From NCBI GenBank assembly GCA_002269645.1, contig NIVC01002406.1:1-64000 (forward strand): 64,000 nt of DNA. The letters are read 5' to 3'. Source of the stretch: Macrostomum lignano. Its lineage: Eukaryota. The position numbers and the translations under genes are program-made. Positions 1-64,000 of this stretch are shown one piece after another. Within the stretch, counting starts at the first letter, position 1, and each line of letters opens with the position of its first letter. The notes beneath the pieces were generated by a model. It did no database searches, was not told where the DNA came from, and saw only the letters and a list, made by a program, of their open reading frames with translations.

Positions 1-3000
1 ACAGCGTTCGAAAATACGCTCACGGCGTGTTATTCTGCTTCCGTGCACTTGTATTTTGCACGCAGTCAGTTTGTTTAGACAAATAGACACGGTTTAAGCT
101 AGAGGCGCAGTTGCCTTCTAATAACTACACCAAGCAGTCTCGCGCATGCACAGGCGTTCGAAAATACGCTCACGGCGTGTTATTCTGCTTCCGTGCACTT
201 GTATTTTGCACGCAGTCAGTTTGTTTAGACAAATAGACACGGTTTAAGCTAGAGGCGCAGTTGCCTTCTAATAACTACACCAAGCAGTCTCGCGCATGCA
301 CAGGCGTTCGAAAATACGCTCACGGCGTGTTATTCTGCTTCCGTGCACTTGTATTTTGCACGCAGTCAGTTTGTTTAGACAAATAGACACGGTTTAAGCT
401 AGAGGCGCAGTTGCCTTCTAATAACTACACCAAGCAGTCTCGCGCATGCACAGGCGTTCGAAAATACGCTCACGGCGTGTTATTCTGCTTCCGTGCACTT
501 GTATTTTGCACGCAGTCAGTTTGTTTAGACAAATAGACACGGTTTAAGCTAGAGGCGCAGTTGCCTTCTAATAACTACACCAAGCAGTCTCGCGCATGCA
601 CAGGCGTTCGAAAATACGCTCACGGCGTGTTATTCTGCTTCCGTGCACTTGTATTTTGCACGCAGTCAGTTTGTTTAGACAAATAGACACGGTTTAAGCT
701 AGAGGCGCAGTTGCCTTCTAATAACTACACCAAGCAGTCTCGCGCATGCACAGGCGTTCGAAAATACGCTCACGGCGTGTTATTCTGCTTCCGTGCACTT
801 GTATTTTGCACGCAGTCAGTTTGTTTAGACAAATAGACACGGTTTAAGCTAGAGGCGCAGTTGCCTTCTAATAACTACACCAAGCAGTCTCGCGCATGCA
901 CAGGCGTTCGAAAATACGCTCACGGCGTGTTATTCTGCTTCCGTGCACTTGTATTTTGCACGCAGTCAGTTTGTTTAGACAAATAGACACGGTTTAAGCT
1001 AGAGGCGCAGTTGCCTTCTAATAACTACACCAAGCAGTCTCGCGCATGCACAGGCGTTCGAAAATACGCTCACGGCGTGTTATTCTGCTTCCGTGCACTT
1101 GTATTTTGCACGCAGTCAGTTTGTTTAGACAAATAGACACGGTTTAAGCTAGAGGCGCAGTTGCCTTCTAATAACTACACCAAGCAGTCTCGCGCATGCA
1201 CAGGCGTTCGAAAATACGCTCACGGCGTGTTATTCTGCTTCCGTGCACTTGTATTTTGCACGCAGTCAGTTTGTTTAGACAAATAGACACGGTTTAAGCT
1301 AGAGGCGCAGTTGCCTTCTAATAACTACACCAAGCAGTCTCGCGCATGCACAGGCGTTCGAAAATACGCTCACGGCGTGTTATTCTGCTTCCGTGCACTT
1401 GTATTTTGCACGCAGTCAGTTTGTTTAGACAAATAGACACGGTTTAAGCTAGAGGCGCAGTTGCCTTCTAATAACTACACCAAGCAGTCTCGCGCATGCA
1501 CAGGCGTTCGAAAATACGCTCACGGCGTGTTATTCTGCTTCCGTGCACTTGTATTTTGCACGCAGTCAGTTTGTTTAGACAAATAGACACGGTTTAAGCT
1601 AGAGGCGCAGTTGCCTTCTAATAACTACACCAAGCAGTCTCGCGCATGCACAGGCGTTCGAAAATACGCTCACGGCGTGTTATTCTGCTTCCGTGCACTT
1701 GTATTTTGCACGCAGTCAGTTTGTTTAGACAAATAGACACGGTTTAAGCTAGAGGCGCAGTTGCCTTCTAATAACTACACCAAGCAGTCTCGCGCATGCA
1801 CAGGCGTTCGAAAATACGCTCACGGCGTGTTATTCTGCTTCCGTGCACTTGTATTTTGCACGCAGTCAGTTTGTTTAGACAAATAGACACGGTTTAAGCT
1901 AGAGGCGCAGTTGCCTTCTAATAACTACACCAAGCAGTCTCGCGCATGCACAGGCGTTCGAAAATACGCTCACGGCGTGTTATTCTGCTTCCGTGCACTT
2001 GTATTTTGCACGCAGTCAGTTTGTTTAGACAAATAGACACGGTTTAAGCTAGAGGCGCAGTTGCCTTCTAATAACTACACCAAGCAGTCTCGCGCATGCA
2101 CAGGCGTTCGAAAATACGCTCACGGCGTGTTATTCTGCTTCCGTGCACTTGTATTTTGCACGCAGTCAGTTTGTTTAGACAAATAGACACGGTTTAAGCT
2201 AGAGGCGCAGTTGCCTTCTAATAACTACACCAAGCAGTCTCGCGCATGCACAGGCGTTCGAAAATACGCTCACGGCGTGTTATTCTGCTTCCGTGCACTT
2301 GTATTTTGCACGCAGTCAGTTTGTTTAGACAAATAGACACGGTTTAAGCTAGAGGCGCAGTTGCCTTCTAATAACTACACCAAGCAGTCTCGCGCATGCA
2401 CAGGCGTTCGAAAATACGCTCACGGCGTGTTATTCTGCTTCCGTGCACTTGTATTTTGCACGCAGTCAGTTTGTTTAGACAAATAGACACGGTTTAAGCT
2501 AGAGGCGCAGTTGCCTTCTAATAACTACACCAAGCAGTCTCGCGCATGCACAGGCGTTCGAAAATACGCTCACGGCGTGTTATTCTGCTTCCGTGCACTT
2601 GTATTTTGCACGCAGTCAGTTTGTTTAGACAAATAGACACGGTTTAAGCTAGAGGCGCAGTTGCCTTCTAATAACTACACCAAGCAGTCTCGCGCATGCA
2701 CAGGCGTTCGAAAATACGCTCACGGCGTGTTATTCTGCTTCCGTGCACTTGTATTTTGCACGCAGTCAGTTTGTTTAGACAAATAGACACGGTTTAAGCT
2801 AGAGGCGCAGTTGCCTTCTAATAACTACACCAAGCAGTCTCGCGCATGCACAGGCGTTCGAAAATACGCTCACGGCGTGTTATTCTGCTTCCGTGCACTT
2901 GTATTTTGCACGCAGTCAGTTTGTTTAGACAAATAGACACGGTTTAAGCTAGAGGCGCAGTTGCCTTCTAATAACTACACCAAGCAGTCTCGCGCATGCA

Positions 3001-5550
3001 CAGGCGTTCGAAAATACGCTCACGGCGTGTTATTCTGCTTCCGTGCACTTGTATTTTGCACGCAGTCAGTTTGTTTAGACAAATAGACACGGTTTAAGCT
3101 AGAGGCGCAGTTGCCTTCTAATAACTACACCAAGCAGTCTCGCGCATGCACAGGCGTTCGAAAATACGCTCACGGCGTGTTATTCTGCTTCCGTGCACTT
3201 GTATTTTGCACGCAGTCAGTTTGTTTAGACAAATAGACACGGTTTAAGCTAGAGGCGCAGTTGCCTTCTAATAACTACACCAAGCAGTCTCGCGCATGCA
3301 CAGGCGTTCGAAAATACGCTCACGGCGTGTTATTCTGCTTCCGTGCACTTGTATTTTGCACGCAGTCAGTTTGTTTAGACAAATAGACACGGTTTAAGCT
3401 AGAGGCGCAGTTGCCTTCTAATAACTACACCAAGCAGTCTCGCGCATGCACAGGCGTTCGAAAATACGCTCACGGCGTGTTATTCTGCTTCCGTGCACTT
3501 GTATTTTGCACGCAGTCAGTTTGTTTAGACAAATAGACACGGTTTAAGCTAGAGGCGCAGTTGCCTTCTAATAACTACACCAAGCAGTCTCGCGCATGCA
3601 CAGGCGTTCGAAAATACGCTCACGGCGTGTTATTCTGCTTCCGTGCACTTGTATTTTGCACGCAGTCAGTTTGTTTAGACAAATAGACACGGTTTAAGCT
3701 AGAGGCGCAGTTGCCTTCTAATAACTACACCAAGCAGTCTCGCGCATGCACAGGCGTTCGAAAATACGCTCACGGCGTGTTATTCTGCTTCCGTGCACTT
3801 GTATTTTGCACGCAGTCAGTTTGTTTAGACAAATAGACACGGTTTAAGCTAGAGGCGCAGTTGCCTTCTAATAACTACACCAAGCAGTCTCGCGCATGCA
3901 CAGGCGTTCGAAAATACGCTCACGGCGTGTTATTCTGCTTCCGTGCACTTGTATTTTGCACGCAGTCAGTTTGTTTAGACAAATAGACACGGTTTAAGCT
4001 AGAGGCGCAGTTGCCTTCTAATAACTACACCAAGCAGTCTCGCGCATGCACAGGCGTTCGAAAATACGCTCACGGCGTGTTATTCTGCTTCCGTGCACTT
4101 GTATTTTGCACGCAGTCAGTTTGTTTAGACAAATAGACACGGTTTAAGCTAGAGGCGCAGTTGCCTTCTAATAACTACACCAAGCAGTCTCGCGCATGCA
4201 CAGGCGTTCGAAAATACGCTCACGGCGTGTTATTCTGCTTCCGTGCACTTGTATTTTGCACGCAGTCAGTTTGTTTAGACAAATAGACACGGTTTAAGCT
4301 AGAGGCGCAGTTGCCTTCTAATAACTACACCAAGCAGTCTCGCGCATGCACAGGCGTTCGAAAATACGCTCACGGCGTGTTATTCTGCTTCCGTGCACTT
4401 GTATTTTGCACGCAGTCAGTTTGTTTAGACAAATAGACACGGTTTAAGCTAGAGGCGCAGTTGCCTTCTAATAACTACACCAAGCAGTCTCGCGCATGCA
4501 CAGGCGTTCGAAAATACGCTCACGGCGTGTTATTCTGCTTCCGTGCACTTGTATTTTGCACGCAGTCAGTTTGTTTAGACAAATAGACACGGTTTAAGCT
4601 AGAGGCGCAGTTGCCTTCTAATAACTACACCAAGCAGTCTCGCGCATGCACAGGCGTTCGAAAATACGCTCACGGCGTGTTATTCTGCTTCCGTGCACTT
4701 GTATTTTGCACGCAGTCAGTTTGTTTAGACAAATAGACACGGTTTAAGCTAGAGGCGCAGTTGCCTTCTAATAACTACACCAAGCAGTCTCGCGCATGCA
4801 CAGGCGTTCGAAAATACGCTCACGGCGTGTTATTCTGCTTCCGTGCACTTGTATTTTGCACGCAGTCAGTTTGTTTAGACAAATAGACACGGTTTAAGCT
4901 AGAGGCGCAGTTGCCTTCTAATAACTACACCAAGCAGTCTCGCGCATGCACAGGCGTTCGAAAATACGCTCACGGCGTGTTATTCTGCTTCCGTGCACTT
5001 GTATTTTGCACGCAGTCAGTTTGTTTAGACAAATAGACACGGTTTAAGCTAGAGGCGCAGTTGCCTTCTAATAACTACACCAAGCAGTCTCGCGCATGCA
5101 CAGGCGTTCGAAAATACGCTCACGGCGTGTTATTCTGCTTCCGTGCACTTGTATTTTGCACGCAGTCAGTTTGTTTAGACAAATAGACACGGTTTAAGCT
5201 AGAGGCGCAGTTGCCTTCTAATAACTACACCAAGCAGTCTCGCGCATGCACAGGCGTTCGAAAATACGCTCACGGCGTGTTATTCTGCTTCCGTGCACTT
5301 GTATTTTGCACGCAGTCAGTTTGTTTAGACAAATAGACACGGTTTAAGCTAGAGGCGCAGTTGCCTTCTAATAACTACACCAAGCAGTCTCGCGCATGCA
5401 CAGGCGTTCGAAAATACGCTCACGGCGTGTTATTCTGCTTCCGTGCACTTGTATTTTGCACGCAGTCAGTTTGTTTAGACAAATAGACACGGTTTAAGCT
5501 AGAGGCGCAGTTGCCTTCTAATAACTACACCAAGCAGTCTCGCGCATGCA
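1..5550. repeat. 150-bp tandem satellite, 37 essentially identical monomers (array runs off the left edge)
   Basis: Monomer CAGGCGTTCGAAAATACGCTCACGG...CAAGCAGTCTCGCGCATGCA recurs every 150 nt (151, 301, ... 5401). All six frames of the monomer contain stops, so it is non-coding. Confidence 0.99.
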
Positions 5551-6010
5551 CAGACGAGCTTACGGCGTGTTTTGCATCTTTTTTGCGGTCGAAATATTTC
5601 TTTATGAAGTAAGTACGACAAAGACAATAGACACGGTTGAATCTAGATTCGATGGTACATATCAATCAATGCAGCAAGTAGCGTCGCGAATGCGCAAGTG
5701 TTTGAAAAGAAGCTGAGAAACGTGTTTTTTCGCTCGCGTTTTCTGGTCGTTCATTGCAGGTATATTTTACAGGCAAATTGACACAGTTTACGCTTGAGGC
5801 GCAGCTGCGTTCTAACAACTACAGCAAGCAGTCTCGTGTATGCAAAGGCGTTCGAATTTACGCTTTTGAGTGTTATTGTGGTTCTGTATACCTGTACTTT
5901 GCAGGCGGAAAGAGGCCTAGGATAAAAAAGACACAGTCTAAGCTTGGAGGCGCAGGTGTGTTCTAGGAAGTTTTGCATGGAGTATTGCGCATGAGCAGGC
6001 GTTGGAGAAA
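5551..6010. repeat. About three degenerate satellite monomers at the array edge
   Basis: Diverged matches such as GACACAGTTTACGCTTGAGGCGCAGCTGCGTTCTAACAACTACAGCAAGCAGTCTCGTGTATGCAAAGGCGTTCGAA (about 5780-5856) align to the monomer. Confidence 0.85.
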
Positions 6011-7128
6011 GTCGCTAGCTCGTAGTAAGTCAGCATCTCGGTTTTTACTCTTCGAGTAGTGCTTTGAGTGCCGAAATGGAATTGAGAAATAGTTGAGTTA
6101 GTTGGTCTGTTAGTTGAAGGTCGTGGTGGAAGTACATTCACTGTGTTGTGGCGACATGAGCGCGGGTCCATGAGAATTTCCCTCAGACAAATTACCTGTC
6201 GAGTTTGTCTCTGCTGAGTTTTTCCCGCAGTTAATTTTTTCGCGAGTGAACTGCCCGCTTTGCCTTATCGTTGCCTTCCAATGCTCACGGTCGAAGTGTT
6301 AATAAAGAGATTAAGCTACATGACATATGCATGAATGAATAGCTCAAATGTAGCCCTGTTGGCATAGGCAAATTGCACTGCGGGCAATTTTCATGCTCTC
6401 CATGAGCGCATTGGGTTGATTTGCCGAACTTTGTCAGCTGTTGTACGTAGCTATTGCAATCCGATTCAAATGCAACGCCAAAAACGTTGTTAATAGTGGC
6501 AGAGATAAAATGTCTTGAACATTTAAATAACATGAACATGCTCGCGGAGAAAACTTTACTTTGTACGAAAATTTTGTACGAGAGAAAACTTAAATGTTGT
6601 GGTTTTTATGCAGTAAGTAGCCTTGGAAAACATCACACGATTCAAGTTAAATGTGAATTTATGTACGCTATTATTGTTTGTTAATAAATAAACCAAACAG
6701 CTTTAGAGCGAGTCTTTTCTTTTTAGTAAGTTCGCACCGCTTTGAGTAAGTTTACTTTAGGTCTTGGAGCGTGGAAATAATTACTTCATATTTTGACGCT
6801 TATGTCGGCAAAATGTATTTAAAGGGAATGAAACGCGGACATTCACGAATAATAGTGTAAAGCTGATGGAGTGTATGAGCTGGTAACACAGGAAAATATG
6901 AATTTAAAGTATAGCAAAGCTATTCAGACCGACGTTATAGAGAGTTTATGGACAATAATCTGTATTTCGAAATTTTGAAAGGAAGCTTTAAAACCATCTA
7001 AGCGTGAATTTTTAAAGCATATAAATATGAAGTTACTTATACAAGCATATCTTTATTCTAAAATGGAAGTGGTACAAATGAAATATAACAGCATTCTTAG
7101 CAGAGCGTAGTCGTGTACGAAAGAGCAG

Positions 7129-7293
7129 TTAGTCAAAGTTAAAAGTGCAGAATGACGGCTCGGGCGCTTGTGACTGTGGAATAATTCTCTCAACTTTACT
7201 TACTATCATGCTGTAATGCAGAGAGCCGTATGATCGACTATCGAGGGACTCATTGGCATTGTCTCCTTGCAGCCATACTGCGTGCTTTGGAAC
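7129..7293 (-). CDS. IMMP1L: Mitochondrial inner membrane peptidase subunit 1 (peptidase S26), last coding exon
   Basis: Acceptor ttttag| at 7294, phase 0; translates VPKHAVWLQGDNANESLDSRSYGSLHYSMIVSKVERIIP...FD* (TAA 7131-7129), the IMP1 VPxGHVWxEGDN..SxDSRxYG box; AATAAA on the minus strand at 7057-7052. Confidence 0.9.
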   Translation of the reverse strand, partial: VPKHAVWLQGDNANESLDSRSYGSLHYSMIVSKVERIIPQSQAPEPSFCTFNFD

Positions 7294-8080
7294 CTAAAAG
7301 GTAGAAGCAGCAAAGGAGGAAATGTGAATGTACCCACAAACACCTGATAGAGTTCATATAGCGCTAAAAAGCTGACACTCTTCCTTCGATTGGGCTCGCC
7401 CACAGATATGCCAATAAAACACTAGTGTCAACTCGCTATAAAAGAGTGGTCTCGCTCGATTCCACACGTTTGTCGGTTTTTCTGTCTGTCTAGCTTTCTG
7501 CCTATCTGTCTGATGCTCATAGAATATACCAATACCATAGACATTCTGAGGGTAGAAGTATGGAGAATCCGAGGGCCGCGAAGCGGAGAAATGGCCCGAG
7601 GATTTCCATCTTTCTTTCCTTTCTTCCCGAAGGTCTATGATACCGCTATTCCTACCCTAATTTGCAAGGGCAGGCAGAAACGCCATTTCTTGTCCGGTCT
7701 ATGGTAAATCCATACTATTTGAGTGTGAATATTTTCGAATTTTCATTTCCTGCCCGCTGCCGATGTCTATGGTAAAATTCACGAGTTGATGCTTCGTATA
7801 CACCTCAAGTTAACTGTAATTTCAGTTTCTCTGCTAAATCTTGTGAATTGTACGAGTATTAAACATACAAGTGCCAAATGCCTCTCCTTGATTTAAAATC
7901 GATTCACGGTCGATTAGCGGTTTGCATCATGACGAGATGGATTTCTTAAAGTTATTCGCTGGCCGAGGACGGGACGATTCATTGACCGTTCCGGGATTGC
8001 CTGTTCCGGGTGTTGGAGCCAGCAGAGCATTGGAATTGGATGCTCTACTGGAAGATCTGGCGGCATTCTCAAAGTATCAT

Positions 8081-8593
8081 CCGTTATTAAACTCTAAATT
8101 CGCGCCAAAACACGGGAAAACGTGGAAAACGAATAACAAAAAGCAGATATAACATGAAGTAGCAATGCATAGCAAGAAGTTGTTTGTCAAGCATGTTTTT
8201 AAACATGTACATGTAGTTTAGCATGGATAATAGTGGCTTAATCCAGTACAGAAGGTTCCCAAATGCGTTTTGTGGGTTCTGCTTCCGCAACAAGAACTCC
8301 TCCAGATGAGAGTTTAAAAAAAGTGCGGCACTTGTTCCACGCATGGCACGGAAACGAGCATTGCAATGGGCCCATGTGCCCTCAATTATGTTGGTGTGGA
8401 CATATGGGTCCTGGGAATCCACAAAAATTCAAAAGATGGTTGACAACAGCGTGATTCTGGAGCTGATTGTAAGCTTGCAAGACGTCGGTTAAAATCTGTT
8501 TACCGGGAGAAAGTAGCGATTTATTTATCTTTTTTGTTATTCGTTTGCCACGCCCTCCCGTGCTTTGGCGCGAATTTAGAGTTTAAGGAACGG
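8081..8593 (-). mobile_element. 513-bp insert with about 72-bp imperfect inverted repeats enclosing a Merlin/IS1595-like transposase C-terminal fragment
   Basis: IRs 8081-8152 and 8521-8593 (CCGTT..TTAAACTCTAAATTCGCGCCAAA.CACGGGA). Minus strand 8510-8230 reads ILTD..AYNQLQNHAVVNH / VDSQDPYVHTNIIEGTWAH..RGTS..LNSHLEEFLLR, the ISXO2/Merlin D..E region, frameshifted. No 8-9 bp TSD seen. Confidence 0.75.
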
Positions 8594-9785
8594 TTTTTGA
8601 AGAATCTTGCAGATTTATCATTTGAACAAGCTCACGTGTGAAGACAAGGAAGCACGTTGCACTGCTTAAGAAGTTTCTGCAGTCCAAGGGTCTTCAGGAA
8701 AACATCAAAAGCATGCCAGAGCGATATCTGGTGCAATACCAGATACTCTGGTTTGTTTCTCTTAAGCGTAAAAACGGAATTGTTTTTAATTGTTTGACAC
8801 TGTTGACAGTGTCAACAGTCTGGTTGGATTTCGTGCCAGCATTCATCGCTATTTAAAACAGGAGCGCGAAATTGAGGTAATTGGGAACCTGTGTTCCTCG
8901 CCTTCGAGCGCACGTACAAAAGCAATGCTATCTGATTCCGTGAAGGCTGCACGTGTTGTTGGAGAGGACACTAGATTCCGCCAGATTGAGGATGTTGACA
9001 AGAAACTGGCTGAGTACTTCGACCGCAGCAATCCGACGAAGCTGCAGGATGAGGTATTTTTTGCATTGCCTGGCACTTTGGATTTCGGGGCCGCGAGTGG
9101 ATAGGAGATTCGGCACCTGATGCTTTCGTGTTTGGCGTTGAAGGCGACAAAAAGTGTTGCTCTTTGAAGATTAGTGGCAAAGAGAAGACTACGAATGCTG
9201 ATAATTCAGCAACAAATAAGCAAATCAAAATGTATGCTACTAACAGCAAGGAACATTTTCTAGTTGCTGCTGTCGCCTGTATGACATTTCTGCCAGTGGA
9301 CTGCAAGGTTTCCGAGACCTTTGGCCAAGTTTCCCCTGGAAAATGGTACAATCCTTCGCAGGTGAATGAAAAGAACACTCTAAACGACATGATGGCCAAC
9401 ATCTCTATGCGTGCTGGACAATCTAACAGGTATACTAACCACTGAATCAGACCTATACGGTGGTTACATCACTGGTTGATAAGGGAGTTTCTGTGCAAGA
9501 CATTCAGGCTGTACTGGATGTAGGCAGCGCCTACTATCGTGTGTGTTGGGGGGTTGTTAGCGGCTGCGCCACGTGGCTCTGCTAGCTCAACCCTTATGCG
9601 TACAATATCAAATGTGCATGGTGCGACTTTAGCCACCATTCTGACTCAGCTAAATAATCCAATAAATATACTGATCGTTATTATTCTCGCCTGCAAGCTT
9701 TCGGCAACTATCGACTACAACAAGCAGTCTAGCCTCGTTTCACTCACTACAGTGGCGTCGCAAGCAACCGCATCCAGCGCAGGGC

Positions 9786-12700
9786 ATGGCCACAAATTAC
9801 ATCGCTCTACCGCCCCCCGAACCATTTGTCATATCCGACGACCCTCACAACGCTGGCAAGCGTTGGCGCGAATGGGCAGCGCGCTTCACAGACTTTATCG
9901 AGGCGTCCGGAGTTGCAAATGAGAACCAGAAGTGCAAGCTGCTCTGCTACACTGCCGGAAAGGAGGTCTCTGATATCGTTCGCGAGCTACCAAAGGTTGA
10001 AGGCGAAGAGAAGGAACATACATTGGCCAGCATCTTCGACGGACTGAAGCGCCATTTCGACGACAGGAAAAACATCGTTTTCGCGAGATACCAATTTCGC
10101 CTGTGCGTCCAACAAGCCGGTGAGAAAATCGAGGCCTGGCACAGCAGACTGCGGGCGGCAGTCGAACCGTGCGAATTCGAAAACCTGCGGGACTCGCTCA
10201 TCCGGGACCAGCTCGTCGCGACGTGCACATCCGACAAACTGCGCAGACGGCTGCTCCAAGAAGCAGACATTACGCTGGAGGATGCACTGCGGAAGGCCAG
10301 AGCATTCGAGGCTGCGGAAGAGCAGGCTGCTGAGATGGAGAAGACCACCGACGCCCAGGTAGCTAGCCTGGCCAGGAGCAGCAAAACAGCGACAGACAGA
10401 CGCGGACCCGCCAGCGAACCGAGATCAAAGCCGAGCCAGATGAACACCTGCTACCGATGCGGCGAGCGCGGCCACGCCACCTGCGACGCAGCCAGGGGCA
10501 AGATCTGCAATAACTGCGGTAAGCCAAATCACCTGGCCAAGGCGTGCCGTCAATCGCGCTCAGCCGGCAGCAGAGCCCGGCAGCAGATCCACACCAACGC
10601 AGACTGCACGGTCCCTGACGCCGTCGCCAGCGAAGACGTGTTCACCCTGCACAGAAACGGCACCTACCCGGCTGAGGTCTCGCTGAAATTCCAAGTGGGA
10701 AGTCGGCAGCTCTCGATGATGATCGACAGCGGTGCCAGCTGCAGCATTATGAGCAGCCGCACTTTCAAGACGCTCAATCGGCCTCACCTGCGAACTCCAG
10801 AGTCGGAAGTCAGAGTCTATGGCTGCTCTGCACCACTCAACATCTTCGGAATCGCCGACCTGGAAGTTCGCGTCGGAGCAGTCAGCACCGTCGTGCCCTT
10901 CCACATCATGGATGGCGATGGTCTCACAATACTCGGTCGCGATCCCGCATTCAGGCTCGGTGTTCTCAAAATTCAGCGTCCGGAGTTCAATGCGATGGAA
11001 GCCGTGAATTCGAACAGCGACTCGGCGCGTCCGTCACCACAGCTTCAGGACATTCTACACCGGCACAAAGCGGTCTTCGAAGGCATCGGATGCATCAAAG
11101 ACGTGCAGGTCAGAGTGCAGCTGTCAGACAACGCCGTGCCAGTCTGCCACGCGCCATCCCGGGTGGCGGCGCACCTGAGAGCAGCCGTGGTGGATGAGCT
11201 GAAGGCACTGGAGCGGCAGGACATCATCGAGTCAGTCAAGGGTCCCAGCGCCTGGGTGGCACGCATGGTCGTGGTGCCCAAGACCGATGGCGGCGTTAGG
11301 ATCTGCCAAGACCTTCGCGACCTGAACGCCTTCGTGGTCCCCGAAAAGCAGCAGATTCCGACCCTGGACGAGGTCACCGAGGAGATGTCCGGAGCCAAGC
11401 TGTTCAGCGAACTGGACATCCGGAAAGCCTTCTACCAGATTCCGGTGCACGAGGACAGCCGCCATCTCTTCACGTTCAGCACGCCGCTCGGACTGATGCG
11501 ACTCAAGAGGCTGAGTATGGGCTTCACCAACGCTTCGGAGATCCTTCAGCGGGTCATGCTGGGCATCCTCAGCGGCATCGACGGTGTCAGGTGGGTCCAC
11601 GACGACGTCATCGTCTACGCCGCGGATGCCAAGCAGCACCACGACAGACTGGACGCCTGCCTTCACCGCCTCCGCGAATTCGGCATCACGCTGAACAAGG
11701 ACAAATGCAAGTTCGCCAAACCGGCTGTTGAATTTCTCGGGATGCACCTGTCAGCCAAGGGCATCCAACCAGTTGCTGAGAAAATCCGCGCGGTGCAAGA
11801 CTTCCGGCAGCCCGCCAATGTCTCAGAAGTTCGGTCGTTTCTCGGCACCGCAAACTTTCTGGCGAAATTCATCCCAAGATTCGCCGACGTGTCAGCCCCG
11901 CTGCGCCATTTGACCAAGAAGGGCCAGCCATGGGAATGGACTGCCAGCCACACTGAAGCATTCAGCACAATCAAGAAGGCCATCGCCGGAGCCGACACGC
12001 TGGCGTTCTTCGATCGCAAGCGGCAGACGGAGCTTCTGGTGGACGCATCTCCCATCGGTCTCGGCGCCATCCTCACCCAGAAGCAGCCAGACGGCAGCAG
12101 CAGACCCGTGGCCTATGCCAGCCAAGCTCTGTCGCCAGTGGAGCAGCGCTATGCTCAGATCGAGCGGGAGGCGCTGGCCATTAAGTTTGCCTGCCTGAAG
12201 TTCGAGCATTATCTGGCAGGCGACCCGAACTTCACCGTCGTGACGGACCATCGACCTCTTGTGCCGCTCTTCAAGCCGGGGTCCCGCCCTCCGCAGCGCA
12301 TCGAGCGGATGGCCCTCCGCATCCAGCACCTCCGTTTCACTTTGTTGTACCGGCCGAGACCTGCCAATCGGGCCGATCTGCTGAGCCGCCAGCCGCTACC
12401 GGAGCTCAGGCCAAACATCGGCGAAGTCATCGATGCGGCATTCGTCAGTGCCGTGTCAGCAGGTGCCGTGCCAAAGGGATTCAGCCTTCAGCAGATCCGA
12501 GACTCTTCAAGGACTGACACGGAGATCCAGGCTGCGCTCAGCGCGATCAAAACCGGCAGCTGGAACATGCTCGACCCGGTGCAAAGCGCACTAAAGTCCA
12601 GCAGCAGCGAGCTTTCCGAGAGCGACGGAATTCTGCTCCGCGGAGATCTCATCGTTGTCCCCGAGTCGCTGCGGAGACCGATACTGCAGCTGGCCCATAC

Positions 12701-13589
12701 GGGACATCTCGGTGCGGACAGAACCCTGAAGCGACTGCAGACCAAAGTCTGGTGGCCAAAGATGCGCAGCGACTGCGAAGTCTTCGTCAAGTGCTGTGTC
12801 GGTTGCCAAGCAGTGGCCACGCACGTGCACCAGACGCCTTTGAAGCCGACGGAGATGCCGGACGGACCTTGGCAACTGCTCGGCATGGACTTCTACGGCC
12901 CGGTGCAAGGTCAGATGCTGCTGGTCACCACGGACCTGTACTCCAAGTACCCGGAAGTCGACATCATGCAGTCAACGACGGCCGGCAACGTGACACCGCA
13001 TCTGAGACGGCTGTTCGGTCGGCACGGCATCCCTGCTGTCATCACGGACAACGGACCGCCCTTTAACTCTGCCGACTTTCACAGCTTCCTCAGCGGATAT
13101 GGAGTTCATCATCGGCTTATCTGTCCGCTGCATCCGGAGTCCAACGGAGCCACCGAGCGTGTCAACCGTAGCATCGGGAAGGTGGTGAAGACTGCTGTCG
13201 CTGAAGGTCGGAACTGGAGAGAGGCCCTGGACGACTGGCTTCTGGCGTTCCGCACAACGCCTCACCGAGCAACTGGGCGGACTCCGGCCGAGCTCCTCAT
13301 GGGCAGGCCGATCAACGACGGAATCCCAGCCAGCAGACAGCCGAAATCATCTGATGTCGGCCAGCAAGCCGTGAAGGACTGGAACTGGCGGTACACGCAG
13401 CAGATGAAGAGTGCGTTCGACAGGCGCACGGCCGCAAAGGAGCACCGCATCGTTCCCAGCATGAGTGTTCTTCGCAAGCAGCAGGCACGCAAAAAAACGC
13501 AGCTGCCATTCGAAACTCAGCCATGGACGGTGCAGGAGGTTCGAGGCGACACCTGCATCCTACGGCGAGGCCAGCAGTCTTGTATGTAG
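9786..13589 (+). CDS. Single-frame Gag-Pol (1267 aa) of Gypsy-1
   Basis: Two zinc knuckles (CYRCGERGHATC, CNNCGKPNHLAKAC), protease IDSGAS, RT (WVHDD), RNase H (VDAS..ERE..TDH), integrase zinc finger (HTGHLG..CVGC) and D-D-E core. Confidence 0.95.
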   Translation: MATNYIALPPPEPFVISDDPHNAGKRWREWAARFTDFIEASGVANENQKCKLLCYTAGKEVSDIVRELPKVEGEEKEHTLASIFDGLKRHFDDRKNIVFARYQFRLCVQQAGEKIEAWHSRLRAAVEPCEFENLRDSLIRDQLVATCTSDKLRRRLLQEADITLEDALRKARAFEAAEEQAAEMEKTTDAQVASLARSSKTATDRRGPASEPRSKPSQMNTCYRCGERGHATCDAARGKICNNCGKPNHLAKACRQSRSAGSRARQQIHTNADCTVPDAVASEDVFTLHRNGTYPAEVSLKFQVGSRQLSMMIDSGASCSIMSSRTFKTLNRPHLRTPESEVRVYGCSAPLNIFGIADLEVRVGAVSTVVPFHIMDGDGLTILGRDPAFRLGVLKIQRPEFNAMEAVNSNSDSARPSPQLQDILHRHKAVFEGIGCIKDVQVRVQLSDNAVPVCHAPSRVAAHLRAAVVDELKALERQDIIESVKGPSAWVARMVVVPKTDGGVRICQDLRDLNAFVVPEKQQIPTLDEVTEEMSGAKLFSELDIRKAFYQIPVHEDSRHLFTFSTPLGLMRLKRLSMGFTNASEILQRVMLGILSGIDGVRWVHDDVIVYAADAKQHHDRLDACLHRLREFGITLNKDKCKFAKPAVEFLGMHLSAKGIQPVAEKIRAVQDFRQPANVSEVRSFLGTANFLAKFIPRFADVSAPLRHLTKKGQPWEWTASHTEAFSTIKKAIAGADTLAFFDRKRQTELLVDASPIGLGAILTQKQPDGSSRPVAYASQALSPVEQRYAQIEREALAIKFACLKFEHYLAGDPNFTVVTDHRPLVPLFKPGSRPPQRIERMALRIQHLRFTLLYRPRPANRADLLSRQPLPELRPNIGEVIDAAFVSAVSAGAVPKGFSLQQIRDSSRTDTEIQAALSAIKTGSWNMLDPVQSALKSSSSELSESDGILLRGDLIVVPESLRRPILQLAHTGHLGADRTLKRLQTKVWWPKMRSDCEVFVKCCVGCQAVATHVHQTPLKPTEMPDGPWQLLGMDFYGPVQGQMLLVTTDLYSKYPEVDIMQSTTAGNVTPHLRRLFGRHGIPAVITDNGPPFNSADFHSFLSGYGVHHRLICPLHPESNGATERVNRSIGKVVKTAVAEGRNWREALDDWLLAFRTTPHRATGRTPAELLMGRPINDGIPASRQPKSSDVGQQAVKDWNWRYTQQMKSAFDRRTAAKEHRIVPSMSVLRKQQARKKTQLPFETQPWTVQEVRGDTCILRRGQQSCM

Positions 13590-13619
13590 CACGTGACCCA
13601 GCTGCGGCCTCTGATGGAA

Positions 13620-13875
13620 CCGTCGGGCCAGTCCGCCGGCCAGTCCATTGGCCAGTCAGCCGGCCAGTCCGCCGGCCAGTCAGCCGGCCAGTCCGCTGGC
13701 CAGTCAGCCGGCCAGTCCGCCAGCCAGTCAGCCGGCCAGTCAGCCGGCCAGTCCGCTGGCCAGTCCGCTGGCCAGTCAGCCGGCCAGTCCGCCAGCCAGT
13801 CCGCCGGCCAGTCAGCCGGCCAGTCCGCCGGCCAGTCCGCCGGCCAGTCAGCCGGTCAGTCCGCCAGCCAGGCCG
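13620..13875 (+). repeat. 12-bp tandem repeat (GGCCAGTC[A/C]GCC), about 21 copies, reading (AGQS)n in the pol frame
   Basis: Directly visible; lies in frame downstream of the pol TAG. Confidence 0.9.
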
Positions 13876-15594
13876 CTAGTCAAGAAGCAGAGTCTGTGGC
13901 TCAGAGACGGCATCCAAGAGCAGCCCGCGACACGCCGAAGTGCTATACGAGTTAAGTAACTGATCCGCATTGCCTGAAGCGGCATAACTCAAGCTGAAGC
14001 GGTGTACATGTACTTCGTAAACAGTTAATTTTCTTTAGTTCGAAGTTTTTTTTAATTCCTTTGGGGGGGGAGAAGTGTAGGCAGCGCCTACTATCGTGTG
14101 TGTTGGGGGGTTGTTAGCGGCTGCGCCGCGTGGCTCTGCTAGCTCAACCCTTATGCGTACAATATCAAATGTGCATGGTGCGACTTTAGCCACCATTCTG
14201 ACTCAGCTCTATAATCCAATAAATATACTGATCGCTATTATTCTCGCCTGCAAGCTTTCGGCAACTATCGACTACAACAAGCAGTCTAGCCTCGTTTCAC
14301 TCACTACACTGGAGACAAGCGTTACAAGCGTACGTTACACAAAGAGGATCAGTTCCGAGAAGAAGCAGAAGCTATCCAATTGCCTCATTGAGTGTCTTCA
14401 GCCGGAGAATCGCAGTGAAAGTGTTCAGATCTGTGATGGCACGACCATGGTTCCGACTGTCAGTGTCAATCCGGAATCTCCCATCGTATCAGGTGGTGCG
14501 ACGGCGATGGGTACTCCAACTGGCCAGCCTCGACAGTTGGTTGGGCCTTTTAATGCTAGCTTCAGGCATTGCTTTACCATAGCCGACATCGTTTCGGAAA
14601 AACCTAGTCATTAAGTCATCCGCTCTTCTTCGTTTGCTCCTTGATGCCATGACGTATAATTACGTTTCCGTTTCGTCCAATAAAATTTTAAATAAACAAG
14701 TTAAACTTGAATTATCAAGAATTTCTAATAAAAAAATAGGATTAACAATATTCGCACTCGGCCATCGCCCACAATGAGCGCTTAGCCAATCCAGCGAAAG
14801 GGCGGGCCACCCGCAAGCCGATCCCATTGGCTAATTTGCTGAGTGGTGCCACTGCCACCCCGATATTTGAAACTATGACTGTCCTCCTAACTTCCAGCTG
14901 CTCTCCTACCTGAATTTTCCTGTGCAATCCTCGTGCGATCTGTGTGCTCTGTCAATCCAAAAAATCCCAAAGAATGAAATATTTAGTTTTCTTTGCAAGT
15001 AATAGACAAGTGGTGAGATAATGAAAGAGGAGATTCTGCCTTCACATCTTAAAAATCTGAAAAAGCAGAAGTGGAGCCACTAAAGGAGCCACTGTAAATT
15101 AAAATGGAAATGTGAAGTGTTGTACAATGAAAAGTATTACGTAGCTCAGGTGTTCAGGTAAAAATTTAACAATATTTTATTTATTTTGAGATTTTCAGTG
15201 ATTTTTTTTTCAAAATGAAGTTGATGTCCAAGAAAATTCAAGAATTCAATAAATAACCTATAAATCATTAAAGGTTATCATGGAAGACAGTCTGGAGGCC
15301 AGCAGCTTCAGCTACACAAGGGAATTAATTAGAAGAAACGGCTAGCCAATGTACTAGAGAAAGTGCAGCCGCGCGTCTTCACCCGCGAAGATTGGAGAAG
15401 GGCCCGCAGCCGTTATCAAATAAGGGTAAGCTGTTAGTCCAAGTCAATTGGTGGGTCAGTATGTGAGTGAGTCAGTGGATGAGTGGTTCAGTGAGTAAGT
15501 TAGTCTTCCACATCCTCCTACTTAGAATGAGGCAACTGGATCAGCCTCAAACACGGATTTCTTTCAAAGCGATCCGAAGTCTGAGGTTTAATTT

Positions 15595-17126
15595 GTGTGC
15601 CACGACGAATTTGACGACTTCGAAAGGCTCTGCATTGCCGTCACATCACATCCATCGGTATTTGCTGCTGCTAGAAAGGAAAACGCAGAGACCCCAGCAG
15701 CGCTGGCGGTAGCGACAGAGACCCAAGCCTCTACAAGTGCAGCCTCTACAGCCGCAGCTGCGGAGGCTTTAGCGGCAGCGGCCGAAGCGGCAGCGGCGAA
15801 AGCGACAGCGACCGAAGCGGAAGCGGCATCGGCGGAAGCGGAAGCGGCAATGGCACTGCAGAGACGTCAACCGTTCAAAAAAACTCGATTGAGCACTAGT
15901 GCTGATGCTCGCACATCTGCTGCTGGGACAGACGATCGCCCAATCCGCTTGCAGTTCGGGCTGGGCAAAACCAAGAGGCTGCAGGAGCAGCTTCAGTCTA
16001 TTGCGCAAATGCCCTTAAATTCCGTTAACGGCCTCACATTCCTCCATGTGTATCACCTGCGAGAGCTGGTCCAGAGGACTCGAAGAAAGCCAGCAGCAGA
16101 AAATCAACATACTGGCTGGAATTCAGGCCCGTCTGGATCAGCAAGCAGGGCAATCAGCCAGCTTTGCTGTTTGAATCACTGAATTCACTGGCGGAGTATG
16201 CTCGCTTTCTTACTGAATTGCCTTCTGAGCGAGTTCTGCCTTTGGTAAGTTTCAGCGTTATTCCATTTTGATTTTAAAATTCACCTACTTGCTTATGAGG
16301 AAAAGTAGTGTAGTTCCTATATTAATCAAAATTAAGCTGGAACCCAATTTACTGTCACTTCCGTCCGTTCAATGATTAATCACCCCCGTCTTTACCAGCG
16401 CGGAGATTGGGCAACTGCAAGTCACCAACATGGTCAGTGTCATCCTGACGCCTCGAATGCAAGCATTGGTCAATTTCAAAGCGTGCGGAACAGGGTGTGC
16501 CCAGTCTGGTTTAGCCACAGAGCTATCGGATCGGGAGCTTGCGTTTCAATCCAAGTTTTTGGGCTTTTGGGCTAATCCAAGGTATGATATTCTGTGATTA
16601 ACCTAAATGCAACTAACCCTTCCCACAATCTGAAATCCATAAAACAATAGTAACGCTTATTTTACATCAATATAGTCTTTTTATACCACACTCCTGTATA
16701 GTTATCAACCTATTTGCATGCCTTGTTGGAATTGCAGATGCCGTCCCAGCAATTTATGGCACCAGAGCAGAGGACGGCAGACCGTCTCAGGATCTGGTCG
16801 CTAGCCAAGTGCGGCAGTATTTGAGGCACGGAGCTGACCGGATCTCGGGGCGGTCGCATCGCCGCAACACAATCGGTGCCATGACGCCTTCAAATTCAAT
16901 TCGCGCAAGCGCAGCCGCGACTCCACAAGCCAGCGGGCTTTCGCAGGCCACCACATCTGCTACGCCGCAGTGGGCCCAAAAGCGGCCAGTTCCCACTCAG
17001 CAGCAGAAGGCAGCAAAGCGCCGCAGAGTGAGCAGGGCTGTTCGAGAGACTGATGATTTGATGGGGTCAAGTGACGATGAATTTGGGTTTCCTACCGACT
17101 ACAGTGACGGAAATGTCAAATCCTAG
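15595..17126 (+). pseudogene. Spliced, probably degenerate transposon-associated gene with Ala-rich linker and DUF4806/BEN-like C-terminus
   Basis: Ala-rich ORF 15595-16182; donor-like GTAAGT near 16245; segment NMVSVILTPRMQALVNFK (about 16430-16480); acceptor ttgcag| at 16737 then DAVPAIYG..VASQVRQYLRHGADRISGRSHRR, resembling the DUF4806 'WLR.A.DR.GGR' end. One junction needs a frameshift. Confidence 0.4.
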
Positions 17127-17350
17127 GCTTGTAGCAGTCATTTTACTAATTTGTACTTTATTTATAAATTCCTAAGACCTTTATTTTATCAATAACGCAT
17201 CTCTGCCCATAGACAAAAAACCAATGCTGTACCGATGCAAACTAATGTAAAAGCCCCCTGCGCATCAAGTGACAAAATACACACGCGTTTCCACTGTAAT
17301 AAATTCTACTTGTAGCAGCAGCTACAAACTGGTAGCAGAGCGTGGTTCCC

Positions 17351-18189
17351 AAATGTCAAGCACCGAAACTCCTTCTGCTTTGGCCAGCGCGTCTGGTAAC
17401 GCACCGGCGGTGGACGAGCAGAACCAACCTTTGCCTCCACCCCAGCCGAGTGAACTCAGCCGGGTCGCTGTTCGACCTCCAGCTTTCTACCGGAAATCAC
17501 CGGAGACCTGGTTCAAGCAACTCGAATCGCAATTCGCGCTTGCAAACATCACCAACGGCGTCACAAAATACCACTACGCTCTGGCAGCTCTCCCGGAAGA
17601 CATCGCCTGCGAGCTCAACTTTGACAGCAATAATTATGACAACTTGAAGACTGCGGTATCCGACAGCCTGCGAGCCAACCGTCATCAGCTGATCGAGGAG
17701 GCCCTGTCGGCGGTGGAGCTCGGCCAGAGGAGACCAAGCCAACTCGTTACCGAGATAAAACGGCGGTTTACAGAAGTCGGCCTGAAGGTCGACGATGCCA
17801 TTGTGAAGTCACGCTTGATTTCAGCGCTGCCAGCTAACATCCGCTCAGCCCTCGTCGGACACGAAAGTAGCCCGCTGGACACCTTCGCAAAGATAGCAGA
17901 CAGTATGCTCGCTGTCGCTGGTCGTCCTTCTCCTTTTTCCGACATCAACCGGCTCGCTGCAGCTGAAAGGACAGAGCAGCCGGCGCCCCAGAGTCCGCGC
18001 CGGCCGGCTGCCCCTGGCCGTCGACAGCAGCGACCACTCATCTGCAATGCGCACATCTACTACGCTAACAAGGCTCGGACCTGCCGACCTTGGTGCAAAT
18101 GGCCAGGCTCGAAGCCGGCAAACCTGCTCCGCCAAGGCCAGTCGACGCCAGCCCAGTCTCGTTCTTCATCGCCATCCCCAAACGAATAA
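17351..18189 (+). CDS. Gag of Gypsy-2
   Basis: ATG at 17351 just after the PBS; [38 protein letters not shown]-terminus; C-x2-H-x9-C-x3-C motif ([18 protein letters not shown]). Confidence 0.88.
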
Positions 18190-18230
18190 GTCATGTGCAG
18201 CGGCCGAGCCATGACAACGATCAGGCCCGT
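18177..18230 (+). promoter_or_regulatory. Candidate -1 ribosomal frameshift signal (CCCAAAC plus downstream stem-loop/pseudoknot)
   Basis: C CCA AAC in the gag frame at 18177-18183; 6-nt spacer; stem GTCATG (18190-18195)/CATGAC (18210-18215); the -1 frame is the pol ORF. Confidence 0.7.
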
Positions 18231-21200
18231 ACGCCGTTAGTCTCTGTCCAAGTTCTGGGTTCCAACGTTCAGTTCATTGTCGACACCGGCGCCGAGAAAT
18301 CGCTCCTTCCTCCCTGTTTCGTTCCGTTCAACCTCACTACTCCATGCAACGTTCAACTTCGTGGTGTCAGCGGTCACAATGTACGGTCCTATGGCCAATG
18401 CGCCACTTCAATTATGGTAAAAGGCCTCCGCCGCACCTTTCATGCCAACTTTATAATCGCAGAGACAGCACCAATTCTCGGATCCGATTTCCTAGCATCC
18501 TATGGCCTATCCGTCGACATGGGAGCCAAGTGCCTTCGAGACCCGCTTACCTCGTTGACTGCACTGCTTCGATTTGACACCAAAAGCAACTTCCAACCAC
18601 CGTCAATCCAGGTGGTTTCTAACGACAAAGGCAACGACTACTTCAGCCACTTTCCTGGCCTCACAGATGCTCCAGATTACTCGGTTCTGCCCACCACTCC
18701 GGTGAAACATCGCATCATCACATCCGGGGACCCGGTTTTCTGCAAGCCTCGCCCGCTCTCACCGGCAAAGTATACCGCAGCCAAGGCGGAATTCGACAAG
18801 CTTCTTCAGATGGGAATCGTTCTTCCGTCATGCAGTCCTTGGGCTTCACCTCTCCACATGGTGAAGAAGCCTGACGGATCTTGGAGACCATGCGGAGACT
18901 ACCGCGCCCTGAACAGCGCCACGGTACCCGACAGGTATCCACTGCCTCACATTCGGAATTTTCACCACCAACTCCATGGCAGCCAAATTTTCAGCAAACT
19001 AGACTTGGTCAAGGCATTCCACTTCATACCAGTCGCTGAAGAGGACGTCGCCAAGACAGCAATCTGCACACCGTTTGGCTCCTTCGAGTGCATCAGGATG
19101 CCTTTCGGGTTGCGAAACTCCGGCAGCACATTCCAGCGTTTCATTGACTCGCTATTTCGTGACATGACTAGTGTCATCACGTACATTGACGACATCCTCA
19201 TCCACAGCAAATCGGAGAGCGATCATCACAGAGACGTCCAGATTGTGATGCAACGACTTCACAACGAGGGACTTCGAGTGCAGCCAACCAAGTGCCAGTT
19301 TTTCCAGAGCAGCATCGAGTTCCTCGGTCATCTGGTCTCGGCGTCCGGGATCCAGCCACTTCCATCTCGTGTGGAGACGCTGCGTCAAATCTCACCTCCA
19401 AAAGATTTCAAGAGTCTACAGCGCGTACTCGGCATGTTTGGCTTCTACCAACGCCACATCCCCAACTACGCTAGCATCGTATTGCCTCTGCGATCGCTAA
19501 CCGACGCCGATTACAAATGGCAACCGGAGCACGAAACCACGCTCTGCTACCAGTTTGTAGCTGCTGCTACAAGTAAAATTTATTAACAGTGGAAACGCGT
19601 GTGTATTTTGTCACTTGATGCGCAGGCGTATTGCCTCTGCGATCGCTAACCGACGCCGATTACAAATGGCAACCGGAGCACGATTCCGCGCTCAAAGAGC
19701 TTCAAGACGGCTTAGCCGCAGCGGTGACTCTAGCATTCCCGACCACGACAGGAAACTTCACGATCACGTCGGATGCAAGCTCCTTCGCCATCGGCGCCAG
19801 CCTCCACCAGGTAGAAAACGGCGACTCAGTCCCCATCGCTTTCTATTCTCGGAAGCTCACTCAAACAAAGTCATCGTACAGCGCATTCGACCGCGAGCTT
19901 CTCGCCGTGTTTGCCGCAGTCAAAACCTGGCGCTACCTAATCCATGGACATCCAACGACTGTATTCTGCGATCACAAGCCGTTGATTGGCGCTTTCCACA
20001 GCAACAAAGAGCGTCTCTCCGATCGGCAGCAACGCCAGTTGGCTTACTATCTCAGAATACGTCACTGACGTCATCTACATCCCTGGCGCCAAGAACGTCG
20101 TCGCCGACACTCTCTCTCGAGACGTTACTCGACCAGACGAATGCACAGTCAACGTTGTCCAAGCCGAAAAGCTAGATCTACCCGCCGACCTGCCGGCGAT
20201 CGCCAAGGCACAACGTGAAGCAAAACTTGCTGACAATGACCGCTACCGTCCGTTCGACATCGGTTTGCTGGACTGCCCACTGTACTGCGAAACCTCGCAG
20301 CCGAATCCGCGACCGGTCGTTCCGGAATGTCTACGTCGACAGATCGTCCAATCATTGCACAGCATATCTCACCCAGGTATCAAAGCTACTCTACGTTTAG
20401 TTGCCTATCGTTTTTTCTGGCCCTGCATGAAGTCAGATGTACAACGGTGGACGTCTGAATGCACACAATGCCAAGCAGCCAAGGTTGGTCGTCACGTACA
20501 CCGCCCGTTACACCATTTGCCTTCACCGACACAACGTTTCACAACTGTTCACATTGATCTGGTCGGACCACTCCCGCTGCCCGACACCGTCGAAGCAGCC
20601 TCTCAACCGCGATACCTTCTGACCATGGTGGACTCGTACTCCCGTTGGGTCGAGGCGATTCCGTTGAACTCCATCACAAGTATGGCTGTAGCACAAGCCT
20701 TCGTCAGCCACTGGATCTGCCGTTTCGGTCCGCCACTCACATTGATCACCGACCAAGGAGCACAGTTTCGATCGGAGCTGATGGCAAATCTGGTGAACCT
20801 TCTTGGAGTCCATCACATACGCACATCTGCTTACAATCCCAAGGCCAATGGCATGATCGAGAGAGTCCATCGCACGCTGACAGCCGGTCTGAGAGCTCGT
20901 GGACATTGCTGGTTGACTCAACTTCCTATCGTCCTGTACGGCCTGCGGATCAATCCGGACGACAAAGGAAACTCACCATTCTCGATCGTGACAGGAGAGC
21001 AGCCACTGGTTCCACCTGTCACCACCGAAGATACCGACCACCACCAGCTGTCAACTCGATTACACGATCTTTTCTTTCCATACCGCCTTCCGCGAACGCG
21101 ACAGCAGCCGGTCCACCTGCCATCCGACCTGGCGTCCTGCAACTTTGCCTGGCTGCGCGTCGACAGGGTACGACACCCACTTGAAGCGCCGTACCAAGGA

Positions 21201-21452
21201 CCGTACAAAGTGCTGCGCCGTTCCGACAACACGATGACACTCGAAATCAAAGGCAAACAGCAATCTGTATCAATTGAGCGAGTAAAACCAGCCAGACTGC
21301 CAGACAGTCAACGACAGACCCGTTCAATGACAGCCGCCCAACCGCAGGATTCTCGTCCAGGTGTTCCCATTCCGAGGGAACCGACCAGCTCGCCCACGCC
21401 TACTCGACACGTTCACTTTTCGGACTCACCTGAAGTTAATGTTTTTAACTAA
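18184..21452 (+). pseudogene. Pol of Gypsy-2 (PR-RT-RNaseH-IN with GPY/F), broken by an insertion at 19535-19626 and a +1 frameshift near 20050
   Basis: [41 protein letters not shown], integrase HIDLVGPL..TDQGAQF..GMIERVHR, LEAPYQGPYKV. Confidence 0.93.
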
Positions 21453-21874
21453 ATTATACTATAATCCACTTCACTAACTAACACTAGCACTAATTACTAA
21501 TACGAGCGTAATATTTTGACGTTTCGCTTGCCTAGACACCTGCACTCTTTCTCCGTGAGGGGGAAGTATTTGTAGCAGTCATTTTACTAATTTGTACTTT
21601 ATTTATAAATTCCTAAGACCTTTATTTTATCAATAACGCATCTCTGCCCATAGACATAAAACCAATGCTGTACCGATGCAAACTAATGTTAAAGCCCCCT
21701 GCGCATCAAGTGACAAAATACACACGCGTTTCCACTGTTAATAAATTTTACTTGTAGCAGCAGCTACAGGCTAATTTATATGCCCAAATGAGAGTATAGT
21801 CGATATCTTAACAAATTTACAAGTGAATCTAGATATCAGTATAGGCTAAACGAGTTTAAGATGGGCAAAATTAC

Positions 21875-22375
21875 ATCACTAGTGGTGTAGCTCGAGCTGC
21901 CCAACTTCCTGTATGTTACAGAATCGCCACCGACGGAAGCCACGCGTTTGCAGATCAGCTCAGCATTTTTGGTGGGATTCACTGCGATTACAATGTCGCC
22001 TCTGTGGATGGAAAATTCAACACAAAATAAGAAATACCTTTGCACACAAATCGACATTTTGTGTGGCACTCAATTTCAACGTAGTGCCATGTTTTGCCTT
22101 TTTAACTTAGCCGAAGGTTAAGCTATAGGCTGTTTTTAAATCGGTAAGGTGTCTTACCTTGCAATCTGTTTAATAGAGACAGGCGCCACTCGTGTATAGA
22201 CAATGGATTTATCGGGTATTGTTGGCTCCATGCTGACTCCATCTATCGTATATGACGGGTACATTGGCCAAATATGCAGATAAGTGAAAGTGGTAGCAAC
22301 GGCAGTCGCTAAGCAGGTCCAGCCGGTATGTTGACTGAAAAACCTGTAACAACTACTGGCGCTCTTTAAGTGTGC
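21875..22375 (-). CDS. IMMP1L: IMP1 exons 22375-22158 and 22001-21875 (catalytic Ser and Lys); joined to 7293-7129 across a 14.6-kb intron
   Basis: GVSMEPT (Ser) and RGDIVIAVNPTKNAELICKRVASVGGD (Lys) motifs; GT-AG introns 22157-22002 and 21874-7294 with matching phases. The 5' boundary is less certain (alternative acceptor at 22344) and no genomic ATG was found. Confidence 0.88.
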
Positions 22376-22473
22376 CTGCAAAATAGTTTTGCTCTCGAAT
22401 ATATTATATCGAAGGAGAAGCGATACTATCTGTATGCTTAATCGTTCGAAGCAATATCTCGAAAAATTGACTA

Positions 22474-24011
22474 TCTCTACCTATAAAAATCAAAACTCTG
22501 TGTGTCTGTGGCCAATTTTGTTCGCTATGGACTCCCAAACCAAATTACACCAAATTTTGCACCCACCCTAAACTCACTACGGAGAATGTCTTAGGCTACC
22601 TTAAAAGTTCCTTAATTTGAGTCTTCCTACCTACAAGTGCAAAAAATTGCTCAAAATTCGCGATTTTTTTACTTAATCCTCCATAGCGCCGCTCCAGTTT
22701 TACTAATCCACTTCAAATTTAACACAATCAATTTTCAAATATTTAACACGATCGTATAAAATTTGGAGTCTCAAAGTCAATCCTAAACGGCGCTGTGCAC
22801 TTTTAAAGTTAGGCTGTTTTTTTTGTCAGCGTAGCAACCACCCTAACCGCCTGCCTCTCTTTCCCAATAAGGGCCCAGAGAGGGTTAATGGGTTTAAAAA
22901 TAGACTACATGCTCCATAGGCCCACAGTTAGTTGGAGGCTGAAACCGAAAGTGGGAGTTTGGGTCAGACAAACTAGCTTGGGGGCAAAAGAAGGTACTTC
23001 TATTGAATCCAGGGAGATGTGCAAAGTGGGGTTTAAAAATTGACTAATTTTGGCTGCCATAAGTTTGCTTTACCCAAAGCGATTGACTTCAAACTTGACA
23101 CAATTCTTCATTGACTCATTTTCTGTAAATTGAAGTGGTGTAAGGGGAGATGAGAAATGAGAGATGAGAGATAGAGGATAGAGGAGAGTGGAGAGAGAAA
23201 AGAGGAGACAAGAGGGAGAGAGTATAGAAGAGGGAAGAGAAGAGAAGAGAAGAAAGGAGAAAGGAAAGTGAGGAGTCAATAGAGGGGAAAGAAACAGTAC
23301 AGAGAAGGGAGATGAAAGAACATAAAACAGTAAAGATGACCGATGAAAGAGAGGGGATGAGAGAGCAGAGACGAGAGTGAACAGACGAGAGAAGAGAAAG
23401 TAGAGAGAAGAGAACAGAGGAGAGATAAGAGAGAAGAGTTTACAGAGACGAGAGGAAAGATGAGAGACAAAGGGAGAGGGGGGAAGAGAGATAGGAGAGG
23501 AGAGATAAGAGAGAGAGGATCAGAGAGAAATTAGAAAAGAAAAGAGAGGAGAGGAGAGAGAAAAGAAGAGAGAGAAGAGATGAGATAAGAGAGATGAAAG
23601 AGAAGAAAGATGAGGGAAGGTACGAGAGAAGAGGGAAGAGAGGAGAGAGGAGAGAGAAAAAGGAGAAAAGAGACGAGGGACAAGAGAAAAGAGGAAACAG
23701 AAGGGAAGATAGAAGTTTCAAACGATCCAAGGGACGTAGGGAGAGTCAGAGGCAGAGGCCAGAGTTTGCCAATACATGTCAGACAGACATTGCCCGACAT
23801 TCTGCGCAGCACCCTGCAGCCGCCAACAATATCAACTGTTTGCCTCAAATCCTAATTTTACACGATTGTACTCCATTTTATGTTTACCTCTATCCTACTA
23901 ACTATTAACAAGTTTTTGCCTGAGTATGGCCTTGGATTTCAGAATACATGCAAAAATAGTTCCACGGATTAGAATTTCCCGGGTTCAAAATCTGCGGGTT
24001 TCAACAGCTTT
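22474..24011 (+). mobile_element. Non-autonomous Helitron-like element, AG-rich family, copy 1
   Basis: A|TCTCTACCTATAAAAATC 5' end, conserved about 600-bp block, purine-rich low-complexity core (about 23130-23700), 3' block ending CCCGGGTTCAAAATCTGCGGGTTTCAACAGCTT; homologous to the copies at 52091-60854. Confidence 0.75.
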
Positions 24012-24052
24012 TCGTAATATAAATAAGCTTTGTTTGACTTTTGCAGTCTATA

Positions 24053-25099
24053 CAGGGAAGCCTCTATGGTCGCTGCGCTCTCCAGGAAGGGACACTCACC
24101 CACCCCACCCCACTCCGCTATACGAGTTTAGGGGCATGGTATAGAATGAATGAAATGATGCTACTGCTTATCGATTTCTCGCTAGAGCAGTTTGTACGCG
24201 AACTTTTGTAACACCTCTCGTATTTCATAGCTTGCTAACTGGAAAAAGAATATATACACAGCCGGAGCTTCCCCGAAAGTGGACAGCAGCAGAGTTGGAG
24301 AAGTTGTTGCGCAGCGATCCAAAGCACAACCGGATCTGCTCGCTGCATTTTTCGGAAAGGTTATTTGTAACAAACTCTCAGGACTCCAACTCCAGCTGTA
24401 AGCGCTCCGCATTTGCAAATGCAGATCGACAAGAAGCAAAGAAGCTGAAAAATGGACGGTTGAATTCTGATGCCGTACCCAGCATCTTTCCAAACGCGCC
24501 ATTCTACTTCAGCAAGTGTTCCGAGGAGCGACCTGCCACAATGATATCTGCTTAGACTCGGCGAGAGAGTGCCATGCGTCGCTGCGAGGATAAGGCAGAA
24601 ACATTTTGAAGTCAAAACTATCTGAGAAATGAGCTATAGCTCTGATGTATACCCGTAGTAGACTTAGCTTTTGTTATAGAGTCATACTCGTACAAAGTGC
24701 TATTTTCATACAGCATACCCCAGCACTTTTCTGCTCTGTAGGTAAGTTAATTTCACTCTCTTTTGCTAAAGTATCACCTAAGAGTAATCATTTCATTTTT
24801 GTTGCATGGCCCGAAGGGTTGTAAAGTATTTTTCTCGCACTAACAAAACGAAAGTTTTTTGAATAATACAAATTAACCTTGGAGACCTAATATAAAGTTC
24901 TGAATGTTTTGCGTTGAATAGTGCAAACCGTATATTTCTATGACTTTTAGTTAAAAAGTTATCAGTCATAGAAATGAAAAAACATTGCATTTTTCTATTC
25001 ATTCACTGCTTTCAAATTGGGATTTTACCCTTAAACTTGTATGCTGCCTAAACTAGTGTGCCTTTCTGGGGAACTAAGCGACCATAGGAGGCTTCCCTG
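24053..25099 (+). mobile_element. Non-autonomous P-superfamily element with THAP-domain remnant
   Basis: TIRs CAGGGAAGCCTC(C)TATGGTCGC at both ends, perfect 7-bp TSD GTCTATA (24046-24052, 25100-25106); internal RICSLHF...RLNSDAVPSIFPNAPFYFS (THAP C-terminal half and AVPTIF box). Confidence 0.88.
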
Positions 25100-25235
25100 G
25101 TCTATATGACCCATAGACTTAGGCAAAACGCAGCCAAGACCCCTTGCAGGCGGCGCATGGAGGATTCTCAGTTTGGATGGCTTATTCTCAGTTAGGCTGA
25201 CAAGCTATTTAGCTTTTGTCAGCCAAGTTAAGAAT

Positions 25236-25399
25236 CAGTGGCGGATCTAGAGTTTCATTTTGGGGGGGGGCGGTCCAAGTTTGGAGCGCCAATTTTTAGC
25301 TTAGGGCGCAAAAATGCGTGTAGGGGGAGAAAAGTCAAGCTTAGGGGCGCTAAAAAGTTTTTTTTGGGGGGGGGGCGCCCCCCCCCAAATCCGCCCCTG
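25236..25399. mobile_element. 164-bp hAT-type MITE
   Basis: Ends CAGTGGCGGATCT...AAATCCGCCCCTG; 8-bp flanks TTAAGAAT/TTGAGAAT (7 of 8 identical). Confidence 0.75.
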
Positions 25400-26377
25400 T
25401 TGAGAATTAAGCCAACCAAGTTGAGAATTCCCATTGGCAACAGTACATTTGGTCTTGCCCATAGACATGCCAGTGGACACAGCGCTGCCCTTGCCCAACG
25501 GTAACGGAATATATTTTGTGGTCAGACGTAGCAAACTGCAGCAATCAGGCGCTGGCGATCTGCGAGCGATGTTGCTGCAGGCATTCTGCGTTTATTCTGC
25601 ACGGCTGCGACTGATTCTCAATTTGGCTGGCTTAATTTTTATCAACTTAGTTGGCTTTATCTGTGGATAAGGACTGTTGGCAAATGGGAATTCTCAACTT
25701 GGTTGACAAAAAAAGCAATACTAAAATGTATATGCGAATTTTGGCGAGTGAGAGGCTATTAGTATCGGCGGTTACCCTCAGTTTTGGGGATGGGGGATGG
25801 TTGTCAGTCTCCTGATTGGTGGTGATTCTCACTTCAAACTTGATTCTCCTCCCCCTCACCCTAGTGTTATGCCTACCGATTATATCGTCTTCAGCTGTCA
25901 GGTTACCGAGCATTTTCATATCACTTTAAATGAACAGCAAACATGATGCATTCTCCCGGGACTTTTATCTAGTTGTTTAACTATGAAAAGCTAGGCAAAC
26001 AGACTAGATTTAGCTAATTTAAAAATAAGCTCAATGCTTTAAACCCCTACTATAGGTTACATTCAAACAACGTAATGCCATAAAGATTCGAATAGCCAAT
26101 GATTTATAACCCACTAAACTAAGTATAAGCGAAAAGAAAAGATGAAAAAATGTTTATACTGAAAATTAATTTAAGCTTAATGATGAAGTTTATTTTGCAT
26201 AAAGGTACGTAAATGCGTAGGTAAGTATACCTACGCAACAATCTTAATTTATTTTCGTTCAGGTGACATTATAAGAAAGAATGCTGTGCACACCTAACTT
26301 AATTATTACACATAATTGAACTTGAAGTTAAAGGTAATGCATTGCTCGGTAATACATATATACAAAATAATTTTTTT

Positions 26378-26852
26378 TCAGATTGGTTTGTCGAGGGCAT
26401 CAATAATTAACTTTGCCAGCTGAAAGCGTGACCTTTTCGGCTGGGCAGAAGCGCATTCGTTTAAGTAGTCCCCAACCTGCTGGGAATCAGCGATCTGGTC
26501 ATTTAATAGGCTGAGTCGCAGCATGCTACATGCATGCAGTAGGTTCCAGTCGGACAGCCGATGATCGCAGACCTCATCGACTTTGGCTTTGCTCCCATTG
26601 GTAGTGTGATGCTGCCTGCTGACGTAACTGTTCAGCTGCAGTGTGTCGACAACTATTACATTAGAAAGATCAACCAACGTCACGGTTCGAGTGTCAGGGT
26701 AGACAGCAAAATTAGCAAGATCCCAGTCGTTGAGGTAAAGTGAAAAGCCTGTGTCACTCGCCGTGAGCTTTATGGCCAGCTGTAAAATGCGCATCGATAA
26801 AAGCAGACGCTCCGATAATGGGGCAGTCAGATAATCTGTGGCTGACCTGCCT
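26378..26852 (-). CDS. DIPK2A: Divergent protein kinase domain 2A (C3orf58/DIA1), exon 3
   Basis: Acceptor cttcag| at 26853, phase 2; FSLYLNDWDLANFAVYPDTRTVTLVDLSNVIVVD kinase-like catalytic region; TGA at 26380-26378. Confidence 0.9.
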
Positions 26853-27135
26853 CTGAAGAGTTTTAAGATGTAAGCAAACGCTTAAATTATCGAAAGTTTA
26901 GTCATAAGTATATGATACAAGACAAAAATTACAATACTAAAAAGTGTAGTGTTCTACTTCCCACAAAAAGCATAAAAAATGTTAATATACTACTTACACA
27001 TTTAATTCAGTAGGATAAGTATGGGGAATAAAAATAAGTACTGAATCACATGCGTAATTTTGTGAACCAATCATAAGAAGGCACAAGTCATAAAAAGCTA
27101 TTTTTGCAACCAACCAATAATGTGTGACCTACAGT

Positions 27136-27936
27136 TGTCAGTTCGAAACCCCATCAGCGATTTATCATTCGGCCTGCACCGAATGAACCAATTAAAAGTA
27201 ACCCAGGTGCGGTAACCAATCATTCGCTTTTACAGTAGACTAGTTGCTTAACTTTCTACCCTGTCATGCTTGGCAGCAACCAAAGCGTGAACCTTTGACA
27301 AGAAATATCCCGACGACCTCACGTGGGGTCCGATTCTCTATAAATACAAGTGGTCCGAGCGGACCGGAGCCTCAGAATCTTCCAGAGAGAAGGAGCTCCG
27401 AAGAGGAAGCCAGACTTCCTTCAGACCAAGTCAACCAGGACTCGGCTGAGTTATTTGCGGTAAGCCTTACTCATTTGCGCTGGTAGTTGAGTCGACTTAA
27501 ATTGATATTGTGACCGAGTCTGTTTGAGACTCCATTGGTTGTAGTCTCCAGAAGGACTACCCTGATAGCCCATAGAAGACTATCAGTGATTACCGCAGCT
27601 ATACCTAGAGTGGATTTAGCCACTGCTAGAAGGAAAAGGCTTATTTAAAACCGCAGCGCAGCGCAGGGATCCCCGTTGTTAATTTGAAGCTCCTATTGGT
27701 CCGAACTACAGATACCGGCCGAAAACGACTTCGTTGGAAGTAAAAAAGACCAGAACAACTAAATCAAGACGTCTAAACTGATTAAGATCGAGAACTACGC
27801 ACCGGAACAGCTCTACTGATCAGGACTTAAGGTAATAGATACCTTCATTTTATTACTGAGTTGCCTAGCAGTAAGCTAGAAGTGATTGTTTCTTAATTAC
27901 TAAGAAAGATGTGTTGCTTACTAATTAAGGAACACA
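27136..27936 (+). mobile_element. Possible solo-LTR-like fragment in DIPK2A intron 2
   Basis: GC-richer island starting TGTCAG with TATAAATA near 27338 and donor-like GTAAG motifs; no TSD or second LTR found. Confidence 0.3.
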
Positions 27937-29641
27937 TCAAAAGTTCAATTCAGAATGATGATATTGTAGATTAGAGTTGGAAATGTGGACGCTATAAACC
28001 GCAAGACCGATGGATTTTGTATAAATATTATTTACGATAATCACAACGCGCTATTAGACTGACGATATGGCCCAAATACATTATATTAAATAGCTCATAC
28101 AGGCAATATCTGCTCCGATTTTGTTTCTTTGGCCTTGAGAAAACCTATGCCATCGACGATGATTCAGAATTATTATCCTATTAATCCAGTAGCTTGGCCT
28201 GCATGGCTCACGATCTATTTATCTGGCTTTATTTAGCTCATCTATTTAGAACGCTAATTTAGCGGGGTCAAATAAATAAAAATCAAAGCATGCATGCAGA
28301 GTGTCCAAGTGAGCGATAAATTTAATTAACGGGCTCAAGGCTGGTCCAAGCTGGGGTTTAAAAACTCGATATCAATATATCAATAGTTCTTCCTTTGCTT
28401 CTTCTTAAGCAGTTTATTGGCGTAAAACGATATTTTAGACGACAATACAGAATATAGTGAATGATTTTTCAAGTGTGATACGAGTACGAAAAATGATGTT
28501 TCCTTGTAAGAAAACTTTCTGAAAAAGCGTACCGTACAATCACCCAACTATGACGCTCTGCGTCCTAGAAAGTAGATTGGGTTGGACAGGTGCATGCTGC
28601 ATCGTCCTTACTATATTTATCTGTGTAGCTCCTGGACGTTTTTTGATTCTGAATTGAAAACCCGGAGTCAAATCGTTTGGTCTAATGGCTACCCAATAAG
28701 CTTGGTTGACTGGATCATCAATTCGCTTAATTGAAAAAGTTGCTCGGAATTCTGTTCTGATACAGCATCCAAGAGACCAGTAATTCTGATAAAACGATTA
28801 TTCTGCCATTTATTGGTGTTGCGTCCATTCAGTTCAAGAAGTTTGAACTGCTTAAGGGCTTTTCTAAGAGCTTTTGACAAAAGCGGTTTATTTTTCGAAA
28901 ATAAAGATGTTTGTTCCCCGTGCTTAAATGTGTCTCGTTTAAAAGTTTTGCTGCTTTGGTAATCAGAGTGTCTCCTATGTCGGGAAAACCAAAAGAAACA
29001 TGCATCCCAGGGCTGGAGAACACTGGATAAAAAACTTTGCGATAAATGACCACTTAATTTGATTCAAAGATTGTGATTGTTAGCTCATTGACCTGTTTTG
29101 AACTATTTATCGTTGCAACTCTGACTTTAAACTTATATATTAGAGGCATTTTGCATACTAAGAAGCTTAGTCCAAGCCTATTGTAGTGACTGGCTGCAAA
29201 CTAGTTATTTAGCAGCATTCACTAGCTTATCCTAAGGACTCTGTGTTCCGCTGCACAGCAGCCCAGTCCGCCTGATCTAAGGAGAGATACCCTGTGCTGG
29301 ACCTGTGTTTACTGTCTGATGAATCATCGCCAGAGCAGGCGTGTGGGTAGCCACACACAATATTTTCCCAACCCGCGCTGAAGAGGCAAAGCAGGATGAC
29401 TCACCCGATGCTCTCCCGCGCGCGGAGTGTAAACTGTAAAGGCTGCCTAGAGGGAGTAAACAGGATGACACATCAGCCCAAATCTATTTTTAGCACATAA
29501 ACTAGCAATCTTCGCCCCCCGTTGGGGGACATCTGGATAGAATCTCTGTTCTCTACAAGTAACAAAAAGACAGCCAAATAAAGCCTTCAAAAAGACAACA
29601 GACAAACTGCTCAAATAAAGTGCAATGCAAAAAGAAATCAT

Positions 29642-29830
29642 CCCAAGACAGCAAGCATCCCCCAGATAGCAAGCATCCCCCAGATTGCAAGCATCCCCCA
29701 GATAGCAAGCATCCCCCAGATAGCAAGCATCCCCCAGATAGCAAGCATCCCCCAAATAGCAAGCATCCCCCAGATAGGAAGCATCCCCCCTCCCAGATAG
29801 CAAGCATCCCCAAATAGTAAGCATCCACCA
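29642..29830. repeat. 18-bp minisatellite (CAGATAGCAAGCATCCCC), about 10 copies
   Basis: Directly visible. Confidence 0.95.
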
Positions 29831-29924
29831 GACAATAAGTAGCTAGTGCAACAATTTCCTTAGCTCTATAGTGGCTCCTTTAAAATTGGCATGACGATTA
29901 CTTTTACGTTTGAAATTGTGTATC

Positions 29925-31645
29925 TTTTATGTTTGACATGGTGGCTCTTTAATGTTTGACATGGTGGCTCTTTAATGTTTGACATGGTGGCTCTTTTATG
30001 TTTGACATGGTGGCTCTTTAGTGTTTGACATAGTGACTCTTTAATGTTCGACATGGTTTCTCTTTAATGTTTTGACTTTGTGGCTCTTTAATGTTTGACA
30101 TGGTGGCTCTTTTATGTTGGACATGGTGGCTCTTTTATGTTGACATCGTGGCTCTTTTATGTTCTAAATGGTAGCTCTTTTATGTTTGATTCGGTGTTTT
30201 TTTAATGTCTGACATGGTGTCTCTTTAATGTTTGACATGGTGGCTCTTTAATGTTCGACATGGTGGCTCTTTAATGTTCAAAATGGTGGCTCTTTTATGT
30301 TTGACTTGGTGGTTCTTTTATGTTTAACATGGTGGCTCCTTTTTGTTCGACATGGTGGCTCTTTAATGTTTGACATGGTGGCTCTTTAATTTTCGACATG
30401 GTGGCTCTTTCATGTTCGACATGGTGGCTGTTTTATGTTTGAAATGGTGGCTCTTTAATATTTGACAAGGTGGCTCTTTAATGTTGGACATGATGGCTTT
30501 TTAATGTTCGACATAGTGGCTCTTTAATATTCTACATGGTGGCTTTTTTAATGTTCGACATGTTCGCTTTTTAATGTTCTTCAGGGTGGCTGTTTTATGT
30601 TCGAAATGGTGGCTCTTTAATATTTGACAAGGTGGCTCTTTAATGTTTGACATGGTGGCTTTTTAATGTTAGACATGGTGGCTCTTTAATATTTGACAAG
30701 GTGGCTCTTTAATGTTTGACATGGTGGCTCTTTAATGTTAGACATGGTGGCTCTTTAATGTTAGAGATGATGGCTCTTTAATGTTCGACATGGAGTCACA
30801 TATATGTTCTACATGGTGGCTCTTTTATGTTTGATTCGGGGTTTTTTAATGTCTGACATGATGTCTCTTTAATGTTTGACATGGTGGCTCTTTTATGTTT
30901 GACATTGTGGCTCCTTAATGTTTGACATGGTGGCTCTTTTATGTTCTACATGGTCGCTCTTATATGTTTGAGTCGGGGTTTTTTAATGTCTGACATGATG
31001 TCTCTTTAATGTTTGACATGGTGGCTCTTTAATGTTTGACATGGTGGCTCTTTAATGTTTGACTTGGTGGCTCTTTTATGTTTGACATGGTGGCTCTTTT
31101 ATGTTTGACATGGTGGCTCTTTAGTGTTTGACATAGTGACTCTTTAATGTTTGACATGGTGGCTCTTTAGTGTTTGACATAGTGACTCTTTAATGTTTGA
31201 CATGGTGGCTCTTTTATGTTTGACATGGTGGCTCTTTAGTGTTTGACATAGTGACTCTTTAATGTTCGATATGGTGGCTCTTTGATGTTCGACATGGTGG
31301 CTCTTTAATGTTTGACATATTGTGGCTCTTTAATTTTTGACATGATGGCTCTTTTATGTTCGACATGGTCGTTCTTTTGTGTTTGACATGGTGGCTCTTT
31401 TATGCTTGACATGGTGGCTCTTTACTGTTTGACATGGTGGCTCTTTAGTGTTTGACATAGTGACTCTTTAATGTTCGACATGGTGGCTCTATAATCTTTG
31501 ACATTGTGCTTTTTTGTGGTTAGCATTTCGTGTTTTTAAGGTGTTTTAATAAAAAAAATAATGTTAGACATGATGGCTCTTTAATGTTCGACATGGAGTC
31601 ACATATATGTTCGACATGGTGGCTCTTTAATGTTTGACATTGTGT
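29925..31645. repeat. 23-bp minisatellite (TTTGACATGGTGGCTCTTTAATG), roughly 75 diverged copies
   Basis: Directly visible; copy number estimated from length. Confidence 0.95.
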
Positions 31646-32389
31646 TTTTTTTGTGTTTAGAATTTCGCGTTTTTAAGGTGTTTTAATAAAAAAATCTTTT
31701 TGCACTACTAAGATTCGAACCCAGGTCGCCCAGTCCAGTCTGTTCGCATCTATGCTATCTCTTGTCAATTGGAGAACATGAATTGTGGCCCTTATAATTA
31801 AATTCTTATAGCAAATCGGTTAGAGTAAAAAGTTATGACACAATCAATTTCTCAGTCAGCCAGTATCAGTGTCAATTTAAGTTAGAAATTTTGTTACGCC
31901 ATTTCAATCAAGTTGTGTGTGCATTTCTTCGGCACTGTTTTCAACTGGTTGTGATGTAATCTTTATCAGAATTGAAATTCAGTCAGTCAATGTTTTCTCT
32001 AGCATTCTTACAATGCATTTCAAGTCGAAAATTTTGCTTGACCTTTGCAAAAAAGCATGTTTTTCGAATATTTAATCCCTTTAACATTGAGCAATTTCTT
32101 AGCCAAGATGCATGTACCGTCCCAGGAAAATTTCTGATCGAATGGTGCAAGTGTTGCAAGAAGTTAGTTCATGGAAAACAATAAAAAAGCACATTTTCTT
32201 AAACACCAATTCCTTCTTCACTTTTAAAAATCACCTTATTCGTGTAAAATTGTCACGGACAAAGATGTTTGCAAAGTGAAAGAATTACTTTTTCTCTAAA
32301 ATTAACAAACAGACAACAAAATATAGCTTCCCATAAATAGAAAATATTCCCAAGACAGCAACCACCCCCCTCCAAAAGTAAACAAACGC

Positions 32390-33400
32390 AGATAGCAAGC
32401 ATCCTCTAGTGCTCATAGCAAGCATCTGCAGATAGAAAGCATCTGCAGATAGCAAGCATCCCCCAGATAGCAAGCATCACCCCAGATAGCAAGCATCTGC
32501 AGACAGCAGCAAGCATCCCCCAGATAGAAGCATCCACCCAGATAGCAAGCATTCTGCAGATAGCAAGCATCCCCCAGATATTGTTGAAGCATCCACCCAG
32601 ATAGCAAGCATCCTGCAGATAGCAAGCATCCCCCAGATATTGTTGAAGCATCCACCCAGATAGCAAGCATCCTGCAGATAGCAAGCACCCCCCAGATATT
32701 TTGGAAGCATCCTGCAGATAGCAAGCACCACCCAGATAGCAAGCATTCTGCAGATAGCAAGCATCCCCCAGATATTGTTGAAGCATCCACCCAGATAGCA
32801 AGCATCCTGCAGATATCAAGCATTCCCCAGATGTTGTTGAAGCATCCACCCAGATAGCAAGCATCCTGCAGATAGCAAGCACCCCCCAGATATTTTGGAA
32901 GCATCCTGCAGATAGCAAGCACCACCCAGATATTATAGAAGCATCCTGCAGATAGCAAGCGCCCCCAAGTAATTATTTAAGCATCCACCCAGATAGCAAG
33001 CATCCTGCAGATAGCAAGCGCCCCCAAGTAATTATTTAAGCATCCACCCAGATAGCAAGCATCCTGCAGATAGCAAGCATCCCCCAGATATTGTTGAAGC
33101 ATCCACCCAGATAGCAAGCACCCCCCCAGATAGAAGCATCCACCCAGATAGCAAGCATCCTGCAGAAAGAAAGCACCCCCAGATATTATAGAAGCATCCT
33201 GCAGATAGCAAGCACCCCAAGATATTATAAAAGCATCCACCCAGATAGCAAGCATCCTGCAGATAGCAAGAATCCCTAAATAGCAAGCATCAATAGATAG
33301 AAAGAATCCCATACATGTAGCCAGTATACCCCCACCCTCCCAAATAGCAAGTATCCCCCCTCGAGAGCAAGCATCCTCCAGATAGCAAGCATCCACGAGA
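32390..33400. repeat. 18-bp GATAGCAAGCATC-family array with higher-order variants
   Basis: Same core as 29642-29830, interleaved with GATATTGTTGAAGCATCCACCCA variants. Confidence 0.93.
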
Positions 33401-33599
33401 CAGCAAGTAGCTAGTGCAAATGTTACCTCCGCTAAAGCAATAATCGCTTTCTCAGGTTGTGCAAAAATCCACATCTCAGCGAGCGCAATAGTCTCTTTTT
33501 TAGACAGCGCAATAATCAGCTTCTCAGCTAGTGCAATAATCCTTTACTCATCAAGTCCAAAAATCGATGTCTGGGATAGTGCAATAGCCATTTCTAATC

Positions 33600-35150
33600 T
33601 AGTGCAATAATCCTTGGTTTATCAAGTGCAATAATCCTTGGCTTATCAAGTGCAATATTCCTTATTATCAAAGCGCAATAATCCTTGGCTTATCAAGTGC
33701 AATATTCTTTACTATCAAGTGCAATAATACATGGCTTATCAAGCGCAGTAATCCTTGGTTTATCAAGTGCAATAATCTTTGGTTTATTAAGTGCAGTAAT
33801 CCTTGGCTTATCAAGTTCAATAATCCTTGGTTTATCAAGTGCAATAATCCTTGGTTTATCAAGTGCAATAGTCTTTGGCTTATCAAGTGCAATAATCCTT
33901 GGCTTATCAAGTGCAATAATCCTTGGCTTATCAAGTGCAATAGCTCGTAATCCTTGGTTTATCAAGTGCAATAATCCTTTGTTTATCAAGCGCAGTAATC
34001 CTTGGTTTATCAAGTGCAATAATCCTTGGTTTATCAAGCGCAGTAATCCTTGGCTTATCAAGTGCAATAATCCTTGGTTTATCAAGCGCAGTAATCCTTG
34101 GCTTATCAAGTGCAATAATCCTTGGCTTATCAGGTGCAATAATCCTTGGCTTATCAGGTGCAATAATTCTTGGTTTATCAAGTGCAATAATCCTTGGTTT
34201 ATCTAGCGCCATAATCCTGGTCTTTTTAATCCTTTGTTTATCAAGTGCAATAATCCTTGGCTTATCAAGTGCAATAATCCTTGGTTTATCAAGTGCAATA
34301 ATCCTTTGTTTATCAAGCGCAGTAATCCTTGGTTTATCAAGTGCAATAATCCTTGGTTTATCAAGCGCAGTAATCCTTGGCTTATCAAGTGCAATAATCC
34401 TTGGCTTATCAGGTGCAATAATCCTTGGCTTATCAGGTGCAATAATTCTTGGTTTATCAAGTGCAATAATCCTTGGTTTATCTAGCGCCATAATCCTGGT
34501 CTTTTTAATCCTTTGTTTATCAAGTGCAATAATCCTTGGCTTATCAGGTGCAATAATCCTTGGCTTAAAAGTGCAATAATCATTGGCTGATCGAGTGCAG
34601 TAATCCTTGGCTTATCAAGTACAATAATCCTTGGTTTATCAAGTGCAATAATCCTTGGCTTATCAAGTACAATAATCCTTGGTTTAGCTCGTATCAAGTG
34701 CAATAATCCTTGGCTTATCAAGTACAATAATCCTTGGTTTATCAAGTGCAATAATCCTTGGCTTATCAAGTGCAATAATCCTTGGTTTATCAAGCGCAGT
34801 AATCCTTGGTTTATCAAGCGCAATAATTATTGGCTTATCAAGTGCAATAATCCTTTGTTTATCAAGTGCAATAATCCTTGGCTTATCAAGCGCAGTAATC
34901 CTTGGCTTATCAAGTACAATAATCCTTGGTTTATCAAGTGCAATAATCCTTGGCTTATCAGGTGCAATAATCCTTGGCTTATCAAGTGCAATAATCCTTG
35001 GTTTATCAAGTGTAATAATCTTTGGCTTATCAAGTGCAATAATCCTTGGCTTATCAAGCGCAGTAATCCTTGGTTTATCAAGTGCAATAATCCTTGGTTT
35101 ATCAAGTGCAATAATCCTTGGTTTATCTAGCGCCATAATCCAGGTCTTTT
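33600..35150. repeat. 24-bp minisatellite (ATCAAGTGCAATAATCCTTGG[C/T]TT), roughly 65 copies
   Basis: Directly visible; explains the (ALDKPRII)n, (LLHLISQG)n and (KCNNPWLI)n ORFs. Confidence 0.95.
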
Positions 35151-35204
35151 TAATTAGTCCTTTAGTAAAAGCTTTCAATGAAAAAAATTATGCTACTTTT
35201 TTCA

Positions 35205-35270
35205 TACACTACTAAGATTCGAACCCAGGTTGCTGCATTAGCAGTCTAGTGTGTTCACATCTAGGCTAGC
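35205..35270 (-). other. tRNA-derived (Pol III A/B box) segment inside the Helitron-like unit; paralog at 31700-31755
   Basis: Minus strand TAGCCTAGATG...GACTGCTAATGCAG...GGGTTCGAATCTT; B-box GGTTCGAATC at 35225-35216 and 31721-31712; no complete cloverleaf. Confidence 0.5.
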
Positions 35271-35839
35271 TCTTATTGAAATTATAAATGAATTTGTAGC
35301 ACTTATATAATTCAACACTCACACCAAGTCAATTGAGTATAAGTCACACGAATCAGTTATGACATAATCAATTTCTTAGGCAAGTCAGTACCAGTTTCTA
35401 TTAAAGTTAGCAATATGGTTATGCAATATAAATTAAGTATTGTGCTAGGCTTCCACACTGCGTTTTCAATACTGTGACGCAATTCAATTCAGTGTCAAAA
35501 TTCAGCCAGTACACAGAGTGAATAAATAAAAAGCCTGGTGTGATGCAATCTATTTCAGAATCAGAATTCAACCAGTCAGTTTTTTCTCTAGCATTCTTAC
35601 AATGCATTTCAAGTCGAAAATTTTGCTTGACCTTTGCAAAAAAGCATGTTTTTCGAATATTTAATCCCTTTAGCATCGAGCAATTTCTTAGCCACGATGC
35701 ATGTACCGTCACGGAAAAATTTCTGATCGAATGGTGCAAATTCGAAGAAAATCGGTTGAGCCTTTTGGGAGATAATCGATTTCGTACAAGCAAGATTTTC
35801 ATTTTTAGTATATGGAAAGCACGTGACTGCGCATGTATA

Positions 35840-36400
35840 GTGTGGCATCTGACCTTGAGTCAGGCCACTGTTGCCTGACAGGATTGCCTTATTTGGAAGT
35901 TGGCCTTGAATCACGCCTCTAGCATGACTCTGAGGTCCAAATAAGGAAGTTTCACGCGCTCACCGCATGAAACTCACTTGATTTTTGGGGGTCCGCTCGG
36001 CTATAAATACGGAGCACCTGGGAGCTGTTTTTCAGAACTGCGTCCGAAGTTTCCTCCCTGCCTCCACCTGCAAGAAGCTCCCCTCTCTCAGTTCAGGCTT
36101 ACAAGTTTTCAGGTTCGAGCAGCAATTTAAGGAACAATTCCGAACAACTGTCGAGACATTTTCAGATTTGCCTTGCTCTGAGCAACTTTGTTATTTATTT
36201 CAGGTTACGGATAGACAACTTTTCCGACGAGTCGAGTCCAACAACCAAGGTGGCAGCAACCCTACCAAGTCTAAGGATAACGTTTTAGGTTCTTCTCAGG
36301 CAAATAGAGAATGGTCAAGGAAGGCAGACTGAAACGCGTCGCAATAAATGTTGATTTTTAGTTTTTGGTTTCTCTTATGGATTAGGCGAAGTCAAGTCCT
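35840..36400 (+). mobile_element. Possible LTR-like fragment
   Basis: GC-richer island with CTATAAATAC at 36001 and AATAAA at 36343; no clear ends or TSD. Confidence 0.25.
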
Positions 36401-36495
36401 AGAAATACTCGTAATTTTCTCATTAGCTAATAGAGTTCTTAAGTTTAAGATAAATGAAAAAATTATTAAGCTATTAATTTAACTTCAATTCGCAC

Positions 36496-37445
36496 CTGTG
36501 TTCGACAACAATAAAACGACCGCAGGCGCCGTAATACCGCGGAAAAGGCCATCCCTTCTCGCTGGTGAAAGTCATGAGCAATAGTGGCTCTGGATTAACA
36601 AGAGCAGTGAATAGCAGAGACATTTCTTCGTTGCGTAGCAGCCGCTTGGGTTTTTCCGGATCCCGGAGACGAAATGCTTCTTTCACAGCATCTAGTAGTC
36701 GCTGACTTGGGCACCTAAATATTAAGTATTTGCTTGATGAGGTAAAAAATTTTTCAGTTCTTTATCAAAAACAACCCCTTAGTTTGACAAAAAACTGCAA
36801 AACAAGCTAAAAAATAACAGTTTACCGAAAAAAATCGTTTTCACCTCGAACGTCGTACAGGGTGAGCGTGTCCTCACCCAGTGACAGCCGCTTCCATAAA
36901 GCGTCGCGCATATTGCAACGATGCGATTCTTGTAGATCAGTGCTCTTGCACAAGCCGCGCTGCACTCTTTCTAGCTGTTCAGGCGTAGCCAGGCTTTTGA
37001 TTACTACAGGCGCGCCTTTGTAGCGGCCTTGACGGCCCTCGAACACATGCTTGCTAGGATTCAGCTGGTGAGCGATAGGATATTGGTAAGCCCCAGTGAA
37101 GGTAACCTCAGAGTTAGTAAAATGATAGCAGAAATCATTTCCGTAACAAGCTGGGCAGGTTTCCATCCGAAGGAAGTAAACGTCCTCTGTATGAGGCGTA
37201 ACAAGGGCATACCTGATCAGGTGCCAATAAAAGGCAAAGGACAACATTACACTAAGCAGCAGAACGCAACCGCCTTTAAAGCCAAGCCGGCGAATCCGAG
37301 TGCCTGCATCCAGCATGGCATCCTCAAAGTGACGCAGGGAAGCCGGCGTTCCTGTCAAATCTTGCGGTTTCGGATTGCCGTCTGCTGCTTCGTCGATTGT
37401 GTCTGAATCAGTCCTCTGAGCGGCCTGGCGTCGGGTAACATTCAT
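36496..37445 (-). CDS. DIPK2A: DIPK2A exons 1-2 (37445-36826, 36714-36496); with exon 3 gives 437 aa
   Basis: Type II membrane anchor, ETCPACYGNDFC, RCPSQRLLD, VNPEPLLL..GWPFPRYYGACGRFIVVE; GT-AG introns, total 1314 nt in frame. Confidence 0.92.
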
Positions 37446-37953
37446 ATTCGGTTATGTTTACGATTATGTGGATTCTTCTTTACTTTCTCGAAACATGCAA
37501 TATACAATGGGATAAGAAGCTTTAACAGCGTTAAAAGCGCTTCGTTAATGTGGCATTCTTGGTAATTATTAAAAAATTAGCCACCACATTTTATTAGAAA
37601 GAACGACAACATGTCAAGGCAATATTATTAAAAACTGTGCCAACAAGTTACTTTTACCGGTAGACATTTTATTCCGCGTCGAGTGTATTGCGTAGACCCA
37701 CAAGACTTCTCAATATAGAGAAACTCATGACCATTGAATGAATGGGAGCAAATTAATATTATGTCCATGTTATAGAGCAATAAGTATAACATTAGTACAG
37801 ATTAATCACTTAATTAAGTCATTTGCCATGTCCGATCAAAAAAGTACACATACAAATACAAATATACGAGGTACAAATAAGGACAATATTAGCAAAGATA
37901 AAAGTCTAAGTGACCCATTTTCGAATACAGAATACTACCCAGAGGGTTGGAAA

Positions 37954-40785
37954 TCAGGACACACAAGCATGCAATGATACAATCTGGTTGGCATTGGCAA
38001 TCATATTCTCGCACTTCCGTCTCAGAGGCCGGATCTGCTGATCCAGCCACTCCTCAGAGCCTGCGGGAAGCAGCACGGAGTCGCAGGCGGCTTTAAAGGC
38101 AGCTTCTCCTGCGCTAAGCTCATGCCTATACCGATCAACTTGGCTGGAGATTTTCTCAACAACGGCAGGGCTGCTCAATAGGCGGCTAGTGTGGCGTGCT
38201 GACATCCAGCCCTGAACCCAGTCTGAGTTAAGGAACGTAACAAACTCGTTGCGTAGCGCTTGGAGCTTGTAAACGCACACATAGACCCGCCAGCCGGGAA
38301 ATGAGAGCTCGTTAGTTGGTGGCAAGTTTCTGAGAGGATAGTGGATAGTGCATAGTGGTGAGCAAGATAATATCATGAAGAAATCTACGCAAAACCAGAA
38401 GTTATTGTTACGGAAACAGAGTTTTATTTACGAGAGCATTAAAAAATAAATACGCAATTAAATGCTTATACGCTTGTACATGGGTGGTTTAGAAGTGTGC
38501 GAAACAAGCCAAATATCATATCCTGGGGAAAAGAGAATTTTCAGCAAACTAACATGTAAATTTTCTTAACGGATCCCCTTTTCACACCTGCTGGTCAAAT
38601 AGGAGAATTCATCAGGACCATCAAAGAATCTATTAAAGTGCCACTAAGGTCAGGGGCAAGCTGCAGTAGAGAGATAAAACTTACTGTACAAACGGATTCC
38701 ATGGTAGCAGATCTGGAAAGCCCATCTGCCTTGACAGTTTGGTGTGAATGTCCACTGTGAAACCGAATTCACGCACCGTAACCAAGCAAGTAAGCAATAC
38801 TGGAACTGACACTGGAAGCAATTCGCACAAGCATGCCATGTGATCGTACCGTTGCCAGCCTGTGAGTACAAATCCGGCAAGTTGTTTACAGTTTGCACTT
38901 GCCTGCTGATAATCGCGCATCACCCCTAGCCAGGCCTGCGTGTTTTCTGAATGATGGTAGAGCGGTGTGATCTGGAAAAAATAGAGCTCATGTTAAATTG
39001 TACCACTGAACATTTGGAAACCAATAGAACCAAAAAGCTAGAAGCTGCAACTGTAAATGTGTAACTTACACGATGGCTATGTAAGTTAGTGTACCACATG
39101 CAGTTAGTACAGTAGAAAACGCTACCAAGTAAAGAAACCCGTTCATCTTTGGTATACGGTTTATACTCTTCAATAAAACTTATTCAATTTGGTATTCGAT
39201 TATAAAGCGAAATAGTTTAGCAATGAACACGATTTGCTTCTTAAACAGGTTAGTAAAATGACTAAGAAAGTAGGCAGGGGAAACCATGGGTACGACTGCA
39301 TAGATACACACTATAGCTAAAAGCCAGATAAGATTAGAGTTTTAAGGCAAAATTAGGCGCATTTATTCAAAATCAAATCTATTTATTTTTACCTGACAAT
39401 TAGCTACTACAGAGCCCCGAAACGAGCCGGCAAACCATACTTGATCTGGTGGGAAGACACTCGCTAGTTTGTTGAAATACTCCGACTTCAACTGAAACTG
39501 ACTTGCGTAATGCCATACCATAGGTTGCGCCAGACTGGACAGCTTGCTAGCACGAATAAGCTCCGGGTCTACTTGACGTAACATGTCGTCCCACAGGATT
39601 GGCTGGAGAGAATGCTTAGGGACTATATGATTAGCAACGCGGGTCACATGGCTCAAAAAAAGTTGATGCTCCGTCTGGCCACTTGCGCGGCAATTTGGAC
39701 ATCGACGAAGAAAGTAAACTTCGTCAGCACCAATATGGAAGTAACGCAGCAGATGGCTCTTAGAGCCTAGGCAAGCTTGGTGCAGTGCAACCACCTCGTC
39801 AATCATTGATAGCACAAGATCCACGGCTTCTGAAAGGAGTATAAATATTTTACATAGATATATAGTTGTAGTCATCCATCAAAATAAGTCAGATTGCCTA
39901 TACGTATCGTATATGTAAAATACGAATTACAGACCCGTTCATACGAAAGCAAAGTGCTTACCTTGAAGCATCGGACAAATATTGTTAGGATACTGGGCAC
40001 ACTCCCGCAAATGAAAATACTTCTCGTGTTTTAGGGCGTACTGGAAATTGAAAAGCAAATTTATTGATAGGTTTAATACTCTTACTGTATCAAGCAATAT
40101 ATATGAATTAACTAAGACTTACTTCCAAGTGACCGAAACACTGCACTAAGGGAACGACTGCAAAATCCAATTCACTGCACAGCTGCAGCAAACTGCGGAT
40201 GTCCGACTCCCTATTTTGCGAAAACAGTTGATATTCAGGTTGTTGTGAAGTAGAAAAATTAGTAGAAAAATTGCGAATGGAATGAGAACAAAAAATAAAA
40301 GCCAAGTCCAAACCTGTAGTAAGCAGATTTATTTACTAAGAGCGATAGATCTTCCCCGAAAGGAAAAGTATCCTCGTACTCAATTAGAAGACCAGTGCAT
40401 CCACACGACTTTAACAGAGGCAGTAGCTAAAAATTGGGTGACAGCATTAGTCGATTATATAGGCAAAAAACGTGGAAATAAATTTTAAACAATTATTTGC
40501 ATGCTATTAAATATTTTAAAAAGCGATTTAATACCTCCTGCAGGTACTGAATGGTTGGCGGCGCCCCCTTCAAGTCCAGATGTACTAATCTGAAATGAAA
40601 AATCGAAATAGCATTTTAGTATAGTTAGTTACATTTGGGATTCGTGTAGTGCAGAGACAGCATATTTCTAAATATGGTTTTAAACCTAGTTTACATTATT
40701 AAAAACGATATTATGCATAAAAAATCTGCTTTAAAGCCAATTATTTAATTTTATTCTAAGCTTACCTGTGCTCCAAAACCGCCAT
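37954..40785 (-). CDS. HEXD: Hexosaminidase D (GH20 family), 8 coding exons, 484 aa
   Basis: Exons 40785-40766, 40589-40535, 40426-40314, 40210-40123, 40040-39962, 39829-39393, 38971-38685, 38329-37954 (1455 nt, all GT-AG, phases consistent). MAVLEHRLVHLDLKGAPP, LLIEYEDTFPF, PLVQCFGHLE, FHIGADEV (catalytic DE), ILWDDMLR, TGWQRYDH, CELLP. Confidence 0.95.
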
Positions 40786-41068
40786 ACAAAGTGCGAGTGT
40801 GCTCCGAGATCCCGAAATGCGAAAAAATTATCAAGACAACAATCTGAAGGAAAAAGCACAAAAACTTTGTTACATACAGCCAAAGATCCTACATAAACAA
40901 GATGGACCACTTATTAACCACTTATGTGGCCATATAAGTATAAGCTAATGTGAAAAATGCTGCAACTCGCGACAGCATGACAATTAACTTACTGTACTCA
41001 ATTTCATCAGTAGTCTCTGCAGTGCATGCACCTTTCTTTACTTTCAAATTCTAAAAAAATAGTGTTTA

Positions 41069-41766
41069 CTAGCAATCCAGCCCGTTCGGGGAGTGCAAAA
41101 AGGAAAATGAAAATATTGCTAATATATTAAAGAATATACCCATGCGATGCTTCCAGTAAGCCTTGGCATCTCAGCGATTCCCCCCAGCTGTAAGCCTTGA
41201 CAATAACATCTTAGCAATGCTCCCAGTAAGCCTTGACATCTCAACAATCCCACAAGCCTTGACATATTGGAAATTCCCCATAAGCCTTGACATCCCAGCA
41301 ATTCCCCATAAGCCTTGACAGCTTAGCAATTCCCCATTAAGCCTTGACATCTCAGCAATTCCCTCTTAAACCTAGCACAATGTCGTTGAGGCATTTCTGT
41401 TCAAGTGATTATGCACTTTAGTAACACCGACTTTAATTCAAACAATCAGTTCCGGATTCAAACAATTCAAGTTGAAGACAAAGATATTCATAAATTTTAC
41501 AATTTAATAAGCTAGGTATAGCTATTTATAACTCATAGCATCAGCTCAAGAATTGAAGTTTAGTCTATGGCCCTAGACGTATTGAGCTCTCACTGCAAGA
41601 AAAATACACTAATTAGACAGGGAGAATACAGTTTTTCGAATATTTAATCCCTTTAGCATTGAGCAATTTCTTAGCCACGACCCATGTACCGTCATGGAGA
41701 AATTTCTGATCGAATGGTGCAAGTTTGTTGGAAATCGGTTGAGCCGTTTTTTCTATTATCTATCGC

Positions 41767-41803
<37 letters not shown>

Positions 41804-41828
41804 GACAGCTTAGATTTAGATATATAGA
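41069..41828 (-). mobile_element. Complete 760-bp non-autonomous Helitron, same family as 29502-35816, with an internal about 29-bp tandem repeat
   Basis: A|TCTATATATCTAAATC + (TGTC)n at the 5' end (41828-41767); CCCGAACGGG hairpin + CTAG|T at 41069; internal TAAGCCTTGACATCTCAGCAATTCCCC repeats at 41155-41370. Confidence 0.85.
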
Positions 41829-44455
41829 TGTCCCTAAGCTACTGAACTCAAAATTTAAGCAACCTTCGTCGACTTTTTTCGCATAAGTGACGAAAAACAG
41901 CGGTCGCACTTTCCCTATTGCCGCAATACAAAGTGACCTATCTAGGGAATATAAGATCTAGCTGCAGTAGAAAGATGTGATTAGATACTCGTAGACACTC
42001 TTGCCTCGAGGCATTCTATACTGGACTACTCGTAAAGATCCAGCTTCATGGGTACGTCTAGAATAGCGTTTTTACGCCCTATTTAACTAACATATTTAAG
42101 TACCACAGCTACATAACTACTTTGCTGTGAAAGAAAACAATACGGGTCTACGACGATATCAAAGTCAGAGAGCTAAAAAAGCGCTCAACGTGTATTTATG
42201 AGAGCTACGCAAAAATTTCGAGCGAGTCACAGCAAAGAACAACAAGAATTATCCTGAACTATGCGCTCGTAGGTTTCAATAAAACTGTCATGTTAATATA
42301 ACCACAGAAAATTTGAAGCAACTAAGATATTTTTAAAACTATACATCAAAATTTTATACGACCAATGCATAAGGTTTATTATAAACAAACAGTATGACTA
42401 AATTTTTAGAACAAAAAGAGCCACAACTGAGTCAAGCAAAAGCAAAGCACCAAAAATTTAAATTGAAGTAACAAGTGGCAAACAACATAATCTTTGGCAA
42501 AGAGATTAGGAATAAAAACGATGCGAGACGGAATTTATCCTCAAGTTTGATTAGGGCCGATACTTTATTAAAATCGAGTACTCTAAACGATTTCAAAACG
42601 AAAAATATTAATAATTCTATTATAGCAAAAAATATCGTGTACCACAGGGAAAGGAGCTGACCGTAAATTGCAAAACGAGTTACCAATCGGAAACAATTTC
42701 GATCACAAAAGCTAACAGGTAACAAACACAGGAATATATTATGCTCTTTGCTACCACGCAAATTTTAAAAGGAAAAATCTTGATTGAAGCCAAAAAGTAT
42801 ATGGTAATGAATTTTAAATTAAAATATTGCTGTGGAGCCTTCTGACAATAGATAATGGAATTTTTATATGAAATATTTGGTCTGACTTGTCCGAGCTACT
42901 ATACAGGGAAGACTAACAGTTAAGAATGTTGCAGAGTAAACCTGCAAATGAAAGAAAAACAAAGAGAAAACTTAAACTGACGCACGGAAAAGCATGTTTG
43001 CGGCAATTAGAAAATGAATACTAAATTACAATCAGTAGACAATAAGTTCATGGATGACGCTTTTCTTGTATCTAATGATTGGACCACAGCCAAGGATATT
43101 AAGTGCTTATTGTGTAGGGCAATGAATAAAACACTTAAATAAAACCAACTACAGAAAGAGCTACAACCAATGACGAAATAACACCAAAACACAGCACAAG
43201 CAGCTGTTATAATTATACTTTAAGTACAAGTTTGAGTATAAGTAAAAGTACAAGTATTTTGATATGCGCTCTTATTGAGCCTTAACAGATAACTGTCACT
43301 TCTGATTCTACTAATCAGATAAAAAACATAAACTAAACTAAAGATCAGTGATTCCGGCGCCTCAGCCATTGAACAGGCTCTTACGCCACTAGAGATAATT
43401 AGAGTTAATGCACACTAATGCACACTTGGAGCCAAGTTTGACTAGAGGACTGTACAAGGCAGTATCAGAAAAACCAAACCTCCCCGGGGGACAGTAGCGG
43501 TTCGACGAACCAGTCAGGAGCCCGTGCCCAAAAACCAGGTTAGATAGACCCCTTAGCCTATTAGGAAAGGCCCGAAGGCCAAGAGCCGTGGCATCCATGC
43601 TGGGGCCGACCGCCCCTCTACCCCCGGGTACTAATCATAAACCTCCCCGAGGCCAGTGGGGTTGAGAGAACCAATCAGGGAAGCCCGTGCCTTCTCCTGG
43701 GTTAGAAAAGCCAAAAAACCGGTCAATTGACCGCCCCCACGGCCGTGGCAACCCGAAGGAGCCTCCCCCCCCCAACTAAGCCCCGGGTACTCTTGCCAGA
43801 CAGTCTCTTATCTTTGAAGCGGCAGGAGGGCTATTCGCCGGGACTATTTCACCCTTTGCTTCGCCAACCCGCCATTTCTATAGTGACCGTGCCAACGGTC
43901 TCGTCCTGCTCAGACTCAGTCCTGGTTCTGGCACACTCCAGCTTTAATAGGGTCGCTGACTGTACGCTCAGAGGGCGCATGAGGGATACCGTCAGAGCAC
44001 CTTGGTACAGGTATAGGCCTGCCTTCCTATACTCGTACAGCTACCCACAGCCCTTCCCGATCCACTATTACCCTCCAACCCAGCCTACTCACTCATTACA
44101 AGCTTTCAGCCAGGCAGAGACAAGTTTCACGGGGGTACTGCGGTTAGGCGTCTCTATGCGAGACAAAACCAGATAAAAAACATAGATAATTTACTCTTAA
44201 GTTAATTTAAAACCGTTCAATGCGAGTTAGTAGCACAAGTTAAAGCTTATGTTGATCATATAGACAGTTGCATTTAAATTCTAACAAGAACTAAAAACAA
44301 TAACTAGATACAACCTACCTTAACAGGGGAATTAAATACTCGTACAAAATTTAATAATGTCTGTTGTGCCCCTTTCAACGAAATCAAGTTGTCAGTCTTT
44401 CAGCATTAAGATATTTAACGTACAAGAATACCACTACCAGGGTTGTAGCCGAGTA

Positions 44456-44766
44456 GGGGGTTGCAGCCTAGTAGTTAGTGTCGGACGCACGACTTGAAGG
44501 TCGGGGGTTCGATTCCTGATCTCACTGGAAAAATTGTGTCCTTGAACAAGACACTTACTCTGCATTGCTTCAGTTCACCCAGCTGAAAAATAGGTACCAA
44601 GCATTAGCTGGGGTAATTGAGGGTGTGCGTGGCGACCCCCCCAGTCCTTGGACTGAGCTGCCGTACGCAGCCTTCACTAGTACATCGGGCCAGGCTGAGC
44701 TGTCGGTTGCACATCTGGCCCGTTTGGGGCAGGCGTAAGAAATTATTACTATTATTATCATTATTA
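44456..44766 (+). mobile_element. tRNA-headed SINE with Deu/Nin-like central domain and (ATT)n tail
   Basis: B-box GGTTCGATTCC 44506-44516; GTGTCCTTGAACAAGACACTTA..TTGCTTCAGTTCACCCAGCTG..GGTACC central block; ATT-repeat tail. Confidence 0.75.
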
Positions 44767-45316
44767 ATGTATACAATGTATGGTTAAAAATAGTTTAGAA
44801 GGCTTTGTAGCTTCACTTTTAATGGCATGTACATACATTTAACTAAGAACAAAAGTAAGAGGCAACTGCAACCACAGGGAAATCAAATAACTCTGCTCAT
44901 TCAGCAGTAATCCACGACCCTGGCCTACATAGCCTTTCATAAAAATGGGAACTAATGGCGTTTTGCTTTGCAACAAACAATTATTGCTATGTGCATTAAT
45001 GCCCCTCGCCTAAAAAGAAGAGCGTAAATCTGTTCTTAGCAATCTCAGCAATGAAAATCAATGAGCTAATGGCATTTTAATGGAAGTACGACAAGGATTG
45101 TAAGTTTATGGAATATTAGAGTAAAAGGATAAAACTATGCGATAATAATTGAAACGAAGTAATTCGCTAATAAGTTGATTAGTGGGCGAGAGCTTAATGT
45201 ACGAAAAGTCTGCAATTACCGGATAACTAACAATATTGTTTCGAAATCCCACTGGCTTAATCTGGATAAAAAACGCAGAATATCCGTCAACTTAGCAAAC
45301 CTAAAGATAAAAGTAA

Positions 45317-48300
45317 CTATTCTGCCTGCGCTTCTGATGCAGTGTGTTGTCGCTGCTGGCGGGAAGAGCTAGTGTGCAACAGCGGATCACAGCTAGCGTC
45401 ATCCTCTTCTTCCGAATTACTGGACGCAAGCGGTACCTGCTGTTGTTGGCTTCCACTTTTGTTCAACTCGCTCTGGTGCATGCCATAGCCAAAGTAGATA
45501 ACAAAGCCTGCAAAACATGGCATCATGAAGGGAAGAAAATGTAGGGTGTTTCATTCTGAACTTCAAGCTTAATCTATTTTTTCATAAACTACAGGAGTTA
45601 TTCTTTGATTGTCTAAAAAAACCTCTTTAACATTCGGGGCGAGTAGATGGATAGCTACTCTGTAAATTTGTTGTGTTTTATAACTGCGATCCATTTATGG
45701 CTTTTTGGATACCAAAACATGTATATTGGTAATTTTTTCTTAAAAAGAAAGACGGATTTTTTCGCTATGAAGTTACGATCCCCACTATTGACACTTAATA
45801 CTCTTAAACTCTTAAAAATCAGTCAATAACACCAATACAACACCAACACAATGTCAACAACATTAACAAAAAACAATGGAAACTTAGTGCACGATATGGG
45901 TGTTCATATAAGTCCATTCTGGCACATCGGAAATACACTAACCACAGTGCCAATAAAACATTTGAAAATAAAATGACAAAATTCCTTACCAACAGCAAGC
46001 CACACAGCAAAGCGGATCCATGTGATGCGCGACAAACGAACCATAAGAAATACATTGACGGCCACGGTAGCTGTTGGCAACAGGGGCACTAAAGGTACGC
46101 GGAAGTGAAGTCTCCTGGTAATTACGTTCTCCTGCGGCTGCAAGAAGATAACGACTAAGCAAACAACCCAGCCAAGGGCCATAAGGCCGGAGGCTACATA
46201 CAGAAATTTTGCCGACCCTGGTTGAATAGATTCGGACTCTGCAAGAGTGAGCGAGCATGATGCAACGATTGCCTGAAGCCACATAAGCACAGTCATGACA
46301 ATGACCAGGCGGTAGCTGCTGCTAGTTGACATTGGCCGACGCCGAAAGCCACACAAATTCAATGCGTGCTGACGCGACCGCTGTTGTTTCTTTCGATGCT
46401 GTTGGTTTTGCCGCTTTTGCTTTCTTCGCTGCTGCTGATTCGCATCGCCGTTCTTGGAAATAGCCTCCTCTTCATTGGCAGATTCATCGGAGGTTTCAGC
46501 AGCATTACAATTCTGTGCGTCCGATGTATTCTGCTGTTGCAAACTATCGCCCATTGACCTTAATGGCACAGTCTCCTCTCTGTCGTCACCGACAGAAGCA
46601 CCACAGGGGGCTTCTTCGTCTTCCTGGCTACCGCAGCACTCGCTTTCATCAGTGTCTAATAGCAGGTCAGCGTCAGCCCACGGGGTAGGCTGATAGCGCA
46701 GTAGCAGTACACAGGTGCAAACTAGGGAATAGGCAAGCAGGGTTCCAATGCTCATCATTTCAACCAGCTCGGTGAGGTCAATCAGCACGGCAAAGACAGC
46801 TGTGATTAAGCCAGGTACTACTGTCGCAATTAGAGGCGTCTCCGTGCGAGAGTTAACTCGACAGAAAAAGCGAAAAAGCAGGCCATCGCAGGCCATAGCG
46901 TAGATAATGCGTGGTAGTGGAAACTGCGAACCGAGAAGAGCTGCGCACAGACCAGAGACGGCTCCGAAACCGACCACCCACCTGCACCGGGTTGAGTAAA
47001 TATAAATGAGAACAGAGAATAAAAGCTAAACTGTTAAATACTAAGCTGTTTTACAGGGTAGCTCAGTGGTGCAGCTATGACTAGCCACATCTATTTGGGG
47101 CTTGTGCACGAAAATAAGCTGGATTAGCCAGGGGTGTCATTCAAGTCACACCAATGAGGGCCAGCCCCAAGGCACAGAGTGTACATGCCTGACGAGTGAC
47201 GATTAAAAAAACAGGGCCGCTTTACAAACTGTGTGAGCGTGTGCACCAGTACCTGCCTGCGTACAGTATCTATGCCTGTATCAGAGATGAGTCAGTCGAT
47301 GGAATGGGCAGAATTGTCTCACAGCTGCCGTGGGAAGGGGGACGATGTCGCCGAAGGCGTTGCACCAGGGTTACCCGCAATGCCGAGAAGATGGATCCTA
47401 TCTTACTTAGTGCAACCCATTAGTGCTAACAAAACCATTAATGTAATATGAGTAAGTATAGCTTCTACTAGAAGTAATGTCTGAGGATCATAAACTAGAT
47501 TTTACTGCAATTATATCCACAAAGTTATTAAACAGAAAATAACGTCAAAATTGGCTCAATATCTTTTCAGGTGTCAGACTACAATACTGCTTGTAAAACA
47601 GACTAGTGACAACAATGACCATTTTCGTTTTCGATAACTTAGATACAAGCGTAGAAAGCTGACTCACCTAGCCCAGTGAAATCCATGAAGATCCAATGAC
47701 TCTATAAGTGGTGTTTGTGAGTGAATGGAACGGAATGGCAGCAGCATGGTGAGAACAGCAGAGACACCAACATATAATGCCCAGCAGATAAGCAGGCTGA
47801 CAGTCACTGCGGTAGGGATGGACTTCTCGGCAGAGCGAGCCTCTTCGCCAGTAGTGGCGAGAATGTCGAATCCCACAAAAGCGTAGAAACAGGAAGCAGC
47901 ACCAGACACAACACCGTGAAATCCGGCGGGCGCAAAGCCACCATTCTCAGCCCAGATGCTGGCGTCTGCTTTCAGAGAACCTACCACAATCACAAGGAGG
48001 GCGATACCACCGTTAAGAAAGTTAAAGACAATAGACCATTGAGCGCTCTCTTTGACGCCTAGAGCCAGCACAGCTGTGACCACCAGGGAAACAGCTCCAG
48101 ACAGCAGATCTGGATAGGTATTTACATGCGGTAACACGCCGAAAGTCTCCCGGCTGTGGTTACTGATCCAGTAACCAGTCATGTAGTCAATACTGGCACT
48201 AAGTGCCCTGGCATCAGCGGCAGTACCAATCATGTACTCGAGTATTAGGTTCCAGCCTATGACATAAGCTATTAACTCGCCAACTGTGTGATAGCTGTAG

Positions 48301-48605
48301 GCATATGCAGAACCAGTAGTATTGGGCACCCGACTGCCAAATTCCGCATAGCAAAGACCAGACATTAGGCTAGCAATACCAGCTATTGTAAACGAAAGCA
48401 CTACAGCTGGACCAGCAACATTAAGTGCCACATGACCAGACACGACATATATTCCAGCGCCAAGTATGGAGCCAATCGCCAGGTGAGTGAGATCAAAAGT
48501 GGTCAAACACTTGTCTAGTTCTGTGCCATCCTGTCCCACAGGAGACGGCTTTTTAGTGCGCAAAAAAGTACGTTTTAGTATAGAGCCAGTCTCTCTTAAA
48601 CCCAT
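45317..48605 (-). CDS. SLC7A14: Cationic amino acid transporter family (APC), SLC7A14-like; 3 exons, 706 aa
   Basis: Exons 48605-47668, 46981-45990, 45507-45317 (2121 nt in frame). GSILGAGIYV, GLCYAEFGSRVPNTTGSAYAYSY..GWNLILEY, CFYAFVGFD, PRIIYAMACDGLLF, MMSIGTLLAY, FRVPLVPLLP, WIRFAVW; long cytosolic loop. Ortholog assignment among CATs is by recalled motif similarity. Confidence 0.9.
47056..47450 (+). mobile_element. Possible degenerate SINE in SLC7 intron 1
   Basis: A-box-like TAGCTCAGTGG near 47060; only a weak B-box; GC-richer than flanks. Confidence 0.3.
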
Positions 48606-49217
48606 AGTTGTAAGGGTTAAGACAAAGCAGCAAAAACAACATATTGGAATGTGGATTTTAATATGAATATATAAGGATTACAGAATTCCAACGAATTTTA
48701 TCAAATTTTATCACTGCTTTAGACAATATAAACTTTTGTCTCAATGATAATTACTAATTAAAAACAGGGTCTTTTTAACACTGCAAATAAAAACATTTAT
48801 CAAACCTTAATTGCAAATTTTCATATCATTGCTTGATAAGTTTGAAAAACGAACATGTTCTCATATATTTTGTAATTAAACTAGAACTTAACAGTTCATT
48901 AATACAGAAAAATATTTTTTGAAGCTCTGGGACACAAGATTGAGCCTTGGACTTTTTAACAATGCAATTGATACATGGAATAACTTCAAAATTTCTAGCT
49001 TTTTGACTAGCTTAATTGCTTTCTTAAATGTTTTATATTCTCTTTAGAGCTTACAATATATTGCATTGCCTAGGGCATAATATAAATTTTTTAACTTGTT
49101 TATGGGTTATTTTTATTTTTATTTAAGCTTTTCTAGGGTCTTAATGGGTTTATCAACTATATTTACACATAAATATAGGTTCCTGTTGAAAACGAGGGTT
49201 AATATTGGAAGTTAATA

Positions 49218-50344
49218 CGAGGGGTGTCCCAAAAGTCGGAGCACTTTCTTCACTACAGCCTTTTCTGACCGATCAAAAATATTAAGTCTGTTGCAGTTGA
49301 AAAGAGAATTATCTGCCCATTAAAATGACTTTCTGTTTATTTCTGTATCTGCTGGGATTCTTGAGATATGAGCACTTTTCTGCCACACCCCTGTGCTACT
49401 TTAACAAATTGCCATAGACCAAAGTTTTGTACCTGATGCACGAAACAACGAAACATTCAACGAATCAACAAAACATCCGCAACATGAAATCTGAGGAAAG
49501 AACAGTCAAAAGTTAATCATCAACATTGTCCTGAGGCTTCTCCACATAGTCAGCACTGTGCTGCACACTTCTGCCATCGGCTGTGCATGTCGTCAATGTC
49601 GTCAATCAGCAAAATCTGAGCGCGGCATCTCATGAAGGAGAACTTGGCGAGTCAATGCTTCCAAGCTCCCACGACAAGCAAAGATTTATCCATGCAGCAG
49701 CAACTCTTCCTCTTTGGAAAGAAGGCAAAGTCAGCTGTTGACAAATCCGGAGAGTAGGGTGACAGTGAGAGCAGCTCAAAATTTGCCTGCTCGATCGTCT
49801 CCTCCGTTTTCTTGGCTGTGTGGGGCATGGGTTGTCATGGCGCAGAAGGTGCGAGAGCCGCGGTACCCAGCTGGCCGAGATCTTTGACAGTTCCAACTCC
49901 GCAGTCATCGTGCGATGGAACAGTGAACTTTGGACTGCCGAGCATGTCCGCAATCTCACGAACTGTCAGTCTGGCATTGGTGTCAAGCAATGCCTGAATT
50001 TGCCCATGCTATTGCTGATGCCATTGACGACATGCACAGCCGATGGCAGAAGTGTGCAGCACAGTGCTGACTATGTGGAGAAGCCTCAGGACAATGTTGA
50101 TGATTAACTTTTGACTGTTCTTTCCTCAGATTTCATGTTGCGGATGTTTTGTTGATTCGTTGAATGTTTCGTTGTTTCGTGCATCAGGTACAAAACTTTG
50201 GTCTATGGCAATTCGTAAAAGTAGCACAGGGGTGGGGCAGAAAAGTGCTCATATCTCAAGAATGCCAGCAGATACAGAAATAAACAGAAAGTCATTTTAA
50301 CGGGCAGATAGTTCTCTTTTCAACTGCAACAGATTTAATATTTG
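49218..50344 (-). mobile_element. Internally deleted mariner remnant with about 320-bp inverted arms
   Basis: TA|CGAGGGGTGTCCCAAAAGT terminus at 49218; arms 49277-49598 and 50022-50344; peptides RLTVREIADMLG, SWVPRL, LLRHDN and IDDMHSRWQKCVQHSADYVEK. Confidence 0.85.
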
Positions 50345-52090
50345 CATAAGCACTTAAATTATTATGCCATCAATGTCCATGAGTTTGCTTTGCTCCTATT
50401 ATGCACACAATGTCAATCATAAGGTAAAATTGGTAATTTATAATATGCATTTATATCATTCATATCACCAAAATGTCAATACAAAAGTGCAGGGCTCTGT
50501 GCATAGAACTACTGAGTACCAAGCATACAGCCCTATATAGAGCCATTGAATGCAGACCAAAGTCCAAAAAGTGCTATATACTGTCAACTATAATTTGCTA
50601 GGCATCCACACTATGGCTGAAGGCAACAATGCCATGTTAGCAGACAACTATGTGATGTCCAACAGCAACAATACTATGCTAGGCCATTTTTCATATTTTT
50701 ATTGGCTATATCTATTGGAAACAGAATAAAAAAAATAAATTATTTTGAATTAGAATTGCAATACATTGGCATTGGCATTAATTGTTGTCTATACCTAAGA
50801 TATAATTATCATATTCGAATGTTATAAATTTAAAACTCATTGAATTAGAACAAAGTAAACAATATTTCAAAAAATGAAAACAATGCTAAACTTCTAACTA
50901 GCTAATTAACAAATATCAACCTTAATTATAATTTAAAATTTGTTTTTGAGATAGAAGTTTTAAGATGCTCTCTTTCTGGTTTTGCTCATCTGGCCCTGTT
51001 TTTGGGAAGCCATCCTACATAGCATGGCTATGAACATAGAGGTCATCTGTAGCAAACTGGAGTAGGTTGCCTATTTGCTGCAATCCATATGCCAAGGGCA
51101 CTGCAACAATGTGCTTTGTCCTCTGACAATATACAGCCTCACAAAGCAAGACTCACCTAGGCCAAGCTGGCTAGCCTAGGCTTTATTGTTTTGGCTTATC
51201 CACCATATTTGCCAGACCTCTTGCCATGTAACTACCATGTGTTCAGATCCATTCAAAGCATTTACAATAGATAATAGTTTGCTAACAAGCAACATGTAGA
51301 GCAGGCAATACAAAAATGGATAGATTCAAAGCCTGTGAACTTTTGAAAAGGGGATTGAAGGCATTGTCAGCAAAATTAAGATAGGAGAAGGTCAAGGCCA
51401 TGAATGGCAACTATATTATATTACCATAAACTGATTGTTCTTAAGACTATTTGTTACAGTTTTCAAATGTTCAAATTCCAAAAACTTTTAGCTTACCTTA
51501 ATAGAACTAAGAAGACTTCTAAGCTTAGTCACTTCTCACTTGGTCAATTGCAAATATTGTTATCTCTATGGCTCTATCTAATAGTCACTTTGTAAACCAG
51601 TTGATAAAATGCCAAATGACAAACTGACTAGCACTAGGGATATCGACCCTAGGGAATGCTCCCTAGGGCCCTAGGGAACTTATTGAGAAATACTCCACAT
51701 GGAGTTGGACTGGGGACCCCAAGGAGAAAAAATGCATTTTTGACTTGATTTTTACCATTTAAATAAAAAAATGATTCATAGAAAGCTGATTGAAACTGTC
51801 TATGCTTTTTTACTATATAACTGCTTATTTCAATATATTATTATATTATTTTATAAATCAAGCAAATTGCACATAGAAACCTGTCAGGAAAAAGAAGCCT
51901 TACTAACTATTATGTTGGTCTGCATTGATGACTTGACACATTTGATGCAAGCACAATGCTAGTCCTATGTCAGTCACTAATACATAGAGGATATCATACA
52001 ATAACAAAATACTCCCTATGTATACAAAATATAACAAAATACTCCCTAAGGACAAAATGGTAATTTACGAGTATCTGCAAGAAATAAAAA

Positions 52091-53822
52091 TCTATACCTA
52101 TAAAAATCAAATCTCTGTCTGTCTGTGTGTCTGTGTACAATTTTGAATGCTATGGACTCCTGAACCACTCAACCAAATGACACCAAACTTTACACCCACC
52201 CTAAACTTACTACGGAGAATGTCTTAGGCTACCTTTTAATTTCCTAGACTCAAGTCTTCCTACCTAAAAGTGCTCAAAAACTGCTCAAAATGCGCGATTT
52301 TTTCACTAAATCCTCCATAGCGCCGCTCCACTTTTACCAATTCTCTTCAAATTTGACACACCCAATCTTCACCTATTTTGACACAATTGTGTAAAATTTC
52401 GAGTCTTAAAGTTAATCCTGAGCGGCGCTGTGCACTTATAAATTTAGGCTTTTTTTCAGCGTGGCAGCCACCCCAACCTCTGCCCGCCTGCCTTGCCTCT
52501 TTTTCCCGATCTGGGCAAAGGGTAAATAGGTTTTAAAATGACTAACTTTCGGCTGCCATAGCTTTGCTCCACGTGAGGCGATTGACTTCAAATTTGACAC
52601 GATTCTTCATTGACTCATTTTCTGTTTAAATGTAAAGTCTCAAGTCTGTATCTTAATCAGGACGGAAACTATAAGCATGTGAAGTTTGTCTGCTTTTTCT
52701 GTTGTTTGTGCCGCTCACTACTCACTCATTCCCCCAGCCCAGACGAAGGGTCAGGCGATAGGGCTCAATGTACATAGCGAATGAACAGTGTTTTGGAATA
52801 ACTTTTTAATAGCCTTCTCTGTACCCCCGCGAGTGGAGAGGCGTAGAGAGGAGAGACAATTTAGCGAGAGATTCAAACCACTGTCCTCTGTATAGACAAG
52901 TCTGCAGCAGTTTAACAGTGGAGGGCAAACCAAGGCGATGTGGGTAGCGGGATGGTTAGTATTTGTAAAAATAGCAAAAAATTAATGAATAACTGATTAC
53001 AATGCAATCCTACTAAATAAGTTACACCATTTAACTTTTAACATTAAGCTTCGCATAAGGTACTTTAAAATTTACAGTGTAAATGGCTCCTAAGAAAAGC
53101 GTATGTCTTGGTTGTTAGACTGCTGCAGACTGTGGTGATGTTCGTGGAGCTGGAGATTCCTCTCAGGGCTACTAATTGGCCAGAAAGATGACATAATTAA
53201 AACATGAGAAATGATAACAACTACGTCCCAAAAACTGGCTTTCGAAGCAGGGATCGGCAGATTTTTACCTCAAAGGCTAGATAAGATAAAGAATCCAGCT
53301 CATGGCTGCGGGTCAGATGAGAATGGAAAGTAGAAGGAATAGACGATTAGAAAGAGGAGGGGCGAGAGGGGATAGAAGGAGATAGAAGAGGGGATAGAAG
53401 GAGATAGAAGAGGGGATAGAAGGAGATAGAGAGGGGATAGAAGGAGGGATAGAAGATAACAGGAGATACGAGGGGGGTGAGGAGAAAGCAGAGAATATGG
53501 GAGGAAAAAGTGAGAGGAGGGGAGAGAGGAGAGAGAGAAAAGAGTAGAGGTGAGAAGAGGGAGAGAGAAGAGGGGAGAAATAAGACGGATGATCAATGAG
53601 AGAGGAGAGTAGAGAAGAGTGAGATGAGAGTAGAGATGAGAGAACAGAGAGGCAGATGAGAGAGGATCGAGAGGAGAGATTCGAAAGGATAGAGAAGAGA
53701 GGAGATAAGAGGGGGAGAAAGGGGGGAGAGAGAGGAGAGAGAGGAGTGAGAAGAGGAGATAAGAGATGAGAGAGAGATGAGTGAGATTGTGAAAAGATGA
53801 GATAAGAGATAAGAGATAAGAG

Positions 53823-53857
<35 letters not shown>

Positions 53858-55214
53858 ACGGCGTGTTTAAAAAATATTTAATATAATATTGGCTACCGGT
53901 TTCGAGCCTCTGGGCTCTTCGTCAGGCCAAAAAATCTGACAGGCCAAAGAAGAGAGGAGAAAGGAGAGATGATAGAGTAAAGGGAAGATGAGGAGAGAGG
54001 AAAGAGATGAGATTGTAGAGATGAGAGAGATGAAAGAAAAGATGATCAAGAGAGTAGAGATGACAGATGAAGGAAGAGAGAGCAGGGTGCAGAAAGACGA
54101 GAGAAGAGAATAGAGGGGAGAGAGTATAGAAGAGGGAAGAGAAGAGAGGAGTAAGGAAAGAGAGGAGTCGGAAGAGGGGAAAGAGAAAAGTACACAGTAG
54201 AGAGGAGAGTAGAGATGACAGAAGAGAAAGGGGAATGAGAGAGCGATGATGAGAGTGAACAGACGATATAAGAGAGGAGAGAGGAGAGTGAGAGAGAAGA
54301 GAGAAGACAAGAGAGGGAGAGAGTATAGAAGAGAGAAGTGAAGAGACGAGAAGAAAGAAGAAAGGATCGAGTCCTCCTAATTCAAAAAGGGGAAAGAGAG
54401 GAGTAAAAGAAGAGAGAGGTGAGAGAACATATGAGAGTAAAGATGACAGATGAGAGAGGGGAGATGAGAGATCAGAAACGAGAGTGAACAGACGAGAGAT
54501 GGGAGAGTAGAAAGAAAAAGAGAGCTATAAGAAATAAGAGATGAGAGGTAGAGACAAGGTAGAGATGAGAAGTGAGTGAGGAGAGAGTTGAGAGAAGAGA
54601 GGAAAAAAGAGAGAGTAGAGATAAGGAAAGTGTTTAGAGAGGGTAGAGTAAGGAGCGAGAAGAGAGGTGAGGGAAGAGAGAGTAGAGAGCAGAAAGAAAT
54701 GAGAAGAGATAAAAGAGGAGAAAGGAGATATGAGAGACCAGAGACCAGAGAGGAAAGAGGGGAGAAGAGAGAAAAGAATAGAGGGGAGAGGGAAGAGACG
54801 AGAGAAGAGACGAGAGAGGAGACAGAAGAGACGAGAGATGAGACGAGAGAGGAGAGAGGACAGAGGAGAGAAGAAAGAAGAGATAAGAGGAGAAAAAGAG
54901 AAGAGACAAGAGAGAAGATAGGAAACAGAAAAGAAGATGGAAGTTTCAAAGGATGCAAAGGACATAGGGAGAGGCAGAGGTAGAGGCCAGAGTTTGCCTG
55001 ACATTCTGCGCAGCACCCCAGCCAACAATATCAATGTTTGCCTAAAATCCTAATTTTAAATGAATGTTATTGAATGTACACTATTTTATGTTAACTCTAT
55101 CCTAACTATTAACAAGTTTTTGTTTGAGTTTGACCTCAATTTTAGAATACATGCAAAAATAATTCCAGGGAATGGAGTTCCCCGGGTTCAAAATCTGGGG
55201 GTTTCAATAGCTTG
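52091..55214 (+). mobile_element. AG-rich Helitron-like element, copy 2
   Basis: A|TCTATACCTATAAAAATC ... CCCGGGTTC..GGTTTCAATAGCTTG|T; homologous blocks to 22474-24011. Confidence 0.8.
53889..53930 (-). ncRNA. Minimal type I hammerhead ribozyme (Penelope-like retroelement type)
   Basis: Minus strand UUGGC-CUGACGA-A-GAGC-CCAGAG-GCUC-GAAAC-CG-GUA-GCCAA: stem I UUGGC/GCCAA, core CUGANGA and GAAA, stem II GAGC/GCUC, palindromic ACCGGU stem III, GUA cleavage triplet. Confidence 0.82.
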
Positions 55215-55845
55215 TTCCAATTATAAAAACAGTCTTGTTCATTAATTATCCTCTTACAAGTGTAGCTGCTGAGCATGCATTTTTCACCTTTGGAGAATGG
55301 ACTCTAACAAAGATATATGCACAATTTGGTGATGCCACATTGTCAAATATAGTTTTAAATAAACATTGTTTAAAGTTTTTACCCTTGTGCCTTGAACATA
55401 TAGTCAAAAGCTTAAATCAAAGTTAAAAAATGCCACTTAAAATCTAAGTTATCTGCTGTTTTTTTACTTATTTTTTCTTTTTCCTGGGGTCCCCAGGGAA
55501 TAACAATAAATTCCCTGGGGTGCCCAATAAAAAAATTCCCTAGGGAATTAATATCCCTAACTAGCACCTATTTAGATAAGCCTAATCTATTAAAAACAAT
55601 TCAATAAAACAGTATTCATCAAATAAATAAATATTTTTTAAATTCAATATGGATCAAGAAGAGAATAAAAAATAAATGATAAAAGAAAAATAGTTGAATT
55701 ACTAATAATCAGTATCCTTTATTATTCTATTGACAAGATAATAAAGAAAAGAGTAACATTCTGACTTAGAATCTAAATGAACTAAAATTATTTGTACAAT
55801 GTACAATTGTTATTATTAGTAATTACTAGTCATTATATATTTATA

Positions 55846-60854
<5,009 letters not shown>

Positions 60855-63800
60855 TGTTGCATACTAGCCTTAAGTATAAAGGCAGAGTTTTATTTATTAT
60901 TATTGCTACGTACGAATAGCCATGTCGAGCCATAGACTCTAATGAAAAGCTATGGCTACAGGTCATGAAGCAATCCAAGTTGATGAGCTTGGGGATAATA
61001 AAATGAGAAAGATCAGAGCTGATCATATTTAAGACGAGCCAGACTCGCATACCATCGCTACAATCATCGTGTGTGGCTTCTTCAAGACATAACAATGGCG
61101 TCGCAAGCACACAATGAGCAAGGACACTAGTACCCACATGTCCCCCATCAAGTCGCCTGCCATGGGAGCTGCCAAGACCGTTACTAAGGAACCTTCCAAG
61201 GTTTCAAAAGTAAAGGCGCCTACCAAGTCACCGGTTAGAGAAAGTCAACAGCTGTTTGGAAACTACCAGCTCAACGATGGATTTCACAACCGTTCAACTA
61301 CTCATATGGCCGACATCGAGAAGTTGGAGGATGGCCAGTTGTTCCAACGTTGGCTTGATCACTTCTTAATCGCGTCTCGATTTTACAGATGGACAAGCGA
61401 AGACATGGCCCAAGTTTTGTTGATGAGGCTATCACCGGCGTTGTATGACAGTCTAGCAGACCATCTGTCACCTGATTTGCCAAGCTCGAAGACGTTTGAT
61501 GAACTGCAAAAAGCACTGAAGGAGATCTTGCAACCACAGACATATGCTTTGGCTGAACACTTCACTTTTCAGAGTCTAAAGCACGAGTTGGCGGAATCTA
61601 TTAGAGCATTTGCAGAGCGCTTGCTAAAAGCATCTGACAAGTGTCTGTTTGCCAACAGAGAAGAGCGACTTCGAGATCAGTTGATTTTCGGCTTAAATGA
61701 CAAGATGATAATAGCCAAGTTGCTAGTTAAGGATCACGAAGAACTCACTTTTAAGACAGCCGTGTCAGAAGCAAAGGCAATTCTAGCGTTGAGAGACGAA
61801 ATTAATGCAGTTGGCTGGGGCAGTTCAGACAGGGCAAGTAATGAATGTCGGAAAACAAGTACCGCAGAAGCCAAAGAGGCTAACCAACAAGAAGTCAAAT
61901 GCTTCCAGCGCTCCTACTCCTAGTAGTATCTGGTGTTCGAGATGCAGTGGCAACCACAAAAATAAATCAGAGTGTCCAGCCATCGGCAAAACCTGTCGCA
62001 AGTGCGGTAAGCCGAACCATTTTGAAAAGCAGTGCAGATCCAAAGTCGGAAGTCAACACCACGTAGCGAAGACTGAAGATGTGCTGACGGCAGATGTCCT
62101 GGCGATTGCGAACACCCTCTCAACCAGAGGAGGATCCTGTCCAACCATTCAGCTGCCGTGCTCCGTCAAGGGTAAAAGCAGGCAGATTCAGTGTCAACTC
62201 GATAGGGGGGCCACTGTATATGTCATGTCGAGCAGCTTGTGGAGAAGTTTGGGTAAGCCGCGGCTGCAACCCAGTGAAGCTGTACTGATTGGCTACACGG
62301 ACGACCATAAGTTCGACCTTCTAGGCCAACTCGAGCTACAAGCTGTCTGGAACGGTGGTCTGATTCAAGTCACGTTCTATGTTGTGGCATCCAACAGAAG
62401 CTTCGCCTTATTGGGGCAAGATATAGTGCACATTGACCTGGAGGCAATATCGATTGGGCACTCACATGTGCTGGATTCCGGATAGGAGATGCCCGAGATC
62501 GACGCTCAGACCAGGTTCAAGGCGCATCTACAGCTCAAGGATGACGCCACACCGAGGTACATGAAAGCACGCTCAGTTCTGTTTGATTTAAAGGACAAGC
62601 TTCGATCAGAACTTGATGAGCTTCTGAGGGACGGAATAATTGAACCCGTGAAGTTCTCTAACTGGGCGTCTCCTATTGTACTCATCCAGAAGTCAGATGG
62701 CGGTATTCGATTGTGCGTAGACTACAAGCAAACAGTAAACCCTCAGCTTGTGAACGACAGTTACCCATCGCCAACCCCAGAGGAGGCTTTTTCAACTGTC
62801 ACCGGTTGTCATTTCTACTCTATTTTGGACCTGAAGAAGGCGTACCATCAAATAGAGCTGGATGAAACATCAAAGGAGTTGACAGTGATGGCCACCCCAT
62901 TCGGGAATTTTCGCTTCAATTGGTTAGTCTTTAGCATCAAAACAGCGCCATCAATTTTCCAGCGGTTTATCTCTGAGGTGATTCTAGGCATCCTGGGGGC
63001 CGTGGCGTATGTCGACGATATCCTGATTGGCGGCCGAACGAAGCAAGAGCTCAATCAATGAGAGTCGGCAGTCAGAAAGCAGCTGGCATGCTACAAGCTC
63101 AAGATCAACGAGTCTAAATGCCAGTTGGTGAAGAACCGCGTCCACTTTCTCGCCTTCATCTTAGAATCTGGCATAATAAAGCCAAGTGAGGAGAAAGTTC
63201 AAGCCATCCGGGAGATGACAGCTCCGAAAAGCATTGCCAAACTGGAATCATTTCTAGGAATGATAAACTTCTCCGGTCGATTCATTAGAAATCTGGCTGA
63301 ACTGATCGAGCCTTTATCAAGGCTGAGGCGGAAGGATAGCGAGTTCGTGTGGACTAATGCAGAAGAATCTGCCTTCCAAAGGATCAAGGTGGCCCTGACT
63401 GAAGAGACCATGCTGGCGACCTATGACCCAAGTAAGCAGCTTGAACTTGAGTGTGATGCTTCACAAGTTGCAATCGGAGCAGTTCTAAGTCAAGAAGGCA
63501 TGCCAATAATATTCGTCAGCAAGGTTCTGTCACCAGCAGAAAAGAAGTATTCGCAGATTGAGCGAGAGGCTCTGGCTATTGTGTGGGCGGTCCGTCGTTG
63601 TCACCGGTTTCTATTCGGACGCGAGTTTTTGCTGGTGACGGATCAAAGGCCACTTACCTTCATCTTTGGCCACGACAGCCAGCTACCAGAGCGTGTGTCG
63701 GCGCGTCTTCAGAGGTAGGCAATCACGCTCTCTGGATACAGTTACACTATCACGTACAGAAGATCAGCCGAGATGAAGTCCGACGCACTATCGAGATTGG

Positions 63801-64000
63801 TTAAGCCGACGAGCACAGCGACCACTTACCATGTCAGACACGCCCCTGTCTGCGAAGGAACTTTGCTGAGTCTACAGGAGTTAAGGTGTCACAGCCGAAA
63901 GTGTCAAGAACTAACGAAACTAGTTGACGCTATCCAGACAGGACGTTTCCATACAGATGAGGTCAGAGCATACAAACCTTTAGCTAGTGAACTTTCTACC
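60855..64000 (+). mobile_element. Gypsy-3: degenerate Ty3/Gypsy (Mag-like) element, 5' LTR plus gag-pol, running off the right edge
   Basis: 240-bp LTR 60855-61094 (TGTT..AACA), PBS 61096-61109; gag from 61114 (RLRDQLIFGL), knuckle CRKCGKPNHFEKQC, protease LDRGAT (mutated), RT AYVDDILI, RNase H CDASQVAIGA..YSQIEREALA; frameshift near 61900, stops at 63059 and 63716. Confidence 0.92.

What the first reader, a model, noticed from the sequence alone, without database searches (positions are those of the whole stretch)
22330..22400. IMP1 appears to lack a genomic start codon; a flatworm spliced leader would supply it in frame
Seen: the first IMP1 coding exon begins after a strong acceptor (aaaactattttgcag|GCA CAC TTA at 22375) in phase 0, with no in-frame ATG before the catalytic region except the internal PMY Met, and no convincing upstream coding exon in the TE-filled 4 kb up to DIPK2A. 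Established: flatworm spliced leaders end in AUG, which can act as the initiator. Inference: SL-AUG + 218 + 127 + 165 nt gives MAHLKSASSCYRFF... of 170 aa, close to the about 166 aa of vertebrate IMMP1L. Translation of this mitochondrial protease would then depend on trans-splicing.
Basis: partly seen in the sequence, partly recalled or inferred. Interest (0 to 1): 0.72.

Follow-up and report, generated by a model that had tools for sequence, protein, structure and literature searches.

The report
Flatworm protease gene borrowing its start codon
A copy of the mitochondrial protease gene IMMP1L in the flatworm Macrostomum lignano has no start codon of its own and most likely gets its AUG from the spliced leader added by trans-splicing, a mechanism already known in flatworms, so this is a tidy but unsurprising example.

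Summary
The window is Macrostomum lignano assembly Mlig_3_7, scaffold NIVC01002406.1. On the minus strand lies a three-exon IMMP1L-type gene (218 + 127 + 165 nt), annotated Mlig017705.g8. Its first exon starts right after the acceptor ttttgcAG at 22377-22376. No in-frame ATG precedes the hydrophobic segment, and the in-frame read-through upstream meets a stop without an ATG.

- The M. lignano spliced leader ends in ...TTGCATG.
- The acceptor fits the published trans-splice motif [T/C]TNCAG.
- SL-AUG plus exon 1 is in frame. It gives a 170-aa protein with the catalytic Ser at residue 49; in homologs the median position is 40.5.
- The RNA-seq-based annotation calls both paralogs 5'-partial, with no upstream exon.
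- The paralog (L001) reads ttgcATG|GCA at exactly this junction. This is either an imprint of SL-bearing RNA-seq reads, since the assembly was polished with RNA-seq, or a real genomic ATG. Both readings place the Met directly before Ala-His-Leu-Lys.

I could not reach any SL-containing read or cDNA. SL-AUG initiation has been known since Cheng et al. 2006 and has been noted for Macrostomum, so this is a new member of a known kind.

The parts
22376..22390 (-). 3' end of the outron with the proposed trans-splice acceptor, aaaactattttgcAG (AG at 22377-22376)
   Evidence: Read. TTGCAG fits the M. lignano trans-splice acceptor motif [T/C]TNCAG (PMC8629364). The paralog L001 has ...atttgcATG at the same place.
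22158..22375 (-). IMMP1L exon 1 (218 nt, phase 0). It encodes AHLKSASSCYRFF..., the hydrophobic segment (residues 21-37 of the SL-Met model) and the catalytic SMEPT box. It has no in-frame ATG before Met39.
   Evidence: Pfam Peptidase_S26.
22262..22264 (-). Internal Met39 codon, the only genomic in-frame ATG before the catalytic Ser. It lies after the hydrophobic segment.
   Evidence: Starting here would leave 10 residues before the catalytic Ser; in homologs the Ser sits at a median position of 40.5.
22232..22234 (-). Codon of the catalytic Ser (Ser49 in the SL-Met model), in GVSMEPT
   Evidence: Alignment to signal peptidase I structures and to the S26 profile.
21875..22001 (-). IMMP1L exon 2 (127 nt), RGDIVIAVNPTKNAELICKRV..., containing the general-base Lys (K92)
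   Evidence: (tblastn).
7129..7293 (-). Coding part of IMMP1L exon 3 (165 nt including the TAA stop), with the GDNANESLDSRSYG box
7052..7057 (-). AATAAA polyadenylation signal, about 70 nt after the stop
   Evidence: Read.
7294..21874 (-). Intron 2 (14.6 kb). It carries two LTR-retrotransposon pol ORF sets on the opposite strand (9786-13589 and 17269-21452).
22376..26377 (-). Repeat-rich spacer or outron between the stop of the upstream same-strand PIP49_C/DIPK2A gene and the IMMP1L acceptor
   Evidence: AATAAA signals of the upstream gene lie at 26253 and 26194.

Best explanation
This is one of at least two copies of the Macrostomum lignano ortholog of mitochondrial inner membrane protease subunit 1 (IMMP1L/Imp1; annotated Mlig017705.g8). 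Its pre-mRNA is transcribed from somewhere in the repeat-rich 4 kb upstream, or possibly together with the upstream DIPK2A-like gene. The outron is removed by spliced-leader trans-splicing at the acceptor ttttgcAG|GCA (window 22377-22376 | 22375). The 35-nt leader CGGTCTCTTACTGCGAAGACTCAATTTATTGCATG is joined directly to GCA, so its last three bases become the initiator codon in the context GCAUGG. Translation then gives MAHLKSASSCYRFF..., a 170-aa protein. It has a basic N-terminus free of acidic residues, a hydrophobic segment, the Ser49/Lys92 dyad and the GDN..S.DSR box.

Shown: the gene structure, the absence of a genomic start, the leader sequence (from the literature), the frame, the normal N-terminal length, and the ATG at the junction in the paralog.

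Inferred: that the leader is actually spliced at this site and that ribosomes start on its AUG.
For: (1) Organism and leader. The window is 100% identical to Mlig_3_7 scaffold NIVC01002406.1. The M. lignano SL ends in TTGCATG and is found on about 30% of genes (PMC8629364).

(2) The acceptor TTGCAG fits [T/C]TNCAG, the top motif at M. lignano trans-splice sites.

(3) No genomic in-frame ATG. A stop lies 36 codons upstream with no ATG in between, and the only exon-1 ATG before the catalytic Ser is Met39.

(4) The SL-AUG model puts the catalytic Ser at residue 49. In 66 full-length homologs the median is 40.5 and the 10-90% range is 34-51.5. The Pfam S26 match starts at residue 24, profile position 7. 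So no N-terminal coding sequence is missing. The first 45 residues hold 2 K/R, 3 H and no D/E, which suits a mitochondrial N-terminus.

(5) The RNA-seq-guided GenBank annotation marks both paralogs 'partial' at the 5' end. Both start 9 nt inside exon 1 and have no upstream exon.

(6) Paralog L001 reads gcaaaactatTTGCATG|GCACAC where the window reads gcaaaactattTTGCAG|GCACAC. Positions -2 to -5 all carry the leader's bases. This is the only run of 3 or more mismatches in unique, well-aligned sequence across 7.7 kb. Mlig_3_7 was polished with Pilon using RNA-seq (PMC5730564), so this may be an imprint of SL-exon junction reads. If it is instead a real allele, it still places Met directly before AHLK.

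(7) Precedent. In S. mansoni more than 40 cDNAs need the SL AUG (Cheng 2006, as cited in PMC9851317). [quoted passage not shown]
Against: I saw no SL-containing read, EST or cDNA for this gene. The SL-Met protein is not in the 15-billion-protein collection. No metagenome contig carries the junction. No supplementary table that I could read lists the gene.

The annotated CDS begins at Lys5, not at the acceptor, and I can explain this only by conjecture: poor end-to-end read mapping at SL junctions.

The junction ATG in the paralog needs only a T insertion into CAG, plus a one-base change in a T run, to arise naturally. It is therefore not proof of an RNA imprint.

Flatworm acceptors are often shared between cis- and trans-splicing (PMC12582326), so a non-coding or short coding upstream exon cannot be excluded from sequence alone.

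The Schistosoma bovis ortholog has its own genomic ATG, so dependence on the leader is not a conserved feature of flatworm IMP1.
Confidence: 0.75

Rival explanations
1. An upstream cis-spliced exon that the annotation and I both missed carries the ATG. The acceptor at 22376 would then be an ordinary intron acceptor.
For: Flatworm acceptors are often shared between cis- and trans-splicing (PMC12582326). One ATG...GTGAG phase-0 mini-exon exists at 25919/25913-25860 and is retained in L001.
Against: The RNA-seq-guided annotation of both paralogs has no upstream exon and calls the CDS 5'-partial. The N-terminus is already of full length without one. The only candidate is acidic (MKMLGNLTAEDDIIGRHNTR), would move the catalytic Ser to about residue 69 (90th percentile in homologs: 51.5), and lies only a few hundred nt after the upstream gene's poly(A) signals.
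Confidence: 0.1
2. This copy is a silent or decaying duplicate without a start codon. The working gene is the paralog on NIVC01000385.1 (L001), which has a real genomic ATG.
For: L001 reads ATG|GCA at the junction. M. lignano DV1 carries large duplications (PMC8629364). All three CDS differences between the copies are non-synonymous.
Against: The window copy has an intact ORF, intact splice sites, catalytic residues and a poly(A) signal. Its CDS is 99.4% identical to the paralog's, against about 95% in aligned non-coding sequence. Its acceptor is a good trans-splice site. The L001 ATG may itself be an RNA-seq polishing artefact.
Confidence: 0.08
3. Translation starts inside the gene, either at Met39 or at a near-cognate codon in an unspliced leader (ATT TTG just before the acceptor). 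This would give a protein without the SL-derived Met.
For: Met39 is a genomic in-frame ATG. Trans-splicing at the alternative acceptor at 22344 would put the SL AUG out of frame and would require downstream initiation.
Against: A Met39 start removes the hydrophobic segment (residues 21-37) and leaves 10 residues before the catalytic Ser. That is far below the family range, and the Pfam domain match begins at residue 24. Near-cognate starts are inefficient, and nothing here points to one.
Confidence: 0.05

Closest known systems
SL-AUG-initiated mRNAs of Schistosoma mansoni (Cheng, Cohen, Ndegwa, Davis 2006, J Biol Chem 281:733; also called slORFs, PMC9851317)
   Same: The flatworm leader ends in AUG. 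The acceptor lies directly before an ORF that has no genomic start, and the leader's AUG is in frame and needed for a full-length conserved protein.
   Different: A different species (a free-living macrostomorph) and a different gene. Here trans-splicing and initiation are inferred from DNA, annotation and a paralog, not shown by cDNA or reporter assays.
Mitochondrial inner membrane protease subunit 1 (IMMP1L / yeast Imp1; Peptidase S26)
   Same: S26 domain, the SMEPT Ser box, the KR Lys box, the GDN..S.DSR box, about 170 aa, and a basic N-terminus with a hydrophobic segment. The best named homologs are IMMP1L of Tubulanus, Gouania and Aplysia.
   Different: Only 35-45% identical to any homolog outside M. 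lignano. The hydrophobic segment is Thr/Ala-rich and only moderately hydrophobic. The Schistosoma bovis ortholog has a genomic ATG.
SL sequence found in M. lignano genome assemblies at the 5' end of a trans-spliced protein gene (Mlig013257.g1, mistaken earlier for the SL RNA gene; PMC8629364)
   Same: Leader sequence sitting in assembled genomic DNA directly before the first exon of a trans-spliced gene, as seen for 7 nt in paralog L001.
   Different: Here only the last 7 nt match the leader, and only 4 of them differ from the other copy. A natural mutation remains possible.

Membership tests
SL-AUG-initiated flatworm mRNA (slORF) | The organism has a spliced leader whose 3' end is AUG | tested here: met
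   The window is M. lignano Mlig_3_7. SL = CGGTCTCTTACTGCGAAGACTCAATTTATTGCATG (PMC8629364).
SL-AUG-initiated flatworm mRNA (slORF) | A splice acceptor lies directly 5' of the ORF, so that SL-AUG is in frame | tested here: met
   ttttgcAG|GCA CAC TTA in phase 0; fits [T/C]TNCAG.
SL-AUG-initiated flatworm mRNA (slORF) | No usable genomic in-frame AUG upstream of the conserved protein core | tested here: met
   An in-frame stop with no ATG lies upstream. The only earlier ATG, Met39, lies after the hydrophobic segment.
SL-AUG-initiated flatworm mRNA (slORF) | SL-containing cDNA or reads joined at this acceptor | not testable with these tools
   No RNA data could be reached. Indirect evidence only: the 5'-partial annotation and leader-like ttgcATG at the junction in paralog L001.
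SL-AUG-initiated flatworm mRNA (slORF) | Translation actually starts at the SL AUG | not testable with these tools
   Needs ribosome profiling, N-terminal proteomics or a reporter assay.
Peptidase S26 / IMMP1L (Imp1) | S26 domain above the curated threshold | tested here: met
   PF10502, 71.5 bits against a cut-off of 22.9; TIGR02227, 70.9 bits against 47.
Peptidase S26 / IMMP1L (Imp1) | Ser-Lys catalytic dyad and the GDN..S.DSR box | tested here: met
   Ser49 in GVSMEPT, Lys92 in CKRV, and GDNANESLDSRSYG, aligned to solved signal peptidase I structures.
Peptidase S26 / IMMP1L (Imp1) | Closer to subunit 1 than to subunit 2 | tested here: inconclusive
   The top named homologs are 'mitochondrial inner membrane protease subunit 1'. 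SMEPT and DSR are Imp1-like from my own knowledge of the family. I built no tree that includes IMMP2L.
Peptidase S26 / IMMP1L (Imp1) | N-terminal membrane anchor and mitochondrial location | tested here: inconclusive
   The hydrophobic segment at residues 21-37 has a mean Kyte-Doolittle value of only 1.06. The N-terminus is basic with no acidic residues. Location was not testable.

The most novel reading that the evidence does not exclude
The ATG at the junction in the paralog (L001, NIVC01000385.1) is real genomic sequence. A one-base insertion turned the trans-splice acceptor CAG|G into CATG|G, which destroyed the acceptor and hard-wired the start codon that the leader used to donate. The two homeologs of a recent polyploid would then be a caught-in-the-act example of a leader-donated and a genome-encoded initiator replacing each other at the same nucleotide. 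The acceptor consensus (TTNCAG) is one insertion away from the leader's end (TTGCATG), so this could be a general route for gaining or losing dependence on trans-splicing.
Probability: 0.25. Interest if true: 0.55.

Novelty: new member of a known kind. Interest (0 to 1): 0.3.

Why it matters
If correct, making this copy of a conserved mitochondrial protease depends entirely on trans-splicing. Gene finders that demand a genomic ATG will then truncate it or label it 'partial', as GenBank does for both copies.

It adds a free-living, early-branching flatworm and a housekeeping mitochondrial gene to a phenomenon documented mainly in schistosomes.

The paralog comparison also raises a practical warning. 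Polishing a genome with RNA-seq in a trans-splicing organism may write leader bases into acceptor sites. That would create false genomic ATGs and erase real acceptors, and it may also homogenise the exons of paralogs.

Tried and rejected
- SL RNA gene or leader sequence in the window: none. There was no Rfam hit and no match of 10 nt or more to the leader's 3' end. Shorter TTGCATG matches in the window precede no long ORF.
- Direct RNA evidence: the SL-Met proteins of both copies are not in the protein collection. The junction sequence is not in JGI metagenome contigs. The gene ids and 'IMMP1L' are absent from the papers and supplements I could read.
- Closer Macrostomum orthologs: none in either protein library. 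The best non-self hit is 37% identical.
- Upstream coding exon: I scanned 3.8 kb for ATG...GTRAG in phase 0. The only candidate was rejected as acidic, too long and too close to the upstream gene's 3' end.
- Read-through of the acceptor: rejected, because it meets a stop without an ATG.
- Alternative acceptor at 22344: the leader AUG would be out of frame.
- A retrocopy origin for the paralog's leader-like bases: rejected, because L001 keeps both introns.
- Operon with the DIPK2A-like gene: undecided. The spacer is 4.0 kb, of which I could show at least 1.46 kb to be repeats. That does not bring it under the published limit of 1 kb after subtracting repeats.

Full report
**What is there**

The feature lies on the minus strand.
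- Exon 1 is 22375..22158 (218 nt).
- Exon 2 is 22001..21875 (127 nt).
- Exon 3 coding part is 7293..7129 (165 nt including TAA).
- Donors are GTAAGA and GTAATT; acceptors are ccacAG and ttttAG. AATAAA lies at 7057-7052.
- Intron 2 is 14.6 kb and holds two LTR-retrotransposon pol regions on the other strand.

The first exon is preceded by aaaactattttgcAG and opens in phase 0 with GCA CAC TTA AAG. In frame, the sequence upstream of the acceptor runs 35 codons without an ATG and then meets a stop. Within exon 1, the only ATG before the catalytic SMEPT box is Met39, which lies after the hydrophobic segment.

**Which organism and gene**

A protein search returned one cluster: two Macrostomum lignano entries, both 'hypothetical protein, partial' (PAA84195.1 = Mlig014258g2 and PAA58138.1 = Mlig017705g8). 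Window 1..32366 is 100% identical to the start of scaffold NIVC01002406.1 of assembly GCA_002269645.1, Mlig_3_7. The window gene is therefore Mlig017705.g8.

The protein is a Peptidase S26 member (PF10502, 71.5 bits; TIGR02227, 70.9 bits). It has Ser49, Lys92 and the GDNANESLDSRSYG box, aligned to solved signal peptidases. In an exhaustive HMMER search, the best named relatives are 'mitochondrial inner membrane protease subunit 1' of a nemertean, a fish and a sea hare. Outside M. lignano nothing is more than about 45% identical.

**Does the organism have the right leader?**

Yes. M. lignano has a single 35-nt spliced leader, CGGTCTCTTACTGCGAAGACTCAATTTATTGCATG, on about 30% of its genes. The top motif at its trans-splice acceptors is [T/C]TNCAG (PMC8629364). 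The acceptor here, TTGCAG, fits that motif.

Joining the leader to 22375 gives ...UUGCAUG|GCACAC. The AUG is in frame and in a good context, with G at -3 and G at +4. An acceptor at 22344 would be out of frame. The weak AAG at 22364 would be in frame but does not fit the motif.

**Is anything missing from the N-terminus?**

No. The Pfam match begins at residue 24, which is profile position 7. Among 66 homologs that start with Met and are 140-200 aa long, the catalytic Ser sits at a median position of 40.5 (10-90% range 34-51.5). The SL-Met model puts it at 49. A Met39 start would put it at 11. The first 45 residues are basic and free of acidic residues, as expected for a mitochondrial inner-membrane protein.

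**Evidence from the annotation**

The Mlig_3_7 annotation was built from RNA-seq, a de novo transcriptome and mapped SL-trimmed reads (PMC5730564). For both paralogs it gives a 5'-partial CDS with no upstream exon, starting at Lys5, 9 nt inside exon 1. A cis-spliced upstream exon used by most transcripts should have been picked up.

I cannot explain the 9-nt shortfall with certainty. A likely cause is that reads containing leader bases map poorly end to end, so coverage starts a few bases late. That is conjecture.

**The paralog**

On NIVC01000385.1 (L001) the homologous junction reads gcaaaactatTTGCATG|GCACAC, against gcaaaactattTTGCAG|GCACAC in the window. L001 equals the leader at positions -1 to -7 and equals the window from -6 upstream. 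Four consecutive positions (-2 to -5) carry the leader's bases.

In a 7.7-kb alignment of the two copies (357 mismatches), this is the only run of 3 or more mismatches outside misaligned ends and simple repeats.

Mlig_3_7 was polished with Pilon using Illumina DNA and RNA-seq mapped by STAR (PMC5730564). Earlier work mistook leader sequence at the 5' end of a protein gene in the assembly for the SL RNA gene (PMC8629364). The two CDSs differ at 3 of 510 positions, none synonymous, while aligned non-coding sequence differs at about 4.6%. This fits RNA-driven homogenisation, although constraint or gene conversion would also explain it.

I therefore favour, at roughly 60:35, the view that the L001 ATG is an imprint of reads spanning the leader-exon junction. 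That would be indirect RNA evidence for trans-splicing at exactly this site.

The alternative is a real mutation. A T inserted into CAG gives CATG, because the acceptor already resembles the leader's end. In that case one homeolog would have hard-wired the start codon. Either reading places the initiator Met directly before Ala-His-Leu-Lys. L001 keeps both introns, so it is not a retrocopy.

**Rivals**

- An upstream coding exon. The only ATG...GTRAG phase-0 candidate in 3.8 kb (25919/25913-25860) is acidic and would make the N-terminus abnormally long. It also sits just past the upstream gene's poly(A) signals. It cannot be excluded outright, because flatworm acceptors are often shared between cis- and trans-splicing (PMC12582326).
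- A dead copy. The ORF, splice sites and catalytic residues are all intact.
- Internal or near-cognate initiation. This would remove the membrane segment.

**Comparison with a related species**

The Schistosoma bovis ortholog (L003) has its own genomic ATG and no acceptor in front of it. Reliance on the leader is therefore not an ancestral property of flatworm IMP1.

**What could not be done**

I could not reach any SL-containing read or cDNA. Trans-splicing at this acceptor and initiation at the leader AUG therefore remain inferences.

**Novelty**

Use of the leader's AUG as initiator was shown in S. mansoni in 2006. There it is in frame in 28% of trans-spliced mRNAs and required by more than 40 cDNAs (Cheng et al., as summarised in PMC9851317). 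All flatworm leaders end in AUG (PMC12582326). [quoted passage not shown]

This gene is a clean new example, not a new mechanism. The more interesting by-products are two: the possible RNA-polishing imprint in Mlig_3_7, and the less likely case of a start codon hard-wired in one homeolog.

Noticed in passing
L001 9984-9991 (NIVC01000385.1), homologous to window 22376-22383: The paralog reads ttgcATG where the window has tttgcAG. Four consecutive bases are changed to those of the spliced leader, in an assembly that was polished with RNA-seq. This is either a polishing imprint or a real genomic start codon.
   Followed up: partly
window CDS exons compared with L001 9992-10209, 10361-10487, 22614-22778: The two paralog CDSs differ at 3 of 510 nt, all non-synonymous, with no synonymous change. 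Aligned non-coding sequence differs at about 4.6% plus many indels. Possible causes are homogenisation by RNA-seq polishing, gene conversion or constraint.
   Followed up: partly
window 22366-22375 / L001 and L002 9992-10000: In both paralogs the GenBank CDS starts at Lys5, 9 nt inside exon 1, not at the acceptor. No AG precedes that point. This is probably an annotation or coverage effect.
   Followed up: no
window 4-5553 (also L001 about 23894-30034): A 150-bp satellite of 37 perfectly identical copies (100% matches) sits at the very start of the scaffold, downstream of the IMMP1L 3' end. The paralogous locus has the same array.
   Followed up: no
window 9786-13589 (+) and 17269-21452 (+): Two LTR-retrotransposon coding regions lie inside IMMP1L intron 2 on the opposite strand. 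The first is one 1267-aa ORF with zinc knuckle, RT, RNase H and integrase domains. The second is split over several ORFs (DUF7041, protease, RT, integrase).
   Followed up: partly
window 26378-32366 and beyond (-): The upstream same-strand gene has a PIP49_C (FAM69/DIPK) kinase domain. It is annotated as 437 aa here but only 200 aa at the paralogous locus. It might form an operon with IMMP1L if most of the 4-kb spacer is repeats.
   Followed up: partly
window 29642-35141: A cluster of minisatellites with periods of 18, 23, 24/48/72 and 59/194 nt, tens of copies each, lies in and upstream of the DIPK2A-like gene.
   Followed up: no
window 23140-23700, 57606-58814, 60071-60553: Long purine-rich (GA)n-like simple repeats. 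They account for the strong GC and AT skew in these stretches.
   Followed up: no
window 45904-48605 (-): Two long exons of an amino-acid permease gene (AA_permease and AA_permease_C domains).
   Followed up: no
L003 3001 (Schistosoma bovis OX103955.1): The schistosome IMP1 ortholog starts with a genomic ATG (cacttATGCCGAGA), with no acceptor in front of it. The Macrostomum gene has none.
   Followed up: yes
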